DNA of 64,000 nucleotides from NCBI GenBank assembly GCA_965197645.1, contig OZ240219.1:832001-896000 (forward strand), in the 5' to 3' direction. The translations under genes were made by a program, and so were the position numbers. This document shows, one piece after another, positions 1 through 64,000 of the stretch. How positions within the stretch are numbered: the stretch's first letter is position 1; each line of letters starts with the position of its first letter. The notes under the pieces were generated by a model. The model saw only the letters and a program-made list of their open reading frames with translations. It made no database searches and had not been told where the DNA came from. This stretch comes from Dehalococcoidia bacterium (GTDB lineage: Bacteria; Chloroflexota; Dehalococcoidia; Plut-88900).

Positions 1-1
1 G

Positions 2-295
2 GTGGGGAACGCCAGGCGAGTGGGGGAACGGCTGAAGAACCAGCTCGAAGGCCTGGTGGAGAAGCACGATATGGCAACGGAGGTGCGGGGCATGGGGCTT
101 CTCTTGGCCCTCGCCCTGAGCAGGGACGCGGCGGTCTCGATAGTCAACGAATGCCGGGACAACGGCCTCTTGGTGAACCCGGTGCGGCCCAACGCTGTGC
201 GCTTGATGCCTCCTCTGATAGTCACCGACGCCGACGTGGACCAGGCGATATCCATCCTCGATGCTGCGCTGGACAAGGTGGCAAAGGAAGCCTGA
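2..295 (+). CDS. argD: Acetylornithine aminotransferase (class III PLP), C-terminal fragment truncated by the window edge
   Basis: EVRGMGLLL...VRLMPPLIV class III aminotransferase C-terminus, directly upstream of argG. Confidence 0.8.
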   Translation: MGNARRVGERLKNQLEGLVEKHDMATEVRGMGLLLALALSRDAAVSIVNECRDNGLLVNPVRPNAVRLMPPLIVTDADVDQAISILDAALDKVAKEA

Positions 296-319
296 TTCAT
301 CACCGGAGGGGAACAACTA

Positions 320-1561
320 GTGGCTGAAAAAGCGGTACTGGCTTACAGCGGCGGGCTGGATACATCGGTGGCCATAAAGTGGCTCAATGATGCGTACGGC
401 GTCGACGTCGTCACCCTGTCCATCGACGTGGGAGGTGATATCGACTACGACGGCGTCAAGGAAAAAGCCCTGAACAGCGGCGCCATTGACGCCCGTGTCA
501 TAGACGCCCGAGACCTCTTCGTGCGCTATTTCGTCTTTCCGGCCCTGCAGGCCAACGCCATGTACGAAGGCAAGTACCCTCTGGCTACCGCCCTGGCCAG
601 GCCGCTGATGGCCAAGCTGCTGGTGGACGTGGCCCACGAGGTCGACGCCAATGCCGTGGCCCACGGTTGTACCGGCAAGGGCAACGACCAGGTGCGGTTC
701 GACGTTAGCGTAGGCGCCTTGGACCCTGAGCTGAGGATCATCGCCCCGGCTCGTGAGTGGGGCATGACCCGAGAGCAGGAGATAGAGTACGCCATCGAGC
801 ACGGCATTCCCGTGCCGGTGACGAAAGAGAGCTCCTACTCCACCGACGAGAACCTGTGGGGCCGCAGCATAGAATCGGGAGTGCTGGAGGACCCCTGGGT
901 CGAGCCGCCGGAAGAGGTATACCTGTGGACCACCGCCCCCGCCAACGCGCCCGACGAACCTCGCTACATCGAGGTCGGCTTCGAACAGGGCATTCCGGTA
1001 CGCCTCGACGGAGTAGAGATGGACGGGCTGGCCTTGGTCCAGGAGATACACCGGATCGGCGGAGAGCACGGGGTGGGTCGGATCGATCACCTGGAGAACC
1101 GGCTGGTGGGGATCAAGTCCAGGGAGATCTACGAGGCCCCCGCCGCGGTTGTGCTGACGGCCGCTCATCGAGCGCTGGAAGACATGACACTGACCAAGGA
1201 GCAGATGCGCTTCAAGGAAAGGGTAACCCAGGAGTACGCCGACCTGGTCTACAACGGGCTGTGGTTCACGACGTTGCACCAAGACCTGGCCGCCTACGTG
1301 CAGAGCACCCAGCGACACGTCACCGGCGTCATACGGGTTAGGCTTCACAAGGGCCAGGCCGAGGTGGTGGGCAGAAAGGCCGATAGGGCCCTCTACAGGA
1401 TGGAGCTTGCCACCTACGAGAAAGGCGATATGTTCGATCAGAGCGCGTCACCGGGCTTCATCCACATTTGGGGTCTTCCAGTGAGGGTCCAGGCCCGAGA
1501 GCAGCTATTGGACCAGCCCGAAGGCCCATTGGGAATCACCGGACCACTGTCTAGCGATTAG
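320..1561 (+). CDS. argG: Argininosuccinate synthase
   Basis: AYSGGLDTS, HGCTGKGNDQVRF, YSTDENLWGRSIE and ENRLVGIKSREIYEAP motifs; GGAGG RBS before a GTG start. Confidence 0.98.
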   Translation: MAEKAVLAYSGGLDTSVAIKWLNDAYGVDVVTLSIDVGGDIDYDGVKEKALNSGAIDARVIDARDLFVRYFVFPALQANAMYEGKYPLATALARPLMAKLLVDVAHEVDANAVAHGCTGKGNDQVRFDVSVGALDPELRIIAPAREWGMTREQEIEYAIEHGIPVPVTKESSYSTDENLWGRSIESGVLEDPWVEPPEEVYLWTTAPANAPDEPRYIEVGFEQGIPVRLDGVEMDGLALVQEIHRIGGEHGVGRIDHLENRLVGIKSREIYEAPAAVVLTAAHRALEDMTLTKEQMRFKERVTQEYADLVYNGLWFTTLHQDLAAYVQSTQRHVTGVIRVRLHKGQAEVVGRKADRALYRMELATYEKGDMFDQSASPGFIHIWGLPVRVQAREQLLDQPEGPLGITGPLSSD

Positions 1562-1570
1562 GGGACACAC

Positions 1571-2728
1571 ATGCAACAGGAACTGACTGATCAACAGAAA
1601 CAGATGGTCGGCGCTGTTCGAGACTTCGTTCAGCGGGAAGTGGTGCCGGTGGCGTCCAAGTATGATCACGGCGACGAGTACCCGGCCGACCTGGTGGACA
1701 AGCTGGCCGAGATGGGCCTGTTCGGCGCCGTCGTGCCCAAGGAGTACGGAGGCCTTGAGCTGGACAACGTCACCTTCGCCATGATCATCGAGGAGCTGTG
1801 CAAGGGTTGGATGAGCCTCAGCGGCACCCTGGGCAGCCACTCCATCATGACCTACTGTATCGCCAACTTCGGCACTCCCGAGCAGAAGGAACGGTTCCTG
1901 CCGGCCATCGCAAGGGGAGAGCGGCGGGGCGGCATCGGGCTTACCGAGCCCGGCGGCGGGAGCGATCTCCAGAACATCCAGACCAACGCCGTCCGTGATG
2001 GCGACGACTACGTTATCAACGGGTCCAAGATGTTCGTCACCAACGGCGCCAACGGCAACACCTTCGCCCTGCTCACCAAGACCGATCCCAATGCCGAGCC
2101 GGCACACAAGGGCATCAGCCTGGTCATCATCGAAAAAGACGGGCCCGGGTTTACCGTGGGCAAGAACATCAAGAAGATGGGTTACCGGGGCATCGACACC
2201 ACCGAGTTCGCCTTCCAGGACTTCCGGGTCCCGGTTACCAACCTGCTGGGAGGGGTGGAAGGCGATGGATTCAAGCAGATCATGTCGGGCCTGGAGGGCG
2301 GGCGGATCAACGTAGCCTCCAGGGCCGTGGGAGTCGCCCAGGCGGCCTTCGAGGCGGCGATACACTACGCCCAGCAGCGGGAGACCTTCGGCAAGCCCAT
2401 CGGGCAGCACCAGGCCATCCAGCTGAAGCTGGCGGACATGGCCACGAAGATCGAGGCCGCCCGATTATTGACCATGTCAGCGGCAGCCAAGAAGGACCGG
2501 GGCGAAAGGTGCGACCTGGAAGCGGGCATGGCTAAGCTCTTCGCCAGCGAGACCTGCCACGAGGTCACCATGGAGGCGATGAGGGTGCACGGCGGCTACG
2601 GCTTCACCGAGGAGTTTCCGGTGGAGCGGTACTTCCGGGATGCGCCGTTGATGATGATCGGCGAGGGCACCAACGAGATCCAGAGGCTGGTAATCGCCCG
2701 GAACCTGCTCAAGAAGTACCAGATCTAA
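1571..2728 (+). CDS. Acyl-CoA dehydrogenase (homotetrameric short-chain type)
   Basis: GLTEPGGGSD, NGSKMFVTNG, RETFGKPIGQHQAIQ, HGGYG and IGEGTNEIQR motifs. Confidence 0.95.
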   Translation: MQQELTDQQKQMVGAVRDFVQREVVPVASKYDHGDEYPADLVDKLAEMGLFGAVVPKEYGGLELDNVTFAMIIEELCKGWMSLSGTLGSHSIMTYCIANFGTPEQKERFLPAIARGERRGGIGLTEPGGGSDLQNIQTNAVRDGDDYVINGSKMFVTNGANGNTFALLTKTDPNAEPAHKGISLVIIEKDGPGFTVGKNIKKMGYRGIDTTEFAFQDFRVPVTNLLGGVEGDGFKQIMSGLEGGRINVASRAVGVAQAAFEAAIHYAQQRETFGKPIGQHQAIQLKLADMATKIEAARLLTMSAAAKKDRGERCDLEAGMAKLFASETCHEVTMEAMRVHGGYGFTEEFPVERYFRDAPLMMIGEGTNEIQRLVIARNLLKKYQI

Positions 2729-2960
2729 GCCTGCTTTCCGCCTGCAGCCTCTGTCCTACTTGCCAAGGACTTGGCATCGCTGCCATTTGGGAGTACGCAT
2801 CCAGAACAGCCTCTGAGGGGAAGGGTGCTGTCGTATGCAATCCCGGGCGGGTGACAGGATAAACCAACCTGGGGTGGGGCGAGTATGACAGCGGGTCATC
2901 CAGACCACCCTCATCCAATCTGCTATCCTTACACAGTATTTCTGACCCTGGGAGGTGCTG

Positions 2961-3446
2961 ATGATATACAACGATCGAGACACCTTTGGTTCCTGGTTCG
3001 AGGAGTACCAGGTAGGCGACATCTACAAGCATTGGCCCGGCCGTACCATCAACGAGTACGACGACACCCTGTTCAGCATGATCACGATGAACCATCAGCC
3101 GTTGCACATCGATGCTCACTACATGAAGGACAGTCAGTTCGGGCAGCGGCTGGTCAACGGCCTCTTGGTCATAAGTCTGGTGGTGGGCATGACTGTGCGG
3201 GACATCAGCGGCAAGGCCGTCGCCAACCTGGAGTACGAGAGCATAAAGCACCTGGGTCCCACTTTTCACGGGGATACCGTGTACGCCGAGACGGAGATCC
3301 TGGAGAAGAAAGAGTCCAGGAGCAAGCCGGACCGCGGCGTCCTGTACGTCGAGACCCGGGCCTGGAACCAAAAGGACCAGCAGATACTGACCCTCAGGCG
3401 CCGGGTGATGATCAGGAAGAGGAATGGAGCGGATGGCTCCGGCTGA
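2961..3446 (+). CDS. MaoC-family (hot-dog fold) dehydratase
   Basis: FEEYQVG..HWPGRTI..D..F..ITMNHQPLHID, FGQRLVNG and PTFHGDT motifs; GGAGG at 2951 favours ATG 2961. Confidence 0.9.
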   Translation: MIYNDRDTFGSWFEEYQVGDIYKHWPGRTINEYDDTLFSMITMNHQPLHIDAHYMKDSQFGQRLVNGLLVISLVVGMTVRDISGKAVANLEYESIKHLGPTFHGDTVYAETEILEKKESRSKPDRGVLYVETRAWNQKDQQILTLRRRVMIRKRNGADGSG

Positions 3447-3478
3447 CAGCAATAGGGCCCCTTGGCCAAACGATGCGG

Positions 3479-3967
3479 ATGTCTACGCGCTTGACTGACA
3501 GCGAAATAGCTGAGCTAATCGAAATAGCGAAGCCCTTAGATGCTAACTTTCGCAACAGGTTGAACCGACGCCCGAAAAGGGGTCATGAGGAGAGCGGCCT
3601 CGATTTCCGCGGTGAAGATGGATCTAGATTCAGGATGATCTTGAGGAGGAGCCTGTCAAATCCTCTGTCTTTCTCCGCTATCCTGGCCTATCGGGTGCCC
3701 GGGTCGAATCAAATCTTCAGGCTGAGGCGTTACAATGGAAGGGCACATGAACACACAAACGTTATAGAGCGTGAGACTTTCTACGCCTTTCACATCCATG
3801 AAGCTACCGAACGCTACCAAGAACTCGGTGGGAAAGAGGACGGGTACGCTCAGTCTACGGACAGGTTTGTAGACCTAGACGGGGCTATCGACTGTTTGAT
3901 CGAGGACTGTAATCTTGTGCTACCCCCGGATCCCCAGCTAACAATGCCTTTGGAGCTATCCAAGTGA
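3479..3967 (+). CDS. Conserved-looking hypothetical protein with His motifs (RRYNGxxHxHxN...FHIH), partner of the DUF1828-like gene
   Basis: 3' part of track ORF 2885..3967; its 5' part is a shadow of the MaoC gene. GTGA overlap with the next gene; atypical codon usage. Confidence 0.7.
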   Translation: MSTRLTDSEIAELIEIAKPLDANFRNRLNRRPKRGHEESGLDFRGEDGSRFRMILRRSLSNPLSFSAILAYRVPGSNQIFRLRRYNGRAHEHTNVIERETFYAFHIHEATERYQELGGKEDGYAQSTDRFVDLDGAIDCLIEDCNLVLPPDPQLTMPLELSK

Positions 3968-4749
3968 ATGTCGAAGAGGTCGTAGACCGGTTCCGGGAAA
4001 GGGTTCACTCCCAAATCGCCCTAGTGCCCGAGGGTATTGAACGCTACCGCGTCTCTACTCCCTTCAGGTTCGATGATGGAGACCATCTGTCTATCGTACT
4101 GAAACGGGATATCGGCGACTGGTATCTGTCCGACGAAGGCGCAACTTTCATGCATCTGACCTATGATATGGACGAACAGGACTTTCTACGTGGCAACCGC
4201 CAGACCATTATCGAGAATTCACTCTCGATGTTCGGGGTCAACGACAACGAAGGTGAACTCAAGTTAGTCGTTTCCGACGAGGGTTACGGGGATGCTCTGT
4301 ACAGCTTCGTCCAAGCGTTGCTCAAGATCAGCGACGTCACCTTTCTAAGCAGGGAAATCCCGCAGACTACCTTCAAGGACGACTGCCGTGAACTCATAAA
4401 GGACGCTGTGCCCGAGAGAAATCTGCACCCACATTGGCACGATCCGGTACGTGACCCGGAAGGCAAGTACGTCGTGACCTATAGGATCAACAGGCCAGCC
4501 AGACCACTTTTCGTCTACCCTCTGCCTAATGACGACCACACTAGGGACGCCAATATCGCCCTTCAGTGTTTTCAAGCGTGGGAGATGGAGTTTACTTCTG
4601 TTGGAATCTTTTATGACCAGACCCAGATAAACCGTAAGGTTCTAGCCCGGTTCACCGATGTCTGCGATAGGCAATTCTCGAGCTTGGCAACCAACAAGGA
4701 ACGCATAGCCCAATACCTTCGACAAGAAAACGGTGCCGGGACCATTTAA
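3964..4749 (+). CDS. DUF1828-like domain protein
   Basis: YRVSTPFRFDDGDHLSI...WYLSDEGAT...FVQALLKISD resembles the DUF1828 N-domain. Confidence 0.7.
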   Translation: MNVEEVVDRFRERVHSQIALVPEGIERYRVSTPFRFDDGDHLSIVLKRDIGDWYLSDEGATFMHLTYDMDEQDFLRGNRQTIIENSLSMFGVNDNEGELKLVVSDEGYGDALYSFVQALLKISDVTFLSREIPQTTFKDDCRELIKDAVPERNLHPHWHDPVRDPEGKYVVTYRINRPARPLFVYPLPNDDHTRDANIALQCFQAWEMEFTSVGIFYDQTQINRKVLARFTDVCDRQFSSLATNKERIAQYLRQENGAGTI

Positions 4750-4794
4750 TGTTTCGAGCTGATTTAGCGATAAATCAGGATTCGCCCGCACAAG

Positions 4795-6142
<1,348 letters not shown>

Positions 6143-6150
<8 letters not shown>

Positions 6151-6823
6151 CACAAGCTCCGTGAAGTACGCTCCATCGATCCTCTCGGCCGACTTTGCTC
6201 GGCTGGGCGAGGAGATTGCCGAGGCTACGGAAGCCGGCGCCGACTACATCCACGTCGACGTGATGGACGGCCGGTTCGTGCCCAACCTCACAGCCGGGCC
6301 GGTCGTGGTCCAGGCCGTGAGATCGTGGACCGGGCTTCCCCTGGACGTGCATATGATGGTAGAGGAACCGGACCGTTTGATACCCCAGTTCGCCGAGGCT
6401 GGTGCCGACATCATGACCGTCCACCCCGAAGCTTGCTATCACCTGCACAGGGTCATATACCAAATAAAGGACCTGGGCGCCAGAGCCGGCGTGGCCTTGA
6501 ATCCGGGAACTTCCATATCGGCCATCGAGGACGTGCTGCCGGACCTGGACCTGGTACTGGTGATGACCGTAAACCCGGGCTTCGGCGGTCAGAAATTCAT
6601 CGAATCCCTGGTGGGCAAGATAGCCCGCATGCGCCAGCGATTGGACGAACTGGGGGTCAAGGCGGAGCTGGAGGTGGACGGGGGCATCTCGGCGGTCACG
6701 GCGCCTCTAGTGGTGGAAGCAGGGGCCAGGGTGCTGGTAGCCGGTTCCGCGGTCTTCAACGATAGAGAACCGGTGGCTGATGCGCTGGCCAGGATCAAAG
6801 CCAGCGTAGAGAACGCTAGCTAG
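6143..6823 (+). CDS. rpe: Ribulose-phosphate 3-epimerase
   Basis: APSILSADF, HVDVMDGRFVPN, DVHMMV, MTVNPGFGGQ and EVDGG motifs; start may be 6161. Confidence 0.97.
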
Positions 6824-7692
6824 CCTTCCAACTCGGCGAGAAGCCGATCGAGGATGACCTTCACCTGCTCGAAGGAGGCCGCTCCCTGTATCTTCTCGTC
6901 GCCCACGAAGATCGTAGGGGTGCTGCTCACGCCCCTGTCAATAGCCAGAGCATTTCCGTCCCGAACTATCTGCAGGTGCCTCTGGGAGTCCAGGCAGGCT
7001 GAGAAATCGTCTGCATCGAGCTCCAACTCACCAGCGAAACCCTTGAGGTTGTCGTTTGAGTATGCGCCCGCGTTGTAGCCTCGCTGATTTTCGAACAGCA
7101 GGTCGTGGTAGTCCCAGAAGGAGCCCTGCTCGCCGGCGCACTCAACCGCCAGGGCGGCGCCGGTCGATTCCGGCCCGATGAAGGTGTAGTGGTAGTAGAC
7201 GATCTTGACCTTGCCGGTATCTACGTACTCCTGTTTGATCTGGGGCACCGTCCCGCGGGCCCATCTTCCGCAGTGCGGTCACTGGAAGTCGGAGAACTCC
7301 AGCATAGTCAGAGGTGCGTCGGCCGAGCCGAGGACGTTCCAACCCTGGGTGTCTGGGGTTGCAGGCTGGGGTGTCGAGGTGGCCTCGGAAATGGGAGTAG
7401 AGGCGGGCTGCTGTGTCGGCGTTGGGGTAGCGGCGACGTGTGTGGACATGGGCTGCTCAGTCGACGTTGGGGTGGCGGCAGCGTGTGTGGACGTAGGCTG
7501 CTCAGTCGACGTTGGGGTGGCGGCAGCGTGTGTGGACGTAGGCTGCTCAGTCGACGTCGGGGTAGCGGCAACAGGCGTGGAATCGGGTTGCTGCGTCGGG
7601 GTCGTAGTACCATCGCCGGACGTGCAGGCGACTATGACCGCCGCCAGAAGCAACAGTAGCGGGAACGCGAGTAGACGGTAGCGGGAGGGCAT
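6820..7692 (-). CDS. DsbA/BdbD-like thioredoxin-fold lipoprotein with in-frame TGA (probable selenocysteine, U-P-H-C)
   Basis: Track ORFs 7279..7692 and 6820..7248 are in the same frame. Reading through TGA (7281-7279) gives MLEFSDFQ-U-PHCGRWARGTVPQIKQEYVDTGKV...GVSSTPT; lipobox VIVAC at the N-terminus. Confidence 0.88.
7243..7262 (-). promoter_or_regulatory. Candidate bacterial SECIS hairpin
   Basis: mRNA GGGC-CCG-[CGGGA]-CGG-U-GCCC starts 16 nt 3' of the UGA, with a G-containing apical loop and a bulged U. Confidence 0.55.
7415..7570 (-). repeat. 45-bp tandem repeat (about 3.5 copies) encoding a Pro/Thr-rich linker, TPTSTEQPTSTHAAA
   Basis: Identical units at 7460-7504 and 7505-7549, with degenerate flanking copies. 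Confidence 0.9.
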
Positions 7693-7714
7693 GAGAATAA
7701 TGGCCTGACTGGAG

Positions 7715-7900
7715 CTAGACAGCGACCTTGTACTGGGTCCGGAGGCAGCGGGTGCATAGCTTCATCCGCTGTCGTTTGCCATCGACCCACAGGGTGACCG
7801 GGTGGACGTTGGGCTTGAACTGCCGGGGCGTGTGCCTCTTGGAGTGGCTCACGTTCCGTCCCATCCGGGGCACCTTGTCACATATTTCGCACTTGGCCAC
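7715..7900 (-). CDS. rpmB: 50S ribosomal protein L28 (Zn-ribbon type)
   Basis: CEICDK..GRNVSHSKRHT.RQFKPNV...LCTRCLR; divergent from the DAK2 gene. Confidence 0.96.
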   Translation of the reverse strand: MAKCEICDKVPRMGRNVSHSKRHTPRQFKPNVHPVTLWVDGKRQRMKLCTRCLRTQYKVAV

Positions 7901-7987
7901 TGGGTCCCTCTTTGACTGAGCCTGAAGGTTCTTGTAGAATCCGGAGCATACCGTAACATAACTTATCCCGCCCTACAACCGCTTCAA

Positions 7988-9598
7988 ATGCAAGAACTCC
8001 ACGATGGCCAGCGGGTAAGGGAGATGTTCGCTGCCGGTACCCGATGGCTGGAATCCAACGTCGATGCCATCAACTCCCTGAACGTCTTCCCCGTTCCCGA
8101 TGGCGATACCGGCACCAACATGCTGTTCACCATGCGTGAAGCCATGCGGGCTGTCGACGAGTGCGACGACACCTCGCTGGACGCCGTGCTCCAGGCGATA
8201 GCCCGAGGGGCCTTGATGGGTGCTCGAGGCAACAGCGGCGTGATCCTCTCCCAGGTGCTGCGGGGGTTCGCCAAGGGAGCCGAGGGGAGTCCCAACCTGG
8301 ATGGCCCGACCCTTGGATCGGCCCTGAAGGAGGCTTCGTCGTCGGCGTACAAAGCGGTGAGCAACCCGGTGGAGGGCACGATGCTCACCGTTGCCAGGGA
8401 GTGCTCCGAAGCCGCCGAGAGGGCCGCCGGCGAGAGTCCCGACCTGGAGGAAGTGCTACAGGCCGCCGTCGAGGGCGCCCAGGAGTCCGTCGCCCGGACG
8501 CCGGAACTGCTGCCCGTGCTGCAGGAGGCGGGAGTGGTGGATGCCGGCGGACAGGGTCTGGTCACGCTGCTGGAAGGCGCCCTCAAATCCCTACGCAACG
8601 AGCCCATCGAGTCCGCACCCAGGCTGGCAATGAGCGAGGGCATAATCCGCCTGGCCCGAGGGACTACCGAGGAAGTAGAGAAAGAGCTGGGCTTCTGCGT
8701 GCAGTATCTCATCGAGGGACGAGACTTGGATCTGGCAGCCGTGCGTGAGGGGATAAACCGGGTGGGAACCTCTACCGTGGTGGTGGGAGACTCCGACACC
8801 GTCCGGGTGCATACCCATAGCCTGGAACCCGACGCAGCCATGGAGTTCGGAGAATCGATGGGGAGCCTATCCCGGATCAGCGTGGAGAACATAGATGACC
8901 AGCACGCCGACCTCCTCCTTTCCAAGCAGAACGCACAGGACGCTGCCGTATCCATTGTAGTCGTTGCCTCGGGGGACGGGTTCAAGGAGCTGTTCGCCGG
9001 TCTCGGCGCTTTCGCCGTGGTAGACGGCGGCCAGACGATGAATCCCAGTACAGAGGACCTTCTAACCGCCATCGAAGCGGCCCCGGCGCCCGAGGTGATC
9101 GTGCTTCCCAACAACAAGAACATCGTGCCGGCGGCCCGTCAGGCCGCATCCCTGTCTCAGAAGGCCGTGGAGGTGGTGCCGACGACGACCGTTCCCCAGG
9201 GCGTGGCATCCGTGCTGGCCTTCAACGCCGAGCTGAGCTTCGCCGATAACGTTGCCGCTGTCAAAGAAGCCTTCAGCGAAGTAACGACCCTGGAGATAAC
9301 CAACGCTGTCAGACCGTCCAGGCTAAACGGACTGAACATTGAACAGGGCGATGCCATCGGCCTGCTGGACGGGAAGCTGCTTGCCTCGGGCCGGAGCGCG
9401 GTTGAGGTGGTAGCCTCCCTGGCGAAGCTTTGCGATCCCGAGACCTCTCTGCTGGCGACCGTCTACTACGGAGCCCAGACCGGTTCCGACAACGTCGACA
9501 CCATCGTCGAGTCGTTGGAGCGGAGTTTGCCGGGAATCGAGGTGGAGACCGTTGCCGGCGGCCAGCCCGACTACGAGTTCGTCATCTCGCTGGAATAG
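7988..9598 (+). CDS. DAK2-domain protein (fatty acid kinase subunit A / YloV-like)
   Basis: NSLNVFPVPDGDTGTNM, GARGNSGVILSQ, VVDAGGQG, GGQTMNPST and GGQP motifs. Confidence 0.95.
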   Translation: MQELHDGQRVREMFAAGTRWLESNVDAINSLNVFPVPDGDTGTNMLFTMREAMRAVDECDDTSLDAVLQAIARGALMGARGNSGVILSQVLRGFAKGAEGSPNLDGPTLGSALKEASSSAYKAVSNPVEGTMLTVARECSEAAERAAGESPDLEEVLQAAVEGAQESVARTPELLPVLQEAGVVDAGGQGLVTLLEGALKSLRNEPIESAPRLAMSEGIIRLARGTTEEVEKELGFCVQYLIEGRDLDLAAVREGINRVGTSTVVVGDSDTVRVHTHSLEPDAAMEFGESMGSLSRISVENIDDQHADLLLSKQNAQDAAVSIVVVASGDGFKELFAGLGAFAVVDGGQTMNPSTEDLLTAIEAAPAPEVIVLPNNKNIVPAARQAASLSQKAVEVVPTTTVPQGVASVLAFNAELSFADNVAAVKEAFSEVTTLEITNAVRPSRLNGLNIEQGDAIGLLDGKLLASGRSAVEVVASLAKLCDPETSLLATVYYGAQTGSDNVDTIVESLERSLPGIEVETVAGGQPDYEFVISLE

Positions 9599-9733
9599 CC
9601 CCTTCGCCGCGACTCCCAATATGGCCGTCAGGACAGCAACCGATAGCACTGCAGACCTCTCATCCTGCCAGCTTGAACCGGCCCTGAGCGCCCCCGTAGG
9701 CCTCGTTGCTATGGGCATGACTAAGACCCGCGA

Positions 9734-12163
9734 GTGACCGGCATGGATGCTGGACGGGAACAGCTCAAGAAAGTCCTGGAGCTGGAGCGGCAAAAGGGCT
9801 GTGAGGACGAAGCGGTCATGGGCGGGCTGGACGGCTTTCTGGAGCGGTGGAACCGAGGCCTGACCAACGGTGGGAACGCTCCGGAGACGGGAATCGAGGC
9901 GCAGCCCAGCTACGGGGCCATGTCGGTGGGGCAACGGCGGGAATGGATCGAAGGGCTGCTGGAACGGCTGGGGGGCACGATAACGACCGCTTCATCCAGG
10001 AAGAAGACCGCTCCAAAGGCAAAAAAACCTCCCTCGGCGGACGGTCTCACCCTGGACTCGCCCGTTACATCGATCAAGGGTGTTCAGGACACCACTGCCA
10101 AGAGGCTGGCCAAGCTGGGGGTCTCCGTCATCAGAGACCTAATCTATCATTTTCCTCACAAGCACAACGATTTCCGGTCGATAGTGCCGATAGCCGACCT
10201 GGTGCCGGGAGCCGAGCAGACGACGGTCGGCATCGTGTGGGAAGCATCGGTGAAGAAGCTGGGGCCCAGAAGGCAGAACACCGAGGCGATTATCGGCGAC
10301 GAGACGGGCAACATGCGGGCGGTCTGGTTCAACAACCCCCACATGGTCAGTAATCTCAAACCCCAACAACGAATAGCCCTCAGCGGCCGGGTCGGCCTTT
10401 TTCGAGGGCAGAAGGTGTTCGAGTCGCCCGACTACGAGGTCCTATCCGGCGAAAGCCGGGTTCACACAGGGCGGCTGGTTCCCGTCTACCCCCTGACCGA
10501 CGGTCTGTACCAACGGTCCATGCGGAACCTGATAAAACGGACCCTGGATATCTGGGCTGACGGGCTGCCCGACTATCTGCCGGCGTCCATCAGAGAGGCC
10601 AACGGGCTGCTTGGCCTATCCGATGCCGTGGTACAGGCCCACTACCCGGAGGACGACGAGTCCAAAGCCGAGGCTCGCCGCCGCCTGGCCTTCGACGAGC
10701 TGTTTCTGATACAGCTTCGGGTGCTGGCTCGCAAGCAGGAGTGGCAGGAGGGCCAGCAGGCCTACGAGCTTGCCAGGGACCCGGGGCTGCTCGACAAGTT
10801 CGTCCAGTCGTTGCCCTTCTCCCTCACCGGCGCACAGACACGGACCCTGGATGAGGTACTCTCGGACCTGGAGAGTTCCCGGCCGATGAGCCGGCTGCTC
10901 CAGGGCGAGGTGGGCAGCGGCAAGACGGTGGTGGCGGCGGGCGCACTCCTGGCGGCGGTTGCCCAGGGCTACCAGGGCGCAATCATGGTGCCGACGGAAA
11001 TCCTCGCCGAACAGCACTTCCGCACCATCTGCGGGCTCCTGGGCGCGGTCCCCGATACGGTGTGGGGTGATGAGAGCATCCAGGTCTTCGATTCCTTCCT
11101 GCAGCGGCCCGTGCGGGTGGGATTCCTCATCAGCGAAGTGCGGGGCAAAGCCAAGCGCGCCCTGAAGACCGCCGTTTCCCAGGGCGGAGTGGACATAGTC
11201 ATCGGGACTCACGCCCTGATCCAGAAGGAGGTGGAGTTTCACAATCTGGCGGTGGCCGTGGTGGACGAGCAGCACCGGTTCGGGGTGATGCAGCGTTCGG
11301 CGCTGCGGCAGAAGGGGGCCAGCCCCCATCTGCTCGTGATGACGGCCACCCCTATTCCTCGCACCCTGGCTCTGACTCTGTACGGCGACCTCGATATATC
11401 GGTGTTGGATGAGCTGCCGCCGGGCAGGCAGGAGATCAAGACCAAGTGGGTATCGCCCCGCCAGCGGCCCAAGGCATATGAGTTCGTTCGCAAGCAGGTC
11501 TCGGAAGGGCGGCAGGCCTTTATCATATGCCCTCTCATCGATGAGTCGGAGGTGCTGGAGACGCGGGCCGCCACCAAGGAGTACGAACGGCTATCCCAGG
11601 AGGTCTTCCCGGACATCCGCATGGGCCTGCTTCACGGCAGATTGCCGGCCGGCGAGAAGGACCAGGTGATGGAGAGCTTTCGCAAGGGCGAGCTTCAGGT
11701 CCTGGTGTCCACGCCGGTAGTGGAGGTGGGCATCGATATCCCCAACGCCACCGTCATGATGGTCGAAGGAGCGGAGCGGTTCGGGCTATCCCAGCTTCAC
11801 CAGTTCAGGGGCCGGGTGGGCAGGGGGCCCGAAAAGAGCTACTGCCTGCTCTTGACCGACAAACCTTCAGCCGAGGTAAGGGAACGGCTATCGCTGATGG
11901 AAAGCACCAACGATGGCTTCAATCTGGCGGAGGAAGACCTGCGCCTGCGGGGCCCCGGCGAGTTCTTCGGTACACGGCAGAGCGGCCTCCCCGACATGCG
12001 AATGGCCCGCCTCAGCGACATGCCGCTGCTGGAGCTGGCCCGGGAGGAGGCGTCTCACCTCTTCTCCGCCGATCCGGAGCTGAAGAGACCCGAGCACAAA
12101 GCCCTATACAAAGAGCTGGCCCGATTCGGGGAAAGCTGGTTCGTGGGCGGCGCCGAGGCGTGA
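9734..12163 (+). CDS. recG: ATP-dependent DNA helicase RecG
   Basis: RLLQGEVGSGKT, DEQHRFGV, MTATPIPRTL, LHQFRGRVGRG and DLRLRGPGE motifs. Confidence 0.97.
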   Translation: MTGMDAGREQLKKVLELERQKGCEDEAVMGGLDGFLERWNRGLTNGGNAPETGIEAQPSYGAMSVGQRREWIEGLLERLGGTITTASSRKKTAPKAKKPPSADGLTLDSPVTSIKGVQDTTAKRLAKLGVSVIRDLIYHFPHKHNDFRSIVPIADLVPGAEQTTVGIVWEASVKKLGPRRQNTEAIIGDETGNMRAVWFNNPHMVSNLKPQQRIALSGRVGLFRGQKVFESPDYEVLSGESRVHTGRLVPVYPLTDGLYQRSMRNLIKRTLDIWADGLPDYLPASIREANGLLGLSDAVVQAHYPEDDESKAEARRRLAFDELFLIQLRVLARKQEWQEGQQAYELARDPGLLDKFVQSLPFSLTGAQTRTLDEVLSDLESSRPMSRLLQGEVGSGKTVVAAGALLAAVAQGYQGAIMVPTEILAEQHFRTICGLLGAVPDTVWGDESIQVFDSFLQRPVRVGFLISEVRGKAKRALKTAVSQGGVDIVIGTHALIQKEVEFHNLAVAVVDEQHRFGVMQRSALRQKGASPHLLVMTATPIPRTLALTLYGDLDISVLDELPPGRQEIKTKWVSPRQRPKAYEFVRKQVSEGRQAFIICPLIDESEVLETRAATKEYERLSQEVFPDIRMGLLHGRLPAGEKDQVMESFRKGELQVLVSTPVVEVGIDIPNATVMMVEGAERFGLSQLHQFRGRVGRGPEKSYCLLLTDKPSAEVRERLSLMESTNDGFNLAEEDLRLRGPGEFFGTRQSGLPDMRMARLSDMPLLELAREEASHLFSADPELKRPEHKALYKELARFGESWFVGGAEA

Positions 12164-12230
12164 TGGACAAGCGAGATACAACTCCCTTCTTCGACAAGCC
12201 GGTGACGAACCGCTAGACTTCCAGGCTGAG

Positions 12231-13892
12231 ATGATTATCAAGGACAAGATCGATCGGATGGTACGGGAGGCCTCGCAGGAGGCCCAGGACAAGGGGCTGC
12301 TGCCCCAGGTCACCCTGCCCGACGTGCTGGTGGAGCGGCCCCAGAACCCGGACCACGGCGACTACGCCGCCACCGCGCCACTCAAGCTGGCCCGCTCCGC
12401 TCGCATGAAGCCCATGACCATTGCGGAGCACCTGTTAGGACTCCTCCAGCCCATGGAGGAGATCGAATCGGTGACCCTGGCTCCGCCCGGCTTCATCAAC
12501 TTCTCTTTGAAGCGGGGATGGTTGAACTCACAGGTCGACTCCATCCTGGAAACGGGTGCCGGCTACGGAGACATAGACCTGGGCGCCGGCCAGAAAGTGC
12601 AGGTGGAGTACGTCAGCGTGAATCCCACGGGCCCGCTGCACGTGGGCCATGGCCGGGGCGCCATACTGGGCAGCGCTCTTTCCCGGGTGCTGCAATCGGC
12701 GGGCTTCGATGTCCAGCAGGAGTACTACATCAACGACGCCGGCACCCAGATGGACTCCTTCTATCGGAGCCTCCACGCCCGGTACCTCCAACAGCTGGGC
12801 ATCGATGCTCAGGTCCCCTCCGAAGGCTACAAGGGCGACTACATGGTGGACCTGGCTAAGGAGGTGGTCTCAGAAGAGGGGGACCGGTTCAAGGATATGC
12901 CCCAGGAACAGGCCATGGTCGAGCTGGGTGCCATAGGTCTGGACAAGATGCTCGCCTCCATCAGGAGCACCCTGGAGGAGATGGGTGTCAACCACGACGT
13001 CTGGTTCAGCGAGCAGCACCTATTCGATAGCGGGGAGTACGATAGGGCGTTAAATGCCATCAAGGCGGGGGGCTACTCCCGGGAGAACGAGGGAGCCATC
13101 TGGTTTGCTTCCACCGCCCTCGGCGAGGACAAGGACAACGTTCTCGTACGAAGCAGCGGACATCCTACCTACTTCGCGTCGGACATCGCTTATCACTACA
13201 ACAAGTTCGTAGAGCGGGGCTTCGATCGGGTGATCAACGTCTGGGGAGCGGACCACCAGGGGCACATCTCTCGCATGAAGGCCGCGGTGACGGCCCTGGG
13301 AGTCGACCCGGACCGGCTGGAGATAATAGTCTCCCAGATGGTCAGCCTGCGCCGCGGCGACGAAGTGGTCAAGGTCTCGAAGCGCAGCGGGGACATCATT
13401 ACGCTGCAGGAGGTGGTCGACGAGGTGGGCGCTGATCCATGCCGGTTCTTCTTCCTCGCCCGCTCTGCAGACAGCCAGATGGACTTCGACCTGGAGCTGG
13501 CTAAAACGCAATCCAACGACAATCCCGCCTACTACCTTCAGTACGCCCACGCCCGGGTCGCCAGCATTCTCAGACTGGCCGAGGAGCGAGGAATCGACTA
13601 CGGAGACGGCAACGTCCGACTCCTGGGCCACGAGGCTGAGCTGGCCCTGGTCCGCCAGATGCTCCGCCTGCCCGAGGTGGTGGAGCTGATAGCCAGGACA
13701 CTGGAGCCCCAGCACCTCCCCCACTACACCCAGGAGCTGGCCACCCATTTCCACAGCTTCTACGAGAAGTGTCGCGTCATCGGCGAAGATGAGGCCATGA
13801 ACAAGGCCCGCCTGAAGCTGGTAAAGGCGGTGCAGGTGGTGCTGGCCAAGGGGTTGGACCTGATGGGCATGTCCGCACCCGAGCGGATGTAG
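12231..13892 (+). CDS. argS: Arginine--tRNA ligase
   Basis: VEYVSVNPTGPLHVGHGRGA, WGADHQG, YLQYAHAR and the C-terminal APERM. Confidence 0.97.
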   Translation: MIIKDKIDRMVREASQEAQDKGLLPQVTLPDVLVERPQNPDHGDYAATAPLKLARSARMKPMTIAEHLLGLLQPMEEIESVTLAPPGFINFSLKRGWLNSQVDSILETGAGYGDIDLGAGQKVQVEYVSVNPTGPLHVGHGRGAILGSALSRVLQSAGFDVQQEYYINDAGTQMDSFYRSLHARYLQQLGIDAQVPSEGYKGDYMVDLAKEVVSEEGDRFKDMPQEQAMVELGAIGLDKMLASIRSTLEEMGVNHDVWFSEQHLFDSGEYDRALNAIKAGGYSRENEGAIWFASTALGEDKDNVLVRSSGHPTYFASDIAYHYNKFVERGFDRVINVWGADHQGHISRMKAAVTALGVDPDRLEIIVSQMVSLRRGDEVVKVSKRSGDIITLQEVVDEVGADPCRFFFLARSADSQMDFDLELAKTQSNDNPAYYLQYAHARVASILRLAEERGIDYGDGNVRLLGHEAELALVRQMLRLPEVVELIARTLEPQHLPHYTQELATHFHSFYEKCRVIGEDEAMNKARLKLVKAVQVVLAKGLDLMGMSAPERM

Positions 13893-13903
13893 GTCTATAC
13901 CCT

Positions 13904-13990
13904 CGTCATTGCCACGCCCCGACAAAGTCGGGGCGTGGCAATCTAGCCACGTCTGGCCGTTGACCCGGCAGAGTCGTATCCTCCCACCCA
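13904..13990. repeat. CGTC-tagged REP-like palindrome, family A, copy 1
   Basis: Perfect 16-bp stem ATTGCCACGCCCCGAC-aaa-GTCGGGGCGTGGCAAT (13908-13942); the 3' flank gtctggccgtt..gcagag.cgt is shared with the copy at 57810. Confidence 0.85.
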
Positions 13991-14130
13991 CCCGCCCTAG
14001 GATGAGTTAGTAGCTGGGGGCACATCCCCCAACCCCCTGCCAGATGGTTTCCCTCTGGACTCCCTGGATACGGTGTCCTGGGATAGGATCGCCGCCTGCA
14101 CAGAATTGTCGTTGACATATCGATGAACCA

Positions 14131-14264
14131 CGGGGTGTGCAGAGGGGCGAATTCAATTCTTCTGAGACTGCCTACTGGGGGCCGGGAGTCTGAGGGTGTC
14201 CCTCAGAACTTATCTCTTCTTCTGCCCCCTTCGGGGTCAGGAAGGGGGCCAGGGGGATGGTCGC
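14131..14264 (-). repeat. Composite intergenic repeat, family B (MITE-like)
   Basis: Reverse complement matches 43222-43586 (CGACCATCCCCCTGGCCCCCTTCCTG; TCTGAGGGACACCC..CTCAGACTCCC; CACACCCC). Confidence 0.75.
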
Positions 14265-14358
14265 GAGTTTGTTGAGTAATCCACCGTGCCTATGCTAGAC
14301 TGCAACGGCATTTCGGCCTGAGAACTCGGCTCCACCGACATGGGGTAAAGCTCCAAAA

Positions 14359-15354
14359 ATGTCATCCACCAAGAAGGGTACAGTCTTCTCCGGCGCTCGA
14401 CCTACGGGTAGGCAGCACATAGGCAACTACCTGGGCGCCATAAAGAATTACGTGGCGCTGCAAGACGACTACGACTGCATCTACTGCGCCGTCGATGTTC
14501 ACGCCCTGACCACCCTACAGGACACCGACAAGCTCCAGGACAACATCAAGGAGATGCTGCTGGACTGGCTGGCCGCCGGCCTGGATCCGGAGCGAAGCAT
14601 CCTCTTCGTCCAGTCCCACGTCCCCGAAGTCATGGTCCTGCACACCCTTCTCAGCATGGTCACGCCCCACGGCTGGCTGACCCGTGTGCCCACCTTCAAG
14701 GACAAGGCGCGGCAGCAGCCGGAGAACATCAACTACGGCCTGGTGGGATATCCGGTGTTGATGACGGCGGACATAGTCATCTACAAGGCGGATACGGTCC
14801 CCGTGGGCGAGGACCAGCTTCCCCACCTGGAGCTGGCGAGGGAGATCGTGAGGCGATTCAATCACATCTTTACGCCCACCTTTCCCGAGCCCAAGGCCAA
14901 GCTGACCGAAACCCCCCTCATCCTCGGCCTTGATGGCGCTCAGAAGATGAGCAAGAGCGTGGATAATCACATCGAGTTGGCCCTGACGCCGGAGGAGACC
15001 AAGAAGCGGGTGATGACCGCCGTCACCGACCCACAGCGCCGGTACAAGTCCGATCCGGGCCGGCCCGAAGTCTGCAACGTCTATAGTCTCCACTCCCACT
15101 TCAACCCCGACCAGGTGGAGGACATCGCCGACCAGTGCCGGAGCGCTCAGAGGGGGTGCGTGGACTGCAAAGGCATCCTCGCCGAGGGGATCAATCGAGA
15201 GCTGGCCTCTTTCAGGGAACGCAGGCAGGAGCTCTCCGAAAAACCGGACCACCTTACCGACGTATTGGCCCATGGCGCAGACCGGGCCCGGGTAATAGCC
15301 AGGGAGACGCTGGCCGAGGCCGAAGAGAAGATGGGCCTCAAGCCCGAGGCCTAG
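14359..15354 (+). CDS. trpS: Tryptophan--tRNA ligase
   Basis: SGARPTG..HIGNYLGA, FVQSHVPE, YPVLMTADI, VPVGEDQ and KMSKS motifs. Confidence 0.97.
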   Translation: MSSTKKGTVFSGARPTGRQHIGNYLGAIKNYVALQDDYDCIYCAVDVHALTTLQDTDKLQDNIKEMLLDWLAAGLDPERSILFVQSHVPEVMVLHTLLSMVTPHGWLTRVPTFKDKARQQPENINYGLVGYPVLMTADIVIYKADTVPVGEDQLPHLELAREIVRRFNHIFTPTFPEPKAKLTETPLILGLDGAQKMSKSVDNHIELALTPEETKKRVMTAVTDPQRRYKSDPGRPEVCNVYSLHSHFNPDQVEDIADQCRSAQRGCVDCKGILAEGINRELASFRERRQELSEKPDHLTDVLAHGADRARVIARETLAEAEEKMGLKPEA

Positions 15355-15356
15355 AC

Positions 15357-16205
15357 GTGGAGCTGCCCCTCTCCGCAAGCGGCTTGTCCATATCTGACGT
15401 CGCCGTCGAAGCCGTAAAAGAGGCCGGGCGTGTGCTGGCGGAGAACCTACCCAGGGACAAAGAGATCACCTTCAAGGGCAGGGGCAACGTCGTGACCAAC
15501 CTGGACGTCCAGGTGGAGGAGATGCTAAAGGACCGTCTGCTTCGGGAGCTACCAGGTTTCGGCGTCCTGTGCGAGGAGGGTGAGGCCATCGAGGGGGAGA
15601 CGGGATACACTTGGGTCATGGATCCCCTGGACGGCACCCGAAATTACGCCTCGGGGAGTCCTATCTTCACTGTAAACCTGGGACTGGCCTACGAAGGCGA
15701 AGTGGTGATGGGCCTCACCTACGATCCGATGCGCGGGGAGCTGTTCCACTCGATAAAGGGCCAGGGTGCCTTCGTGAACGACACACCGATCACCGTGGCC
15801 GACCGATCGTCGGTCCAGGACTCGGTGGTGGCACTGGACATGGGGTACAGCGATGAGCGGGCCGAGAAGGCGCTGAGGATTCTGGCCGATATCTGGCCCG
15901 GTATGCAGTCGATACGGATCATGGGCTCGGCGGCGCTGGCCCTGGCATACGTGGCCGCCGGTCGTATCGACCTCTATTTTCATCACAATCTGGCCCCCTG
16001 GGACCTGGTAAGCGGCATCCTGCTGGTGAAAGAGGCCGGTGGGGTGATAACCCAGGGCGATGGGTCCGAGATAAGCTATATGAGCACCAGCGTAGTGGCC
16101 TCCAACGAGGCCGCGCACTCCGATTTCCTTCGCCTGACCGAAGGGAGCGAATACAGGGCGGCTCTAGAGGTATCGCCAATCAATGCTTCAGTTGAAACCC
16201 AATAA
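15357..16205 (+). CDS. Inositol monophosphatase family protein (SuhB-like)
   Basis: CEE, WVMDPLDGTRNY, RIMGSAAL and PWD motifs; start trimmed to GTG 15357 after the trpS stop. Confidence 0.92.
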   Translation: MELPLSASGLSISDVAVEAVKEAGRVLAENLPRDKEITFKGRGNVVTNLDVQVEEMLKDRLLRELPGFGVLCEEGEAIEGETGYTWVMDPLDGTRNYASGSPIFTVNLGLAYEGEVVMGLTYDPMRGELFHSIKGQGAFVNDTPITVADRSSVQDSVVALDMGYSDERAEKALRILADIWPGMQSIRIMGSAALALAYVAAGRIDLYFHHNLAPWDLVSGILLVKEAGGVITQGDGSEISYMSTSVVASNEAAHSDFLRLTEGSEYRAALEVSPINASVETQ

Positions 16206-16238
16206 TGCCGTAGCTGAAAAACAAGGATGAGGTGAGCA

Positions 16239-17687
16239 ATGGGCTTGAGGACCGGAGAGGAGTATCGAGAGTCTATCCGCGATGGCCGGGAGGTCTTTTA
16301 CGACGGTGAGCTGGTCACGGATATCACCCGACATCCCGCCTTCAAACCCATCATCGATGTGCGCTCGCGCATGTACGACATGCAGTCCGAGACCGAGTTT
16401 CAGGAGACGCTCACCTTCAGGCAGGATGACGGGTCCATAGCCTGCCGGTCCTTGAAGCCGCCGGTAAGCCAGGATGACCTGCTGGCCCAGCGAAGGTACG
16501 TCGAGACCGTCCTGGGGGAGATAGGCGGCGTGGTCGAGCGGGTCGGTGATGACACGGCCGGCGAGATGTGGTCCATGTACGATGCCAGGGAGATGTTGCG
16601 GGGATTCAATCCCCTCTTCGCTGAGAACGTCGAGCGGCACGTCAAGCGGCTGATGGACAGAGACCTGTTCCACGTCAGCGGCAATACCGATCCCAAGGGA
16701 GACCGCAGCCTGTCGCCCCAGGAGCAAGACCCGGACATGCTCCTGCACGTGGTGGAGGAACGGGACGATGGCATCGTGGTGAGGGGCGCCAAGTACGAAA
16801 CGGCCGCCTGCTACGCGAACCAGGGTTTCGTCAAGCCCACCATCGCCCAGTGGGACGCGGCGCTGAAGGACTACGCCGTGGGGTTCATCACCGATATGAA
16901 CGCCAAGGGACTCAAGCACATATGCCGCACGGCCTTGGCGGTGGGCAAAGACCCCAAGGACTATCCCATCGGCACACGGTTTGACGAGATAGATACCCTG
17001 CTCATCTTCGACGATGTTCTGGTGCCGTGGGAAAACGTGTTCTTTTCCAGGCTTCCCGAGGCGGCAGGTTACATAAGAGGCACGCTGCACCGGTACGTGG
17101 TCTTCCCCTTCGTCATGCGCACGTTGTTCAGGGCGGACATGCTGCTGGGGACGGCCTTTCTCAACGTGGAGCAGACGGGGCTGGAGAGAAATCCGGTGGT
17201 ACGGGAGAAGCTGGTCCAGCTGATGTGCTACAGGGAGACGTTGAACGCACACCTCCACGCCGCTGTGTACACGTCCGAGCCCAGCCCGGGCGGGCTCTGC
17301 ATGCCCAACCAGGCCATAATCTACGCCGGTAGGATATTCGGGTCCAGCAACCTGCCCAACATGATCGCCATCGTGCGGGAGCTGGCGGGAGGGCAGCTGG
17401 AGCTTACCCCGGATACGGCGTCGTGGAACAACCCCGAGGTGAGAGGATACCTGGAGAAGTACTATTCGATTGGCGAGTGGGGCATGGAGGATCGGATCCG
17501 GCTGCTCCATTTCACTCGAGACCTGGTCAACTCCTCGATGGCCGGGCACAAGCTGGCATTTCAGCTCTTCGCCCAGAGCCCTCCGTACGCCAACGCGCTG
17601 GCCCTCTTCCACAACTTCGACCCGACACCCATGAAGAAGCTGGTCAAGAAGGCCGCCGACCTGTCCGAGGCCATCGCAACGGGGTAA
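16239..17687 (+). CDS. 4-hydroxyphenylacetate 3-hydroxylase family flavin monooxygenase, oxygenase component (HpaB/PvcC-like)
   Basis: RTGEEYRESIRDGREVF, TRHPAF, NTDPKGDRS, GIVVRGAK and RFDEIDTLLIFDDVLVPWENVF motifs. Confidence 0.9.
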   Translation: MGLRTGEEYRESIRDGREVFYDGELVTDITRHPAFKPIIDVRSRMYDMQSETEFQETLTFRQDDGSIACRSLKPPVSQDDLLAQRRYVETVLGEIGGVVERVGDDTAGEMWSMYDAREMLRGFNPLFAENVERHVKRLMDRDLFHVSGNTDPKGDRSLSPQEQDPDMLLHVVEERDDGIVVRGAKYETAACYANQGFVKPTIAQWDAALKDYAVGFITDMNAKGLKHICRTALAVGKDPKDYPIGTRFDEIDTLLIFDDVLVPWENVFFSRLPEAAGYIRGTLHRYVVFPFVMRTLFRADMLLGTAFLNVEQTGLERNPVVREKLVQLMCYRETLNAHLHAAVYTSEPSPGGLCMPNQAIIYAGRIFGSSNLPNMIAIVRELAGGQLELTPDTASWNNPEVRGYLEKYYSIGEWGMEDRIRLLHFTRDLVNSSMAGHKLAFQLFAQSPPYANALALFHNFDPTPMKKLVKKAADLSEAIATG

Positions 17688-17720
17688 GATAGAGAGGAAC
17701 GCCTAGATAGAGGTGACGCT

Positions 17721-18392
17721 ATGACCTTTTCACTGGTCGGGCACTGCGAACGGACAGGCATGGTGGGCATGGCCGTCTCCACCAGCAGCATCTGCGTCGG
17801 CGCCCGGTGCGTCTGGGTGAGGGCCAACGTGGGCGCCGTTGCGACCCAACATCTAACCGATCCTCGACTGGGCCAGCTGGGACTCGATCTGCTCAGTCGT
17901 GGATACTCGGCCCAGGCTACCCTCGATGAGCTGGTTAAGGCCGGCGCGTACCCCGAGTACCGGCAGATCGGTGTGATCGACTGCGATGGACACTCCGCCG
18001 GCTACACCGGGGACCAGGTGATGTTGGAGCGGCGCCACTACACGGGGGAGCACGTGACCGCGGTGGGCAACCTCCTGAAGACCGAGGAGGTCGCTATAGC
18101 GATGGGCCAAAGCTTCGAGGCGAACCCGGACCTGCACGTCGCAGAGCGGTTGATGCTGGCCCTGGAAGCGGGCAAGGATGCCGGCGGCGAGGTCGGGGGC
18201 AACGAGCATTCGGCCGCTTTATGGGTCGCCGATAGACAGCCCTTCCCCCTGGTGGACCTGAGGGTGGACTGGCACGATGCCCCGATAGTCGAGCTGCGCA
18301 AGCTGTGGGAGAGGTACGAGCCCGAGATGAACGACTTCATAAACCGGGCCGTACACCCCAACAAGGCCGCCCCACACCCCATATCCCGATAG
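17721..18392 (+). CDS. DUF1028 family (Ntn-hydrolase-like) protein
   Basis: MTFSLVG..RTG..G.AVS, GAVATQ, GNLL, ALEAG..AGGE and DLRVDWHDAP motifs. Confidence 0.9.
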   Translation: MTFSLVGHCERTGMVGMAVSTSSICVGARCVWVRANVGAVATQHLTDPRLGQLGLDLLSRGYSAQATLDELVKAGAYPEYRQIGVIDCDGHSAGYTGDQVMLERRHYTGEHVTAVGNLLKTEEVAIAMGQSFEANPDLHVAERLMLALEAGKDAGGEVGGNEHSAALWVADRQPFPLVDLRVDWHDAPIVELRKLWERYEPEMNDFINRAVHPNKAAPHPISR

Positions 18393-18476
18393 AGGAGTCA
18401 GGTTGTACTGCCGGGTCCGGAGGAGGTACGCCTCTTCCTAGCTAGGATGGGGCTACGGGGATGCTCCAAGCAGACT

Positions 18477-18601
18477 AGATTGCTTCGCTCCCTTCAACCT
18501 CCACAGGACGCACTCCCCCCCGCTCGCAACGACGACCACGGTTAGATTGGATCCTTACCTTCGTCATTGCGAGGCCCGACAAAGTCGGGACGTGGCAATC
18601 T
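18477..18601. repeat. Family A REP-like doublet (two inverted units)
   Basis: AGATTGCTTCGCTC...CGCTCGCAACGACG, spacer, then CGTCATTGCGAGGCCCGACAAAGTCGGGACGTGGCAATCT; closely similar to 25303-25426. Confidence 0.85.
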
Positions 18602-18869
18602 AACGAGAATGGTTAGGGCCACTTCTTGAGAGGATGAGGGTTTCTTCCAAGTGAGCGGGGACTAGGACATGCGTCCCCTGAGACAGGCTCCCAGCGGTTC
18701 ATGTTTGACTTACGTCGAGTCGCAATGCGAATGAGTGTATCTTTGATCTAAGCTTTGCGGGATACTCATAGGATTGCCAGTGCATTAAAGATGGTGGTAC
18801 ATTGGATTTCTTGTTGCAGGTGACAACAAAAACCAGCACGATGACGAGGGCGAAGGGAGAAAGGTCATA

Positions 18870-19202
18870 GTGGCAACGAATCGTCAACGATTGATACGTT
18901 TGCTGGTACAACTCGAACCACAGCCGGAGGGAGGGTACACGGTAACATCACCGGTGTTGCCGGAACTTGTAACAGAGGGCGATACCATCGCCGAAGTTAA
19001 CACCAACGTCGCAGACGCTTTCCGGGCCGTCGCCGAGCTTTACCAGGACCGCGGACAGGAGTTGCCCGGGGAATTGTATGTAGAGGCGCTTGACGAACCG
19101 TTCACGTTGGTACATACGGAGACACCTAACGAACCACGCACCTTAGTATATGTGGGGACATCTAACGATTCCTTCGCGTTAGAATCAGTTACCACACGGT
19201 GA
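18870..19202 (+). CDS. hicB: HicB-family antitoxin (RNase H-like domain only)
   Basis: EGGYTVTSPVLPELVTEGDTIAE..NV.DA motif; GTGA-coupled to hicA. Confidence 0.85.
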   Translation: MATNRQRLIRLLVQLEPQPEGGYTVTSPVLPELVTEGDTIAEVNTNVADAFRAVAELYQDRGQELPGELYVEALDEPFTLVHTETPNEPRTLVYVGTSNDSFALESVTTR

Positions 19203-19411
19203 AGTACAAGGACGTCGCTCGGCGTCTCAAGTCCTTGGGGTGTACGGAGATTCCTCGGAGAGGTGGAGGATCTCATCGCAAGTGGGTTAACCCCGCCACT
19301 AATAAGGGCACATCCGTTCCCGATTGGGGCAGTAAAGATTTGAAAGAAGGAACCCTCCGTGCCGTAGTGCGTAAGTTGGGCTTAGCTTGGCCTGACTTCC
19401 GTTCCGCCTGA
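19199..19411 (+). CDS. hicA: HicA-family toxin (mRNase)
   Basis: 70-aa basic protein with GGGSH, VPDWG and GTLRAVVRKLG motifs. Confidence 0.88.
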   Translation: MKYKDVARRLKSLGCTEIPRRGGGSHRKWVNPATNKGTSVPDWGSKDLKEGTLRAVVRKLGLAWPDFRSA

Positions 19412-19448
19412 TTTTTCTGACTGAAGAGCGGCCCGCACGGTCTTGTCC

Positions 19449-19478
19449 TTGACACCCCATGCGCTTACGGTCTAAGAT
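19449..19478 (+). promoter_or_regulatory. Sigma70-type promoter of the rny operon
   Basis: TTGACA(19449)-N18-TAAGAT(19473). Confidence 0.6.
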
Positions 19479-19539
19479 AAATCGTTAAGCTGGGACGTTC
19501 TATCAGTTCTTTAACAAATCGATAGAAAGCGAGGAGAAG

Positions 19540-21072
19540 ATGGACATACCCATTTTCGTGTCCATCTTGAGTCTGATAGGGGCCGTTCTTCTTGGGGGAC
19601 TTACCGGATTTACTGTCAGGTACGTGGTTTTGGGCCAACGCCGACGAGCGGCAGAGGCCAAGGCTGCTGCCATAATCTCTGAAGCTGAGAATAGCCAGAA
19701 GGAGATACTGCTGGAAGCAAAAGAGGAGGCCATCCAGGCCCGCTCCGCAGTCGAGTCAGAGAACCGGGAACGCCGCAATGAGCTGAGACGACAGGAAAAC
19801 CGCCTCACCCAGAAAGAAGAGACCCTGGACCGCAAGGTGGACGGAGTTGAGCGCCGCCAACGCAATATGGCGGCAAAAGAGGAAGACCTTAAGAAACGAG
19901 CTCTAGAAACAGAAGAGCTGAGAGACCAGGAGCTGCAGAGGCTCGAGGAGATCAGCAGCCTATCCCTCCAAGAGGCCAATGACCGGCTGATGGCCCAGGC
20001 CGAAGATACCATCCAGGGAGAGGTAGATAGACGCCACTATGAGCTAGAGCAGGCCATGAAAGAGGAGGTCAAGGTTAAGGCCAGAAAGGCCATAGCCCTG
20101 GCCATTCAGCGCCTGACCAATGACGTAGTCTCCGAGACCACGTCGACCGTCGTCAGTCTCCCCAGCGACGATATGAAGGGCCGCCTGATCGGGCGGGAGG
20201 GCCGCAACATCAGGGCCCTGGAGAAGGCTACGGGGGTGGACCTGATCATAGACGACACCCCTGAGGCCGTCACCCTTTCCACCTTCGATCCCGTGCGCCG
20301 CGAGATTGCCCGTGTCGCTGTCTCCAACCTGGTGAGCGATGGACGCATCCATCCCGCTCGTATCGAGGAGATGGTCGTCAAGGCCAAAGTCGAGGTGGAG
20401 GAGTCCATCAAGACTTCCGGCGAAGAGGCGATGTACGACCTGGGTATTACTGGCTTTCATCCGGAGCTGGTGAAGCTGATTGGCCAGCTAAAGTTCCGGT
20501 TCAGCTATGGCCACAACATACTGAAGCACAGTGTCGAAGTGGCCCAGCTTGCCGGGATGATGGCCGGCGAGATTGGCGCAAACGCGGACATAGCGATGAA
20601 GGCCGGCCTTCTCCATGACATCGGCAAGGCATTGACCCACGAGGTCCAGGGCCCCCATGCCGAGATCGGCGCCGAGATAGCTCGGAAGTTCAAGATCCGG
20701 CCGGAGGTGGTGAAGGCGGTGGAGGAGCACCACGAGGAGGACAGGGTCAACGTCGAGGCGTTCATCGTGGCCGCGGCGGATGCGGTAAGCGGCGCTCGGC
20801 CGGGCTCCAGGCGCGACTCCGTAGAGAACTACATCAAGCGTCTTCAAGCCCTGGAGGGAGTGGCCAACAGCTTCGACGGCGTCGAGAAGTCCTATGCCAT
20901 CCAGGCTGGTCGCGAGATCAGGATCATGGTCAAGCCCCAGCAGATAGATGACGTCGCCGCCGCTCGCATGGCCCGAGAGGTGGCTAAGAAGATAGAGAAA
21001 GAGCTGGTCTATCCCGGCGAGTTGAAGGTAACGGTCATCCGGGAAACCAGGTCTATAGAAACAGCGCGGTAG
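19540..21072 (+). CDS. rny: Ribonuclease Y
   Basis: N-terminal TM helix, coiled coil, KH motif [15 protein letters not shown] motif [19 protein letters not shown] and [12 protein letters not shown]. Confidence 0.97.
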
Positions 21073-21167
21073 GCCAGTCCTACGCCCGCTCACGGGTGGT
21101 ACTGCATCGAGTCATGAGGGACGGCACGGCGCGCAGACAAAGTCTGGAAGGGTAGTTTTACGGCAAA

Positions 21168-21935
21168 TTGCGCATCTTGATGATAGGCGATGTCGTCGGG
21201 AAACCCGGCAGGAGGGCCGTAAAGACATTCGTGCCCGAACTTCGCAAGGAACACAAAGTCGACTTTGTCATCGCCAACGGCGAGAACAGCGCCGGTGGCT
21301 ACGGTATCACCGTGGAGACGGCGGAGGAGCTGATCGGCGCCGGCGTGGACGTGATCACCACGGGCAACCACGTCTGGGACCAGAAGGAGATAATCCCGCA
21401 CCTGGATGGAGACCTGCCCCTTCTGCGGCCCATCAACTTCCCACCCGGTGAGCCGGGGCGAGGGTACATGACCAGCGGCAAGGTGATGGTGGTGAATCTC
21501 GTGGGCCGGGTGTTTATGGGCCAGTCCGATTGTCCCTTCCGAGCCATGGAGTCCCTCCTATCTTCGATGACCGACGTCCCTCCCATAGTGTTCCTAGACT
21601 TTCACACCGAGGCCACCTCTGAGATCGGGGCCATGGGCTGGTACATGGACGGGCGGGCCAGCGCTGTCGTTGGGACCCACACCCACGTGGGTACTGTGGA
21701 TGCCCAGATCCTTCCCAGGGGCACTGCGTTTCTGAGCGACGTTGGCATGGTGGGCCCCATTCAGGGCGTCATCGGAGACGACCCTCAGACCGTCCTGAGC
21801 CGCTTTCTCAGCGTCCGACATTCCCGTCTATCGGTGGCCAAGGGGCCGGTACGCTTCAACTCGGTCATGGTTGACGTCAACGACGCCGACGGGAAAGCCA
21901 CCTCGATCCAGCGCATCGACATGGAGATGGACTAG
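21168..21935 (+). CDS. ymdB: YmdB-like metallophosphoesterase (TIGR00282)
   Basis: GDVVG.PG, NGEN, GNH.WD, DFH.EATSE and GTHTHV motifs; follows rny. Confidence 0.93.
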   Translation: MRILMIGDVVGKPGRRAVKTFVPELRKEHKVDFVIANGENSAGGYGITVETAEELIGAGVDVITTGNHVWDQKEIIPHLDGDLPLLRPINFPPGEPGRGYMTSGKVMVVNLVGRVFMGQSDCPFRAMESLLSSMTDVPPIVFLDFHTEATSEIGAMGWYMDGRASAVVGTHTHVGTVDAQILPRGTAFLSDVGMVGPIQGVIGDDPQTVLSRFLSVRHSRLSVAKGPVRFNSVMVDVNDADGKATSIQRIDMEMD

Positions 21936-21938
21936 GCG

Positions 21939-22787
21939 ATGGCGGTAGACCTGCACAGCCACACCACCGAATCCGACGGCGTTTTGGAGCCAGAAGACCT
22001 GGTGGAGCTGGCCGTCAAGCAGGGTGTCGAGTACCTGGCCATTACCGACCACGACACCACTGACGGTCTGGATAGGGCCTTCGCCAAGGCTAGCGAATAT
22101 CCCTCCTTCACCGTGATACCCGGCATTGAGCTGGGCACCGACGTTCCCGGCGGCGAGATACACCTCCTTGGCTACTACATCGACTACAAGGACGCCGATT
22201 TTCAGGTCATTCTCAGCAAGTTTCGAGAGGGAAGGGTGGGCAGGGCTGCCAGCATGGTGGAGAAGCTGGCCGCGCTGGGCATGCCGTTGGAATGGAGCAG
22301 GGTGCAGGAGCTTGCGGGCGATGGCGCCATCGGCCGGCCCCACGTCGCCCAGGCGCTCGTGGAGAAGGGGTACATCAAGGACGTCCAGGAGGCTTTCGCA
22401 AAGTACATCGGTCGGGAGGGTCCCGCTTACGCCGAGAGGGATAAGCTGAGCCCTGCCGAAGCGGTGGAGATGGTAGTCGCCGTGGGCGGGCTTCCCGTCG
22501 TCGCTCATCCCGGCGAGATCGCCGGCCTGGACAACCTGTTGGCAGAGTTGAAGCAGGCGGGACTGGTGGGCATGGAGGTCTACTATGCTTACTACCCGGG
22601 CGACCTCGTCCGCCGTCTGAAACAGCTGGCAGATAAGCACGATCTAATACCGTGTGGCGGCAGCGATTATCACGGTGAGGGGCTTGCCTCAAGGACCGAT
22701 CTTGGCTCGGTAGATGTCCCGGTGGAGTCGGTGAAAAGGCTGATGGCCCTGTCCAAACAGCATCGGAGCAGAACGGGCCCGGCGTGA
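21939..22787 (+). CDS. PHP-domain phosphoesterase (YciV/TrpH-like)
   Basis: DLHSHT.ESDG, AITDHD, GRPHVA, AHP and GGSDYHG motifs. Confidence 0.93.
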
Positions 22788-23221
22788 TCCTCGATGCCCG
22801 GGCCATCCAGTCCATCATTCCCCACAGATGGCCCTTTCTTCTGGTAGACTGTATCGACGAGTTGGAGCCTGGGGTGAGAGCGGTGGGCGTCAAGAACGTC
22901 ACCATCAACGAGCCGTTCTTCCAGGGCCACTTTCCAGGTCACCCGATTATGCCCGGCGTCCTCATAGTCGAAGCTCTCGCCCAGGTGGGCTCGGTGGCCA
23001 TCCTGAGCAAAGAGGAGAACAAGGGGAAGGTGGGCTATTTCGCCGGTATAGACTCCTTCCGGTTTCGCAAGCCGGTACAGCCGGGGGACGTCCTGCGGCT
23101 GGAGGTGAGCCTCACCAGGGTGCGGGGTCCGGTGGGCAAAGGTTCGGCACGCGCCGAGGTTGACGGGCAGACCGTCGCCGAAGGGGAGCTCACCTTTGCT
23201 CTGGGGGACCTACCCGGCTAA
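22784..23221 (+). CDS. fabZ: 3-hydroxyacyl-ACP dehydratase
   Basis: [26 protein letters not shown] and [12 protein letters not shown] motifs. Confidence 0.97.
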
Positions 23222-23336
23222 TCTCTGGCGTGTCCAGGCTTCTACCCTCCTTCGTTTGGAATCGTTACAGCTTTCGGAGGCTCACTGGTTGACCGCGGAC
23301 ATCGAGCAAAACACCAGTCCAGCACCCGGCGGAGCC

Positions 23337-23843
23337 ATGCGGTGCGCAACCCACCCACAGACCGAGACCTACCTGTCCTGCGGCAGGTGCGATAAGCCCA
23401 TCTGCCCCCGGTGCCTGGTGCAGACTCCCGTAGGCGCCAAGTGCAAGAAGTGCGCCAACGTGAGGCCGGACCCTGTGTATCACATCTCGACCCCCTACCT
23501 GCTGAGGGCGGCGGCAGCCGCGGTGGGTCTGGCCGTGGGCGGAGGCATCCTGTGGGCCGTGCTGCGAGGGATCCCCTTGATATCCTTCTTTGCCGCCATC
23601 GGTGTCGGCATAGCTATAGGCGAGGGGATATCCTGGGCCACCAATCGCAAGCGGGGCCGGGGACTGCAGATCGTCGCTGCCGTCACGGTGGTGGCCAGCT
23701 ACTTCATGGGCCAGGTCTTCCGGGGCCTCTTCATACATAATCTGCCGGGAAGAATCCTGGACGACTACGTGCTTTCGGTGGACATCTTCATGCTGCTTGC
23801 GCTGGCCATTGGCGTTATGTACGCGGTGGGCCGCCTGAGGTGA
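23337..23843 (+). CDS. B-box-type Zn-finger membrane protein
   Basis: CATHP..ETYLSCGRCDKPICPRC...VG.KC..C followed by about four hydrophobic helices; ATG 23337 after GGAG. Confidence 0.8.
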   Translation: MRCATHPQTETYLSCGRCDKPICPRCLVQTPVGAKCKKCANVRPDPVYHISTPYLLRAAAAAVGLAVGGGILWAVLRGIPLISFFAAIGVGIAIGEGISWATNRKRGRGLQIVAAVTVVASYFMGQVFRGLFIHNLPGRILDDYVLSVDIFMLLALAIGVMYAVGRLR

Positions 23844-23926
23844 GCAGGGTATACTGAGGGAGAGAAGCCCCCACTATTCCTCGCATCGACCCTTCTCGAC
23901 TCTCGACTGGAACTGGAGCGAACGGT

Positions 23927-25159
23927 ATGAGCGAAAAAAGGGTCCTGAAAGCCGTAGATGCCAGGCATGATGAGATAGTCGAGTTCACCCGCCGGATCCT
24001 GAAGCTTCCCTCGGAAAATCCTCCCGGCAGTGAGCGGAGAGTGGCCGAGGCGATTAGGGACGTTGCCGAGCAGTATGGCCTGGGAAGGGTTGAGATGCCG
24101 GCCCGGGACGAGGAACGTCCCAGCGTGGTCATCACCCTGGAAGGCTCAGGTCCGGGGAAGACCCTCCTCTACAACGGCCACACCGACGTTGTCCTTGTCG
24201 GTGAGGACGAGCGGCTCCAGTGGAAGGCAGACCCCTACGCAGCCGAAATCATCGACGGCGAGATCTACGGCCGGGGAGCGGCCGATATGAAGGGCCCGGT
24301 TGCGTCCATGCTCTACGGGGCTATAGCCCTCAAGGAAGCAGGCTCGCCCTTTAACGGCAAGCTGGTCCTGGCCTTCACCGCCGACGAGGAGGAAGGGGGC
24401 TACTACGGCGCCCAGTACGTCTGCGAACAGGGCCTCGCTACCGCCGACGCCGCACTCATCGGCGAGCCATCCGGGATGGACTCGGGGTTCGACTACCTGG
24501 CAACCGCCTCCCGCGGCGCCACCTGTTTCAAGCTGGTGGTCCGGGGGACCCAGATGCACAGCAGCCAGTCCGACATCCGAGGCGCGGTCAACGCCGGCCT
24601 CAAGCTGGCCAAGGTGCTGCACAGGATGGAAGAGGAGCTGGTGATACACCACGAGCCTCATCCCCTCTATCCTCAAGGCCCCACCATAAACCTGGGGACC
24701 ACCCTGGAAGGCGGGGTCAACTACTGCATAATACCGGGCTACGCCGAGGCTACCAACGACATACGGGTCCACCCGGGCATGACCAGGGAGTCGGTAATGA
24801 GGGACCTGAACGACTTCCTGGACAAGCTCCGGAAGGAGGACCTCAAGCTGGACGTGGAACTGGCGCCCGATGTCCGCACCGGCTGGATAGCCCCGGCCGA
24901 GCTATCGAGCGGTCATCCCCTGGTGGAGACTATCCTGGACTCCACCGAGAGCGTACTGGGGTTTCGGCCCGAAACGGGCGGGTTCACCGGCGGCACCGAT
25001 GCTCAGCACTTCGAGGGGATTGCCGGCACGCCGACGATCTCGGCCTTCGGTCCCGGGCTACTGAAGCTGGCCCACGGCCCTAACGAGCGGGTCCCCGTCG
25101 AGGAACTGGTAGCCGGGGCCAAGATATACGCCGTCGCTGCGATGAGGTATCTGGGGTAG
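23927..25159 (+). CDS. M20 family metallo-amidohydrolase (ArgE/DapE-like deacylase)
   Basis: NGHTDVV, YGRGAADMKG, ADEEEG, GEPS, GGTDA and AHGPNE motifs. Confidence 0.92.
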   Translation: MSEKRVLKAVDARHDEIVEFTRRILKLPSENPPGSERRVAEAIRDVAEQYGLGRVEMPARDEERPSVVITLEGSGPGKTLLYNGHTDVVLVGEDERLQWKADPYAAEIIDGEIYGRGAADMKGPVASMLYGAIALKEAGSPFNGKLVLAFTADEEEGGYYGAQYVCEQGLATADAALIGEPSGMDSGFDYLATASRGATCFKLVVRGTQMHSSQSDIRGAVNAGLKLAKVLHRMEEELVIHHEPHPLYPQGPTINLGTTLEGGVNYCIIPGYAEATNDIRVHPGMTRESVMRDLNDFLDKLRKEDLKLDVELAPDVRTGWIAPAELSSGHPLVETILDSTESVLGFRPETGGFTGGTDAQHFEGIAGTPTISAFGPGLLKLAHGPNERVPVEELVAGAKIYAVAAMRYLG

Positions 25160-25302
25160 GGTTGTGCCCTTTACAGCTACTTCAAACGGGCAAGACGTCT
25201 TTGACCCACGACGTCCCAGATTGGTTTGCCCGCCCGCCCTGGATTGCATCCGCAGGCTCCCAACCCCCACGAAGGGGGTTTGTGGGATAGTCTAAGCGGA
25301 CT

Positions 25303-25426
25303 AGATTGCTTCGCTCCTCCCAACCCCTCAGGATGAACTCCCCCTCGCTCGCAATGACGACCACGGTTGGATTGAATCCACACCTTCGTCATTGCGGGCC
25401 CCGGCAGAGGCGGGGCGTGGCAATCT
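25303..25426. repeat. Family A REP-like doublet
   Basis: Same layout and spacer (GACCACGGTT.GATTG.ATCC..ACCTT) as 18477-18601; lies between convergent genes. Confidence 0.85.
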
Positions 25427-25439
25427 AGCGGGGGGGGGT

Positions 25440-26435
25440 CTATCGGAACCGGGGCATTACCTCCCTGGACAGGGTGCGGATCATGTCCACGAAGGAGTCC
25501 AGGTCCTCGGCCCAGCACCGCAACCCGATCATGGTGGCGCCCGATTCCTCGTAGGTCTCCACCCTCCTGCATAGCGTGTCCACCGAACCGATGAGGGACT
25601 CACTGAGGCCTTCCTCGAAGGAGAGGATCTCGGCCTCCAGGCTCTTGCGGGACTTCTGCTGGGCAACGGCGTCGTCTCCCACGTAGAGAGGAATGTAGGG
25701 CACAATCTCCATCTCGACATCCCCCCGCCCCTCCTCTTGGGCCAGCTGTTTGATCTCGGCCAGCCCTTCCTTGATCAGCCTCGGGTTTCCCTCGGGGACC
25801 CAGCCGTGACACCAGCGGGCCAGCCTTCTCAACGAAGGGCGGAACAGCTCCGCGCCACGAGGCTCGGGGTGATGGACGATGCCCCCGCCGTACAGGATGG
25901 GGATCTCGGGCACCCTGGGGTAGTAGGAGGCGTTGCGGAAGGAGATGGTCTCGCCCTGATAATCGACGTTGCCGCCCCGAAAGGCGGTTGTTAGCACGTC
26001 CAGGTACTCGTCGGTCAGCGCTATCCGGTCCATGTAGGGGATGTTCATAACCTGGAAATCGTTGTGATAGTCCCCCAGCCCCACGCCCAGCAGCAGCCGG
26101 CCCTTGGACAACGCCTGCAGGGTCATGGCCTGCCGAGCCAGCACCCTGGGATCCCGCAGGGGCAGCACCAGGACGGCGATGCCCAGCCTGACCCGCTCCG
26201 TGAACCCGGCCACCCATGTGAGAGTGGACAGCGACTCGTAGAAATCGGGCTCTATGCCCTCGGTCTGCTCGATGGTGCCCGAGGCCCGGTGCACGAACCA
26301 ATCGGTGTCGTAGGTGACGTGGTCATGCACCCACACCGTATCGTAACCCAGGTCTTCGGCCTCCAGAGCGATCCGCTTGATGGCATCGACGCCGGCCAGG
26401 GCGCCTGAATGGGGCAGCTTGATACCGAATTTCAT
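25440..26435 (-). CDS. Luciferase-like (LLM) flavin/F420-dependent oxidoreductase
   Basis: MKFGIKLP, AEDLGYDTVWVHDH, TERVRLG.AVLVLP.R.P and LS.GRL.LGVG.G motifs. Confidence 0.92.
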   Translation of the reverse strand: MKFGIKLPHSGALAGVDAIKRIALEAEDLGYDTVWVHDHVTYDTDWFVHRASGTIEQTEGIEPDFYESLSTLTWVAGFTERVRLGIAVLVLPLRDPRVLARQAMTLQALSKGRLLLGVGLGDYHNDFQVMNIPYMDRIALTDEYLDVLTTAFRGGNVDYQGETISFRNASYYPRVPEIPILYGGGIVHHPEPRGAELFRPSLRRLARWCHGWVPEGNPRLIKEGLAEIKQLAQEEGRGDVEMEIVPYIPLYVGDDAVAQQKSRKSLEAEILSFEEGLSESLIGSVDTLCRRVETYEESGATMIGLRCWAEDLDSFVDMIRTLSREVMPRFR

Positions 26436-26601
26436 GATTGCATCCTACTAGGCATGGGCCGACTATTGTGGGGGTATCTCACGAGACCGGATGTAGTTGC
26501 CCTAACCACCCACCCTCGGATGGTTTTGTAGTTGTGGGAACTTCCCCCATGCTCCCTGCCGGAGGGAAGTTTCTCACTGGACTCCCTTGCCCCACTGCCT
26601 C

Positions 26602-26725
26602 AGATTGCTTCGCTCTCGTCCACTCCCCTCAAGAACGCCCTCCTCGGTCGCAATGACGGTAACCGTTCGACCGAGTCCGTACCCTCGTCATTGCGAGCCT
26701 CGACAACGTCGGGGCGTGGCAATCT
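26602..26725. repeat. Family A REP-like doublet
   Basis: AGATTGCTTCGCTC...CGCAATGACG, spacer, then CGTCATTGCGAGCCTCGACAACGTCGGGGCGTGGCAATCT. Confidence 0.85.
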
Positions 26726-26742
26726 AGATTATATCGCCGGGG

Positions 26743-27903
26743 CTACTTCACGAACAGCTTTCTCTCGACGCCCTGGGTCAGTGTCTCGCAGCCGTCCTCG
26801 GTTACCAGGATAGTGTCGCTGCAAGCAATGGATCCCATCCCGGGCACCCGCACCCCGGGAATCAGGTGGAAGGTCATTCCTGCCTGCAGCGGCCGGGTTT
26901 CGCCCTTGGTGATGCTGATTATATGCCCTTCTCCCCAATCGGGGGCGAAGGCGATACCGATGGAGTAGGCCGCTCTCCGTTCCAGCTTGGAACCGAGATT
27001 GGCGTCATCCAGGCTCTCCCGCACCACCTCGAAGACGTCTCCGGCCGCCACGCCGGGCTTGATGCAGCTCTTGGCCTTGGCCAGGGTATCGACGACCACC
27101 TCCATGCCCCGGAGCATGACCTCCGGCGGCTCGCCGAGGTAGGCCTGACGCATGATGGCGGCGTGGTAGCGGTTGATGCAGCCGGGAATCTCGAAGAAGA
27201 CCACCTCGCCCTGCTCCAGCCCTCTCCGGTACCAGGAGGAGTGGGCCATGGTGGACCGCACACCGGAGGCGACGAACACGGGCAGGCCGGTATACTCGCT
27301 GCCGGCGAGGATCTGGGCGCGATGCACCTCGGCGGCCACTTCGTTCTCCGTAGCCCCGACCACCGCTGCCTCGATCCCGGCGAGGGTGCCCGCGTCGGCG
27401 GCTTTGCCTGCCTGGCGAATGTACTCGATCTCTCGGTCCGACTTGATGACCCTGCCCTCCTCGACCAGCCCGGAGCAGTCCACGAACTCGGTGTTGGGTA
27501 GGGCATCGGTCAGCCGGAGATAGTCCCTGGCGGTGAGGAACCACGAGCCATACTCCAGCCCGATTCGCTTACCGTCGAGGCCCAGATCGACGAGGGCGTC
27601 CTTGGTCTTTTCGACCCAGTCGTCGTGGTCCCGATAGGGGCGCCGGTCTTCCACCCACGAGAGGTGCTCAGCGTTGGCGTCCTCTATCAGCCGGGTGATG
27701 AACACGGGCTCCCTGTCCAGGGGAACGATGAGGGTCTGGTACCAGTAGTAGCCCGGGGTCTGGTAGCCGGTCAGGTAGCAGAGGTTCTCGGGAGTGTGGA
27801 TGAGCATGGCGTCGGCGCCCCTGGCCTGGATGCGGCGACGCAGGGCATCGAGGCGCTGCCGGTACTCATCGAGGCTGAAGTACTGCCAGGTGGCCGTCTT
27901 CAT
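26743..27903 (-). CDS. M24/creatinase-fold hydrolase, ectoine hydrolase (DoeA/EutD)-like, paralog 2
   Basis: FSLDEY..R, PENLCYLTGY, R.IKS..EI, FFEIPGCINRYH, YSIG..FAPDWGE and MTFH motifs. Confidence 0.85.
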   Translation of the reverse strand: MKTATWQYFSLDEYRQRLDALRRRIQARGADAMLIHTPENLCYLTGYQTPGYYWYQTLIVPLDREPVFITRLIEDANAEHLSWVEDRRPYRDHDDWVEKTKDALVDLGLDGKRIGLEYGSWFLTARDYLRLTDALPNTEFVDCSGLVEEGRVIKSDREIEYIRQAGKAADAGTLAGIEAAVVGATENEVAAEVHRAQILAGSEYTGLPVFVASGVRSTMAHSSWYRRGLEQGEVVFFEIPGCINRYHAAIMRQAYLGEPPEVMLRGMEVVVDTLAKAKSCIKPGVAAGDVFEVVRESLDDANLGSKLERRAAYSIGIAFAPDWGEGHIISITKGETRPLQAGMTFHLIPGVRVPGMGSIACSDTILVTEDGCETLTQGVERKLFVK

Positions 27904-27917
27904 TGCCCGCCTCCGGT

Positions 27918-29078
27918 CTAGTTGGAGAACAGCTTCCGTTCGATGTTGGGCGTTAGAGACTCGCAGCCCGTTTCGGTTACCAGGATCGTCTCGCTGACCC
28001 CCACGGAAGATAGGCCCGGTATGAACACCAGGGGGATCAGGTGGAAGGTCATGCCCGCTCTGAGCTCTCGTTGCTCGCCCTCTTTCATGCTTATGATGTA
28101 GCCCTCGCCCCAGTCCGGCGCGAACCCGATCCCGATGCTGTAAGCGGCCCGGTGGTCCATGGTGACGCCCAGGCCGGCGTCGTCGATGACCTTTCGGCAG
28201 TACTCATGGGCATCGTGGGCGGTAATGCCGGGCTTGATGAACTTGATGCTCTCCTCCAGGGCCTCCACCATCACATCGGTGGCCTTGACCATGCGCTCCG
28301 GCGGATCGCCCAAGTGGCAGTTGCGCATCAGGGCCGAGTGGTAGCGGTTGATGCATCCAGGTATCTCGAAGAACACGGTATCTCCGGCCTTCAGCGTCTC
28401 CCGGTACCATGTCACGTGGCCCAGGAAGGACCTTTCGCCGGCGGAGACGAAGCAGGGAAGCCCGGTGTACTCGCTGCCCGCCTTGATCTGGGCCTCGTGC
28501 ACCGCCGCAGCTACGTCGTTTTCCGACACCCCGACCTGACTGGCCGCTATCCCGGCAGCTATTCCCGCCTCTGCGGCGGCAGCCGCTTGCCGCATGTACT
28601 CCAGCTCCGCCTCCGACTTGATCATCCTGCCCTCCTCCACCAGCATGGAGCAGTCGACGAAGGTGGCGTCAGGGAGCATCTCCTGAAGTCTGTCGAAGTC
28701 GGAGATGGTGATGAACCAGGAGGACTTTTCGATGCCGATCCTCTTGTTGCCGAGACCGAGATCCTTGATAACGTCACTGGTCCTGGCGACCCAGTCTTCC
28801 GAGTCGCCGTAGGGCCTACGCTCCTCGACCCAGGTCAGGTGCTCGGCGTTGGAGTCTTCCAGCAGCCTGGTGATGATCACGGGCTCCCGGTCCAGGGGGA
28901 CGACGAGGGTCTGGTACCAGTAGTAGCCCGGGGTCTGGTAGCCGGTCAGATAGCACAGGTTCTCCGGGGTGTGGATGAGCATGGCATCGGCGCCTTTGGC
29001 CTGGACACGACGGCGCAGGGCGTCGAGACGCTGCTGGTACTCATCGAGGCTGAAGTACTGCCAGGTGGGATTCTTCAA
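27918..29078 (-). CDS. M24/creatinase-fold hydrolase, ectoine hydrolase (DoeA/EutD)-like, paralog 1
   Basis: Same motifs as paralog 2; TTG start at 29078 after AAAGGAGG gives 386 aa, the same length as its neighbour. Confidence 0.85.
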   Translation of the reverse strand: MKNPTWQYFSLDEYQQRLDALRRRVQAKGADAMLIHTPENLCYLTGYQTPGYYWYQTLVVPLDREPVIITRLLEDSNAEHLTWVEERRPYGDSEDWVARTSDVIKDLGLGNKRIGIEKSSWFITISDFDRLQEMLPDATFVDCSMLVEEGRMIKSEAELEYMRQAAAAAEAGIAAGIAASQVGVSENDVAAAVHEAQIKAGSEYTGLPCFVSAGERSFLGHVTWYRETLKAGDTVFFEIPGCINRYHSALMRNCHLGDPPERMVKATDVMVEALEESIKFIKPGITAHDAHEYCRKVIDDAGLGVTMDHRAAYSIGIGFAPDWGEGYIISMKEGEQRELRAGMTFHLIPLVFIPGLSSVGVSETILVTETGCESLTPNIERKLFSN

Positions 29079-29209
29079 TGGGGTCCTCCTTTCGGAACAC
29101 AAGGGCAGGAAAGACACAGCCACGGAAAGCTGAGGCTCCGGCGCCCGTGAGTATACCAGAACACCCCGAATGCTCACCAGGCGAGAAGAGGTGGGAAGAA
29201 GCCGGTCTG

Positions 29210-29998
29210 TCAGCTCTCCGGCATCCCGAAGAGCTGGACCCTTTGGGAGCGCATGTAGCGTTCGCTGAGGACGTTCAGCGCCAGGCGGGCCAGGGTGAAA
29301 TGCTCCGACAGGGTGCGAAACACGGGGCCGAGGCCGGGCTCGTGGGACTCCCTGGCCGCCAGCCCATAGAAGGTCTGACCCTCTCGCTCGTAGTCGTCCA
29401 TCGTGCGGCCCCTGGTGCGCCTCCTGGCCGGTCTAGCGGCGAAGTAGGTCGCCTGGTCGGGGAAAATGCCGGCGAGGAACAGAGCGATATCGGCGATGCG
29501 CTTGTAGTAGGCCGGCCGTATCTCGGGGTCGGCCTGATTGCAGAGGTGGATCATATCGTCCATGTCCACGTCGCTGAACTTGCGCCTGTGCAGCCTACCC
29601 CGCTCCATCCAGTAGGTGACGGTGCTCTGGGTCTTGGCGAAGGAGGATAGCATGTCTATCAGGTAGTCCCTGGCGCCCTCCTCGTCCAGAAGCTCGACCA
29701 CGTTGGGCGCCTCGAAGATGGGGATTCTCTGGCCGCGCAGACCCACCTCGTTGATGTAGGTCTCGTTCTCCAGCTCCCGGCGGATCTGGCGCATCAGAAC
29801 GGAGAACATCATGAAGGGCGAGATTCGAACGAAGGCCTCATCGTCGTTCATGATCCGGGTCACCAGCTTGGGGTCGTCGAGCATCTTGTCGAGGAAGTCA
29901 TCCTTATCCTTGATAAGCTCGATGACCCTCTCGCTGTCGGGCCGCCGGGTAGCGACCGTTTCCGCCAGGAAGTTGAGGTCGGCTGGGCTGAGCTTCAT
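29210..29998 (-). CDS. Hypothetical alpha-helical protein
   Basis: Long ORF with host-like codon usage. The track's 5' extension runs into a REP copy, so start is ATG 29998 or 30025. Confidence 0.75.
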   Translation of the reverse strand: MKLSPADLNFLAETVATRRPDSERVIELIKDKDDFLDKMLDDPKLVTRIMNDDEAFVRISPFMMFSVLMRQIRRELENETYINEVGLRGQRIPIFEAPNVVELLDEEGARDYLIDMLSSFAKTQSTVTYWMERGRLHRRKFSDVDMDDMIHLCNQADPEIRPAYYKRIADIALFLAGIFPDQATYFAARPARRRTRGRTMDDYEREGQTFYGLAARESHEPGLGPVFRTLSEHFTLARLALNVLSERYMRSQRVQLFGMPES

Positions 29999-30040
29999 CG
30001 CTAACGTGCTTCCGGTTTCAGGCATGTTGGTCACTGCTGA

Positions 30041-30117
30041 ATTGCCACGCCCCGACGTTGTCGGGGCTCGCAATGACAAGGGTACGGACTCGGTCTAAGT
30101 GAGTGCTCGCAATGACG
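30041..30117. repeat. Family A REP-like copy (reverse orientation) just 3' of the tRNA
   Basis: ATTGCCACGCCCCGACGTTGTCGGGGCTCGCAATGAC-AAGGGTACGGACTCGGTC closely matches the reverse complement of 26669-26723. Confidence 0.85.
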
Positions 30118-30128
30118 GTGGAAGATGG

Positions 30129-30203
30129 TGGAGCGGGCGATGGGATTCGAACCCACGACTTTTTGCTTGGGAAGCAAACACTCTACCACTGAGTTACGCC
30201 CGC
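30129..30203 (-). tRNA. tRNA-Gly (anticodon CCC)
   Basis: GCGGGCGTAACTCAGTGGTAGAG-TGTTTGCTT-CCC-AAGCAAA..GTGGGTTCGAATCCCAT-CGCCCGC-T-CCA; cloverleaf with encoded CCA and a U discriminator. Confidence 0.96.
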
Positions 30204-30215
30204 TCGGTAGAAGGG

Positions 30216-30245
30216 ATTCTAGCTATGCGCCGGCTGTCGTGTCAA
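30216..30245 (-). promoter_or_regulatory. Sigma70-type promoter of tRNA-Gly
   Basis: TTGACA(30245-30240)-N18-TAGAAT(30221-30216), 12 nt upstream of the tRNA. Confidence 0.7.
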
Positions 30246-30254
30246 GTTGGTGGT

Positions 30255-31730
30255 CTAGGGGTACAGTAGCTCATCGGCGGCCTTTTGGAGATCGGCACGG
30301 AAGTCGGGGTGGGCCACGGCTATCAGCTCCCTGGCCCGCTCCCTGATGGGCTTTCCCAGAAGCTGGGCCACGCCGTACTCGGTGACAACCGTATCGGCGA
30401 AGGTCCTGGGCACGGTCACGACCAATCCCTCCTCCAGCTGGGGGACGATCCGGGATACGGCGCCGCCCAGAGCGGTCGATCTGAGCAGGGTGATGCCCCG
30501 TCCTCCCTTGGACAGGACGGCGCCCATCTGGAAGTCCAGCTGTCCGCCTGTGCCGCTGATCTGCCGCGGCCCCATGACCGATTCGGAGTTGATCTGGCCG
30601 TTGAAGTCGATGGAGACGGCGTTGTTGATGGAGACCATGTTGTCGTTGCGGGATACCGCTACCACGTTGGCCACGTAGTCGGCGTCGTACAGCTCGATGA
30701 GGGGGTTGTTGTGGGACCATCTGATCTCCGATGGCCTGGCGCCGGTCAGAGCAGCGAAGACGGCCTTGTCGGGATGGTAGCTCTTTCGAGCCCCCGTTAT
30801 GATGCCTCGCTGGATCAGGTCGACTATGCCGGGTGGGGTTAGCTCCGAGTGCCACCCCAGGTCCGTCTTATCGTCGAACACACCCATGTTGGCTAGCATC
30901 ATCGAAGGTATGCCCATCCCTATCTGCATCGTAGCGCCGTCTTCGACCAGCTCCGACACGTACTCACCGATACGTCTCGGCACCTCGGGGGCCTCGGCGA
31001 GGCCGCGTTCAACAGCGAAGTGCCGGACCTGCGCGGTGGTAAGGCCGGCCAACTCGGGTAGATAGGCCCCTCTCTCCTCGGGTTCCATCAGCCCCATCAG
31101 CTCCTTTAGCTGGGTGCGGGTTTCCGGATCGGGGTTGGCCTCGATGGTGCGGGATATCTCGTCGTCGGAAAGGGTCGCCTCTTCCTGCTCGACGAAGTAG
31201 TCGAACTCGGTAACGTGGGCGTAGTTTGCGCCGTAGGTACGGATCTGGCTGGCGTCCACCCCGGCCAGGACTTTTTTGGACACCCGCATCAGGGCCTTCT
31301 TGTTCCACAGGTGCCCCCCGAAGCTGCAAAGGCCCCTTTCGTCGGGAGGCGACACCGCGACCATCAGCACGTCGATGGGCCGCTCCTCTCGATTGGGACT
31401 CCGGTAGCCCTTCGGCTGGAGGGAGAAGATCATGGGTGAGTAATCGATGACGTGGGCGTCCAACTGAGGCTGTGCCAACGCGCCTATAATCTGGTCGGCT
31501 ACTACGTTGAAGGAGTCCTGCCAGTCCGCCTGGAGCCAGCCGGGATCGTAGTCCGGGGCGTCGATCCATAGATCGATGTCCTGGAGCTCATCCCTGCGCC
31601 GTGCCAGGGCCTCCAGCAGGCTTTGGGGATGGGGATACACGGGCACGTTTATGAAGTCGCCGGACTTGACGATCTTGACCGCCTCGTCGGGGGTTACGAG
31701 CCTGTCCTTGTAGTACTCTCGCCAGTCCAT
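30255..31730 (-). CDS. Acetyl-CoA hydrolase / 4-hydroxybutyrate CoA-transferase family protein
   Basis: VSPPD..G.CSFG, DGATMQIGMG, HSEL, SINNA..IDF.GQ, SGTGGQLDF and VVTEYGVA motifs. Confidence 0.92.
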   Translation of the reverse strand: MDWREYYKDRLVTPDEAVKIVKSGDFINVPVYPHPQSLLEALARRRDELQDIDLWIDAPDYDPGWLQADWQDSFNVVADQIIGALAQPQLDAHVIDYSPMIFSLQPKGYRSPNREERPIDVLMVAVSPPDERGLCSFGGHLWNKKALMRVSKKVLAGVDASQIRTYGANYAHVTEFDYFVEQEEATLSDDEISRTIEANPDPETRTQLKELMGLMEPEERGAYLPELAGLTTAQVRHFAVERGLAEAPEVPRRIGEYVSELVEDGATMQIGMGIPSMMLANMGVFDDKTDLGWHSELTPPGIVDLIQRGIITGARKSYHPDKAVFAALTGARPSEIRWSHNNPLIELYDADYVANVVAVSRNDNMVSINNAVSIDFNGQINSESVMGPRQISGTGGQLDFQMGAVLSKGGRGITLLRSTALGGAVSRIVPQLEEGLVVTVPRTFADTVVTEYGVAQLLGKPIRERARELIAVAHPDFRADLQKAADELLYP

Positions 31731-31737
31731 GACGACC

Positions 31738-32373
31738 TTAGAACTGGACCCGGCCGGGCCACTTGAGCTCCCAGAACGTAGCGGTGGGCATCTCTTCGAA
31801 CACGTCCCGCATCCCGTTCACCAGTCCAGGGTAGACTTCGTTCAGGTACCTGTCGCAATCTTCCTTGGACTCCCACCCGGATACCTGGGAGCCCCTCCTC
31901 TCCTCCTCGGTGGAAAGGAGAACGAAGATGAACTTGTTGCCTTTGTGGTCGAACACAGGGTTTATGACCCCCTCATCGTAGGAGGCTTTTACGACGGCGA
32001 CCCCTTCGGGCTTGAACTTGAAGCGGCTGGTTCGAATGTAGGTCTCCGAGCCCTTGAGCAGGTCGGGGTCGAGATGGAACTTACCGGGCCACTTGATCTC
32101 CCAGAAGGAGGTCTCCGGCTTCTTTTCGAAGACCCATTCCCATTTTTCGTACACGGCGGGAAGTACCTGGGAAAGATAACGGTCGCAGTCCTCCTTGGAG
32201 TCCCAACCGGTGATTTGCCTCACCTCCCTCTCCCTCTCGACGCTGTTGAGAACGCAGAAGAGGCGGTTACCCTCGGAGTTAATCACGGGGCCCATGACCT
32301 CTGACTCGTAGACGTTTTTGACGGTTGATAGAGCCTCCTCCTTCAAGAGAACGTGCCTTATCATGACGTACAT
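31738..32373 (-). CDS. Hypothetical protein with two tandem ABM-like (dimeric alpha/beta barrel) repeats
   Basis: GW(D/E)SKEDCDRYL...P.T.FWE(I/L)KWPG occurs twice; GAGGAGG RBS. Confidence 0.75.
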   Translation of the reverse strand: MYVMIRHVLLKEEALSTVKNVYESEVMGPVINSEGNRLFCVLNSVEREREVRQITGWDSKEDCDRYLSQVLPAVYEKWEWVFEKKPETSFWEIKWPGKFHLDPDLLKGSETYIRTSRFKFKPEGVAVVKASYDEGVINPVFDHKGNKFIFVLLSTEEERRGSQVSGWESKEDCDRYLNEVYPGLVNGMRDVFEEMPTATFWELKWPGRVQF

Positions 32374-32416
32374 CCCTGAACCTCCTCGAGGTGTATATAA
32401 GAACGGTCGCGCTATT

Positions 32417-34078
32417 CTAGCACTGGGAGCCGGGGGCCGCGCCGTAGCTCTTCCTCAGGGGGATCTCCTTCAGGAAGAGCAGGACCAGTATCGAAACGGC
32501 GACGACGATGGTGGCCACGAGAAATATATCGGTGAGGGCGTTGGCGAGGGCCACCTTCATGGCATCCAGAAGAGACTCCATGAGCTCGACGCCCCGGTCT
32601 CCCATGCCGGCGAACTGCTCCTCCAGGAACAAGCGTGAAGAGGGGTCCACGAGGGCGTTGGGGTCTCGGAGGTGACCGACCTTGTCGGGCCCCAGGGCGT
32701 TCACTGCATCCAGGGGCAGACCGGTGTCCAGGTTGCGGGACAGCCTGGTGGTAAGAATCGCTCCCATCACCGCCACTCCCAGGGCGCCTCCCGTGCTTCG
32801 GAAGAACTGGACCGACGCCGTTACCACACCCATGAATGAGTGGTGGAAGGCGTTCTGCACGACGATGGTGAACACGGGAAAGCCGATACCCAGGCCGAAG
32901 CCCATCAGCACCATGTTCAGGGTCACCTCCCGGTTGCCGGTATCGGCGTCCATCAGGCACAACAGCACCATCCCCGCAGTCATCATTCCGATTCCGGCCA
33001 GGCTTAGTATCTTGTAGTGCCCTATCCTGGACAGCAGCTGCCCGCCTACTATGCTTCCCACGACGATGGCCAGCATCATGGGCAGCATCACCAACCCTGA
33101 GTTGGTCGCCGAGCTTCCTATGACTCCCTGTACGAACAGGGGGATGAACAGAATGGACCCAAACATCCCGACACCCGTGAGAAAGGTGGTGATTGCTATT
33201 ACCGTGAATATCCGGTTCCTGAACATAGAAAGAGGGAGGATGGGTGAGGGGGTCCGATGCTCGATGAAGAGCCAGATGGCGAACATGATTCCGGAGAAAA
33301 CGAACAGCAGCACCACTTGCGTCGAGGCCCAGGAGTAGGTCTGGCTGCCGAGGGAGATGGCCAGGAACAGGGGTATCAGGGTGAGGACCAAGGCCGCGGC
33401 ACCCGGGTAGTCGACGCTCTCCTTCAGGCTCTTTCCTCCGAACGGAGGCATGGAGACGATAATCGCCACCAGTGCCAGGAGGCTTATCGGTATGTTGACG
33501 TAGAACACCCATCTCCAGCTCAGGTTGTCGGTCAGGGCGCCACCGGCGACGGGCCCTACGACGCTGGCCAGGCCGAATACGGCGCCGATGAGACCGGTCC
33601 ATTTGCCTCGCTCCGCCGGCGGGAAGACGTCGCCGACCACGGTGAAGGCGTTGGACATCAGGAACCCGGCTCCACCCCCCTGCACGCCCCTGGACAGAAT
33701 CAGCTGGACCATGTTCTGCGATATGCCCGACAGCACCGAGCCGGCGAGGAAGATCAGTATTCCCGCAATGAACAGCGGCTTGCGACCGTATATATCGGAA
33801 ACGCGGCCGACGATGGGCACGAGGGTGGTGGACATCACCAGGTAGGAGGTCACCACCCAGGAGATCTGGTCTATGCCACCCACGTCGGCGACGATCCTGG
33901 GCAGGGCGGTTGCGACGATGGTCTGGTCGAGGGCGGCCAGGAACAGGGACATCATGGCCGCGCCCAGGATCAGGACGACCTGGGTCCTGGAAAGTCGTCC
34001 TATGGGACTGGCGGCGTCAGAGGACACGTCCGAGGCCGATTCGTCGGTCTGAAGACCGGTTTGCTCTGCTTCTTCCAA
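32417..34078 (-). CDS. MFS DHA2 (EmrB/QacA) family efflux transporter
   Basis: LAALDQTIVATALP, GRVSDIYGRK, GPVAGG and WRWVFYVNIP motifs; about 14 TM helices. Confidence 0.95.
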   Translation of the reverse strand: MEEAEQTGLQTDESASDVSSDAASPIGRLSRTQVVLILGAAMMSLFLAALDQTIVATALPRIVADVGGIDQISWVVTSYLVMSTTLVPIVGRVSDIYGRKPLFIAGILIFLAGSVLSGISQNMVQLILSRGVQGGGAGFLMSNAFTVVGDVFPPAERGKWTGLIGAVFGLASVVGPVAGGALTDNLSWRWVFYVNIPISLLALVAIIVSMPPFGGKSLKESVDYPGAAALVLTLIPLFLAISLGSQTYSWASTQVVLLFVFSGIMFAIWLFIEHRTPSPILPLSMFRNRIFTVIAITTFLTGVGMFGSILFIPLFVQGVIGSSATNSGLVMLPMMLAIVVGSIVGGQLLSRIGHYKILSLAGIGMMTAGMVLLCLMDADTGNREVTLNMVLMGFGLGIGFPVFTIVVQNAFHHSFMGVVTASVQFFRSTGGALGVAVMGAILTTRLSRNLDTGLPLDAVNALGPDKVGHLRDPNALVDPSSRLFLEEQFAGMGDRGVELMESLLDAMKVALANALTDIFLVATIVVAVSILVLLFLKEIPLRKSYGAAPGSQC

Positions 34079-34227
34079 GGGTACGGTACCGGGGTGGACG
34101 GGGCCCGACTATGTGCCAGCGAGCGGGGATTGTGCTGATCGTTCCACGTTTCAGCCAGGCCGTCACAGGACTATACACCCCGCTCTATGGCGATACAACA
34201 CTCTTGGACCCGAGCCAGGGTGCTATC

Positions 34228-35805
34228 ATGGCCGGCGTGAACGCAGACAAGCCCAAGGTACCCGTTCTCTACAACGCCAACGTATTAACCCTCGATCCCG
34301 TGCTGCCTCGAGCCGGTGGAGTAGAGATCGACGGGAGTCGTATCAGCCGGGTGGGAGAAGGGATTTCAGGCGGTGACCGGGGTATAGATTGCGAGGGCAG
34401 GACGGTGATGCCAGGCTTCATCGACGCTCACATCCACTTTCTGGCCTACGCCTCCAGCCTGCGCAGCGTGGACTGCTCTCCAAGGCGGGTGAGTTCGATA
34501 GAGGACATCGTCGCCGCTCTCTCCCAAGCGGCCCGCGTCACGCCCGTCGGTGAGTGGGTCCGCGGCACGGGCTACGAGGAGTTCCATCTCCAGGAGGGCC
34601 GCCACCCGGTCGGCGGCGACCTGGACCGGGCCACGACGGACCACCCGGTCAGGCTGTCCCATCGCTCAGGACATGCCAGCGTGTTGAACACCTACGGAAT
34701 GAGGCTGGCAGACATCACGATAGAAACAGCGGAGCCCGGCGCTGGGGTCATGGATAGGGACCCCCGTACAGGCCGGCCCACCGGCCTCCTCCTGGACCTG
34801 GAGCAGTGGCTGGACCAGCGGCTCGAAGGCAAGTACGCAGCCGGTATACCGGATGAAGCCGTCCACGAAGCGTCCCAGCGTTTGCTCGCCATGGGCATCA
34901 CAACCTTTCAGGACGCTTCCCCGTCCAACTCGTTGGACCGGTGGCGGCTGTTCAAACGCTTGAGAAGCGAGGGGAGGCTGGACTGCACGGTGAACATGAT
35001 GGTAGGCCACCAACACCTTGGCGAGATGCTGGATGCGGGACTTGGGTTCGGGTCAGGGGACGAAGGTATGCAGGTCGGACCGGCGAAGGTAATGTTGAGC
35101 GGGGTAGCCGGGTCGCTCCAGCCCTCGAAAGAGGAGCTTATCGACATCGTCCAAAGGGCTTACGGCCTGGGATTCCCGGTGGCCATTCACGCCGTGGAGC
35201 AAGAGGAGGTGGAGGCGGCTGTAAGCGCCCTGGAGAGCCTGGCACGGCATGACCCCGAGTCCACGCTGGTCCATCGCATCGAGCACTGCTCCATCGCTCC
35301 ACCGGAGCTTCAGGACCGGTTGACGCGACTCAATGCCATGGTAGTGACACAGCCCGGGTTTCTGTATGAGAGCGGCGAACGGTACCTTCGAACGGTCCCC
35401 GGAGATGATGTTCCGTGGCTGTACCCGGTGAGATCACTGAGGGACAGGGGTATTCGCGTGGCCGCCGGCTCCGATGCTCCCGTGGCCTCGCCTCGCCCCA
35501 TGACCGCCATCTACTCAGCGGTGACTCGACGAGCAGCCAATGGAGAGACTGTGGCCCCCGAGCAGGGAATACCGGTGCTGGAGGCGTTGAAGATGTACAC
35601 GGTGGATGCTGCCTGCGCCCTAGGCCAGGGATCGGATAAAGGCACCTTGTCGCCGGGGCAGCGGGCCGATCTAGTAGTGCTCAGTGACGACCCGATCCGA
35701 GCATCGCCGGAATCGATCAAGGAGATCGAGGTGGAGGCCACCGTCATCGGTGGGAGGCTCGTATGGGCCAGCGACGATTTCAAGGAGAGAGCGGCGGCTC
35801 GCTAG
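34228..35805 (+). CDS. YtcJ-like amidohydrolase (Amidohydro_3)
   Basis: MPGFIDAHIH, SGHASVLN, AIHA, HRIEHC, GSDAP and G.RADLVVL motifs; start ATG 34228 or GTG 34237. Confidence 0.9.
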   Translation: MAGVNADKPKVPVLYNANVLTLDPVLPRAGGVEIDGSRISRVGEGISGGDRGIDCEGRTVMPGFIDAHIHFLAYASSLRSVDCSPRRVSSIEDIVAALSQAARVTPVGEWVRGTGYEEFHLQEGRHPVGGDLDRATTDHPVRLSHRSGHASVLNTYGMRLADITIETAEPGAGVMDRDPRTGRPTGLLLDLEQWLDQRLEGKYAAGIPDEAVHEASQRLLAMGITTFQDASPSNSLDRWRLFKRLRSEGRLDCTVNMMVGHQHLGEMLDAGLGFGSGDEGMQVGPAKVMLSGVAGSLQPSKEELIDIVQRAYGLGFPVAIHAVEQEEVEAAVSALESLARHDPESTLVHRIEHCSIAPPELQDRLTRLNAMVVTQPGFLYESGERYLRTVPGDDVPWLYPVRSLRDRGIRVAAGSDAPVASPRPMTAIYSAVTRRAANGETVAPEQGIPVLEALKMYTVDAACALGQGSDKGTLSPGQRADLVVLSDDPIRASPESIKEIEVEATVIGGRLVWASDDFKERAAAR

Positions 35806-35809
35806 GCTG

Positions 35810-36784
35810 CTATCGGTCGCGCTCCAGTACGTACGAGACCAGGGTTTCCAGCGAGCGCCGGTACTCGTTGGCCGGTAAAGACTCCAGGGCGCTGCGAGCC
35901 TCCAGGCAGAACTGCTTCGCCACCTCGTAGGAGTCCTCGATTGCCGACGAGTTGTTTATCATCTCGACGGTACGTTGCAGGGCGGCCTCATTGTTCCGGT
36001 CCTCGCCGATCTCCCGTATCGGGTTGCCGTCGGGATACCTCTCCAGGAGCAATATGGACGGGAGGGTCAGGACGCCTTGGGCCAGGTCGCTTCCCACTGG
36101 TTTGCCCACCTCGGATTCGCTCCCTTGGAAGTCCAGGATGTCATCGACTATCTGGAACGCCATGCCGAGGCTGTGTCCATAGGTCCGCAGAGACTGAACG
36201 GTGGTCTCGGGGGCGCCGCTCAAGATGGCCCCGGTTTCGGAGGAGGTAGTGAACAGAGAGGCGGTCTTCTGGTCTATTCGCTTCCAGTAGTCATCCCGGG
36301 ACTGGTCCCAGTTGTAGGAGCTGACCCGCTCGGCCAACTCGCCGCCGGAGAGGTCCATGATGGTCTCGGAGAAGATGCGTATCACCCTGACATTTTCGGT
36401 GGCGCAGACTAGGGTGGCGGACTTGGCGAAAACGTAGTCGCCCACCAGAACGGCCACATTCTCTCCCCACCGGCTGCTGACCGTGGGACGGCCTCGGCGG
36501 ATGTCCGCCTTATCGACGGTGTCGTCGTGGATGAGGGTAGCGATGTGCAGCAGCTCCACGGCGCCGGCCATGAGGATTACCGGATCCAGGTCGTGGGGAT
36601 GGAACTTGGATGCCAGAACGGTAATTGCAGGCCGGGTGCCCTTGCCTCCGCTGCCCATCACGTGAGCAAGCATGTCGGCCAGCTCGGGGAAATCCACCCG
36701 GCTGGCGGACTGGAGTTGGCTTCGGACGCGGAGCAGTTCCTCTTTGACCGGCTCGTAGATGGGGAGTACGGCTGCCAAACTCAT
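35810..36784 (-). CDS. Polyprenyl diphosphate synthase (HepT/IspB-like)
   Basis: GGKGTRP, ELLHIATLIHDDTVD..RRG, KTASLF, FQIVDDILD and GKP motifs. Confidence 0.94.
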   Translation of the reverse strand: MSLAAVLPIYEPVKEELLRVRSQLQSASRVDFPELADMLAHVMGSGGKGTRPAITVLASKFHPHDLDPVILMAGAVELLHIATLIHDDTVDKADIRRGRPTVSSRWGENVAVLVGDYVFAKSATLVCATENVRVIRIFSETIMDLSGGELAERVSSYNWDQSRDDYWKRIDQKTASLFTTSSETGAILSGAPETTVQSLRTYGHSLGMAFQIVDDILDFQGSESEVGKPVGSDLAQGVLTLPSILLLERYPDGNPIREIGEDRNNEAALQRTVEMINNSSAIEDSYEVAKQFCLEARSALESLPANEYRRSLETLVSYVLERDR

Positions 36785-36801
36785 GGGCTTGTCCAGAGGG
36801 C

Positions 36802-38472
36802 CTATGCCGGGACCTGGCCCAGCCTGGCCGTCTCCTCCTCCGCTACCGATTCGTCCAGCTTCTTGAACAACGCCTGCGGCGGCTCCAGCTTTTGCCCGAC
36901 GTCGGGCATCCGGAAGCGCCACTCGTTATGCTCGTCCAGCTCTTCGAAGCCCAGTAAGCGGTGGAGCTTCTTGGAGCTGAAAGGCATGAAAGGATACATA
37001 AGGGTCTTGAGGGCGGAGACGGTATTCACGGCGCACCAGAGGGTGGTTGCGGCGTCCTGCCGGTCCTCTTTTATCGCTTTCCAGGGGGCCTTGAGGTCCA
37101 GGTACCGGTTGGCCTCGTGGGCCAGGCCCATCGCCTCCCGGATGGCCTCCTTGAACCTGCACAGCTCCAGCAGCCGATCGACGGAGTCGAAGGCGGGCTG
37201 AATCTTGGCCAGGAGCTCCTCGGACGCTGAATCTCGGTGACCGGGTTCGGGGACGCGGCCATCGAAGTTCCGATAGGTCATCGTCAGCACCCTGTGAACG
37301 AGGTTTCCGTAGGTACCCACAAGCTCTCCGTTGTTGCGCCGCACGAACTCGCGCCACGAAAAGTCGGCGTCGGAGGTATCGGGCATGTTGGCGGAGAGGT
37401 AGTAGCGAAGAGGGTCGGGATCGTACCTTTTCAGGTAGTCGGGCAGCCAAACGGCCCAGTTGCGGCTGGTGGAGAGCTGGCGGCCATCGATGGTGAGGAA
37501 CTCGTTGGCCGGCACATCGTAGGGCAGGGCGAGGTTGCCGTAGCCCATGAGCATGGCCGGCCAGATGATGGTATGGAAGGGAATATTGTCCTTGCCGATG
37601 AAGTAGTAGGCCTTCGCCTCCTCACCCCAGAACTCTTTCCACTGATCGGGGGCGCCTCGATTCTTCGCCCACTCGACGCTGGCGGAGAGATAGCCGATGA
37701 CGGCTTCGAACCAGACGTAGATGCGCTTGTCTTCGTATCCCGGCAGTGGGACGGGGACGCCCCAGTTGATGTCCCGGGTGATGGCCCGATCCTTCAGCCC
37801 GTCCCGCAGCAGCTGCAGGGTGAAGTTGCGGACGTTGAGACGCCAGTGGTCCTGGCCCTCCACCCAATCGATGAGTGGTTCCTGAAGGGCGCTGAGACGG
37901 AGGAAGAAGTGCTCGGTGTCCGTTATCTGGGGGACGTCGCCGGAGATGCCGCACCGGAGACCGATGAGATCGGTGGGATTCAGGGGCTTGCCGCAGTTGT
38001 CGCACTGGTCGCCCCGAGCGGCCTCGTAGCCACATAGGGGGCAGGCGCCCTCCACGTACCTATCGGGCAGAAAGCGGTTGCAGGTGTGGCAAAAGGGCAT
38101 GCTCATAGTGTCAGTGTAGATGTAGTCCTTGGACAAGAGCACCTTGAAGATGTCCTGGGCGACCTCCCGGTGGTTGTCCGTGCCGGTGGTGGTAAACAGA
38201 TCGAAGGAGATGCCCAGGTCTTCCCAGCTGCGAAGGAACTCCGCCTGAAATCTGTCTACAATCTGCTGGGGCGAGACCTGCTCCTGCTCGGCGCGAATGG
38301 TTATGGGCGTGCCGTGCTGGTCGCTGCCCGAGACCATCAGCACCTCGTTGCCCTTTGCCCGATGATAGCGGGCGAAGATATCAGGCGGCAGGTAGGCGCC
38401 GGCTATCTGGCCCAGATGCAATGAGCCATTGGCGTAGGGCCAGGCAACAGCGATCAGGATTTTTTCGGGCAA
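36802..38472 (-). CDS. metG: Methionine--tRNA ligase
   Basis: AWPYANGSLHLG, Zn knuckles, YVWFEA, GKDNIPFH and QLSTS motifs. Confidence 0.97.
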   Translation of the reverse strand: MPEKILIAVAWPYANGSLHLGQIAGAYLPPDIFARYHRAKGNEVLMVSGSDQHGTPITIRAEQEQVSPQQIVDRFQAEFLRSWEDLGISFDLFTTTGTDNHREVAQDIFKVLLSKDYIYTDTMSMPFCHTCNRFLPDRYVEGACPLCGYEAARGDQCDNCGKPLNPTDLIGLRCGISGDVPQITDTEHFFLRLSALQEPLIDWVEGQDHWRLNVRNFTLQLLRDGLKDRAITRDINWGVPVPLPGYEDKRIYVWFEAVIGYLSASVEWAKNRGAPDQWKEFWGEEAKAYYFIGKDNIPFHTIIWPAMLMGYGNLALPYDVPANEFLTIDGRQLSTSRNWAVWLPDYLKRYDPDPLRYYLSANMPDTSDADFSWREFVRRNNGELVGTYGNLVHRVLTMTYRNFDGRVPEPGHRDSASEELLAKIQPAFDSVDRLLELCRFKEAIREAMGLAHEANRYLDLKAPWKAIKEDRQDAATTLWCAVNTVSALKTLMYPFMPFSSKKLHRLLGFEELDEHNEWRFRMPDVGQKLEPPQALFKKLDESVAEEETARLGQVPA

Positions 38473-38550
38473 AACGCTGTCCTTTCAGGGGCAAGCAATT
38501 CTAGCACGCCGTATGTGAAATTAACAACGAACGGTAGAGGGCAGGACGCT

Positions 38551-39357
38551 TCACGGCTCTCGCCACAGCCTGTACACGCGGTTCCTGGGCACGCCCAGAG
38601 ACCCGGCGACCTCGTCTACGGCCTCCCTGGCGCCTGATCCCTCCGCCCTCATTCTGGCCAGCTCATCCCTGATCTCTTCGTCGGAGGCGGCGCCACTACA
38701 GCCGATTGCCCCCTCCATGACGAGGGTGAACTCGCCGCGTGGGTGGAGGAAGTGCTCCCTTGCCTCGGCGGCCGTTCCCCGGAATACCTCCTCGTGGACC
38801 TTGGTCAGCTCCCTACAGACCGCCAGCCGTCGCTCCCCGAACAGCTCGGACAGGTCACCGAGGGTGGATCGAAGGCGGTGTGGGGCCTCGAATAACACCA
38901 TGGTACGGGCCTCTTTCCGTAACGATTCCAGCATCCGGCGGCGTTCGGGCTTCTTCCTCGGCACGAATCCCAGGTAAACGAAGCTGTCGGCCGGAAGCCC
39001 GGAGACAATCAGCGCCGTGATAACTGCGGAGGGGCCGGGTACGGGGACCACTTCGATATCGTTCTCGATGGCGGCCTGGACCAGTTCATGGCCGGGATCG
39101 CTCAGGACGGGCGTTCCGGCGTCGGAGACCAGGGCGATATCCTCCGTTTTGAGATGTTCGATCAGCCCTGGCAGCTTGGACAGCTTGTTGTGTTCGTGGT
39201 AGCTGGTCAGTTTGGCATTTATCTCGTACCTTGCCAGGAGCCGGCGGGTCTTCCTCGTGTCCTCGGCCGCGATGAGGGAAACTTCCCTCAGCACCCGCAG
39301 AGCGCGCAGGGAAACATCCTCCAGGTTCCCGATGGGGGTAGCTACGATGTACAGCAT
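38551..39357 (-). CDS. rsmI: 16S rRNA (cytidine1402-2'-O)-methyltransferase
   Basis: LYIVATPIGNLED, AEDTR, VSDAGTP.LSDPG, EAPHR and RELTK.HEE motifs. Confidence 0.97.
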   Translation of the reverse strand: MLYIVATPIGNLEDVSLRALRVLREVSLIAAEDTRKTRRLLARYEINAKLTSYHEHNKLSKLPGLIEHLKTEDIALVSDAGTPVLSDPGHELVQAAIENDIEVVPVPGPSAVITALIVSGLPADSFVYLGFVPRKKPERRRMLESLRKEARTMVLFEAPHRLRSTLGDLSELFGERRLAVCRELTKVHEEVFRGTAAEAREHFLHPRGEFTLVMEGAIGCSGAASDEEIRDELARMRAEGSGAREAVDEVAGSLGVPRNRVYRLWREP

Positions 39358-39405
39358 CTCTTCGCCTTAGATCGATCAGCAGGTCAATACTAACACTGGG
39401 CTTGA

Positions 39406-39434
39406 TTGACATGCCGAAGGCGGGGATATATTTT
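39406..39434 (+). promoter_or_regulatory. Possible sigma70-type promoter of the CoA-transferase operon
   Basis: TTGACA(39406)-N17-TATTTT(39429). Confidence 0.4.
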
Positions 39435-39465
39435 GGTGTGGCCTGTCGGGGCCCTGCGGGGAGAC

Positions 39466-40680
39466 ATGAGCAAGCAAGCCTTAGAGGGAATCAAGGTAGC
39501 CGACTTTACGTGGATCGCCGCCGGGCCAGTGACCACCAAGTACCTGGCGGATCACGGGGCGACAGTAGTCCGCGTGGAGTCCACCACCAAGCCGGACCAC
39601 TCCCGAGGCTGGCCCCCCTTCAAAGGCGGCGAGGCAGGAATCAATCGCAGCGGCTTCTACACCGATTTCAACGCCAGCAAGTACAACCTGACCATCAACC
39701 TCAACAATGCGGCGGGACGGGAGGTAGCCCGGAAGCTGGTCAGGTGGGCCGACGTTTTCGTAGAGAACTACACCCCGGGCGTGATGGACAAGCTGGGCCT
39801 GGGCTATCCGGCGGCGGCGGAGCTGAACCCGGCAATCATCTACTTGAGCAGCTCTCAACAGGGCCGGGGCGGGCCCCACTATCGTCATTCGGGCTACGGG
39901 AACCATGCCGCATCCATATCGGGTTTCACCCACGTCACCGGCCAGCCCGGTGAGGAAGGGATGATGCCCTACGGCGCCTACACCGACTTCATCAGCCCCC
40001 GATTCTCGGTGGTGGCCATCCTTGCCGCCCTGGAGTTTCGCCGGAGAACGGGCGAGGGCCAGTACATCGACCTCGCTCAGGTGGAATCGGGCCTCCAGTT
40101 TCTGGCCCCCGTGGTTATGGACGAGGTGGCCAATGGGAATGCGTTTCTCCGTCACGGCAACCGGGACCTCAACGCCAGTCCTCACGGCGCCTACCCCTGC
40201 CGAGGTGAGGACCGGTGGTGCGTCATCGCCGTATTCACGGATGACCAGTGGCGGGCGCTGAGAAAGGTCATGGGCGATCCTTCATGGGCGTGCGAAGCTC
40301 GTTTCTCCACTCTGGAAGGCAGGAAAGCGAATGAGGACGAGCTGGACGGGCTCATCTCCCAGTGGACTAGAGACTATTCACCCGAGGAGGTGATGAGCAG
40401 GCTGCAGAAGGCCGGTGTTGCCGGTGGCATAGTTGCCACGGGCGAGGATATGTTCCGCGATCCCCAGCTGAAGCATAGAGAGCAATTCGTCGCCCTGGAA
40501 CACCCGGAGATGGGCTTGCATCACTACGACGGCCTCTCTTTCAAACTGTCGGGCACGCCGGGACGGCTCAGATCACCGGCGCCTTTGATCGGGCAGCACA
40601 ACGACTACGTGCTTCGCAAGCTGCTGGGAATGGACGATGAGGAGGTCGCAGAGGCGGCGGAAGCGGGTGCGTTGGACTAA
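39466..40680 (+). CDS. Family III CoA-transferase, BbsF-like subunit with catalytic Asp
   Basis: ALEGIKVADFTWIAAGP, GA.V.RVES, AYTDF, PHGAYPC and AP.IGQHN motifs. Confidence 0.9.
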   Translation: MSKQALEGIKVADFTWIAAGPVTTKYLADHGATVVRVESTTKPDHSRGWPPFKGGEAGINRSGFYTDFNASKYNLTINLNNAAGREVARKLVRWADVFVENYTPGVMDKLGLGYPAAAELNPAIIYLSSSQQGRGGPHYRHSGYGNHAASISGFTHVTGQPGEEGMMPYGAYTDFISPRFSVVAILAALEFRRRTGEGQYIDLAQVESGLQFLAPVVMDEVANGNAFLRHGNRDLNASPHGAYPCRGEDRWCVIAVFTDDQWRALRKVMGDPSWACEARFSTLEGRKANEDELDGLISQWTRDYSPEEVMSRLQKAGVAGGIVATGEDMFRDPQLKHREQFVALEHPEMGLHHYDGLSFKLSGTPGRLRSPAPLIGQHNDYVLRKLLGMDDEEVAEAAEAGALD

Positions 40681-40684
40681 TGAT

Positions 40685-41953
40685 ATGAACGGAGACATGG
40701 ACCTTCCATCCCCACTCGGCCCCTATCGGGTGCTGGACCTGAGCAGCGGGCACGCCGCCATCTGCGCCAGGCTCCTGGCCGATCTGGGGGCGGACGTGGT
40801 CAAGATCGAGCCGCCGGGAGGAGACCCTTCCCGGAGGGACAAACCTTTCCACGAAGGAATCGACGGGCCGGAGCGGAGCATGGACTGGTGGGCTTTCAAC
40901 TCCAACAAGCGCAGCGTCACCCTCGACATAGAAAATGACGAGGGACGAGAGCTTCTGCTACGCCTCATCGATGGGGCGGACTTCCTCGTTGAGACCTTTC
41001 CGCCGGGGCAGTTGCACCGGCTGGGGATGGGGTTTCAAGCGCTGCAAGAACGCAGACCGGGCCTGATAGCGGTCTCGATAACTCCCTTCGGACAATCGGG
41101 CCCCTATTCCGGTTACCAGGGCCCCGACATCGTCATGCAGGCTATGGGCGGGTTCATGCACGTCACCGGGGAGGAGGACGGGCCTCCCATGCGTATCGGC
41201 TATCCCAACGCCTTCCTGCACGCAGGCGTCGAAGGGGCTGTAGGGGCCCTCATCGCCAGCTACCATCGCCTCTCCACGGGCGAGGGACAACACGTCGATG
41301 TTTCGGCCCAGCAGTGTGTCGTCTGGACACTTATGGACGTGACCGCCACGTGGGACCTGACACAGGAAAATCTGCGGAGATCGGGTAACACCAACACGTG
41401 GGACAAGTCGGGTCGAAGCTTCAGGCACCACTTCCCCTGTAAAGACGGCTACGTTAGCTACTCCAGTGGGGCCGGCGTGAGGGACGCGAAGAACCCTGCC
41501 CCCTTTTACAAGATGGTGGAAGAGGATGGGTACGATGCCCAATCGATCGCTTCCAAGAGGTGGATGTCCGCCGACGTGGCCCGCTCCGATCTCACGACGG
41601 AAGAAGTGGAGGAGGGGGAGGCGTTTACCGCTTCGTTCCTGGCAGGGCACACCAGGCAGGAGCTGTACGACGTCGCCCTGGCTGCCCGGTTCCTGTTCGC
41701 TCCGGTGCTGGCGCCTCGGGAGGTGACCCGGAACTATCAGATGCGCGCAAGAGAAAGCGTGCTGGAGGTGGAGCAGACGGGCGACGGTAAGCTGATGCCC
41801 TTCCCGGGGCCGGCAGCGAAATTCAGCCGATCGCCGGGCCGGATCAGCCGTCGAGCGCCTCGTATCGGCGAGCACAACTATGAGATATACGGGGAAGAGA
41901 TGGGTCTATCCAATGACGAATTGGACCGGCTGAAAGCGGCCGGTGTTATCTAG
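40685..41953 (+). CDS. Family III CoA-transferase, BbsE-like subunit lacking the catalytic Asp
   Basis: RVLDL, LADLGADVVKIEPPGGD, NKRS and SITPFGQ.GP motifs; PNAFLHAG at the position of the catalytic Asp. Confidence 0.88.
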   Translation: MNGDMDLPSPLGPYRVLDLSSGHAAICARLLADLGADVVKIEPPGGDPSRRDKPFHEGIDGPERSMDWWAFNSNKRSVTLDIENDEGRELLLRLIDGADFLVETFPPGQLHRLGMGFQALQERRPGLIAVSITPFGQSGPYSGYQGPDIVMQAMGGFMHVTGEEDGPPMRIGYPNAFLHAGVEGAVGALIASYHRLSTGEGQHVDVSAQQCVVWTLMDVTATWDLTQENLRRSGNTNTWDKSGRSFRHHFPCKDGYVSYSSGAGVRDAKNPAPFYKMVEEDGYDAQSIASKRWMSADVARSDLTTEEVEEGEAFTASFLAGHTRQELYDVALAARFLFAPVLAPREVTRNYQMRARESVLEVEQTGDGKLMPFPGPAAKFSRSPGRISRRAPRIGEHNYEIYGEEMGLSNDELDRLKAAGVI

Positions 41954-41989
41954 GCAACAATGAAATCGCGACAAGCGAGGGGGTGAGGA

Positions 41990-43192
41990 ATGACATTACC
42001 TCTGGAAGGCGTAAAGGTCCTCGATTTGACAAGAATGGCTCCCGGGCCCTTCTGCACCATGGTCCTCGGCGACCTGGGCGCCGACGTATTGAAGGTGGAG
42101 GAGGTAGGGCTTACGGGACGAAGGGCCGCCGTTCCCGGGGCACGGGAGGGGGCGGGGTGGCTGAACCGGACCGAGCAGGAGGCCGCCTACGACGCCACGG
42201 GTCGCAACAAGAGGAGCATCGCCCTGAACCTGAAGGACGATAAGGCCCGTGAGATTTTCTACAAGCTGGCAAAGGACACCGATGTCCTGATCGAGGAGTT
42301 CCGGCCCGGAGTCGTGAAGAGGCTGGGCGTGGACTACGATACCATCAAACAGCTCAACCCCAGCGTCATCTACTGCTCCGTCACTGGGTACGGACAGACC
42401 GGGCCCTACAAGGACATGGTGGGCCACGATCTGAACTACACCTCTACGGCCGGCGCGCAGGGCGCCATCGGCACGGCGGATGGCCAGCACGCTATACCCT
42501 GGAACCTGCTCGCCGACTACGCCGGAGGGGGCCTCACCACGGCCGTGGCGGTGCTGGGAGCGCTGGTGCATCGTCATGCTACGGGAGAGGGAAAATACGT
42601 CGATGTGGCGATGACCGACGGCGTGGTCTACCTGATGGCCACGATGTTCAGCGAAGCCCTGCAGAACGGGTCTAAACTCGAGCTGGGCAAGGGCAACCTG
42701 GCCGGAGGAGACCCTCGATACAACGTGTACAGGACCAAAGACGGCAAGTACATCAGCATCGCCAGCCTGGAGCCCTGGTTCTACCAGACCCTCTGCAGGG
42801 TGATGGGCCTGGAGAAACTGGAATCGTTTATCTCCACGGGCCAGGAGGACGAACGGGTGCACAAGGCCTTCGAGGAGGCGTTCAAGACGAAGACTAGGGA
42901 CGAGTGGTTCGACATCCTGGCCGAAGAGGATACCTGCGTAGGACGGGTGTACTCCCTGGACGAGGTGCCCTCGGACCCGCAGGTGAAAGCCCGCGAAATG
43001 ATCGTCGATATGGACCACCCTTCGATGGGGAAGGTCCAGCAGGTGGGCGTGCCCTTCAAGTACGCCGGCGATTCCCTGGCCCCGAGAAGCTTTTCGCCCA
43101 TGCACGGCCAGCACACCCTGGAGGTCCTGGCCGACCTGGGTTACACCGGTGAGGAGATAGAGTCCCTCAAGGAATCGGGCGCCGTAAAGTAA
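41990..43192 (+). CDS. CaiB/BaiF family CoA-transferase (AMACR-like)
   Basis: PLEGVKVLDLTR.APGP, RNKRSI, FRPGV, GYGQTGP, GHDLNY and LADYAGG motifs. Confidence 0.92.
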   Translation: MTLPLEGVKVLDLTRMAPGPFCTMVLGDLGADVLKVEEVGLTGRRAAVPGAREGAGWLNRTEQEAAYDATGRNKRSIALNLKDDKAREIFYKLAKDTDVLIEEFRPGVVKRLGVDYDTIKQLNPSVIYCSVTGYGQTGPYKDMVGHDLNYTSTAGAQGAIGTADGQHAIPWNLLADYAGGGLTTAVAVLGALVHRHATGEGKYVDVAMTDGVVYLMATMFSEALQNGSKLELGKGNLAGGDPRYNVYRTKDGKYISIASLEPWFYQTLCRVMGLEKLESFISTGQEDERVHKAFEEAFKTKTRDEWFDILAEEDTCVGRVYSLDEVPSDPQVKAREMIVDMDHPSMGKVQQVGVPFKYAGDSLAPRSFSPMHGQHTLEVLADLGYTGEEIESLKESGAVK

Positions 43193-43221
43193 GGCTAGCG
43201 GGGTGCTGAAAAACCCTTTAA

Positions 43222-43586
43222 CGACCATCCCCCTGGCCCCCTTCCTGGCAGGAAGGGGGTAAAGAAAATGGGATAATTTCTGAGGGACACCCCTCGGCGG
43301 GCTCAGGGCAGGCTCTCAGACTCCCGGCAGAGGGGCACAGCCCCTCTGTGCAGCCCCTGTTCCATCAGGCTGCTAGCCACCTGGGGCGGAATCCCCTTTC
43401 TGACCCACAAGAAAGGAAGAAATCGTATCTGAGGGACACGCCTCAGCGGCCCCAGGGCAGGCTCTCATACTCCCCGCAAAGGAGGATTCCTCGACGGACT
43501 CGGAATGACCTGACCACGAGCACCCTATAGCTCAGGCTCCCAGCAGGCAGTCCCAGGCAAAGGGGCTTAGCGCATCTACACACCCC
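43222..43586 (+). repeat. Composite intergenic repeat, family B (partially duplicated)
   Basis: TCTGAGGGACAC..CTC.GCGG.C.CAGGGCAGGCTCTCA.ACTCCC occurs twice (about 43279 and 43427); homologous to 14131-14264; lies between convergent genes. Confidence 0.75.
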
Positions 43587-43601
43587 TAGCTCGTCAGCCG
43601 T

Positions 43602-44540
43602 TTAGGGGTCCAGAACGTTTATGGGAGCGCCTTCCAGGTAGGCCCTGACCACGTTGACGGCGATCTGGAGCATGTTGCGCTTGGCGCCGGGAGTGTCGTA
43701 GGCGACGTGGGGAGTCAGGACGGTGTTGTCCAACTCTGCGAGGGGGTCGCTGGTAACGGGCTCGTTGGCGTATACGTCGGTGGCGAAGCCGGCGATACGG
43801 CCGTCCCTCAGCACTTCCAGCAGCGCCTCCTGGTCCACTACCGGCCCCCGCGAGACGTTTATCAGGTAGGCGTCCTTTCTCATCAGGCTTAGCTCGTGAG
43901 AACCGACGATACCCCTGGTGTTGTCGTTCAGCACCGGCGCACACTGGATGTAGTCGGATGAGGACATCAGCTCGTCCATGGAGACGAAGGTCAAGTTGTG
44001 CGCCTTGGCCCGTTCGTCAGAGGGCCGTTTCGTGTAGCAGAGCACCTTCATCCCCAGGGCGTTGCCGATGGCCGCCAGCTCCGCACCCAGGCCGCCCAGG
44101 CCTATGATCCCCAAGGTGGCGCCTCTAATCTCCGTGCCTTCGAAGTCGGCCCATTCGCCCCGGCGCATCGACCTGTCGGCCTGGACCACGTGCCGGGCGA
44201 GATCGAACATCAACGCGATGCCGTGCTCGGCCACCGCCAGGTCGCCGTAGTGGGGCGTGTTGCAGATTGTTATTCCCTTGGAGCGGGCGTTCTTCATGTC
44301 CAGCTGGCTCTCGGGGCCGATACCCATGTAGACGACCATCTCGAGCTTGCTGAGCTGGTCCAGCATTTCGTTGGAGATGTTGACCCAGCCCCACACCATC
44401 AGCTCGGTGTCACGGCAGCGGTCCAGGAAAACGTCGTCGCTTGGGGCATCGTAGTAGTACTCGGCGCGGGCGATGTCCGCCAAGGGGTCTTCGGCGAGAG
44501 GCTCGAACCCTGCGATGTCTGCAAATACGACCTTCTTCAT
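43602..44540 (-). CDS. D-isomer specific 2-hydroxyacid dehydrogenase
   Basis: NTPHY...VAEH, GIIGLGGLG, LINVSRG, DVY.NEP and LTPHVA motifs. Confidence 0.92.
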   Translation of the reverse strand: MKKVVFADIAGFEPLAEDPLADIARAEYYYDAPSDDVFLDRCRDTELMVWGWVNISNEMLDQLSKLEMVVYMGIGPESQLDMKNARSKGITICNTPHYGDLAVAEHGIALMFDLARHVVQADRSMRRGEWADFEGTEIRGATLGIIGLGGLGAELAAIGNALGMKVLCYTKRPSDERAKAHNLTFVSMDELMSSSDYIQCAPVLNDNTRGIVGSHELSLMRKDAYLINVSRGPVVDQEALLEVLRDGRIAGFATDVYANEPVTSDPLAELDNTVLTPHVAYDTPGAKRNMLQIAVNVVRAYLEGAPINVLDP

Positions 44541-44665
44541 AGAGATTGCCTCCCGGTTGTCGTGGATGGTGTAACGACGCCTGCCGCGCATTGTAATACT
44601 ACCCGGGACATTACGGAACACCCCGACGGGTTAGTCGATTACGAGGGTGACGGGGTAGTTGTCGG

Positions 44666-45667
44666 CTAGGCCTGCCACCGGTGGACGCTGCGGAACAGGA
44701 ACCACCCACTGCCCAGCACCACCACGCTCAGGTAGTTTATCGTACGGTCCAGAAGGGCGATGGACACCGCGTGTTCCCAGGGCAGTGCCGTAGCCAGAAG
44801 CCCGGTCATGCTGGCTTCGACCAGCCCCAGGCCGCCAGGCGTGATGGGAAAGCTGGTAATCAGGGATGCGGCCAGCGCCACGAACAGGACCAGCGCCAAG
44901 TCCACCGAGTAATCCAGTGCCTCGACTACCATGTACAACCGGACCGACTCGCAGGCCCAGATTCCTATACTCAGGACCGTCAGCCACGGCCAACGTCGAA
45001 AGCTCTTCAGGGTGCCGTGCCTGAAGTCAGCGTAGCCGGACCTGAACCTGGCCGGAACGAATCGCCTTGGGTTCACTCCGGAGGCGGCAAGGATGAGGGC
45101 GATGCCGGCCAGAAGAGCGCAGGCGATGAGTGCGGAAAGCAGGACGGGCCCGGCTATCGGAGCGGCTGGGGTGCTCAACAGGGCCAGGGCTGTGACCAGC
45201 ATGAAGGCGAAGGTGAGTATGGTATCGATGATCCGCTCGCTGAGCAGGCTCCCGGCTATCAGGGCGAAGCTGCTTCCCGAGTCGCGGGACACGTGGTAGC
45301 AGCGATAGACGAACCCCATCCTGAAAACGGTGACGGAGTTGACGAACCATCCCAGGAAGGAGAGCTCGGAGAGGCGGGTCACCGGCACGTTCGGCGAACC
45401 GACGTTCTCCAGCAGGTGGCGCCAGCGCAGCCCCCTCAGGGGAAAGATCAGGTAGTAGCTGAGGAAGGCGAGCCCGTACCACAGAATGTTGTTTCCGCCC
45501 ACCCGGTCCCATGTGGAGGAGAAATCGAAATCAAACTTGGCTACCAGGAAGTAGACCAGGGAGACTGCAACCGCTACGGAAAAGAGGTTGGGGATGTTGA
45601 GGACACGACGCCTGAGAGAAGCTCCCTTGTCCGGCTCCTCTTGTAGACTGGGAGAGGATGTGATCAT
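44666..45667 (-). CDS. Lysylphosphatidylglycerol synthase TM / UPF0104 flippase-like membrane protein
   Basis: RGLRW..LL, ERIID, P.TPGGLG.VE and LDR motifs; multiple TM helices. Confidence 0.88.
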   Translation of the reverse strand: MITSSPSLQEEPDKGASLRRRVLNIPNLFSVAVAVSLVYFLVAKFDFDFSSTWDRVGGNNILWYGLAFLSYYLIFPLRGLRWRHLLENVGSPNVPVTRLSELSFLGWFVNSVTVFRMGFVYRCYHVSRDSGSSFALIAGSLLSERIIDTILTFAFMLVTALALLSTPAAPIAGPVLLSALIACALLAGIALILAASGVNPRRFVPARFRSGYADFRHGTLKSFRRWPWLTVLSIGIWACESVRLYMVVEALDYSVDLALVLFVALAASLITSFPITPGGLGLVEASMTGLLATALPWEHAVSIALLDRTINYLSVVVLGSGWFLFRSVHRWQA

Positions 45668-45684
45668 GTGCCTTTGATTCGGCT

Positions 45685-46410
45685 TTACAAGGGGTGTCGG
45701 AGCGGTACGCCCGGTCTTCTAGGATATTCTAAGGGTGTTGGCAAGGTCTTGGACACGACTATCAGCTTGCGATCCGGTCCCAGGCCTTCCAGATCGACCT
45801 GTAGGACTCTCTCCAATTCTCCCCCAAGCTTCGATAGGGCGTTGGCCGGTCCGCCCGGCTCATCCGCGTACGAGGCGTCCTTTTGCAGGACCACCCTGCC
45901 GCCTACCTTGCTGAAAGGAAGCGTAAGCTCCAGCAGTGTTCTCAGGTTGGCGACGGACCTGCCGACCACCAGGTCGAAGGTCTCTCGATAGACCGGCTCG
46001 TGGGCCAGGGTCTCGGCGCGTGCAGTGACTACGTGTACCCGGTCCAGCTCCAGGGTTTCGATCAGCTGCTCCAGGAACTTCGTCTTCTTTCCAATCGAGT
46101 CCAGCAGGGATAGATGGACAGGGGGGAAAGCTATCTTCAGGGGGACGCCGGGGAAGCCCGCCCCACTGCCCACGTCGAGCACCCTCAGGCCCGAGATGTC
46201 GCCGTTGGGGAAGGCGCGGATGAGGGAAAGGGAGTCCAGGAAGTGTTTCACCTGCACGTCTTCCCGGTCCACGATGCGGGTAAGGTTCGTTGTCCGGTTC
46301 CACTCGATGAGCAGGCGATGGTAGGACTCGAACTGGGAGATCTGGCTATCGTTCAGCCGGAGGCCCAGGGCCTGGGCGCCTCGCACCAGCGTCTGCATAT
46401 CGGTCATCAT
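45685..46410 (-). CDS. rsmG: 16S rRNA (guanine527-N7)-methyltransferase
   Basis: WN..TNLT, KHFLDSL, DVGSGAGFPG, RAE and YPR.PG.P motifs. Confidence 0.96.
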   Translation of the reverse strand: MMTDMQTLVRGAQALGLRLNDSQISQFESYHRLLIEWNRTTNLTRIVDREDVQVKHFLDSLSLIRAFPNGDISGLRVLDVGSGAGFPGVPLKIAFPPVHLSLLDSIGKKTKFLEQLIETLELDRVHVVTARAETLAHEPVYRETFDLVVGRSVANLRTLLELTLPFSKVGGRVVLQKDASYADEPGGPANALSKLGGELERVLQVDLEGLGPDRKLIVVSKTLPTPLEYPRRPGVPLRHPL

Positions 46411-46450
46411 CCTACGCCCATGGTCGACCCGTTGAAAGCGGAGCGGTTCA

Positions 46451-46480
46451 TTGACACCCTTTTGTACCCAGGAATAGAAT
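46451..46480 (+). promoter_or_regulatory. Sigma70-type promoter
   Basis: TTGACA(46451)-N18-TAGAAT(46475). Confidence 0.65.
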
Positions 46481-46548
46481 AGGCACGCCGCAGAAGATTC
46501 GTTTTATCACACCATTTTTGTATCGGCAACGTTGAAGGGGGTTGGCGC

Positions 46549-46788
46549 ATGGCAACCAAGGCTTTCGTCCTGATCGAGACGTCCGTAGGCAAGACACGGG
46601 AGGTTGTGGAGGCGATGAAGGCGGTTTCCGGGGTGGTCTCCGTCGATGCGGTCACCGGCCCCTACGACATCATCGCCGTGCTGGAGGCCGACGATCTCAA
46701 CACTATCGGCGAGTTGGTCACCAACAAGGTACACACCGTGGGCAGCGTAGTGAGGACGGTAACCTGCCTGGCGGTGTCCCTGCCCTAG
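46549..46788 (+). CDS. Stand-alone Lrp/AsnC ligand-binding (RAM) domain protein
   Basis: KAFVLI...VTGPYDIIA...V.RTVT motif, 79 aa with no HTH. Confidence 0.9.
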   Translation: MATKAFVLIETSVGKTREVVEAMKAVSGVVSVDAVTGPYDIIAVLEADDLNTIGELVTNKVHTVGSVVRTVTCLAVSLP

Positions 46789-46804
46789 AATCCAGAGAGC
46801 AGTC

Positions 46805-47803
46805 ATGATTCAAGCGCATTGGACTGAAAACGGGATCGAAGTAGTAGACACCGAGCCGCGTCCGCTAAAGGACGACTGGGTCCGCCTCAAGGTAGCCGTC
46901 TGCGGGATATGCGGGTCCGATCTTCACGCCTATCGAGGCCACGAAACCGCGACGCTAGGCATGGTGCCGGGCCACGAGATGGTCGGCACGGTGGAAGACG
47001 GCGGGAAGGGGCTGTCGGACAGCCTGTACGCCGTTGAACCCATCCTCTTCTGTGGCCAGTGCGATTTCTGCGCCAACGGCCAGCGACAGCTCTGCCGGGA
47101 GCACGGTCTCCTGGGTTACGTCTCGCCCGGTGGGTTCGCCGAATACGTCAATCTTCCCCGGTACACTCTGCACCCCGTCGACCCCTCGATATCTCCGCTG
47201 ACGGCCTCCATCGTAGAGCCGCTGGCGTGCGGGTACCGGGGAGTGCAGCTGGGTAGGCTGGAGCTGGACAGCCGAGTTCTGGTACAGGGGGCGGGCACCA
47301 TTGGTCTCGTCACGGCTCTCCTGGCCAGGGACAGGGCCCACGAGGTGGCGATCACCACCCGATATCCTCACCAGGTAGAGGCGGCGAAGAAGCTGAGACT
47401 GCTTCCCCTGGGTGAGAACGATTGGGAGGACTGGGCCGCCGACCGGGAGCCCGACGTGGTAATCGAGACCGTGGGCGGAGCGGCGGATACGATAAACGAG
47501 GCCATCAAGGCCTGCCGCCGCGGGGGTCGAGTTGTCGTGGTGGGCATCTTCACCGAGCCTTCCTCCATAGACTCGCTGGCCCTGGTGGTAAAAGAAGTGG
47601 ACATCATCGGGTCCAGCATGTACGGTCGGGGCGTACGAGGGTCGGAGTTCGGCGGGACCGTCGAGCTGCTGACCCGTTACGGGGGCGAGTTCGACGGCAT
47701 GCTCACCCATCAGTTCCCGCTGGACTCGATCAAGGACGCCTTCGCCTGCGCCAACGACAAGTCGTCCCAATCCATCAAGGTCACCGTGGTGTCGGCTGAT
47801 TGA
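46805..47803 (+). CDS. Zn-dependent (MDR) alcohol dehydrogenase
   Basis: CGICGSDLH, GHE, CxxCxxCx7C and GAGTIG motifs. Confidence 0.93.
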   Translation: MIQAHWTENGIEVVDTEPRPLKDDWVRLKVAVCGICGSDLHAYRGHETATLGMVPGHEMVGTVEDGGKGLSDSLYAVEPILFCGQCDFCANGQRQLCREHGLLGYVSPGGFAEYVNLPRYTLHPVDPSISPLTASIVEPLACGYRGVQLGRLELDSRVLVQGAGTIGLVTALLARDRAHEVAITTRYPHQVEAAKKLRLLPLGENDWEDWAADREPDVVIETVGGAADTINEAIKACRRGGRVVVVGIFTEPSSIDSLALVVKEVDIIGSSMYGRGVRGSEFGGTVELLTRYGGEFDGMLTHQFPLDSIKDAFACANDKSSQSIKVTVVSAD

Positions 47804-47855
47804 CGCCCTGACATAGAGCGAATTTCGAACCCTAGGCAACTGAAGGGAAAGCCCC

Positions 47856-49031
47856 ATGGAGTTTCAGTTCACTCCCGAAGAAGAATCGTTCCGTAGAGAG
47901 CTTAAAGAGTTCTTTGCTAACGAGAAGCCGGAGGGGTGGGACGATCTCCAGCCCGACATCTACGCCGAAGGCAAGCTCGAAGCGCAGATGCGGGACAAGC
48001 TGGGCCAGCGGGGCTGGCGCACCATGGCGTGGCCGAAGGAGTACGGCGGCCGGGACGCTTCCACCATGATGCAGCTCATCTTCCACGAAGAGCTCACCTA
48101 CAATGAGGGCAGAAGGATAGAGGACCAGGGCACCGATTTCATTGGCCCCACCATCATTCTCCACGGCTCCGACGAGCAGAAACAGCAGCACCTCAACGGA
48201 ATCTCAACGGGCGCGGAGTTCTGGTGCCAGGGCTTCAGCGAGCCGGAGGCCGGCTCCGACCTGGCAGGTCTACAGACCAGGGCCGTCGAGGACGGGGACT
48301 ATTATGTGATCAACGGCCGCAAGATATGGACCAGCTACGCCCACCTGGCCAACTGGATGCACATCCTGACCCGCACCGACTCCGACGCTCCCAAACACAG
48401 GGGCATAACCTATTTCCTCCTGGACATGAGCACCCCCGGCATCAGCATTCGGCCCCTGATCACCATGGCCAACGAGCACACCTTCAACGAGGTCACCTTC
48501 GACGACGTACGGGTGCCCAAGGAGAACATGCTTGGCGAGAAGAACCGGGGCTGGTACGTCGCTATGGCCGCGCTGGACTATGAGAGATCGGGCGTGGAGT
48601 TTCCCGCCGCCGCCAGGAGATTGCTGGACCAGCTTGTAGAGTACGCCAAGGAGACCCGGGTCAACGGCGGCGGCCTGGCCGACGACCCCGCTGTTTCCGC
48701 CAAGCTGGCGGAACGGGCCGTCGAGATCGAGGTCAGCCGGCTCCTCTGCTACCGGATCGGCTGGATGCAGGGCAAGGGCATGGTCCCCAACCAGGAGGCC
48801 TCCATCGGTAAGCTTTTCGGCTCCGAAATGTCCCAGCGGCTGGCCCAGACGGGCATGGAGGTGCTGGGCCTGACCGGCCAGCTCCAGAGCGATTCCAAGT
48901 GGAACGTCTTGAAGGGCAAGGTGGAGAACTTCTACCTGAACTGCATCCCCATGACCATCTACTCCGGCACCTCAGAAGTCCAGAGAGGCATAATCGCCCG
49001 CCGCGGACTTGAACTGCCACGGGGCACCTAG
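47856..49031 (+). CDS. Acyl-CoA dehydrogenase, alpha-type subunit (FadE26/29/30-like) no. 1
   Basis: WPKEYGG, WCQGFSEPEAGSDLA, KHRGIT, FNEV.FDDV and SGTSEVQR motifs. Confidence 0.93.
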   Translation: MEFQFTPEEESFRRELKEFFANEKPEGWDDLQPDIYAEGKLEAQMRDKLGQRGWRTMAWPKEYGGRDASTMMQLIFHEELTYNEGRRIEDQGTDFIGPTIILHGSDEQKQQHLNGISTGAEFWCQGFSEPEAGSDLAGLQTRAVEDGDYYVINGRKIWTSYAHLANWMHILTRTDSDAPKHRGITYFLLDMSTPGISIRPLITMANEHTFNEVTFDDVRVPKENMLGEKNRGWYVAMAALDYERSGVEFPAAARRLLDQLVEYAKETRVNGGGLADDPAVSAKLAERAVEIEVSRLLCYRIGWMQGKGMVPNQEASIGKLFGSEMSQRLAQTGMEVLGLTGQLQSDSKWNVLKGKVENFYLNCIPMTIYSGTSEVQRGIIARRGLELPRGT

Positions 49032-49102
49032 GCCGTTCATCAGGCCGGCGTCATAACCCGGTGTTCATCACGTGGATGCCGGTTCCCAGGCTACCTCGAC
49101 AG

Positions 49103-50488
49103 ATGCTAAGACTTGCGAAGCTCCGAATGGTCACCGTGCCCATTCTGGCGGTGAGCCTGCTGGTCTTGGCCTGCGGCGGCAAGGTTGATTCAGAGCCGAC
49201 CTCCACCCCTCGACCTTCACCCACACGCACTCCCACGGCCTCGCCTACCCCATCAGTGCCCGCGCCTATTCCAGCGGAGTTTTCGGGCATGCCCACCGGT
49301 TGGATCAGCCAGTTCGGCTCCCCATCGGTTGACCGGGGCGAGGGGATAGCCCTGGACAGCCGGGGCAACGCCTACGTAGTGGGCACCGTCGGTGGGGAGC
49401 TGCCCGGGCAGAGCAGTCAAGGCTCGCGGGACGCGTTTCTTCGAGTGTACGGCAGAGATGGAGCGGTGCTGACGACCCTGCAGTTCGGTACGCCGGAATC
49501 GGACATCGCCACGTCCGTCGCGTTGGACGGGGACGGTAACGTCTACTTGGCAGGGACAACGGCGGGCGCTCTAGGGAACCAGGGTCACTTCGGTGGCGAG
49601 GACGGGTTCATCCGGAAGCTGTCCTCCGATCTGACGGAGACGTGGACGGTACAGTTGGGGTCCAGCGAAGATGAGAAGGTCGGCGGGATAGCGGTGGACG
49701 GAGAGGGCAATGTTTACATGGCGGGCGGAACGGAAGGGGAACTCGCGGGAGTTTCCAGCTCGGGTGGAACGGATGCCTTCGTTGCAAAGCTCAGCCCCAA
49801 CGGTCAGCAGGTGTGGCTGGCCCAGTTCGGGTCCGGCGCGGACGACGAGGCCGCGGGCGTAGCTATAGATTCCTCAGGCAACGTGTACGTGGCGGGCCAG
49901 ACCAAGGGCAAGCTGCCCGGCCAGGATAGCGGGGGCCGTACCGACGTCTTTCTCCGAATATACGACCCGTCAGGTGGGGAGGTCTGGACCGTCCAGTTCG
50001 GAACCGTCGAGGACGACCGGGCTACGGGAGTGATTCTCGACTCCGACGGCAACGTATACGTGGTGGGGGTCACGGGTGGAGCGTTGCCCGGCCAGGAGAG
50101 CTCGGGTGACGACGATGGCTTCATTCGCAGGTACGATACCGAGGGACAGGAGGTCTGGACGGCCCAGCTTGGCTCCAACCGGGTTGACGAGATCATCGGC
50201 GTGGCGCTGATGCAGTCCCAGGCCATCTACGTGGCGGGCTGGACCATGGGCGTGGTAGAGGGAACCTCCAGCGCCATAGGCGGCGACGCTTTTCTCAGCA
50301 GGTATGACCTCACGGGGCAGGAGCAGTGGGTTGTTCAGCTCGTGACATCGGAGTTCGACTGGGCCACCGGCATAGCGGTCGATGCAGATGGGGAGATACT
50401 CGTGGTGGGCCGTACCAACAGCACCCTGCCCGGCCAAAGTAGGGCGGGCAGCACGGATGTGTTCGTCATCCAGCTGTTGGAAGAGTAG
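49103..50488 (+). CDS. Lipoprotein with SBBP-type beta-propeller repeats
   Basis: Lipobox LVLAC, Pro/Thr linker, seven repeats of W..QFG...D....IA.D..GNVYVAG.T.G.LPGQ...G..D.F. Confidence 0.88.
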   Translation: MLRLAKLRMVTVPILAVSLLVLACGGKVDSEPTSTPRPSPTRTPTASPTPSVPAPIPAEFSGMPTGWISQFGSPSVDRGEGIALDSRGNAYVVGTVGGELPGQSSQGSRDAFLRVYGRDGAVLTTLQFGTPESDIATSVALDGDGNVYLAGTTAGALGNQGHFGGEDGFIRKLSSDLTETWTVQLGSSEDEKVGGIAVDGEGNVYMAGGTEGELAGVSSSGGTDAFVAKLSPNGQQVWLAQFGSGADDEAAGVAIDSSGNVYVAGQTKGKLPGQDSGGRTDVFLRIYDPSGGEVWTVQFGTVEDDRATGVILDSDGNVYVVGVTGGALPGQESSGDDDGFIRRYDTEGQEVWTAQLGSNRVDEIIGVALMQSQAIYVAGWTMGVVEGTSSAIGGDAFLSRYDLTGQEQWVVQLVTSEFDWATGIAVDADGEILVVGRTNSTLPGQSRAGSTDVFVIQLLEE

Positions 50489-50502
50489 CCGTCTCCGGTC
50501 CG

Positions 50503-51648
50503 ATGGACTTCAGCCTTACCTCCGAAGAGAAAGTGTTCCGTACCGAGCTTCGGGCCTTCCTCGATGCTTCAATGTCGGCCATTCCCCAACCCCTGCCGGA
50601 CGAAGACTACTACCTGCTGGCCAGGAAGGTGCGCTCAGGTCTAGGCGACCGAGATTGGCTGACCCTGGGTTGGCCCGTTGATCATGGCGGTGACGAATCT
50701 CACGTAAAAGACCTGATACTGCTGGAGGAGATGGCCTATCACCTGGTCCCTCGTGCCAACGACTACGCCACACACCTTGCCGGCCGCCTGATCGGGTCCT
50801 ACGGCACCCAAGCCCAGGCTGACCGGCACTTGGCGGCCCTGGCCGGGGGCCGGGAGTGGTGGTCTACCGGCTTCACCGAGCCCCTGGCCGGGTCACATCT
50901 GTCCAACATCAAGACCAGGGCATTGGACAAGGGCGACCATTACATCGTCACCGGACAGAAGGATTACAGCCACTGGGCGCCGGACTCGGGCTGGTGCCTC
51001 CTGCTGGTCAGGACCGAGCCGGCAACAGAAGGGTCAGAGGGACTGAGTATGCTCCTCCTGGACATGGCCTCGCCCGGCCTGTTTCTCAACCCGGTGGAGT
51101 ACATGACGGGCCGCGTCTTCAGCGAGATCTTCCTCGACGAAGTGGTAGTCCCCAAACACAACCTGCTGGGTGAGGTTGGCCGGGGATGGCAGGTAGCAAC
51201 GGAGATTCTGGAGAGGAGCGGCCTCGGTATCGAGTACTTCGGCTGGGCCAGGAGAGCGCTGGAGCTGGCCAAAGGGTGTGCGCTGGACTTGGGCAGGGGC
51301 TCGCTTACCGACAGGAACAAGCTGGCAGAGGCCGCTATAGACATCGAGGTTAGCCGTCTGCTATCCTATCGCAACGCCTGGCTGCTCAGCCTGGACCGTC
51401 TCGGAAAGCACCATCCCTCCCTTTCGAAGACCTTCGGCGCGGAGATGTTCCAGCGGGTATCCAGGACGGCGATGGAGGTGGCGGGACTCCACTCTCAGGC
51501 CGGCGGCGCTACTAGCGATGATACGGCCATGGCGATCCGAGACCTCTACATCGAGGGACTGGCTGGTACTATACATGGGGGCAGCTCGGAGATCCATCGC
51601 AACCTGATTGCAACGACGGGCCTAGGTCTGCCGATGGCCGAACTGTAG
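50503..51648 (+). CDS. Acyl-CoA dehydrogenase, divergent alpha-type subunit no. 2
   Basis: STGFTEPLAGSHL, FSEIFLDEV and HGGSSEIHR motifs. Confidence 0.85.
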   Translation: MDFSLTSEEKVFRTELRAFLDASMSAIPQPLPDEDYYLLARKVRSGLGDRDWLTLGWPVDHGGDESHVKDLILLEEMAYHLVPRANDYATHLAGRLIGSYGTQAQADRHLAALAGGREWWSTGFTEPLAGSHLSNIKTRALDKGDHYIVTGQKDYSHWAPDSGWCLLLVRTEPATEGSEGLSMLLLDMASPGLFLNPVEYMTGRVFSEIFLDEVVVPKHNLLGEVGRGWQVATEILERSGLGIEYFGWARRALELAKGCALDLGRGSLTDRNKLAEAAIDIEVSRLLSYRNAWLLSLDRLGKHHPSLSKTFGAEMFQRVSRTAMEVAGLHSQAGGATSDDTAMAIRDLYIEGLAGTIHGGSSEIHRNLIATTGLGLPMAEL

Positions 51649-51692
51649 GGGGCCGTCTAGCTGACGCCCCCGGAGCTGGGAAGGAGCCCAAC

Positions 51693-52868
51693 ATGGACTT
51701 CTACTTCACCGACGAAGAGGAGCAGTTTCGGTCCGAGCTCAGGCAGTTTCTGGACGACAATCTACCCGACGATTGGCTGGGCCAGGAGCCCTACGACGAT
51801 GATGTCTGGGGTTTCACCCTGGAGATGCGGCGCAAGCTGGGCCAGAAGGGCTGGCTCGCCATGTCCTGGCCCAAGAAGTACGGCGGCCTGGAAGCATCCC
51901 CGGGCCAGAACGTCATCTTCGCTGAGGAGATGGGCTACTACCGGGCCCCCGGGCGGGACGTACAGGGAGTCGGCTTCCTGGGCCCCTGTCTCATGCACCA
52001 CGGCACCGAGGAGCAACGTCAGACCCACCTGAAGGCCATCACCGAGGGGACCGTGACCTGGTGCCAGGGCTTCAGCGAACCCGAGTCGGGCTCGGACCTA
52101 GCGTCCCTCCAGACCACGGCCGTCCTCGATGGCGACGAGTACGTCATCAACGGCCAGAAGATATGGTCCAGCGGCGCTCACCATTCCACCTGGTGTCATC
52201 TGCTGGCCCGCACCGACCCGGAGGCGCCCAAGCACCGGGGCATCACCTACTTCCTCATCGATATGAACACGCCGGGCTTCGACGTGCGACCGATCGAAGA
52301 CATGTCCGGCAAGCGCAGGTTCAACGAGATATTCCTGGACAACGTTCGGGCGCCCAAGGCCAACGTCATAGGAGAGGTGAACCGGGGCTGGTACGCCGCC
52401 ATGTCCACCCTGGACTTCGAACGGACCTATATCGACGCTTCAGCGAACGCCCGGCGGCTGGTGGAGGACCTGCGCGGCTACGCCGGCGAGACCGCCTACG
52501 ATGGCGGCCTGCTGCTGAACCGAGACTCGGTGCGGGGAACCCTTGCCGACATGGCCGTGGAAGCGGAAATATCCCGGCTGCTGTCCTACCGGGTGATGTG
52601 GATGCAGGGTCGGGGTATAATCCCCAACCACGAATCGTCTATAGCCAAGGCCTTCGGTTCCGAGATGCTGCAGCGCGCGGCAAACGCCGGAATGAGTGTC
52701 CTCGGTATGGCCGGCCAGCTGACCGAGGACTCCAAGTGGGCGCCTCTCCAGGGCATCGTGGAGCGGCTGTATCTAACGTCGGTGAGCAACACCATAGCCG
52801 GCGGCACCTCTGAGATTCAGCGGGGAATCATCGCCAGGCGGGGCATGGACCTGCCCAGGGGAACGTAG
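51693..52868 (+). CDS. Acyl-CoA dehydrogenase, alpha-type subunit no. 3
   Basis: WCQGFSEPESGSDLASL and AGGTSEIQR motifs. Confidence 0.93.
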   Translation: MDFYFTDEEEQFRSELRQFLDDNLPDDWLGQEPYDDDVWGFTLEMRRKLGQKGWLAMSWPKKYGGLEASPGQNVIFAEEMGYYRAPGRDVQGVGFLGPCLMHHGTEEQRQTHLKAITEGTVTWCQGFSEPESGSDLASLQTTAVLDGDEYVINGQKIWSSGAHHSTWCHLLARTDPEAPKHRGITYFLIDMNTPGFDVRPIEDMSGKRRFNEIFLDNVRAPKANVIGEVNRGWYAAMSTLDFERTYIDASANARRLVEDLRGYAGETAYDGGLLLNRDSVRGTLADMAVEAEISRLLSYRVMWMQGRGIIPNHESSIAKAFGSEMLQRAANAGMSVLGMAGQLTEDSKWAPLQGIVERLYLTSVSNTIAGGTSEIQRGIIARRGMDLPRGT

Positions 52869-52988
52869 AGAGAAGGCCTACCCCCCAAGTCGTCCGAAAA
52901 AGCCGACGTTGCGCTGCCGCAGGGAGGATGCCGGTCAGCCAGGGCGGGCGAGAAGGGTGCTATTCGTTATGGTGGAGGTAAATGGCTA

Positions 52989-54167
52989 ATGGACTTTCAC
53001 TTCACGCAAGAAGAACAACATTTCCGAATGGACGTGAGAGACCTCCTCGAGGCCGAGCTGCCGCATGACTGGGAAGGCGCCGACGAGTTCGGCAGGACCA
53101 ATGACGTCGCGATGGACCGGCACATGCGTCAGAAGCTGATCGAGCGCGATTGGCTGACCATGTCCTGGCCCAAAGAGTACGGAGGCCAGGACGCATCCCA
53201 CGTGAAACAGGCCATCTTCTCCGAGGAGATGAGCTATCATCGTGCGCCGGGCATGGACGGGTCCGGCCTTCATCTCCTGGCGCCCGCCCTGATGCATCAC
53301 GGCACCGAGGAGCAAAAGAAGAAGCATCTGGGGCCCATCGCACGCGGAGAGGTCGACTGGTGCCAGGGCTTCAGCGAGCCCGAGTCCGGCTCGGATCTGG
53401 CGTCCCTCAGGACGAAGGCAGAGTTGGACGGGGATGAGTATGTCATAAACGGCCAGAAGATATGGTCCAGCGGCGCCCACATGGCGGACTGGATTTTCGT
53501 CCTGGCTCGCACAGACCCCGACGCGCCCAAGCACCGGGGGATCACCTACTTCCTGGCCGATATGAAGACGCCCGGGATAACGGTGAAGCCGATAATCAAT
53601 CTGATCGGCGACCACCACTTCAACGAGATCTTCTTCGACGACGTCAGGGTGCCTGCCTCCAACATCGTGGGGGAGCTGAACCGGGGCTGGTACGTGGCCA
53701 TGACCACCCTCAACTTCGAGAGGGACGGGACATCCTACACCGCCAGGGCCCGAAAGGCCCTGGACGAGCTGGTCCCCTACGTCAAAGAGACCAGTTTCAA
53801 CGGCAGGCGTCTTTCGGACGACCCCGGTGTGAGGAACAAGCTAGCGGAGCTGGTCCTGGAGGTGGAGGTGAGCCGTCTGCTTGCCTATCGCATGGCGTGG
53901 CTGGTGGACAGGGGCGAGGTGCCGACCTATCAGGCCTCCACTACCAAGCTGGTCAGCACGGAGCTGCTTCTCCGGGTGGCCAACGCGGGCATGCAGATCC
54001 TGGGACTGTCGGGCCAGCTGGTGGAAGGGGACAAATGGGCGCCGTTGAGAGGCCGGTTCCACCGCATGTATTTGTGGAGCATCAGCGATCCGATAGCCGG
54101 CGGAACATCGGAGATACAGCGCAACATACTCGCTACACGCGGGCTGAGCCTGCCTAAAAGCACGTAG
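52989..54167 (+). CDS. Acyl-CoA dehydrogenase, alpha-type subunit no. 4
   Basis: WCQGFSEPESGSDLASL and AGGTSEIQR motifs. Confidence 0.93.
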   Translation: MDFHFTQEEQHFRMDVRDLLEAELPHDWEGADEFGRTNDVAMDRHMRQKLIERDWLTMSWPKEYGGQDASHVKQAIFSEEMSYHRAPGMDGSGLHLLAPALMHHGTEEQKKKHLGPIARGEVDWCQGFSEPESGSDLASLRTKAELDGDEYVINGQKIWSSGAHMADWIFVLARTDPDAPKHRGITYFLADMKTPGITVKPIINLIGDHHFNEIFFDDVRVPASNIVGELNRGWYVAMTTLNFERDGTSYTARARKALDELVPYVKETSFNGRRLSDDPGVRNKLAELVLEVEVSRLLAYRMAWLVDRGEVPTYQASTTKLVSTELLLRVANAGMQILGLSGQLVEGDKWAPLRGRFHRMYLWSISDPIAGGTSEIQRNILATRGLSLPKST

Positions 54168-54180
54168 CTGGAGAGATGTC

Positions 54181-55359
54181 ATGGAATTCCGATTCACGAC
54201 CGAGGAGGAGCAGTTCAGGGGGGACCTCAAGGGGTTTCTGAAACAGGAGCTGCCCGAGGATTGGCGCTATGGCGTCATAGAGTCGTCCGAGGAAGACGTA
54301 GAGCTGGACAGGACCATGCGAAGGAAGCTGGCCCGGAAGGGCTGGCTGACCATGGGATGGCCCAAGGAGTACGGCGGACAGGACGCATCTCCCATCACCC
54401 AGTTCATCTTCAACGAGGAGATGGCCTACCATCGCGCTCCGGGCCGGGACGTCTCCGGCATCGGCATGCTGGGACCCACCCTCATGGTCCACGGCAGCGA
54501 GGAGCAGAAACGCAAGTACCTGGGTGACATCGCCCGTGGCGAGATCAACTGGTGCCAGGGCTTCAGCGAGCCCGGTTCAGGTTCCGACCTGGCATCCCTT
54601 CAGACCCGGGCCGACGAGGATGGCGACGATTACGTCATCAATGGACAGAAGATATGGACCAGCGGCGCACACCATGCCGATAGGTTCTTCATGCTCGCCC
54701 GCACCGATACCGAAGCTCCCAAGCACAGGGGCATCACCTTCTTCCTGGGTGATATGAAACAGCCCGGCATCGAGATACGTCCCATAGTCAGCATGACCGG
54801 TCGCCACAGTTTCAACGAGGTCTTCTTCGACGATGTGCGGGTATCCAAGAGAGACGTGGTGGGCGAGACGAATAGGGGTTGGTACGTGGCCATGACCCTG
54901 CTGGGATTCGAAAGGTCCATCGTCGAGTATCCTGCCGCCGCTCGAAGGGCGTTGGAAGAGCTGACCGACTTCGCCAGGGACACCCGGCGCAACGGCTCGG
55001 CCCTGATAGACGATGCCGGCGTGCGCAACAAGCTGGCGGAGATGGCGATAGAGGTGGACGTGGCCCGGCTGCTCTGCTACCGCGTGGCCTGGTTGTCCAG
55101 CCGGGGCGGTGTTCCCGACTCCGAAGGCTCCATGGCCAAGTCCTTTAGCACGGAGCTGATGCGCCGGTTGGGCCAGACCGGCATGGAGGTCATGGGCCTG
55201 TACGGCCAGCTGGGCAAGGGTTCCAAGTACGCCCCGTTGCAGGGAGGGTTCCGGCACGTCTATTTGGAGAGCGTGGGGCTCTGCATCGCCGGCGGCACGT
55301 CGGAAATTCAACGACACGTCATAGCCACCCGGGGACTGGGGCTGCCCCGGACGGGGTGA
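54181..55359 (+). CDS. Acyl-CoA dehydrogenase, alpha-type subunit no. 5
   Basis: WCQGFSEPGSGSDLASL and AGGTSEIQR motifs. Confidence 0.93.
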   Translation: MEFRFTTEEEQFRGDLKGFLKQELPEDWRYGVIESSEEDVELDRTMRRKLARKGWLTMGWPKEYGGQDASPITQFIFNEEMAYHRAPGRDVSGIGMLGPTLMVHGSEEQKRKYLGDIARGEINWCQGFSEPGSGSDLASLQTRADEDGDDYVINGQKIWTSGAHHADRFFMLARTDTEAPKHRGITFFLGDMKQPGIEIRPIVSMTGRHSFNEVFFDDVRVSKRDVVGETNRGWYVAMTLLGFERSIVEYPAAARRALEELTDFARDTRRNGSALIDDAGVRNKLAEMAIEVDVARLLCYRVAWLSSRGGVPDSEGSMAKSFSTELMRRLGQTGMEVMGLYGQLGKGSKYAPLQGGFRHVYLESVGLCIAGGTSEIQRHVIATRGLGLPRTG

Positions 55360-55533
55360 GGCACCGGGCGTAACGGTGTCGTCGGTCAGGCCAAATCATC
55401 ATCAATCGAGGTAGAGATATGAATGGGTGTGTGGTATCCTACCGAACGGCTTGAGGAAGGCCCCAACAAGAGTGTAATCCAAGACCGAATCACGCATTGC
55501 TAACGGCAACCAGGCAAACAAGGAGGTGTGGTA

Positions 55534-56667
55534 ATGGACCTAGGTCTTAGCGAAGAACAAGAGATGTTGAAGAGGACGGCTCGAGAGCTTCTGGAACGAG
55601 AGTGCCCCAAGACCCTGGTTAGGGACATGGAGGAGGACGATAAGGGATACTCCCCCGAGCTTTGGAAGCAGTTTGCCGATTCGGGATTCCTGGGGCTTCC
55701 CTTCCCAGAGCAGTACGGCGGGACCGGGTTCAGCTTCGTAGACCTGGCGATCCTGCTGGAGGAGTTCGGTAGGGCCCTTGTGCCTGGCCCCTACCTGTAT
55801 AACGTGGCCCTATCGGGCATGGCGATAGCCGATGCGGGCACCGAGGAGCAGAAGCAGGAGCATCTGCCCAAGATAGCCAGTGGCGAGTCCATCTTCACCT
55901 TCGCTCTTACCGAGCCCAGCGGCCGGTGGGACGCCGAGGGAGTGGGCTTGAGTGCGACAGCGGACGGCGATGACTTCATCCTCAACGGCGTGAAGCTGTT
56001 CATCCCCGACGCCCACGTCTCCGACCAGATGCTGGTTGTGGCCCGCACCAGCGAGTCAGACGACCCCAAAGAGGGCATCACCGTTTTTATCGTCGATACC
56101 AAGAGCGAGGGAATCAACACAGAGGTGCTCCAGACCATCGCCTCGGACAAGCAGTGCGAGGTCAACCTGGATAACGTCAGGGTGCCCCGCAGCAGCGTTC
56201 TCGGCGAGGTGGACGAGGGTTGGTCCATCGTGGAGCAGGCCCTGCGCCGCGGCGCCGTGGCCAAGTGCGCCGAGATGGTGGGCAACTCGGAGCAGGTGCT
56301 GGACATAACCGTCGAGTACGCCAAGAACCGGATACAGTTCGGGCGACCCATTGGCAGCTTCCAGGCGATCCAACACCACTGCGCCAACATGGCCACCGAC
56401 GTCGATGGCTCCCGCTTCATCACATACCAGGCCGCATGGAAGCTCTCTGAAGGGCTGCCCTGCGACAAGGAGATATCCATGGCCAAGGCTTGGGTGAGCG
56501 AGGCGTGCCGTAGGGTGGACGGGCTTGGCCACCAGGTCCACGGCGGTATCGGGTTCACCAAAGAGCACGATATGCAGCTCTTCTTCCGCCGGGCCAAGCA
56601 GGCCGAGCTCTTCTTCGGGGACGCCGACTTCCATCGAGAGAAGGTGGCCCAGGAGATCGGGCTGTAA
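55534..56667 (+). CDS. Acyl-CoA dehydrogenase, beta-type subunit (FadE27/28/33-like)
   Basis: ALTEP, RIQFGRPIGSFQAIQH and QVHGGIGFT present; C-terminal LFFGDADFHR lacks the GT.E catalytic motif. Confidence 0.9.
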   Translation: MDLGLSEEQEMLKRTARELLERECPKTLVRDMEEDDKGYSPELWKQFADSGFLGLPFPEQYGGTGFSFVDLAILLEEFGRALVPGPYLYNVALSGMAIADAGTEEQKQEHLPKIASGESIFTFALTEPSGRWDAEGVGLSATADGDDFILNGVKLFIPDAHVSDQMLVVARTSESDDPKEGITVFIVDTKSEGINTEVLQTIASDKQCEVNLDNVRVPRSSVLGEVDEGWSIVEQALRRGAVAKCAEMVGNSEQVLDITVEYAKNRIQFGRPIGSFQAIQHHCANMATDVDGSRFITYQAAWKLSEGLPCDKEISMAKAWVSEACRRVDGLGHQVHGGIGFTKEHDMQLFFRRAKQAELFFGDADFHREKVAQEIGL

Positions 56668-56695
56668 CAGACGCCGGGTCAAGTATGACGGCAAC

Positions 56696-56726
56696 AGGGG
56701 CGGCCCGATTCAATCGGGCCGCCCCT
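56696..56726. terminator. Strong GC hairpin after the ACAD array (probable terminator)
   Basis: AGGGGCGGCCCGAT-TCA-ATCGGGCCGCCCCT perfect stem; only a weak pyrimidine tail. Confidence 0.6.
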
Positions 56727-56808
56727 CTCTGAAACCGGGGGTTGGGCTCCCCTGCAACGGCTCGTGGATATGATACCGGCGCAAACGGAGCCTCAAGTAG
56801 GCCAAGGC

Positions 56809-57150
56809 ATGGACTGCATCTTCTGTAAGATAGCCGGCGGCGAGGTCCAGGGCGACGTTCTCCACCGGGACGACAAAGCCCTGGTGCTCAGAGACATCAA
56901 CCCCCAGGCACCCACCCACCTCCTCGTCCTTCCCATTGAGCACCTGGGGACGGTAATGGAGATAAACGAGTCCAACGCTTCCCTGATGGGGCATATGGTA
57001 CTGCTGGCCAATCGTATGGCCCGGCAGGAGGGCCTGGCCGACAAGGGCTACCGGCTGGCCATCAACTGCGGCGAAGAGGGTGGGCAGACAGTGGGGCACC
57101 TGCACATGCACGTTCTCGGCGGTAGGCAGCTCTCCGGACAGCTGGGCTGA
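56809..57150 (+). CDS. Histidine triad nucleotide-binding protein (HinT-like)
   Basis: DCIFCKI, DINPQAPTH and GGQTV.HLHMHVLGGR motifs. Confidence 0.95.
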   Translation: MDCIFCKIAGGEVQGDVLHRDDKALVLRDINPQAPTHLLVLPIEHLGTVMEINESNASLMGHMVLLANRMARQEGLADKGYRLAINCGEEGGQTVGHLHMHVLGGRQLSGQLG

Positions 57151-57187
57151 CCGGCACATCGGTCCCTTACAAGTTTTCTAATCTTCA

Positions 57188-57784
57188 ATGGTCTCCGACC
57201 CCGAGGCGCTGAGAGAGGCGATTAGCCACCTTCCCAGGGGCTTGACGGCCCACGTCGACCGCGTGGTGGACGTCGCCGTAGAGGTGGGACAACGCTTTGA
57301 GATCGATCCCGCCAGGGTGAAGGCTGCTGCTCTGCTCCACGATTTCGCTCGGCTGGTCAAGGGAGACAGGCTGCTGGAGCTTGCCGAGGAGTACGGTGTG
57401 CCCGTCACTTCCTTGGACGAGAGGATGCCGGTGTTCCTCCACGGCCCCGTCGGCGCTGAGATGGTTCGTAGAGAGCTACACGTAGAGGACGAAGAGGTGC
57501 TGCAAGCCATACGGCTTCACACCATCGGGGGCGCAGGCATGGGGCCGGTGGCGAAAGTGGTCTACCTGGCTGACAAGATCGAGCCCTCCAAGGACTCACG
57601 CTACCCATTCAACCCCGAGGTTAGGGAGCTGGCCAAGGTGGACATGGATAGGGCGATACTCAAGTTCGTCGACAACGACATATCCCGCTACATCGGTACG
57701 GGGGGTTACGTCCACCCGGCCACCATTGCGATGAGGAACGACCTTCTGACCGGCCTCGAAGCAGGGCAGGCCCTGCACCCATAA
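57188..57784 (+). CDS. yqeK: YqeK-like HD-domain Ap4A hydrolase
   Basis: H..RV, AALLHDFAR, LHGPVGA, AIRLHT.G and YLADKIEP motifs. Confidence 0.88.
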   Translation: MVSDPEALREAISHLPRGLTAHVDRVVDVAVEVGQRFEIDPARVKAAALLHDFARLVKGDRLLELAEEYGVPVTSLDERMPVFLHGPVGAEMVRRELHVEDEEVLQAIRLHTIGGAGMGPVAKVVYLADKIEPSKDSRYPFNPEVRELAKVDMDRAILKFVDNDISRYIGTGGYVHPATIAMRNDLLTGLEAGQALHP

Positions 57785-57809
57785 CATGATAGAAGAGAGA
57801 GCAGCATCT

Positions 57810-57908
57810 GAGTCCGTACCTGCGTCATTGCGAGATCCGACGAAGTCGGGTCGTGGCAATCCCGACAAGTCTGGCCGTTAATCCAGCAGAGCCGTTCCCT
57901 CCTATCCA
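57810..57908. repeat. Family A REP-like copy at the left border of the phage-like module
   Basis: GAGTCCGTACC-TGCGTCATTGCGAGATCCGACGAAGTCGGGTCGTGGCAATC plus a 3' flank similar to 13945-13990. Confidence 0.8.
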
Positions 57909-57928
57909 TCCCACAGCCCCCTGCTCCA

Positions 57929-57971
57929 GTGACATTATCTCGTTGACACCATAGAACATATATTCTATCTT
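57929..57971 (+). promoter_or_regulatory. Promoter/operator 1 of the head-packaging module (LexA-box-like palindrome between -35 and -10)
   Basis: GTGACA(57929), TTGACA(57943)-N17-TATCTT(57966); palindrome ATAGAA-catata-TTCTAT at 57951-57968. Confidence 0.75.
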
Positions 57972-58087
57972 TCGCCTATCACATTGGATTGCTCGGCCTG
58001 CTGGTTTGCATTGGAGAGAATGGAATGGAGAGGTTCCCCATTGTCATACAGCCGTGGTCGAGATTTGTCCAACGACGGGAGGAAAGC

Positions 58088-58264
58088 ATGGGCATGTTCC
58101 CCAACGCACTGAAGAAGGGTCACTGGAAGGTGGCCGCCCTGTGTCTGCTCATCGGGATGCTGCGGGTGGCGATGAGACTCTCGCGGGAGGCGCTACTGAA
58201 ACTGGTCCGTGCTGCGAGACCGGCCAACGCATCGGAGAGGAGATCGCATGTCGGAAGGCGATAG
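58088..58264 (+). CDS. Small hypothetical protein with a hydrophobic segment
   Basis: GGAGG RBS before ATG 58088; overlaps the next gene; first ORF after promoter 1. Confidence 0.5.
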   Translation: MGMFPNALKKGHWKVAALCLLIGMLRVAMRLSREALLKLVRAARPANASERRSHVGRR

Positions 58265-58595
58265 AGGAGATCGTCGCGACGGCCGAAAGACCGGCGCGCA
58301 CGACTTTTACGCCTCCGCGGTGAGCGAGGCCGAGCTATTGCGGCTCGATGAGGCCCAGGAGATGCAGGGCCTGGACGGCGAGATCGCCCTGTTGAGGACC
58401 AGGCTGCTCCGGCTGGCCGAAAACCAGCCGGAGGACACCGCTCTGCTCTTCCGGGGCCTGGAGCTGTTGGTCAAGGCCGTCGGTGCCAAGTACCGCCTAT
58501 CGTCCAAGTCCACAGAGGACCTGAGTACGGCGATAGAAGAGGTGTTGAAGAGCATCGGTGGGGCCATGGGACTGGAGGGTTTCAGTGGGAACTGA
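58248..58595 (+). CDS. Hypothetical helical protein, putative terminase small subunit
   Basis: GAGGAG RBS; KTGAHDFYA resembles the NA.KHG.Y motif of some TerS proteins; LDGEIALLR helix; lies upstream of TerL. Confidence 0.55.
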   Translation: MSEGDRGDRRDGRKTGAHDFYASAVSEAELLRLDEAQEMQGLDGEIALLRTRLLRLAENQPEDTALLFRGLELLVKAVGAKYRLSSKSTEDLSTAIEEVLKSIGGAMGLEGFSGN

Positions 58596-58815
58596 CGGAC
58601 TGAAGCAGACCATCGCCAGATTCAAGAAGGCTCGAAGCGGGCCTGTGAAGGCAGGTGTCAACCTCAACCCCGATTCGGCCTTCGAGGCGATGCTGGACAT
58701 TCGCCTTCAGGAGCTTCGACGCCAGGTGGGAGAAGTGAGGAGCCGGGTCAACGGCCTGTTCTTCTTCGTACTCGGTGCGGCGATCGTGCAGGTTGCTCTC
58801 GGCTTCTTCGCTTAG
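58585..58815 (+). CDS. Small coiled-coil protein with a C-terminal TM helix
   Basis: GGAGG then GTG 58585; LQELRRQVGEVRSRVNG followed by LFFFVLGAAIVQVALGFFA. Confidence 0.65.
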   Translation: MGTDGLKQTIARFKKARSGPVKAGVNLNPDSAFEAMLDIRLQELRRQVGEVRSRVNGLFFFVLGAAIVQVALGFFA

Positions 58816-58820
58816 CTCAA

Positions 58821-60214
58821 ATGCCCATCAAGCATCGACTGCGGCCCTATCAGGCGGAGATCGGAGCTGCCGTACTGGACAGCGTTCTCAACAAGAGAGG
58901 GCTGACCTTTTCGGTCATCATCTCCAGGCAGGGAGGCAAGAACGAGCTTTCGGCCCAGCTGGAGGTGCTGCTCCTGACCCTGTTCATGAACATCGGTGGC
59001 AGCGCCGTGAAGGCGTCGCCTACTTTCAAGCCCCAGACGGTCAACAGCATCCTGAGGCTCAAGGAGCGGCTCGACGATGCGGGCTACGGAGGGATATGGG
59101 TGTCCGAGATGAGCTACATGGTGAGGCTAAACAGGGCACGGCAGATGTTCTTCAGCGCCGATTCGTCCAGCCACGTCGTGGGCGCCACCGCCGACGTCCT
59201 GCTGGAGATGGACGAAAGCCAGGACATCTCCAAGGAGAAGTACAACAAGGAGTTCAAGCCGATGGGGGCGGCCACCAACGTGACCACGGTCCACTTCGGC
59301 ACCGCCTGGGACGACTCAACCCTCCTGGAGGAGGTGAAGCAGTCCAACCTGGAGCTGGAACGCAAGGACCACGTACGCAGGCACTTCGAGTTCGACTGGC
59401 AGGAGGTCGCCAAACATGTGCCCGAGTACGGGAGGTACGTCGAAGGCGAACGGCAGCGGCTGGGGAAGGACCACCCACTGTTTCTGACCCAGTACGGTCT
59501 GTTGCCGCTTCACGGAGGCGGAGGTTTCCTGAACGCTGCTCAGCGAGCCCAGCTGCAGGGCGATCACCATCGCCTAAGCAGGCCGGAGGATGGAAAGGTC
59601 TACGTAGCCGGCATCGATCTGGCGGGAGAGGCCGAAGAGGGCCGGGACGCCGAGCTTCGGGCCATCAAGCCCAGGCAGGACTCGACGGTGGTGACCATCG
59701 GTGAGCTGGACTACTCCCAGGCGGCGCCCCCGGCGGATGAGCCGGCGATCAGAATAGTGGAGCATTACTGGTGGACTGGCCAACCCCACACCGAACTCTA
59801 CTCTCGCCTCGTTGACCTGCTGAAGACGGTGTGGCGATGCAGGCGTGTCGTTGTGGACGCCACGGGTGTCGGGCAGGGGTGAGCAGCTTTCTGGTCCGGG
59901 CCCTGGGATCCACCGTCGTCTCTCCCTTCGTGTTTACGTCCCAAAGCAAGTCGAAGCTGGGGTTCGATCTGCTGGCGGCCGTCAACTCGGGAAGGATGAA
60001 GATGTACCGTCCCGATGGCACGGAGGAGTACCGGCAGTTCTGGACGGAGGTTGAGAGGGCCAAGAGCTTCTACCGGGCCAATCAGACCGTCAACTTCTAC
60101 GTCGACCCCAGCGATGGTGATGACGACTTCCTGATGAGCATGGCACTGCTGGCCCAGTCGGCTGGCTACAGGCGCAGGAAGGCTTCGGGCAGGCTACGGA
60201 AGGGCTACGAGTGA
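58821..60214 (+). CDS. Terminase large subunit, interrupted by a -1 frame change at 59876-59882
   Basis: Walker A SRQGGKNE, Walker B LLEMDESQD, FGTA, nuclease motifs YVAGIDLAG, DST and VVVDATGVG. After TGA 59880 the -1 frame continues VSSFL...FT..SKS.LG...GDDDFLMSMAL. Confidence 0.85.
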
Positions 60215-60288
60215 TGCCGGAGGGCTGAAAGGCGAAGACGAAGCAGCGAAGAGGTTAGCCGGAGTTATGGATTGCGCAGGAGAAGCAG

Positions 60289-60633
60289 ATGGATTTGCGG
60301 GAGTTCAGGGATCTGGTCGTCGAGGGCGTGGAAAGCACGGAACATTCCGCTCCCTCTCAGCCCGACCCAGGCCGAGACAGCCGCCCGGAGTTCGTTAGAT
60401 ACCGGGACGTCGGCTGCGAGGTATCGGAGTCGTGTCTCAAGTGTCCGTTGCCCCAGTGCCGCTACGACGATCCCGGCTGGCTGCGCAGGCAAATCAAGGA
60501 GAAGCGGGACCGGCAGGTGATAGAGGCCCACGAAGGAGAGGGGCTGGCGCCATCGGAGCTGGCGAAGAGATTTGGAGTGAGCCGCCGCACCATCCACCGG
60601 ATACTCAAAGCGCACAAAGGTCAAAGAAGATAG
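60289..60633 (+). CDS. Cys4-motif plus C-terminal HTH DNA-binding protein (Mor-like HTH)
   Basis: YRD.GCEVSESCLKCPLPQCRYD followed by RDRQV...ELAKRFGVSRRTIHRIL. Confidence 0.8.
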   Translation: MDLREFRDLVVEGVESTEHSAPSQPDPGRDSRPEFVRYRDVGCEVSESCLKCPLPQCRYDDPGWLRRQIKEKRDRQVIEAHEGEGLAPSELAKRFGVSRRTIHRILKAHKGQRR

Positions 60634-60654
60634 TAAAGATTTGGAGATATCACC

Positions 60655-61977
60655 ATGGAAAACATGACATTGCCGCAGCAGATCGAGAGGATGGACCGGG
60701 ACAGGCTGAGGATCTACGCCGAAAACCTGGACTTCTACAATGGCCTCCAGTGGCCCGGCAGGGCCCGCCGGGGCGAGCGGCGCCTCACCTTCAACTACTC
60801 CAAGGCCTTCATCGATAAGATCACCTCATATCTCATGGCCGACCTCACCATTTCCGTCGAACCCCTGGACAGCACCGAGGAGGCGGCTCGCAAGGCCGGG
60901 GAGATCGACGAGGTCATACAGCAGGTCTACGAGGCCAACCATCTCCAGCAGCTCGATTTCGATACGGAGCTGGACACCGCCATCCTGGGCGACGGGGTCT
61001 ACAAGGTCACCTGGGACCCCCGGGAGCAGCAGGTGAGGGTCTCCGCGCCCGACGTGCAGGGCATCTACGTGTGGTGGATTGGAGACGATGTCACTCGCGT
61101 CTGGAGGGTCGCCAGCCGGTACAAGCTCTCGGCCGAGGAGGTCGAGCTTCTCTACGGCGTCAAGAACGCAGCCTCCGGGTTGAACGGCAGGAACAGGGAA
61201 TCGATGGTTGTGGAGGTGTGGACCGCCACCGGCCTGGAGATATGGATCGACAACGCGCTCCACGAGCAACGACCCAACCCCTACGGCTTCATCCCCTTCA
61301 TCGTGTTTCCCAACGTGAGGGAGCCAAAGAAATTCTGGGGCGTCTCCGACATCCCGGCCATCATCGAACCGTCCAGGGAGCTGAACCGGGCCTTCTCCCA
61401 GCTATCGATGATCCTGGAGCTGTCCGGCAACCCGATAGCCGTGCTGGAGAACGTCGAGGACGCCCAGGACATAGCGGTGCAGCCGGGGGCCGTCTGGGAG
61501 TTGCCGGAGCGGGCCCGGGCCTATCTGCTGGACCTGCTTCAGGGTGGCGGAGTAAAGCTTCACACCGATTTCATAGGCCTGGTGTACAGGGCCATTCACG
61601 ATCTATCGGAATCGCCCCGAACCAGCTTCGGCGATAACAGCCAGGGGCTGTCCGGCGTCGCGCTGGAGATGGAGCTGAATCCCCTGATCCAGAAGATCCG
61701 CCGCAAGCGACTGGTCCGGACGGCCGTTTATCAGCGCCGCATAGCGATGATCCTCAAGATACTGGAGCAGAAGCGGGGACTGAGCTTCGGTAACGTGCGT
61801 TCCCGCATCGTCTGGGGGCCGATACTGCCCCAGGACAGGGGCAAGCTGGCCCAGGAGGAAGAGCTGCTGGTGCGATCGGGCATCCACAGCCGCCGCCGCT
61901 CCATGGAAAACCTGGGCGTCCCCGATCCTGAAGCAGAGCTGACGCGGATCAGGGAGGAGGACCCTGCTGGCGCCTAG
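60655..61977 (+). CDS. Phage portal protein (SPP1 gp6-like)
   Basis: DFY.G.Q, RLTFNY.K..IDK, NPYGFIPF..FPN, G.SDI, SGVALE, W..ILP.D and LGV.DPEAEL.RI motifs. Confidence 0.9.
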   Translation: MENMTLPQQIERMDRDRLRIYAENLDFYNGLQWPGRARRGERRLTFNYSKAFIDKITSYLMADLTISVEPLDSTEEAARKAGEIDEVIQQVYEANHLQQLDFDTELDTAILGDGVYKVTWDPREQQVRVSAPDVQGIYVWWIGDDVTRVWRVASRYKLSAEEVELLYGVKNAASGLNGRNRESMVVEVWTATGLEIWIDNALHEQRPNPYGFIPFIVFPNVREPKKFWGVSDIPAIIEPSRELNRAFSQLSMILELSGNPIAVLENVEDAQDIAVQPGAVWELPERARAYLLDLLQGGGVKLHTDFIGLVYRAIHDLSESPRTSFGDNSQGLSGVALEMELNPLIQKIRRKRLVRTAVYQRRIAMILKILEQKRGLSFGNVRSRIVWGPILPQDRGKLAQEEELLVRSGIHSRRRSMENLGVPDPEAELTRIREEDPAGA

Positions 61978-62798
61978 TCTCGTTTCCTGGCCAGATACGT
62001 ATAGTAGTTGCAGGCGGCGAAGAAGACGCCTCGGTCCGCGTTGGAGCGCTGGTCCTCCAGCCAGGCCTCCACCTGTTCCGAGGGCAGGACGCCGGCGTCG
62101 GCCACCATCGGGGCGTAGATCTCGGCGAAGTTCTTCCAGAACCTACCGCTCCCGACCTCCGAGTAGACGTTGGGCGTGACGCTTATCAGGTCCAGCCCAA
62201 CCTCTCCCAGCAGCTGCGGCATCTCCCGCATTACCAGGGGGTTACTGACCATCACCCCTATCATCCCCTCCTCCATCTTCCTCCCCAGCTCCCTGTCCGA
62301 GCTGCCGAAGGAGAGGGAGGCGTAGTCCCCATCGAATATGGCAATCGTGCCGCCGGTCCTGACCAGCCGGGACATCTCCTTGAGCACGGCCGCCGGTTCC
62401 GTGACGTGGCTTATCAGCGTATGGGCCATGGCTGCATCGAAGCCGGCGTCCGCCAGGCCGGTGGAGTGAGCATCTCCGATCCGAAACTCGATTTTCCCGC
62501 CGATTCCCTCCTCGTCGGCCAGACGTCGGGCGACCTCTATGAAGATGGGACTGTGGTCAACCCCGACGATCCGACCCTGAAAAGCGGGTCGTTGAGCCAG
62601 CCTCCGGGCACCAACTCCCGTCCCGCATCCCATGTCCAACACGCTGGCGTGGGGATCGAGGGCGATGGCTTCCAGGTAATCGTTCATCCACCGGATGTAG
62701 TTGGGGTCCCGACCTCGGAACTCCAGCCGCTCGATCATCGAGTTTAACGTGGAGTCGTCCAGGTCGGTGGCGTATTGAAAGACATCTCGAGGGGTCAT
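61974..62798 (-). CDS. Class I SAM-dependent methyltransferase (UbiE/Methyltransf_11-like)
   Basis: VLDMGCGTG, GVD.S, GDAH, FD..MAHTL.SHV and R.GG motifs; GGGAGG RBS; stop overlaps the portal stop (CTAG). Confidence 0.92.
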   Translation of the reverse strand: MTPRDVFQYATDLDDSTLNSMIERLEFRGRDPNYIRWMNDYLEAIALDPHASVLDMGCGTGVGARRLAQRPAFQGRIVGVDHSPIFIEVARRLADEEGIGGKIEFRIGDAHSTGLADAGFDAAMAHTLISHVTEPAAVLKEMSRLVRTGGTIAIFDGDYASLSFGSSDRELGRKMEEGMIGVMVSNPLVMREMPQLLGEVGLDLISVTPNVYSEVGSGRFWKNFAEIYAPMVADAGVLPSEQVEAWLEDQRSNADRGVFFAACNYYTYLARKRD

Positions 62799-62857
62799 GG
62801 CTACCTCCCGGTCCAATTATAACCCTGCGATTCGTCGTCGTTGGAAGGTCGGGCGTT

Positions 62858-62901
62858 GTGACACCAACCGGTTGACTGTATTAGAACTGATATTCTACTC
62901 T
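62858..62901 (+). promoter_or_regulatory. Promoter/operator 2 of the head-packaging module
   Basis: GTGACA(62858), TTGACT(62872)-N18-TACTCT(62896); palindrome TAGAA-ctgata-TTCTA at 62882-62897. Confidence 0.72.
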
Positions 62902-62940
62902 GGCCACACGTAAATCAGCCCTATTTCACGGGAGGTGTCT

Positions 62941-63378
62941 ATGGCCGAGGATACGATGGAGGAAGTGGTGGAACAGACCGAGACGGATGTAGAGGACGCT
63001 CCGGGCTTCCAGGCCGATACCGGTACAAGCGTAGAGGAGCTGGAGGGCCAGGTCAGCCGGCTTCGCGCCGACCTGGAAAAGCGGGATGAGGAGCTGGCTT
63101 CGTTGAGAGAGCAGATGACCAACTCCGCGGCCCGTTACAGGACAGCCATACTGTCCGGCGCACCCGAGGTGCCCGAGGAGCTGGTCCGCGGAGACACGGT
63201 GGAGGAGCTGGACGCATCCCTGGTCCAGGCCAGGGAGATTGTAGAGAAGGTCGCCCAACGGCTCGGTTCCCAGGTGGCATCCGAGCAGGTGCCCGCAGGC
63301 TCGCCGCCTCGTAGGCCGCCGGACCTGGTCGCAATGTCGCCCCACGAAAAGATCCTGTACGCACTGCAGAGATCGTAA
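62941..63378 (+). CDS. Putative capsid scaffolding protein
   Basis: Acidic N-terminus, coiled coil, PEELV.G.T.EE, VPAG.PPR...MSP.EKI; immediately before the capsid gene; GGAGG RBS. Confidence 0.7.
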   Translation: MAEDTMEEVVEQTETDVEDAPGFQADTGTSVEELEGQVSRLRADLEKRDEELASLREQMTNSAARYRTAILSGAPEVPEELVRGDTVEELDASLVQAREIVEKVAQRLGSQVASEQVPAGSPPRRPPDLVAMSPHEKILYALQRS

Positions 63379-63422
63379 ACACACAGCAGCCGGAGTTACC
63401 GAGTAGCGAAAGGAGCTAAGAC

Positions 63423-64000
63423 ATGGCTTTAACTTTAGCGGAGGGCGCAAAGCTCTCAAACGACGTACTAGTTGCCGGGGTAATCGAGACCATCATCAAC
63501 GAAAGTCCGGTCCTTCAGGCTATGCCCTTCATCGAGATAGTGGGCAACAGCCTGACCTACAACCGGGAGAACGCCGCACCTTCAGTGAGCTTCTACAACG
63601 TGGGCGACACCTGGACAGAGTCCACCCCCACCTTTACCCAGGTGAGCGCCACGCTGAAGATACTGGGCGGAGATGCCGACGTGGACAACTACCTCTCCTC
63701 CACTCGCAACAACGTGCAGGACCTGGAAGCGGCGGTGGTCCAGCTCAAGGCCAAGGCCCTTCAGCAGAAGTTCGACGACACCTTCATCAACGGTGAAGTA
63801 ACCACCGATGCCAAGTCCTTCGACGGCATCGAAGAGCTGACAGTCACCAAGCAAATAGTGAGCATGGGCGCCAACGGCGGCACCCTCACCCTCGAGAAGC
63901 TGGACGAGCTGATAGATAGGGTGAAAGGCGGCAAACCCGATATGCTCATCATGAGCAAGCGCAGCCGCAGGAAGCTCTCCTCGCTGGCCCGGGCCGCAGG
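63423..64000 (+). CDS. Major capsid protein (HK97-fold), truncated by the window end; absent from the ORF track
   Basis: AAGGAG then ATG 63423: MALTLAEGAKLSNDVLVAGVIETIINESPVLQAMPF.EI.GNSLTYNRE...LKILGGDADVD...FINGE...FDGI...LDELID; open to the edge. Confidence 0.88.
   Translation, partial: MALTLAEGAKLSNDVLVAGVIETIINESPVLQAMPFIEIVGNSLTYNRENAAPSVSFYNVGDTWTESTPTFTQVSATLKILGGDADVDNYLSSTRNNVQDLEAAVVQLKAKALQQKFDDTFINGEVTTDAKSFDGIEELTVTKQIVSMGANGGTLTLEKLDELIDRVKGGKPDMLIMSKRSRRKLSSLARAA

Follow-up and report, generated by a model that had tools for sequence, protein, structure and literature searches.

The window, a stretch of 64,000 nucleotides, carries on its minus strand a reading frame for a DsbA-like protein in which a TGA sits on the first Cys of the CxxC motif, giving U-P-H-C. 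The question raised by this locus is whether the TGA ends the protein, is read as selenocysteine, results from a mutation or a base-call error, or has another meaning in this organism. We conclude that UGA 138 is almost certainly read as selenocysteine. The locus is best explained as one gene for an exported, lipid-anchored thiol-disulfide oxidoreductase of the DsbA type whose attacking active-site residue is selenocysteine, and we give this reading a probability of roughly 0.88. The selenoprotein gene is real and of a known kind. The evidence obtained here includes the UGA, homology on both of its sides, Sec/Cys pairs in homologs, the selenocysteine machinery, a hairpin where one is expected, a lipobox and a DsbA fold.

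The in-frame TGA and its homologs

The gene starts with ATG at 7690-7692 and stops with TAG at 6820-6822 on the minus strand (Table 1). Translation with TGA as U gives 290 residues with a single odd codon, U138, in the context MLEFSDFQ-U-PHC-GRWARG. A sequence-only reading of the window had placed an in-frame TGA at the first Cys of CxxC and about 150 open DsbA-like codons after it. The TGA is found at 7279-7281 of the minus strand, and the frame continues for 152 codons past it. Two Pfam families align across the TGA: Thioredoxin_4 (2.9e-31, residues 120-282, 109.3 bits against a gathering score of 23.2) and DSBA (PF01323; 6.8e-16, residues 131-278, 59.1 bits against 25.6). The same reading expected gene callers to split the gene in two. 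This holds for the downstream part, a separate public protein of 142 residues without signal peptide and active site, which is all that the public protein collection has of the gene; the exact upstream fragment of 137 residues is absent.

Table 1. Positions of the gene and its features in the window
Feature	Position	Strand	Basis
Selenocysteine DsbA-like lipoprotein precursor (probable reading), whole gene	6820..7692	minus	290 codons + TAG; TGA=U translation, Pfam, NF041057
Signal peptide with lipobox (MPSRYRLLAFPLLLLLAAVIVA, then C23), predicted	7624..7692	minus	sequence and lipobox pattern
Thr/Pro/Ala/Ser-rich linker, residues 24-112	7357..7623	minus	27 T, 15 P, 13 A, 11 S of 89; no Pfam match
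45-nt tandem repeat, 3.7 copies, encoding repeated ATPTSTEQPTSTHAA linker units	7406..7572		Tandem Repeats Finder
DsbA-type thioredoxin-fold domain, residues 113-290, with helical insertion	6823..7356	minus	AlphaFold2, Foldseek, BdbD match
UGA codon 138, almost certainly read as selenocysteine	7279..7281	minus	same column TGA in 44/72, TGC/TGT in 28/72
Active-site motif U138-P-H-C141, just before helix α1	7270..7281	minus	sequence and model
SECIS-like hairpin (candidate): 7 bp, one bulged U, loop CGGGA	7243..7262	minus	16 nt after UGA; G002 ortholog, Sec/Cys comparison
Second cysteine pair C185/C233, helical insertion	6994..7140	minus	domain columns C76/C124 invariant, 40 sequences
cis-Pro loop G-V-S-S-T-P259-T	6913..6933	minus	domain P150 kept in at least 90% of alignment A1 rows

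Evidence on the meaning of the codon comes from 72 homologous domains at loci fetched from related genomes. The same column holds TGA in 44, TGC in 21 and TGT in 7 of them, and every TGA-bearing domain has exactly one TGA. With 44 TGA and 28 cysteine codons falling in one alignment column, the position of the TGA is beyond chance. Orthologs with TGA or TGY at this codon had been proposed as a check, and both forms occur at exactly that codon. Mean column identity across the site is 42% in the 40-sequence alignment, and the protein after the UGA is conserved across families and classes. No paralog was found in the source genome, the sole match being the gene itself; the nearest homolog among 41 related genomes shows 47-48% identity. 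A positional ortholog in another genus (G002), also with 47-48% identity, keeps U-P-H-C, and the gene lies between rpmB and rpe in the source genome, in G002 and in genus g4. In a quick tree of 70 of the 72 rows (two were dropped by a filter as identical or covering fewer than 140 query positions), the 29 rows from the source taxonomic family group together as a single all-Sec clade (SH-aLRT 99).

These homologs contradict a nonsense mutation or a base-call error, by which a Cys-type DsbA would have become a pseudogene here or been altered in the assembly. Only one base separates TGA from TGC or TGT, and gene callers do take this TGA as a stop. Against such an origin, TGA recurs in the 44 homologous domains and in the syntenic ortholog, and no further stop or frameshift is found in the gene. 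The codon is also unaffected in an independent contig from an RNA library, which covers 7169-7430 with four differences elsewhere and may itself derive from DNA. We regard a mutation or error as very improbable.

Selenocysteine machinery and the downstream hairpin

The source genome is a single contig of 3.21 Mb. All four of selA, selB, selC and selD, the search for which had been suggested from the sequence, are found in it. The tRNA-Sec is detected by aragorn and by Rfam RF01852 (66.4 bits against a cut-off of 47), and selA (547.7 bits), selB (346.8 bits) and selD (379.7 bits) all score above the curated cut-offs. A genome without this machinery, with Cys in all close orthologs, had been named as the outcome that would point to a mutation or error; here the machinery is present and the G002 ortholog has UPHC. 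The selD gene itself carries an in-frame TGA, and its UGA is followed after 19 nt by an 8-bp hairpin with the loop GUA. This geometry resembles that of the hairpin in the DsbA-like gene, and we count it for the selenoprotein reading.

The code of the organism leaves little room for a reassigned TGA, for instance to Trp or Gly, with a residue other than selenocysteine at position 138. No point in favor of reassignment was found. It is contradicted by the use of TGA as an ordinary stop in the source genome, where it terminates 320 of 1015 long ORFs, and by the tRNA set, in which aragorn finds tRNA-Sec as the sole tRNA with a UCA anticodon. The aligned residue of homologs is Cys. The probability of reassignment is close to negligible.

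SECIS elements form a stem-loop close behind the UGA, with a small apical loop that contains G. Such a stem-loop is found at 7243-7262, and it agrees with the hairpin described earlier at 16 nt downstream. Its sequence reads GGGC-CCG, loop CGGGA, CGG-U-GCCC, with −10.6 kcal/mol for that structure. The G002 ortholog has the same hairpin with the loop GGU. In its place directly 3' of the UGA within the coding sequence, its bulged U and its 5-nt loop the hairpin is like the SECIS of fdhF-type genes; unlike these it is a candidate, and alone it is indistinguishable from chance in such GC-rich sequence. Against dinucleotide shuffles the z-score is +0.27 (−0.44 in a second run), and 119 of the 200 shuffles of the first run are at least as stable. 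The same is true of 15-42% of 2000 resamplings with synonymous codons. When 70 nt are folded without constraint, the MFE structure has a different hairpin, which includes the A of the UGA.

Support for the hairpin comes only through comparison of homologs. Stable hairpins are present in the post-UGA zone of Sec-type homologs and are mostly missing from Cys-type ones. Between +12 and +48 the mean MFE is −11.9 kcal/mol in 40 unique Sec-type sequences and −5.8 kcal/mol in 28 unique Cys-type sequences (Mann-Whitney p = 8.7e-9, a value overstated by the relatedness of the rows). The position of the hairpin is kept across clades, while stem sequence and register vary. Because the register shifts between clades in the codon-anchored alignment, a single structure line does not fit all rows; folding energies of the two types were compared in place of column-wise covariation.

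The modest stability of the source hairpin also bears on how often the UGA is read through. In bacteria selenocysteine insertion competes with RF2, and the UGA could mostly terminate, leaving a lipoprotein stub of 137 residues, with the full-length selenoprotein a minor or selenium-dependent product. We consider this improbable. Such a stub would consist of the signal peptide, the linker and one β-strand, without the active site, and the protein encoded by the 152 codons that follow is conserved across families and classes.

Fold, predicted membrane anchor and known relatives

The AlphaFold2 model of residues 110-290 has a pLDDT of 95.4 and a pTM of 0.90. The best Foldseek matches are Corynebacterium diphtheriae TsdA/DsbA and Bacillus subtilis BdbD, with TM scores of 0.85-0.87, rmsd of 1.7-1.9 Å and 30-33% identity. 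BdbD is also matched by sequence (6.2e-23), and its CxxC aligns with UPHC. U138 is domain residue 29, and the modelled helix α1 starts with the next residue, 30; the active-site columns C29 and C32 are invariant in the 40 sequences of alignment A1. The cis-Pro loop GVSSTPT, noted earlier from the sequence, is formed by residues 254-260 (6913-6933). The helical insertion, the U/CxxC motif at a helix N-terminus and the conserved T-P259 of a DsbA fold are all seen in the model and the alignment. Cys185 and Cys233 probably form a structural disulfide. A dimerisation domain is absent, and N-terminal to the domain there is only a disordered linker.

Bacterial lipoboxes follow the pattern [LVI][ASTVI][GAS]C. 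The source protein has I-V-A-C23, the G002 ortholog LVAAC and the copies of genus g4 VTVAC. A lipoprotein is consistent with this lipobox, with the alignment to a '(seleno)lipoprotein' model along its whole length, and with lgt and lspA, both of which the genome has. The linker repeat (period 45, matches 90%, score 257 in Tandem Repeats Finder) holds many of the strain differences among those listed. The sequence-only reading of an exported, membrane-tethered Sec oxidoreductase is supported by the TGA/TGY homologs, the Sec machinery, the lipobox and the two lipoprotein genes.

From these features we infer selenocysteine insertion, export, lipidation and a catalytic direction, as follows. At the ribosome the mRNA hairpin 16 nt downstream of UGA 138 would recruit SelB with Sec-tRNA(Sec), so that selenocysteine is inserted and termination avoided. 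The precursor would be exported, lipidated by Lgt at Cys23 and cleaved by LspA. This would place the DsbA domain, on a Thr/Pro-rich tether of about 89 residues, at the outer face of the cytoplasmic membrane. There Sec138 and Cys141 are predicted to alternate between selenosulfide and selenol/thiol forms in exchange with cysteines of exported proteins.

Among curated families NCBIfam NF041057, 'Rcas_1661 family thioredoxin-like (seleno)lipoprotein', comes nearest; it is the family of the 'DsbG-like' selenoproteins. Its profile is matched from position 2 to 246 of 247 by residues 13-283, with scores of 177.6 bits (hmmscan) and 166.6 bits (genome search) that lie below the equivalog cut-off of 190; the G002 ortholog scores 150.4 bits. 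A table in PMC13188914 has NF041057 as a UxxC selenoprotein family, and passages of PMC1088965 list the 'DsbG-like protein' (COG1651, UxxC) as a selenoprotein that had already been reported as a candidate. Like this DsbG-like family, the source protein has the form of a lipoprotein precursor and combines a thioredoxin-like domain with U/C-x-x-C, and across the phylum Sec and Cys forms intermingle. It differs from the core of NF041057 by its score under the cut-off and by the long, repeat-bearing Thr/Pro linker. In the quick tree it branches with the DsbA-like genes of its class that are paired with VKOR and not with the core over the cut-off.

A second related group is form 1 of the 'DsbA-like protein' in the Sargasso Sea selenoproteome (PF01323/COG2761, UxxC; passages of PMC1088965). 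The source protein shares with it UxxC on a DsbA-like fold, a PF01323 match and a SECIS candidate directly after the UGA, but fits Thioredoxin_4 better than PF01323. The passages on form 1 in PMC1088965 carry no description of lipoproteins.

BdbD (3eu3/3eu4) and C. diphtheriae DsbA/TsdA (4pwp, 7unn) share the fold and an extracytoplasmic place in hosts without a classical periplasm. The partner of BdbD is BdbC, a DsbB-type protein, and that of the actinobacterial enzymes is VKOR. These proteins have Cys where the source protein has Sec, and no such reoxidase was found for it here. The active site of Escherichia coli DsbA is C-P-H-C, and the source protein is like it in the P-H dipeptide, the DsbA fold, the helical insertion and the cis-Pro loop. 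It is unlike it in having Sec in place of Cys30, a predicted lipid anchor on a protein that is soluble in E. coli, and Thr where E. coli has Val before the cis-Pro. Its similarity to E. coli DsbA in sequence is weak (NF008198, 19.1 bits).

As a case of recoding the finding is correct but ordinary, since the selenoprotein family has been in the literature from 2004-2005 onward and a curated NCBI model exists. With only a truncated public fragment and a score just short of the NF041057 cut-off, the exported redox enzyme of this lineage is effectively missing from databases, and the selenoproteome of the genome is undercounted. With this locus the extracytoplasmic selenoproteins gain a well-supported example from an aerobic bacterium of the Chloroflexota. 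It is also a natural setting in which to ask what advantage a DsbA-type enzyme draws from selenium; replacement of Cys by Sec is reported to speed oxidative folding in model proteins (PMC5514408).

Redox partners and direction of catalysis

The direction in which Sec138 and Cys141 would work depends on the partner in the membrane. VKOR (PF07884) and DsbB (PF02600) have no match in the source genome, a class-specific VKOR HMM run against all six frames of it gives a best E of 0.46, and neither family is found in any of 12 genomes of the source taxonomic family. The CcdA/DsbD_TM gene encodes the only membrane thiol-redox carrier found in the source genome, a reducing one. ResB, the usual partner of CcdA in cytochrome c maturation, was not found there. 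This set of genes would suit the same selenoprotein running in the reverse direction, as an extracytoplasmic reductase or isomerase that is reduced by CcdA and repairs wrong disulfides or oxidised cysteines like DsbG or ScsC. ScsC and DsbG chains are indeed among the sequence and fold matches, but weaker, and Thr before the cis-Pro is also the residue of DsbC and DsbG.

Several features speak against this direction. The best relatives in both sequence and structure, BdbD and C. diphtheriae DsbA/TsdA, are monomeric oxidases, and a disordered linker takes the place of a dimerisation domain. The P-H dipeptide is that of E. coli DsbA. Seven homologs in the same class sit directly upstream of a VKOR gene, and this pairing supports an oxidase ancestry. 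We therefore take the reductase or isomerase as a possible but rather unlikely alternative, and the ancestral role as disulfide donor, an oxidase, as somewhat more likely.

The absence of VKOR and DsbB across the 12-genome family is mildly unusual, unlike the VKOR-pairing relatives elsewhere in the class. If real, it sharpens the question of the benefit of selenium. A general link between the Sec form and a missing VKOR is not supported: among the matches listed, 17 genomes have a TGA-bearing NF041057 match (the TGA column being checked in the rows with fetched loci), and VKOR is found in 9 of them and not in the other 8.

A speculative and decidedly unlikely scenario for the oxidase is that in the source family the Sec-DsbA became uncoupled from a DsbB or VKOR reoxidase. 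In an aerobe with a heme-copper oxidase, selenium chemistry might let O2 or small oxidants recharge the enzyme without a partner, or it might have been rewired to the circularly permuted CcdA. Tandem triplication in a sister genus, with diverging x-x dipeptides, would then have followed. Under the same scenario a relative keeping the DsbA-VKOR pair appears to have Sec in the CxxC of VKOR as well, and if this is true, Sec in both DsbA and the VKOR CxxC would make an all-selenium disulfide relay.

The VKOR gene of one relative does have a TGA at an active-site Cys, which is mildly unusual. The review PMC13188914 has no mention of VKOR, and full-text literature matches for Sec-containing VKOR concern, by title and among the matches listed, ferroptosis and other eukaryotic topics. 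Another VKOR with an internal TGA, that of G250, has the codon within a membrane helix, where it does not coincide with a Cys; this is probably a defect.

Reading frame, fold and family

The gene is read from the minus strand as one frame with a single interruption (table below). The sequence-only reading placed this TGA at the first Cys of EFSDFQ-C-P-x-C in a frame that stays DsbA-like, and translation bears this out: read-through gives EFSDFQ-U-PHC, and Pfam Thioredoxin_4 (2.9e-31, residues 120-282) and DSBA (6.8e-16, residues 131-278) both align across it. The expected splitting by gene callers holds for the standard ORF listing, with its two ORFs, and only in part for the public protein collection, where the downstream 142-residue fragment stands as a separate protein and the upstream fragment was not found.

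Features of the selenoprotein gene (window positions unless prefixed) and of the selenocysteine machinery of the source genome, G000
Feature	Position	Strand	Details
Reading frame, 290 codons	ATG 7690-7692 to TAG 6820-6822	minus	TGA is the sole interruption
In-frame TGA, codon 138	7279-7281	minus	by translation
Upstream ORF, 137 codons	7279..7692	minus	ends ...MLEFSDFQ; standard ORF listing
Downstream ORF, 142 codons	6820..7248	minus	from internal GTG; standard ORF listing
Hairpin GGGCCCG / CGGGA / CGG-U-GCCC	7262..7243	minus	-10.6 kcal/mol; begins 16 nt 3' of UGA
45-nt tandem repeat, 3.7 copies	7406-7572		encodes part of linker
tRNA-Sec, anticodon UCA			aragorn; Rfam RF01852, 66.4 bits (gathering score 47)
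selD	G000:C1:941874 (locus L001, outside the window)		379.7 bits (cut-off 125)
selA			547.7 bits (cut-off 267.9)
selB			346.8 bits (cut-off 242.25)

The protein contains only five Cys/Sec positions (C23, U138, C141, C185 and C233). By sequence, its N-terminus, MPSRYRLLAFPLLLLLAAVIVA|C23, resembles a lipoprotein signal peptide with a lipobox. An 89-residue linker of Thr, Pro, Ala and Ser follows C23. The repeat region within it is the site of many differences between G000 and close-strain contigs in other runs, so the tether sequence is variable among strains.

Residues 110-290 were modeled with AlphaFold2 on an alignment of 40 sequences (pLDDT 95.4, pTM 0.90). In the model, Sec138 lies immediately ahead of the first helix, and the domain includes the T-P259 loop as well as a helical insertion. 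Foldseek ranks TsdA and DsbA of Corynebacterium diphtheriae and BdbD of Bacillus subtilis at the top (TM 0.85-0.87, rmsd 1.7-1.9 Å). BdbD is also the best sequence match among solved structures (6.2e-23), and its CPSC aligns with UPHC. The genome has lgt and lspA. The fold model, these matches and the two lipoprotein genes point to a membrane-tethered DsbA-type enzyme; with the signal peptide, the Sec machinery and the TGA column in homologs, they support the exported, tethered Sec oxidoreductase first proposed.

The protein matches the NCBIfam model NF041057, 'Rcas_1661 family thioredoxin-like (seleno)lipoprotein', over its whole length, with 177.6 bits, below the 190-bit cut-off. The table of high-confidence predicted selenoproteins in a 2026 review includes 'DsbG-like protein, NF041057, UxxC' (PMC13188914). 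A Sargasso Sea study describes DsbG-like selenoproteins (COG1651, UxxC) as an earlier-reported candidate and DsbA-like ones (COG2761, UxxC) with nine sequences (PMC1088965). The gene is thus a slightly divergent addition to an already known kind of selenoprotein.

All neighbors are housekeeping genes. The gene for ribosomal protein L28 has the same orientation and ends 22 nt upstream, and the outer flanks are argininosuccinate lyase and DAK2/FakA-like genes. Downstream, the convergent ribulose-phosphate 3-epimerase gene (rpe; ORF end 6823) overlaps the TAG with its final bases (6820-6823), so the last bases are common to both genes and leave no intergenic terminator space.

Evidence for selenocysteine at codon 138

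The window lies in a single contig of 3.21 Mb (60.8% G+C, zero N), where selA, selB, selD and the tRNA-Sec (selC), the genes that the sequence-only reading had named for a check, are all present with scores above their cut-offs. TGA is a usual stop in this genome, terminating 320 of the 1015 ORFs that have 400 codons or more, and no other UGA-reading tRNA is among the tRNAs found in the contig. The selD gene is itself a selenoprotein gene with an in-frame TGA (...SLAHCAG-U-ASKF); 19 nt 3' of its UGA, a hairpin of 8 bp with loop GUA begins. Among the tRNA genes, aragorn also reports a 95-nt tRNA-Thr(GGT) outside the window (G000:C1:492888-492982), about 20 nt above the other tRNA-Thr genes, possibly an intron or a miscall.

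A domain search of 41 related genomes found homologs in 23, mostly with exactly one internal TGA. Every homologous domain in the fetched loci went into an alignment. Where the first Cys of CxxC falls, 33 of the 39 domains in the first set have TGA and 6 have Cys; enlarged by loci from a 301-genome phylum sample, the set has 44 TGA against 28 Cys codons (21 TGC, 7 TGT; n=72). A quick maximum-likelihood tree with 70 rows groups all 29 from the source genome's taxonomic family in a single clade that is entirely Sec-type (SH-aLRT 99); the tree as a whole requires no fewer than 6 to 10 switches between Sec and Cys. Such a mixture at one column with repeated changes is what classically marks a real selenoprotein, and the pattern across homologs and tree excludes a nonsense mutation or sequencing error at codon 138.

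The gene of G002 (genus g3) keeps U-P-H-C and the neighbors argH, rpe, rpmB and DAK2. Genus g4 has three tandem paralogs at the corresponding site, between rpmB and rpe, with TGA in each (L068:7605-9880 in G003, likewise in all eight other g4 genomes). The three paralogs have diverged in the x-x dipeptide (PG; SS or PS; PT, PS, GV or GI), and in the quick tree they form three clades older than the species split.

The hairpin proposed 16 nt downstream of the TGA has exactly the claimed sequence and place. Taken alone, it proves nothing: the 70-nt region is no more stable than its shuffles (z +0.27; 119 of 200 as stable), its MFE structure is another hairpin, and when the peptide is recoded with synonymous codons, 15-42% of the resulting sequences are equally stable. 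Support comes from comparison, including the selD hairpin. The G002 ortholog has an identical stem with loop GGU, and other clades carry in the same zone the stems CUGGGCC/GGCCCAG, UCGCCCU/AGGGCGA and GCGGCUCA/UGAGCCGC, with loops containing G. The mean MFE of +12..+48 is -11.9 kcal/mol in 40 unique Sec-type and -5.8 in 28 unique Cys-type sequences (Mann-Whitney p 8.7e-9, overstated because the rows are related). The stem-encoded residues W-A-R/L-G are conserved in the Sec-type clade only, a pattern that would fit a constraint of the RNA on the protein at this place. The GTG that starts the public fragment (7246-7248) falls within the hairpin. One Cys-type (TGT) locus of the core NF041057 clade, L036 (G171:C147), shares its downstream hairpin sequence with its nearest Sec-type relatives (compared: L033 and L037), as after what may be a very recent Sec/Cys switch.

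Contigs of other public runs give a small independent check. An RNA-library contig over 7169-7430 has four differences, none in the TGA or hairpin, and gives only a weak hint of transcription. In two more studies, DNA contigs match the gene with 95-99% identity. Over 6700-7800, contigs of 95-99% identity occur in metatranscriptome libraries (runs X10 and X11) labeled 'sponge metagenome'; DNA runs from three other studies likewise contain close strains.

Reoxidase partners and VKOR genes

The biological interest lies mostly in a missing reoxidase and in a VKOR observation in a relative. Seven genomes from other taxonomic families of the class carry a VKOR gene immediately downstream of the homolog, which is Cys-type in five and Sec-type in two; this pairing argues for an ancestral role in disulfide donation with VKOR as reoxidase. 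Neither VKOR nor DsbB was found in any of the 12 genomes of the source's own family, several of them single contigs, and a VKOR profile from the class's own sequences found nothing in G000 (best E 0.46). This genome has a heme-copper oxidase; ResB was searched for in it and not found. The sole DsbD_TM/CcdA gene found lies directly after lgt, outside the window (G000:C1:1669483-1671167; L064, L066, L067). The Pfam profile matches its product in two pieces, with 45-215 preceding 5-36, a swapped order that fits circular permutation. With VKOR and DsbB missing and CcdA present, the enzyme would either be recharged without a dedicated partner or work reductively via CcdA, at odds of about 55:35.

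A general link between the Sec form and absent VKOR is not supported: among the matches listed for the phylum sample, the 17 genomes with a TGA-bearing match divide into 9 with VKOR and 8 without. The tallies for this sample, 121/301 (NF041057 search, taking in G262 and G181) and 163/301 (VKOR search, taking in G208, G181 and G077), count these named genomes, which are flagged as unpublished; their sequences were unused, and the tallies are the sole statements that depend on them.

In G018, the VKOR gene directly downstream of the Sec-type DsbA-like gene (L026:2016-2510, plus strand; G018:C216) carries an in-frame TGA at precisely the position of the first Cys in the active-site CxxC (AI-U-PWC), where six other VKORs of the class read AICPWC, AVCPWC or AICPYC. 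A strong hairpin follows (-17.2 kcal/mol over 45 nt). NCBIfam selenoprotein models gave no match to this gene; VKOR goes unmentioned in the 2026 review (PMC13188914), and one full-text search for a Sec-containing VKOR gave nothing relevant among the papers listed. The gene is a candidate for a VKOR with Sec, observed only in a single genome of 260 contigs with 9% contamination. A VKOR fusion gene in G250 (L082:1472-2929, minus strand; G250:C5) also has an in-frame TGA; it lies within a membrane helix at no Cys position and is probably a defect or error rather than a Sec codon.

What the first reader, a model, noticed from the sequence alone, without database searches (positions are those of the whole stretch)
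57929..64000. Candidate domesticated phage head module (gene-transfer-agent-like) in a probable Dehalococcoidia chromosome
Seen: directly after the housekeeping genes hinT-yqeK come three small ORFs (one TerS-like), TerL, a Cys4+HTH regulator and a portal gene, then an opposite-strand host-type methyltransferase, then scaffold and major capsid genes. I see no integrase, repressor, replication genes, att duplication or compositional shift at the left border. The two blocks carry matching promoters. Established: GTAs (RcGTA, VSH-1, BaGTA) and PBSX-like elements are host-regulated phage structural modules that lack replication and integration genes. Inference: this is a vertically inherited, host-controlled DNA-packaging particle system rather than a recent prophage. 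I know of no characterised GTA in Chloroflexota.
Basis: partly seen in the sequence, partly recalled or inferred. Interest (0 to 1): 0.92.

Follow-up and report, generated by a model that had tools for sequence, protein, structure and literature searches.

The report
Domesticated phage particle genes in Dehalococcoidia
A small set of phage head, DNA-packaging and short-tail genes sits in the chromosome of this Dehalococcoidia bacterium and of most of its relatives, looks inherited with the host and wired to the DNA-damage alarm, and may be a new kind of gene transfer particle.

Summary
After hinT-yqeK come two conserved small ORFs, a large terminase, a Cys-rich HTH protein, a portal, an inserted methyltransferase, a scaffold and a capsid gene. 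Beyond the window follow an SU10-type adaptor, a 663-aa tail protein and a 70-aa ORF. There is no integrase, replication gene, att repeat or GC shift.

Relatives and near-identical strains have one frame.

The module is not a recent prophage:
- The portal is in 245 of 401 Dehalococcoidia genomes, mostly single copy, all-or-none by family.
- Gene order is kept, and it lies beside hinT-yqeK in four families. In several genomes its two blocks lie far apart yet stay intact.
- dN/dS is 0.06-0.2 for structural genes.
- The portal tree broadly follows RpoB, although strict identity is rejected.
- The nearest isolated phages are 24% identical or less.

Each block starts with TAGAAC-N4-RTTCTA, which occurs only at these two places in the genome. 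It shares its GAAC-N4-GTTC core with the box before lexA.

Best reading: an ancient, host-kept, probably SOS-controlled, podovirus-like DNA-packaging particle (GTA-like). Particle production and DNA transfer are not shown. I found no published description.

The parts
57943..57971 (+). Promoter-like site of block 1 (TTGACA, 17 nt, TATCTT). It overlaps the palindrome TAGAACATATATTCTA at 57952-57967, a LexA-box-like operator.
   Evidence: The palindrome TAGAA-N6-TTCTA occurs only here and at 62882 in the 3.21-Mb genome (0.65 expected).
57989..58264 (+). 91-aa ORF that is not conserved in relatives. Coding status is uncertain.
   Evidence: No tblastn hit in 20 relatives' loci. No Pfam or PHROG hit.
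58209..58595 (+). Conserved small ORF (128 aa as listed). It probably starts at the ATG at 58248, which follows GGAGAGGAG. Candidate small terminase.
   Evidence: Found in 14 of 20 relatives' loci at 70% or more coverage. No family hit. Atlas: unnamed Chloroflexota clusters score 0.97; the nearest named cluster is a T5 small terminase at 0.81, a lead only.
58558..58815 (+). Conserved small ORF (85 aa as listed) with a hydrophobic C-terminal stretch. Role unknown; a membrane or lysis role is a guess.
   Evidence: Residues about 36-82 are conserved in most relatives' loci. No family hit.
58821..60214 (+). Large terminase (TerL), here split into two frames (58821-59882 and 59876-60214) by a 1-base deletion in a G-run at about 59872-59880.
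   Evidence: Relatives have one frame of 455-475 aa. Fold of the intact orthologue. Terminase_6C in 5 of 12 relatives. Read evidence.
60289..60633 (+). Cys-rich motif (GC-x6-C-x2-CPLP-x-C) plus a C-terminal HTH. A regulator encoded within the module.
   Evidence: HTH_23 and Sigma70_r4. phrog_836 late transcriptional activator, E 6e-6. Conserved Cys residues.
60655..61977 (+). Portal protein, 440 aa, intact.
61974..62816 (-). Class I SAM methyltransferase, an insert at the portal|scaffold junction and not part of the module.
   Evidence: Found at this place in none of the 20 relatives' loci.
62872..62897 (+). Promoter-like TTGACT plus the palindrome TAGAACTGATATTCTA (62882-62897) in front of block 2.
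62935..63378 (+). Acidic coiled-coil protein of 147 aa, a candidate scaffolding protein.
   Evidence: Weak phrog_1793 hit, E 0.005. Conserved position before the capsid gene.
63423..64000 (+). Major capsid protein of the HK97 fold (epsilon15 gp7 / SU10 type). The 296-aa gene runs on to window-equivalent 64313.
   Evidence: Beyond the window, in L002 coordinates: adaptor 7406-8044, 663-aa tail protein 8046-10037, 70-aa ORF 10134-10346.

Best explanation
This is one copy of an ancient, chromosomally fixed set of phage-derived genes that most Dehalococcoidia keep under purifying selection.

The core has about ten genes in two blocks:
- Block 1: candidate TerS, a small membrane-type ORF, TerL, a Cys-HTH regulator and the portal.
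- Block 2: scaffold, capsid, an SU10-type head-tail adaptor, a 663-aa tail protein (beta-propeller plus a hub-like part) and a 70-aa ORF.

This is enough for a DNA-filled head with a very short, podovirus-like tail. It is not enough for a virus, because it has no replication, integration or recognisable lysis genes.

Each block starts with a promoter that overlaps the palindrome TAGAAC-N4-GTTCTA. Its core equals the box in front of lexA. The likely switch is therefore LexA repression, lifted by DNA damage. The module's own HTH protein may act as a second step. This regulation is inferred.

Once induced, a fraction of cells would build particles that package DNA by a headful terminase and release it, like a gene transfer agent or a PBSX-type particle. 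This too is inferred; nothing about the cargo is shown.

In this particular genome TerL carries a 1-base deletion, so this copy may be newly disabled.
For: Gene identities.

Distribution:
- Portal in 34 of 41 relatives from 30 families and in 245 of 401 class genomes at least 90% complete (this count includes the unpublished genome G214).
- Families are all-or-none: f1 9/9, f16 31/34 and f30 7/7, against f22 0/34, f24 0/11 and f29 0/10.
- At least 577 species genomes hold a portal relative. Of the 80 shown, nearly all are labelled Dehalococcoidia or Chloroflexota.
- MCP is in 30 of 41 and the tail protein in 30 of 41 relatives, one copy each.
- Outside the class only 8 of 134 genomes match, and more weakly.
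- The nearest isolated phages are 21-24% identical.

Synteny:
- The same gene order is kept. hinT-yqeK lies within 1-5 kb in 10 of 20 relatives' loci, from families f1, f7, f11 and f25.
- The blocks lie 32 kb to 2.9 Mb apart, or on other contigs, in G017, G016, G037, G008, G030 and G036. Block 2 is still intact in G037, G016 and G008; in G017 its tail-protein gene is in pieces, and the G030 and G036 loci do not hold the whole block.

Selection: dN/dS is 0.06-0.15 for portal, 0.08-0.15 for MCP, 0.12-0.21 for adaptor and 0.13-0.20 for the tail protein.

Phylogeny:
- The same major clades appear in the portal and RpoB trees.
- Mantel r is 0.89 (0 of 5000 shuffles reach it). With one genome per family, r is 0.53 (73 of 5000).
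- Portal-less lineages are nested among portal-bearing ones, which forces at least 3 losses.

Operator:
- 2 sites in the genome against 0.65 expected.
- The 4 genome-wide AGAAC-N4-RTTCT sites are the two blocks, lexA and a TIGR03916 DNA-repair radical-SAM gene.
- A GAAC-N4-GTTC box lies before lexA in 6 of 6 genomes looked at.
- In 21 loci there are 28 operator hits against 4.1 in shuffles, and 26 of the 28 lie within 700 nt upstream of a block.

No integrase, att repeat or GC shift. No other Terminase_6C hit or HK97-type capsid in this genome.
Against: - No particle, packaged DNA, transcript or lysis gene has been seen, and no RNA run was available.
- TerL is frameshifted here, and the same sequence stands in contigs of two runs of one sample.
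- The AU test rejects the exact RpoB topology for the portal: delta lnL 44, p 0.010, with only 2000 replicates; RF distance 16 of 34.
- The operator is not over-represented genome-wide. AGAAC-N4-RTTCT has 4 sites, where I estimate about 2.5 by composition. The reversed-pattern controls give similar counts in 5 relatives. GAAC-N4-GTTC has 34 sites against 40 expected. Only its placement is telling.
- That LexA binds the operator is untested. The module's own HTH protein could be the binder.
- Some copies decay: portals are broken in G014, G015 and G017, and G002 lacks the adaptor and tail gene.
- 3 of 10 IMG/VR contigs examined have a Xer-like recombinase 1.4-2 kb upstream.
- No ejection or fibre proteins were recognised.
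Confidence: 0.62

Rival explanations
1. The module is domesticated and selected, but its job is not gene transfer. It could be an SOS-induced killer or suicide particle like PBSX. It could be a decoy or interference system against infecting phages. It could be a head donor that other islands exploit.
For: - Everything that shows conservation fits this reading equally well.
- Genus g4 keeps 2-4 operator-bearing copies of the candidate TerS-TerL cassette away from the single head module. This hints at competing packaging specificities, as in satellites.
- The beta-propeller (lectin or sialidase-like) part of the tail protein could serve binding rather than delivery.
Against: TerL, portal, adaptor and tail protein are all kept intact together. 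That argues for DNA-filled, tail-bearing particles. No toxin, lysin or defence domain was found in the core genes.
Confidence: 0.2
2. The module belongs to a family of mobile elements that spreads horizontally and inserts again and again beside hinT-yqeK. These would be a satellite of the capsid-forming PICI type, or a minimal temperate phage.
For: - IMG/VR lists 393 contigs with this portal.
- 3 of 10 contigs examined hold a Xer-like tyrosine recombinase just upstream, and one has a serine recombinase inside the capsid gene.
- The portal tree is not identical to the RpoB tree.
- Weaker relatives occur sporadically in other Chloroflexota classes.
Against: - There is no recombinase, replication gene or att repeat here.
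- The IMG/VR contigs are short (4-27 kb), show the same chromosomal gene order, and hold no further phage modules in the 10 examined.
- Blocks scattered over the chromosome remain intact.
- The distribution by family is all-or-none.
- Portal distances track RpoB distances.
- Shuffled topologies fit 830-1000 lnL worse.
Confidence: 0.1
3. The module is a decaying cryptic prophage remnant without function.
For: - TerL is frameshifted in this genome.
- Copies are broken or trimmed in G014, G015, G017 and G002.
- Foreign genes are inserted between module genes.
Against: - dN/dS is well below 1 across species and families.
- Frames are intact in most genomes.
- A conserved operator stands at every block, even after rearrangement.
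- Strains about 97-98% identical to this one have an intact TerL frame.
Confidence: 0.05

Closest known systems
Alphaproteobacterial RcGTA-type gene transfer agents (Rhodobacter capsulatus, Caulobacter crescentus)
   Same: - Phage-derived head, packaging and tail genes sit in the chromosome without replication or integration genes.
- They are inherited with the host over long times, with parts at separate loci under common control.
- There is a link to DNA damage and repair.
The definition and the Caulobacter case come from passages of PMC9632790. The RcGTA details are recalled.
   Different: - No sequence kinship was shown.
- Here the capsid is of the epsilon15/SU10 type, with an SU10 adaptor and a single large tail protein, which points to a podovirus-like short tail. 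RcGTA has a long siphovirus-like tail (recalled).
- No prohead protease was found.
- The candidate control is a direct LexA-type box at each block, rather than GafA/GafYZ-CtrA or RogA.
- It lies in another phylum.
PBSX-type defective prophage of Bacillus subtilis (recalled)
   Same: A chromosomally fixed, SOS-inducible phage-like particle that packages host DNA and cannot propagate.
   Different: PBSX is a large myovirus-like element with its own repressor and lysis genes. It is confined to close relatives. This module is about 9 kb, has no tail sheath, and spans a whole class.
Capsid-forming phage-inducible chromosomal islands, cf-PICI (recalled)
   Same: A compact set of TerS, TerL, portal, capsid and head-tail adaptor genes of about 10 kb, without a long tail.
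   Different: cf-PICIs carry an integrase, replication genes and att sites, and they move. None of these is present here. This module has its own tail-type protein.
Podophages of the SU10 and epsilon15 capsid and adaptor types
   Same: The capsid matches NF045672 (MCP_gp7_epsi_15, E 1e-61) and PF17236 SU10_MCP. The adaptor matches PF24175 SU10_adaptor.
   Different: The nearest isolated phages reach only 21-24% identity for the portal. No phage genome context is present.
LexA (Cheo-type) SOS box GAAC-N4-GTTC
   Same: - The operator core equals the Cheo-box core and is close to the Gram-positive consensus CGAACRNRYGTTYC (passage of PMC2248561).
- The same core lies before lexA in 6 of 6 genomes checked.
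- That Dehalococcoides LexA binds this type of box is recalled (J Bacteriol 2002). I did not find that paper in the library.
   Different: Binding was not tested. The flanking TA...TA is shared with only some of the lexA boxes.

Membership tests
Gene transfer agent (viriform) | Phage-type structural and packaging genes in the host chromosome, without replication, integration or excision genes | tested here: met
Gene transfer agent (viriform) | Vertical inheritance with purifying selection over a host clade | tested here: met
   Caveat: the AU test rejects strict identity with the RpoB tree.
Gene transfer agent (viriform) | Expression under host regulatory control | tested here: inconclusive
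   LexA-type boxes stand at each block and before lexA. Binding and induction were not tested.
Gene transfer agent (viriform) | Particles package more or less random host DNA, and less than is needed to move the element's own genes | not testable with these tools
   This needs particle DNA. Head size is unknown.
Gene transfer agent (viriform) | Transfer of packaged DNA to recipient cells | not testable with these tools
   This needs culture work.
Functional or recent prophage | Integrase or recombinase, repressor, replication and lysis modules, att duplication, and a patchy strain-level distribution | tested here: not met
Capsid-forming PICI satellite | An integrase plus a replication (pri-rep) module flanking the head genes, and dependence on a helper phage's tails | tested here: not met
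   No integrase or replication gene. No other terminase or HK97 capsid in the genome by two Pfam families. The module has its own tail-type protein.
SOS (LexA) regulon | An operator matching the organism's own LexA box, placed in the promoter | tested here: met
SOS (LexA) regulon | LexA binding, and derepression after DNA damage | not testable with these tools
   This needs EMSA and expression data. No RNA holder was listed.
Large terminase (TerL) | An N-terminal ATPase with Walker motifs plus a C-terminal RNase H-like nuclease in one chain | tested here: met
   Met for the orthologue of G002. In this genome the chain is split by a frameshift.

The most novel reading that the evidence does not exclude
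This is the first gene transfer agent of Chloroflexota. It arose by an independent domestication that may be as old as the class Dehalococcoidia. It builds a podovirus-type particle from about ten genes. Its scattered blocks are tied together by LexA boxes, so DNA damage turns a subpopulation into donors of chromosomal DNA. In one genus several TerS-TerL cassettes may set different packaging start points.
Probability: 0.4. Interest if true: 0.92.

Novelty: new variant of a known kind. Interest (0 to 1): 0.85.

Why it matters
Dehalococcoidia are abundant in aquifers, sediments and the deep ocean. They are slow-growing and have almost no genetic tools.

A class-wide, host-kept DNA-packaging particle would be a major, unrecognised route of gene exchange and DNA repair in them. 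It could also serve as a natural delivery vehicle.

It would add an independent origin of GTA-like elements, with a different particle type (short-tailed) and a simple, testable switch (LexA boxes). That helps to ask why cells keep such particles.

It also matters for virome work. IMG/VR holds 393 contigs with this portal. The ten I examined show only this same module, three of them with a Xer-like recombinase gene upstream and one with a serine recombinase inserted in the capsid gene, and no further phage modules, so many may be host genes rather than viruses.

Tried and rejected
- **Flank repeats.** The longest word shared by the two flanks is 8 nt; shuffles average 9.2. No att site.
- **Repeats and promoter scan.** The generic repeat finder did not list the operator. 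The promoter scan found 2 sites against 1.3 expected, so it is not informative alone.
- **Sequence profiles.** The TerL profile gave only E about 0.09 against PDB sequences. The tail-protein profile gave nothing useful. The folds were needed.
- **Tail-protein fold.** PDB hits are generic beta-propellers. It cannot be named a nozzle.
- **70-aa ORF.** My guess of an OB-fold spike found no support in Pfam or PHROGs.
- **NCBIfam.** No names for the small ORFs, TerL, portal or tail protein.
- **Expression.** No RNA holder was listed for the stretch, so nothing can be said about it.
- **Reads.** Only contigs could be laid, not raw reads. X1 and X2 are one sample and may be the source of the assembly, so their agreement on the frameshift is not independent.
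- **Papers.** No description of this module came up under gene transfer agent + Dehalococcoidia, Chloroflexi or Chloroflexota, under Dehalococcoidia + prophage + portal + terminase, or under Dehalogenimonas + prophage + capsid.
  - The one hit (bioRxiv 10.64898/2026.09.15.751708; outline and passages read) concerns a different, filamentous element.
  - The Dehalococcoides LexA paper was not found. Searches were irrelevant passages.
  - Supplements were not consulted.
- **Rows dropped.**
  - G040 was left out, because its 'RpoB' row was a wrong-strand ORF. This was fixed.
  - G021 has no rpoB hit and is in no comparison with RpoB.
  - G031 is but not.
  - G415, meant as an outgroup, fell inside the class next to G015.

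Full report
**What is there**

The window is G000:C1:832001-896000 of a 3.21-Mb single-contig genome. After three acyl-CoA dehydrogenase genes, a HIT gene (56764-57150) and an HD gene (57188-57784) comes a run of + strand genes:
- A non-conserved 91-aa ORF (57989-58264).
- Two conserved small ORFs (58209-58595 and 58558-58815).
- TerL (58821-60214).
- A Cys-rich HTH protein (60289-60633).
- The portal (60655-61977).
- A methyltransferase on the minus strand (61974-62816).
- A scaffold-like protein (62935-63378).
- The capsid gene (63423 onward).

I read past the window end in L002, where L002 x equals window x minus 56999. This adds:
- The rest of the capsid gene (296 aa).
- An SU10-type adaptor (PF24175, E 4e-11).
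- A 663-aa protein.
- A conserved 70-aa ORF.

After these come an MFS transporter and an InhA-like protein, which are host genes. The module is therefore about 9.4 kb (window-equivalent 57943-67345).

**Gene identities**

- *Portal:* PF05133 and phrog_64.
- *Capsid:* phrog_212 (E 1e-50), NF045672 MCP_gp7_epsi_15 (E 1e-61), and SU10_MCP.
- *TerL:*
  - No Pfam or PHROG hit here. Among 12 relatives, 5 match Terminase_6C.
  - The model of the intact orthologue (pLDDT 83) matches the large terminases of HK97, Sf6, D6E and T4 at E about 1e-15.
- *663-aa protein:*
  - The model has pLDDT 74.
  - The N-terminal part is a beta-propeller like lectins and sialidases.
  - A later part resembles phage tail, gpD or VgrG-type proteins.
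  - It matches phrog_1887 'tail protein' colinearly (E 2e-5).
- *HTH protein:* it keeps GC-x6-C-x2-CPLP-x-C, with three Cys invariant and the fourth present in 8 of 9.
- *128-aa ORF:* it is a TerS candidate by position only, plus one weak Atlas lead.

**The TerL frameshift**

The two TerL parts are in different frames. The sequence GGGCAGGGGTGAGC has four G where five would give ...ATGVGQGVSSFLV....
- Relatives have single frames of 455-475 aa.
- Contigs of two runs of one sample, possibly the source of the assembly, repeat the window exactly over 57929-61069.
- Strains about 97-98% alike, from two other studies, have one more base there: G after 59870, or A after 59872.
- This copy is therefore either very recently disabled or carries a shared sequencing error.

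**Not a recent prophage**

*Distribution*
- GC is flat across the region.
- No recombinase or replication gene is present, and no flank repeat exceeds chance.
- The portal is found in 34 of 41 relatives from 30 families, at 51-80% identity and mostly once per genome.
- It is found in 245 of 401 genomes of the class that are at least 90% complete. This count includes the unpublished genome G214.
- The pattern by family is all-or-none: f1 9/9, f6 20/23, f16 31/34, f30 7/7 and f35 24/34, against f22 0/34, f24 0/11, f29 0/10 and f32 0/11.
- Record titles place the hosts in Dehalococcoidia.
- In a phylum-wide sample only 8 of 134 genomes outside the class match, and more weakly.
- Isolated phages reach 21-24% identity in 13 records.
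- The capsid gene and the tail protein are each in 30 of 41 relatives, single copy.

*Synteny*
- Gene order is kept, with variable inserts at the block junctions. hinT-yqeK lies next to the module in 10 of 20 relatives' loci, from four families.
- In G017, G016, G037 and G008 the two blocks lie 32 kb to 2.9 Mb apart. In G030 and G036 they are on different contigs.
- The second block is still complete in G037, G016 and G008. In G017 its tail-protein gene is in pieces, and the stretches read in G030 and G036 hold only part of it.

*Selection*
- Pairwise dN/dS is 0.06-0.15 for portal, 0.08-0.15 for capsid, 0.12-0.21 for adaptor, 0.13-0.20 for tail protein and 0.2-0.34 for scaffold.
- It is about 0.3-0.38 for TerL in genus g4.

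*Trees*
- The portal and RpoB trees share the main clades.
- Distances correlate: Mantel r is 0.89 (0 of 5000 shuffles reach it). With one genome per family, r is 0.53 (73 of 5000).
- On a 38-row RpoB tree the portal-less lineages are nested among portal-bearing ones, which forces at least three losses.

**Evidence against my reading**
- The portal data reject the exact RpoB topology: delta lnL 44, AU p 0.010 with only 2000 replicates, RF 16 of 34. Label-shuffled trees are 832 and 1004 lnL worse.
- Portals are broken in G014, G015 and G017, that is 3 of 34.
- G002 has lost the adaptor and tail gene.

**The switch**

*In this genome*
- Both blocks begin with TTGAC(A/T), 4-5 bases, then TAGAAC-N4-ATTCTA.
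- TAGAA-N6-TTCTA occurs at these two places only in the whole genome, where 0.65 is expected.
- AGAAC-N4-RTTCT has four sites in the genome: the two blocks, a site 32 nt before lexA, and a site 21 nt before a TIGR03916 DNA-repair radical-SAM gene.
- lexA carries GAAC-N4-GTTC just upstream in all six genomes checked.
- This is the Cheo-box core (passage in PMC2248561).

*In relatives*
- In 21 loci the palindrome, allowing one mismatch or none, occurs 28 times, in 18 loci. Shuffles give a mean of 4.1 and a maximum of 10.
- 26 of the 28 hits lie within 700 nt upstream of a block start. This includes portal, HTH or capsid genes that rearrangement has made the first gene of a block.
- The separated second blocks of G008, G016, G017 and G036 have a similar box. 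Those of G037 and G030 do not, within my thresholds.
- The motif is not enriched genome-wide. Only its placement is informative.
- I infer LexA control. The module's own HTH protein is an alternative or second binder.

**Are the viral-database hits viruses?**

IMG/VR holds 393 contigs with this portal, all short. I examined the ten longest held loci:
- They show the same module and no further phage modules.
- Three have a Xer-like recombinase upstream.
- One has a serine recombinase inserted in the capsid gene.

G000 itself has no other Terminase_6C hit and no other HK97-type capsid.

**Comparison and novelty**

The module works like a gene transfer agent or a PBSX-type particle in every feature that a genome can show. 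The defining behaviours, random host DNA in particles and transfer, are untested.

It differs from known GTAs in four ways: its capsid and adaptor type, its very short tail set, its candidate direct LexA control, and its host phylum.

My library searches found no description of it.

Noticed in passing
G003 loci L222 (9801-11529), L223 (9125-11072) and L224 (9594-11137); G006 locus L225 (9123-10487): Genus g4 genomes hold 1-3 extra, intact copies of the small-ORF plus TerL cassette, about 80% identical in DNA to the copy in the module. They lie away from the single portal and capsid genes, and each has the same operator-like palindrome upstream. G006 also has about 27 partial hits to the TerL nuclease part in ORFs of 165-521 aa. 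In this genus TerL and the small ORF evolve faster than the portal (aa identity 0.79 and 0.42 against 0.95 for G007-G010).
   Followed up: partly
G000:C1:2227248 (L227 about 3249), before L227:1885-3228 (-): A fourth LexA-type box (GTAGAACGTATGTTCTC) lies 21 nt before a TIGR03916 'DNA modification/repair radical SAM' gene (E 6e-81, below the curated cut-off). The box before lexA is at G000:C1:2879416.
   Followed up: partly
L002 10134-10346 (window-equivalent 67133-67345): A 70-aa ORF directly after the tail-protein gene is conserved in G035, G025, G021, G037, G016, G017 and five IMG/VR contigs. It was not detected in genus g4. It has no family hit.
   Followed up: partly
L022 (G002) 5522-5611: The closest complete relative has lost the adaptor and the 663-aa tail gene. 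Only a remnant of the 70-aa ORF follows the capsid gene. TerL, portal and capsid remain intact.
   Followed up: partly
L087 4020-5873 (IMG/VR contig): The capsid gene stops after residue 48. A large serine recombinase (Resolvase + Recombinase + Zn ribbon) lies there on the other strand. It looks like an intervening element inside the capsid gene.
   Followed up: no
L083 4530-5402, L095 6200-7075 and L118 1-1146: A 291-aa Xer-like tyrosine recombinase (Phage_integrase + SAM_1) lies 1.4-2 kb upstream of the small-ORF/TerL block in three IMG/VR contigs. L083 also has a DNA polymerase beta thumb-domain protein.
   Followed up: partly
window 52989-56667: Three tandem acyl-CoA dehydrogenase paralogues (392, 392 and 379 aa) lie just left of hinT.
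   Followed up: no
L002 17019-17915 and 19208-19720: An IS-type DDE transposase (rve_3, weak hit) lies 7 kb right of the module. A SLOG cluster4 / LOG-like protein lies further on.
   Followed up: no
G055 and G119 (family f41, genus g45): In these 1.5-Mb complete genomes the portal match is truncated (residues 3-294 with a TAG stop; 4-276), and G074 has none. The sister genus g70 has full-length matches. This may be a lineage in the course of losing the module.
   Followed up: no
RpoB tree: G415, labelled 'same phylum' and meant as an outgroup, grouped with G015 inside the class (support 98). Either single-gene error or a class boundary that RpoB does not follow.
   Followed up: no

Follow-up and report, generated by a model that had tools for sequence, protein, structure and literature searches.

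The packaging and capsid blocks of a phage-derived gene set in a Dehalococcoidia bacterium are preceded by what are probably, at a likelihood that we would put near 0.6, two copies of a single dual-input promoter of the sigma-70 type, in which a predicted site of LexA repression is combined with a site for an activator. Within the stretch of 64,000 nucleotides that was analysed (the window), the composite GTGACA-N7-GTTGAC-N4/5-TAGAAC-N4-ATTCTA that an earlier note had described ahead of both blocks was read again at both places. In promoter 1, GTGACA is followed after seven nucleotides by GTTGAC (57942-57947), after a further four by TAGAAC (57952-57957) and after another four by ATTCTA (57962-57967); in promoter 2 the same succession, with GTTGAC at 62871-62876, TAGAAC at 62882-62887 and ATTCTA at 62892-62897, has five nucleotides in the middle spacer (Table 1). 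At both sites a 16-bp imperfect palindrome occupies the spacer between the -35 and -10 elements and ends with the TA that opens the -10 hexamer. The overlap reported by the earlier note thus holds by coordinates at both sites and by promoter scan at site 1; promoter 2 (TTGACT-18-TACTCT) fell below the threshold of the scanner that called promoter 1. Likewise, the common G-to-A departure of both boxes from GAAC-N4-GTTC was read in both sequences, each box having this one mismatch to AGAAC-N4-GTTCT. The two copies share the named elements only: the spacers (TTATCTC/CCAACCG, ACCA/TGTAT and ATAT/TGAT in copies 1/2) and the flanks are unlike, which excludes a recent duplication.

Table 1. Promoter elements and genes of the particle set in the window; positions are counted from its first nucleotide
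Feature	Position	Strand	Remarks
Element U (GTGACA), promoter 1	57929..57934	+	8 nt before the TTGAC of the -35
-35 TTGACA, promoter 1	57943..57948	+	promoter scanner: TTGACA-17-TATCTT, 10/12 to consensus
LexA-type operator 1 (predicted), TAGAACATATATTCTA	57952..57967	+	core AGAAC-N4-ATTCT at 57953-57966
-10 TATCTT, promoter 1	57966..57971	+	shares the final two operator bases
orfB, conserved small ORF, coiled-coil-like	58209..58595	+	first conserved gene of the packaging block; true start uncertain
Large-terminase-like gene	58821..60214	+	split into frames of 353 aa and 127 aa
114-aa protein, C-x5-C-x2-C-x4-C motif and C-terminal HTH	60289..60633	+	Pfam HTH_23, Sigma70_r4
Portal protein	60655..61977	+	PF05133, E 7e-17; phrog_64, E 3e-34
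SAM-dependent methyltransferase	61974..62816	-	inserted between the blocks; likely start ATG 62800-62798
Element U (GTGACA), promoter 2	62858..62863	+	
-35 TTGACT, promoter 2	62872..62877	+	direct reading; 18-nt spacer to TACTCT
LexA-type operator 2 (predicted), TAGAACTGATATTCTA	62882..62897	+	motif match, as for operator 1
-10 TACTCT, promoter 2	62896..62901	+	direct reading
Scaffold-like protein	62935..63378	+	likely start ATG 62942, behind GGGAGG
Major capsid protein, 296 aa	63423..64000	+	phrog_212, E 2.5e-72; PF05065; SU10_MCP

The whole genome (3,211,320 bases) was scanned with its sequence read backwards as control. Exact TAGAAC-N4-ATTCTA occurs at these two sites only in the window, and with at most one mismatch the genome holds three forward matches (both sites and one with a single mismatch) against 1 + 2 in the backwards control. 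Both GTGACA-N7-GTTGAC and TAGAA-N6-TTCTA are confined to these two places genome-wide, and no further full composite was found in the 3.2 Mb. A relaxed form of the composite gave 10 matches against 7 in the reversed sequence, among which only the two sites are intergenic and ahead of module genes. For GTG[AC]CA-N8-TTGAC there were six matches and none in the control; four of the six are intergenic, promoters 1 and 2 being two of these.

The boxes were then compared with the LexA system of the host. A profile search of the genome returned one LexA_DNA_bind match and one RecA match, and the translated LexA (215 aa) contains an AAG cleavage site as well as the Ser/Lys motifs. Boxes of the AGAAC-N4-[GA]TTCT type, which the earlier note had proposed to seek at SOS genes, are indeed present: a perfect one, AGAACACCAGTTCT, of the type AGAAC-N4-GTTCT, stands 12 nt before the lexA ATG; boxes with at most one mismatch lie 20-90 nt before uvrA, two Y-family (IMS-family) polymerase genes and radical-SAM/HhH, DUF5131 and SPL-like radical-SAM genes; and a weaker box precedes recA (rank 17 by a matrix not trained on recA). 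When some 3.2 million positions were ranked with a matrix built from nine host SOS-gene boxes, cluster sites being excluded, operators 1 and 2 came 7th and 14th in the genome, above the recA box, and 14 of the top 17 positions were intergenic. The half-site variants found at cluster promoters (ATTCT, GTGCT, GTACT, AGTAC, AGCAC) recur at SOS genes of the host; TTTCT takes the equivalent half-site position in the uvrA box, and one relative has AGAACGAACATTCG as its lexA box. Other cluster-bearing genomes carry a GAAC-N4-GTTC-type box at lexA in 10/10 and 5/5 cases, with a perfect 8-base core in 8/10 and 5/5, and such a motif precedes lexA in all 16 Dehalococcoidia genomes examined. Operators 1 and 2 therefore fit the host LexA box as defined by the autoregulatory site of lexA and by other SOS genes.

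Conservation of the motif in orthologous upstream regions, on which the earlier note had made its proposal depend, was found in a set of 80 related loci (1.26 Mb), where the composite gave 66 matches against 4 in reversed controls. Sixty of the 66, distributed over 51 loci, have the orientation of a cluster gene that starts no more than 1500 nt downstream. The gene that follows is that of the major capsid protein (31), scaffold (20), adaptor (5), orfB (2), terminase (1) or HTH protein (1), so that scaffold/capsid, terminase, HTH-portal and adaptor/tail blocks are all headed by composites. The box has no mismatch to AGAAC-N4-GTTCT at 12 sites, one at 29, two at 17 and three at 2, and the G-to-A change of the GTTC core seen in operators 1 and 2 recurs at 16 of the 60. 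A TAnnnT begins at the last base of the box in 44/60 and one base later in 13/60, and thus adjoins it in 57/60. In the remaining 29 loci no composite was matched ahead of a cluster gene; some of these have no upstream sequence and some are one base off the pattern. In six of the 80 loci the box is missing upstream of the capsid gene, and three others have a rearranged promoter without GTGACA. The view that the split into blocks is old and maintained also gains from the comparison, since in most relatives each block has its own promoter copy, even at distances of 17-411 kb; among five genomes in which the terminase block lies that far from the capsid block, four have the composite about 1.0-1.15 kb upstream of the terminase.

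Besides the box, the comparison brings out the GTGACA element. Its consensus over the 60 sites, all of which contain it by construction of the search pattern, is [GC][TC]G[ACT]CA (GTGACA 28, GTGCCA 14, GCGACA 8). It was not seen at the host SOS promoters inspected, and it is retained in the clade that has no LexA-type box. Judged by this sequence distribution, GTGACA is a second, cluster-specific promoter element, separate from the box, and its persistence where the box is missing makes it a probable site for a dedicated activator. By position and domain, the 114-aa Cys4-HTH protein is a candidate for this role. Its gene, conserved inside the cluster, lies between those of terminase and portal; the product matches PHROG 836, 'late transcriptional activator', with E 5.6e-6, its four cysteines are invariant in 11/11 orthologues, and the nearest clusters are mostly from Chloroflexota. 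Could the four cysteines sense a metal or the redox state?

Taken together, the features looked for in a LexA operator were found: a match to the host box, a cleavable LexA and RecA encoded in the genome, overlap with the core promoter and conservation in orthologues. Lying over the core promoter, the box is placed as is usual for repression by occlusion. In silico tests support the earlier suggestion that the packaging and capsid blocks are co-repressed, probably by host LexA. The dual-input promoter would head each transcription unit of a chromosomally fixed particle gene set, derived from a short-tailed phage, in the class Dehalococcoidia. The single self-cleaving LexA of the host would occupy the palindrome and block RNA polymerase; upon DNA damage, RecA-stimulated cleavage of LexA would free the packaging and capsid/tail promoters together, and damage would thus probably switch particle production on. 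GTGACA, at about -47, may serve as a separate activator site, for which the Cys4-HTH protein is the best candidate. Expression would then need both the loss of LexA and the activator, which would reinforce its own operon. Owing to the G-to-A change, both boxes are probably weaker operators than the lexA box.

The most serious alternative, which we nevertheless regard as unlikely, is that the palindrome binds a regulator dedicated to the particle genes, either the Cys4-HTH protein or an unlinked factor, and merely resembles an SOS box. Such a regulator would account for the confinement of the composite to the cluster and for the conservation of an HTH gene within it. It would also suit the recurrence of ATTCT, which could mean a binder that prefers RTTCT, and the better conservation of the right half-site than of the left across orthologous sites. 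Indeed, in several clades the left half-site is degenerate (CGCAC, AGTAT, AGTAC) while lexA of those genomes keeps CGAAC...GTTCG, so that cluster and lexA boxes do not vary together in detail; in addition, all five genomes checked from the clade without a palindrome at the capsid promoter have a perfect CGAACATGCGTTCG at lexA. The better-kept right half is, however, explained by its overlap with the -10. Moreover, a dedicated operator would not be expected to rank so high under a matrix of host SOS boxes only, to draw on the same spectrum of variant half-sites as these, or to appear as perfect AGAAC-N4-GTTCT at 12 orthologous sites, and GTGACA already provides a site for such a factor. LexA repression combined with a GTGACA-dependent activator therefore remains the reading that we prefer.

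The genes themselves bear on what the promoters control. OrfB could be the small terminase: its relatives adjoin the terminase in seven loci (tblastn), and it has no Pfam or PHROG match. The large terminase, which matches Terminase_6C weakly (E 9e-4, below the cut-off), lacks one base at about 59870-59873 and is thereby frameshifted, whereas its orthologues are single frames of 462-549 aa. In this region one contig (X1) is identical to the window, and contigs of runs X3, X5 and X7, from related strains, have one base more. None of the runs recorded as RNA contained this stretch of DNA. The scaffold-like protein is conserved ahead of the capsid gene and weakly matches phrog_1793, 'head scaffolding' (E 5e-3). 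The capsid gene extends 313 bases past the end of the window and is followed by genes for an SU10-type adaptor, a 663-aa tail protein and a 102-aa ORF, and then by an MFS transporter. The methyltransferase gene between the blocks is absent from the equivalent place in related loci, where other inserts of 0.16-5.6 kb are found; it is divergent from promoter 2.

Prophages under LexA control are familiar, and the two sites might be the late promoters of an ordinary SOS-inducible, possibly defective prophage with no long-term host ownership. Every recognisable gene is a phage structural or packaging gene, and the frameshifted terminase would be in keeping with decay of this kind. We nevertheless consider such an origin quite improbable. 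Pfam and PHROG scans of all ORFs of at least 90 aa from the HD gene (57188-57784) to the MFS transporter, a stretch in which some small ORFs have no assigned function, revealed no integrase, repressor, replication or recognisable lysis gene. Host genes separate the cluster from the closest tRNA, about 5 kb away. Of 61 relatives, 37 have the capsid gene, as do 236 of 401 genomes of the class (130 of 207 genera, mostly as one match; the tally includes one unpublished genome), and its occurrence follows families: 9/9, 21/23 and 31/34 in f1, f6 and f16 against 0/34 and 0/11 in f22 and f24. Other genera have the same host genes at the flanks (HD in one locus, MFS in six), relatives have the blocks dispersed over distances of up to 411 kb, and identity to the best-matching cultured phage stays below 40%, as compared with 54-80% within the class. 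The absence of integrase, replication and recognisable lysis genes, together with the presence in 236 class genomes, argues that the module looks like a gene-transfer-agent (GTA)-like element rather than a prophage. As in GTAs, structural and packaging genes occur without genes for integration, replication or lysogeny, as far as Pfam and PHROG profiles tell, and the distribution is wide, family-consistent and mostly single-copy, with stable host flanks; what this genome does not offer is a full set of intact essential genes, its large terminase being frameshifted. What the earlier note called the head module is, on this genomic evidence, a class-wide, integrase-less, apparently vertically distributed particle gene set and not part of a prophage. 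Given the frameshift, the switch in this particular genome may control a decaying system. That a strong promoter architecture was simply used twice, with a palindrome devoid of regulatory role, is hardly credible despite the good sigma-70 elements and the overlap of the right half of the palindrome with the -10, since promoter spacers are not normally constrained in sequence, whereas the palindrome is kept across families while the surrounding bases change, and converges on the host SOS-box consensus.

It is tempting to go further, at somewhat short of even odds, and to propose that the Dehalococcoidia possess a class-wide, vertically kept GTA-like system of the short-tailed type, whose scattered blocks would form one regulon through the LexA operator and the Cys4-HTH activator site, and in which DNA damage, gated by a second signal, would trigger particles and DNA exchange. 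Among the papers searched, none was found that describes a GTA-like system in Dehalococcoidia, or a LexA box on such a cluster there; if the proposal is true, Chloroflexota would have their first such system, and no earlier one would have LexA directly on every structural promoter. The class, abundant in subsurface and marine habitats and for the most part uncultured, includes the organohalide respirers, and little is known of how its members exchange genes. A conserved operator linking particle genes to the SOS response makes the proposal testable: DNA damage should induce particles. The two-element promoter may also serve as a signature for finding unlinked genes (lysis, fibres, regulators) in any genome of the class.

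Several known systems offer points of comparison. LexA operators of the Gram-positive type (Cheo box), GAAC-N4-GTTC, have reportedly been described in Dehalococcoides ethenogenes. The present palindromes are alike in type and spacing but have ATTC for GTTC, stand at promoters of phage-derived structural genes rather than repair genes and are always paired with the non-SOS element GTGACA. In the tectivirus GIL01 of Bacillus thuringiensis, host LexA and not a phage repressor acts on phage promoters. GIL01 is, however, a self-replicating temperate phage that needs a phage co-repressor, whereas the present gene set lacks a replication or lysogeny module and repeats one predicted operator ahead of its scattered structural blocks. 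The Mor/C-type late activators of Mu-like phages are small proteins with a C-terminal HTH, encoded within phage genes. The Cys4-HTH protein is likewise small, with a C-terminal HTH, within phage-derived genes and with the weak PHROG 836 match, but no significant membership in the Mor/C family was found; the -35 directly downstream of, and adjoining, its putative cis element is a poor one in some clades (TTGCC, TTCCC), and an invariant Cys4 motif is not known as a Mor/C feature.

Another point of comparison is FpGTA of Faecalibacterium prausnitzii. This small operon, of short-tailed phage origin, has genes for small and large terminase, portal, scaffold and capsid, is fixed in the host genus, has a second locus elsewhere in the chromosome and yields particles of about 40 nm carrying about 9 kb of host DNA (PMC12946183). 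The likeness lies in the phage type, the fixation in the host lineage, the terminase/portal/scaffold/capsid set and the separate loci. FpGTA, however, belongs to another phylum, and its particles are evidenced by experiment, while particle production by the Dehalococcoidia set is a prediction; the main text of that report contains neither 'LexA' nor 'promoter' and describes no operator (PMC12946183). As to regulation, RcGTA and its relatives are described as a multi-locus particle 'genome' under host control, with a direct activator, GafA, and an input from the SOS regulator; computational prediction places LexA sites in the GTA cluster of Dinoroseobacter shibae (PMC6363796, PMC6473078). In R. 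capsulatus, LexA is described as acting indirectly via cckA and as needed for production (Kuchinski et al. 2016, cited in PMC6363796). The multi-locus organization, the host control, a dedicated activator (here a candidate) and SOS input (here predicted) are thus common to both. RcGTA is nevertheless long-tailed and alphaproteobacterial, GafA does not match the 114-aa Cys4-HTH protein in size, and the sign of LexA action is opposite to that of a repressor on structural promoters. The Dehalococcoidia cluster accordingly adds a predicted case of LexA acting directly on the structural promoters of a domesticated phage remnant, where its action in the best-studied GTA is indirect.

The two copies of the composite promoter/operator that the earlier note had written as GTGACA-N7-GTTGAC-N4/5-TAGAAC-N4-ATTCTA match this description exactly on reading the sequence. 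Site 1 precedes the packaging block and site 2 the capsid block of a phage-derived particle gene set. The palindrome, claimed to lie between the -35 and -10 elements and to overlap the latter, is found in that position at both sites: promoter 1, recovered by a promoter scan, is TTGACA-17-TATCTT, promoter 2, read directly from the sequence, is TTGACT-18-TACTCT, and in each the spacer is filled by the palindrome, the end of which is the TA of the -10. Since the bases between the named elements are dissimilar in the two sites, it is the elements that are conserved, and not a duplicated segment. In the source genome (G000; one contig of 3,211,320 bases, 60.8% G+C), whole-genome scans placed GTGACA-N7-GTTGAC, and likewise TAGAA-N6-TTCTA, at sites 1 and 2 only. 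TAGAAC-N4-ATTCTA with at most one mismatch gave three forward matches, sites 1 and 2 plus another with one mismatch, as against 1+2 in the backwards control. A relaxed composite scan of the genome for more regulon members yielded no excess (10 matches versus 7 in the control). An ungapped repeat search, a method blind to the composite with its N4 and N5 spacers, returned nothing else notable, and an Rfam scan of 57500-64000 gave zero matches at E up to 0.1.

Features of the particle gene set, its two promoter/operator sites and its upstream flank (window positions)
Feature	Position	Strand	Remark
Acyl-CoA dehydrogenase	55528-56667		host gene upstream of the cluster
HD-domain protein	57188-57784		host gene upstream of the cluster
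Site 1	GTGACA 57929-57934, N7, GTTGAC 57942-57947, N4, TAGAAC 57952-57957, N4, ATTCTA 57962-57967		sequence read
Small ORFs	58209-58595		behind site 1; position given for the conserved one among them
Large-terminase-like gene	58821-60214		
HTH protein	60289-60633		114 aa
Portal gene	60655-61977		
SAM-dependent methyltransferase	61974-62816	-	an insert separating portal from scaffold; divergently oriented to promoter 2
Site 2	GTGACA 62858-62863, N7, GTTGAC 62871-62876, N5, TAGAAC 62882-62887, N4, ATTCTA 62892-62897		sequence read
Genes behind site 2			in order: scaffold-like gene, major capsid, SU10-type adaptor, 663-aa tail protein, 102-aa ORF, then MFS transporter

The gene set spans about 9.5 kb, and its major capsid gene matches phrog_212 (E 2.5e-72). 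Integrase, repressor and replication genes are absent from the cluster, as is any recognisable lysis gene; a single tRNA was found in a range of 20 kb, about 5 kb beyond the cluster and separated from it by host genes. PADLOC matches of the methyltransferase and of the HTH protein were discounted as generic domain matches. Other genes occupy the methyltransferase position in related loci, and in a contig of a related strain (sequencing run X3) 2371 other letters stand between the HTH and portal genes (window 60623-60643), another insertion between cluster blocks. The + strand at 47856-56667, immediately ahead of the cluster, has six successive ORFs, each about 380-392 aa long, that may form a paralogue array; the last of them, which was scanned, is the acyl-CoA dehydrogenase.

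Of 61 relatives sampled, 37 encode the capsid protein, with 54-80% identity and mostly one match per genome. A profile of 21 capsid orthologues, run over 401 genomes of the class, each at least 90% complete and including one flagged as unpublished (G237), was positive in 236 genomes from 130 of the 207 genera. The distribution follows families: the capsid is present in 9/9, 21/23, 31/34 and 7/7 genomes of families f1, f6, f16 and f30, and absent from f22 (0/34), f24 (0/11) and f29 (0/10). In the species-representative collection at least 571 stretches encode a relative; among the matches listed, record titles name Dehalococcoidia or Chloroflexota. The best match in cultured phages has less than 40% identity. 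In the best 80 of these at least 571 loci, gene order is kept but interrupted, with portal-scaffold inserts of 0.16 to 5.6 kb and further inserts between capsid and adaptor genes; in most of the 80 the packaging block is more than 9 kb from the capsid block or was not found within 9 kb. In five complete genomes the terminase-capsid distance is 16, 53, 360, 406 and 410 kb. Host flanks recur as well, with the HD gene upstream in one relative (L052) and the MFS gene downstream in six loci.

The composite at the two sites is real, non-random and conserved. A relaxed version ([GC][TC]G[ACT]CA, N6-9, TT[GC]NN, N4-7, followed by a 14-mer that may differ from AGAAC-N4-GTTCT in up to three positions, no more than one of them in the right half) has 66 matches in the best 80 of at least 571 loci (1.26 Mb), compared with 4 in the same sequences reversed. 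Conservation in orthologous upstream regions, which the earlier note had set as a test of its proposal, is borne out by 60 of the 66, distributed over 51 of the 80 loci, which lie on the gene strand, no more than 1500 nt ahead of a gene of the cluster. The next gene is capsid in 31 cases, scaffold in 20, adaptor in 5, orfB in 2, and terminase and HTH in one each. The box has no mismatch in 12 of these sites, one in 29, two in 17 and three in 2. The commonest elements are GTGACA (28), GTGCCA (14) and GCGACA (8) upstream, TTGAC (30), TTGCC (10) and TTGCG (8) at -35, AGAAC (26), AGTAC (9) and AGCAC (5) as left half-site, and GTTCT (37), ATTCT (16) and GTGCT (3) as right half-site; 44 sites have a TAnnnT whose first base is the last of the box, and in 13 it starts one position further on. 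Distant packaging blocks have their own copy 1.0-1.15 kb upstream of the terminase in four of the five complete genomes; ahead of the terminase of the fifth (L147), no composite was found at the thresholds used.

Four more gene-strand matches are not followed by a known cluster gene. Two of these composites, in L062 (position 14303) and L064 (16250), have a perfect AGAAC-N4-GTTCT and lie downstream of the tail gene, about 400 nt ahead of a transglutaminase-core gene of 218-221 aa, possibly a further regulon member; its protein had no match in G000 with the query used. Of the 29 loci in which no composite precedes a cluster gene, 28 are without any gene-strand match. In several of these the upstream sequence is lacking, and several others are one base off the pattern, with for instance ATGACA or ACGACA instead of GTGACA. 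Three (L068, L070 and L083) have, some 90-150 nt ahead of the scaffold gene, a rearranged promoter, GTTCTTGACT-N..-AGAACGTCTATACT, without GTGACA and with degenerate half-sites over a near-consensus -35 and -10, so that turnover of the promoter has occurred within one genus. Six more make up the box-less clade described below.

The LexA_DNA_bind and RecA domains each match once in G000. In the 215-aa LexA ORF, the A-G site of cleavage is present, as are the Ser and Lys motifs. A perfect AGAAC-N4-GTTCT occurs in two places only, 12 nt ahead of the lexA ATG and 20 nt ahead of a radical-SAM/HhH gene; with at most one mismatch there are 48 sites, 20 of them intergenic on a rough gene map. The genome scan proposed in the earlier note, with lexA, uvrA and recA as the genes to look at, turned up a box at all three: the perfect one at lexA, AGAACGGTATTTCT with at most one mismatch about 90 nt upstream of uvrA, altered at the same position as both cluster sites, and, found by a matrix, the weaker TAGTACATTTGTGCGA upstream of recA. 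Boxes with at most one mismatch also precede two genes of the IMS family (Y-family polymerases), a DUF5131 gene and an SPL-like radical-SAM gene, and a tandem pair precedes an unknown 108-aa ORF. The matrix, trained on nine host boxes with the cluster sites excluded, ranks the latter 7th and 14th genome-wide; 14 of the 17 top positions are intergenic, and the recA site, not itself used for training, is at rank 17. Such ranks measure fit to the model rather than independence from it, because the training sites were chosen by likeness to the consensus. Candidate sites of the host SOS regulon are G000:C1:12757, 1811342/1811360, 1954375, 2227248, 1723342, 2952644 and 1903278; the candidates include the DUF5131 and SPL-like genes, an HTH_3 protein of 88 aa, the tandem boxes, and the radical-SAM/HhH gene, to which an Mrr-type nuclease lies divergent.

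We consider it probable (about 0.6 to 0.65) that the box is bound by host LexA. The cluster sites fit the host-box matrix, and the variant half-sites of cluster boxes recur at host SOS genes; the lexA box of one relative itself has ATTC (AGAACGAACATTCG). The same palindrome type lies ahead of lexA in 15 of 15 other genomes checked, its 8-base core being perfect in 8/10 and 5/5 other genomes of two sets, and G000 has one LexA-type DNA-binding domain only. Alternatively, the box could be the operator of a dedicated regulator that merely resembles LexA in its specificity, which appears unlikely in view of these observations. Possible points against LexA are that the cluster box departs in its details from the lexA box of the same lineage (a subclade with CGAACATGGGTTCG at lexA has AGTAC-N4-GTTCT at the capsid promoters) and that the ATTCT right half recurs in 16 of the 60 sites. 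In addition, a clade with no LexA-type box ahead of its capsid gene (L108, L109, L117, L121, L125 and L129) has a normal lexA with a perfect CGAACATGCGTTCG in 5/5 genomes checked, so the box can be missing for reasons other than the absence of LexA. Co-repression of the packaging and capsid blocks, attributed in the earlier note probably to host LexA or to a dedicated regulator with a similar box, is supported by the host-box fit and the conservation as far as sequence analysis goes.

GTGACA, 8 nt upstream of TTGAC at both sites, seems to be more widely kept than the LexA-type box. The box-less clade retains GTG[AC]CA-N8-TT[CA]GA ahead of the capsid gene, with a conserved CACCATCG about 30 nt downstream; persistence of the element where the box is missing indicates a separate signal. 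No GTGACA was found at the host SOS promoters examined. GTG[AC]CA-N8-TTGAC has six matches in G000 versus none in the reversed control, four of them intergenic, including sites 1 and 2. The other two intergenic ones have no LexA-type box and precede a multiubiquitin/ThiF (E1-like)/DUF6527 operon (G000:C1:1920219, L154:1220) and an unknown 237-aa ORF (G000:C1:2128445, L155:1446); no link of either to particle genes was found. The candidate binder of GTGACA is the HTH protein, which adjoins the portal gene in 10 of 10 loci holding the packaging block. It has four invariant cysteines (C-x5-C-x2-C-x4-C), possibly a zinc or iron-sulfur site, followed by a C-terminal HTH. Its matches to the Pfam families HTH_23 and Sigma70_r4 and to a PHROG named 'late transcriptional activator' are weak, its nearest clusters are mostly from Chloroflexota, and a PDB profile search with the HTH alignment gave weak generic HTH matches only (E at least 0.037) and no solved relative of the family.

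Compared with L052 and L056, the terminase of G000 lacks one base at about 59870-59873 and reads in two frames (353 + 127 aa); in the five complete genomes with a distant packaging block it is a single frame of 467-549 aa. Contigs of run X1, in which 99% of the sampled words occur, are identical to the window over 57772-61069, which does not amount to independent confirmation because this run may be the source sample of the assembly; contigs of three other runs, from strains about 3% diverged, have one extra base at the same place. Among the sequencing runs listed as containing the stretch, none is recorded as RNA. Given the split, this strain may carry an inactive or decaying particle system in spite of its two intact promoters.

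By sequence comparison, the promoter geometry, the match to host SOS boxes and the conservation ahead of every block are established. In the mechanism that we propose, LexA would occlude the promoters and DNA damage would derepress all blocks together, while the putative activator encoded in the first block would impose a second condition and provide positive feedback. The boxes with the G-to-A change would be weaker operators, allowing early opening or leak.

A LexA-type operator on phage-derived genes is of a kind already known. In Dinoroseobacter shibae, LexA sites have been predicted in the GTA cluster (PMC6473078), and in Rhodobacter capsulatus LexA acts on RcGTA indirectly through cckA, GafA being the direct activator (PMC6363796). 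Faecalibacterium has FpGTA, a short-tailed GTA with experimental support that is encoded in two loci; the main text of its description mentions neither LexA nor promoters (PMC12946183). A literature search for GTAs in Dehalococcoidia or Chloroflexi found nothing relevant. Notable here are the presence of a copy of this LexA-type operator on each of the scattered blocks of a domesticated particle gene set spread across the class, and its pairing with a second, cluster-specific element.
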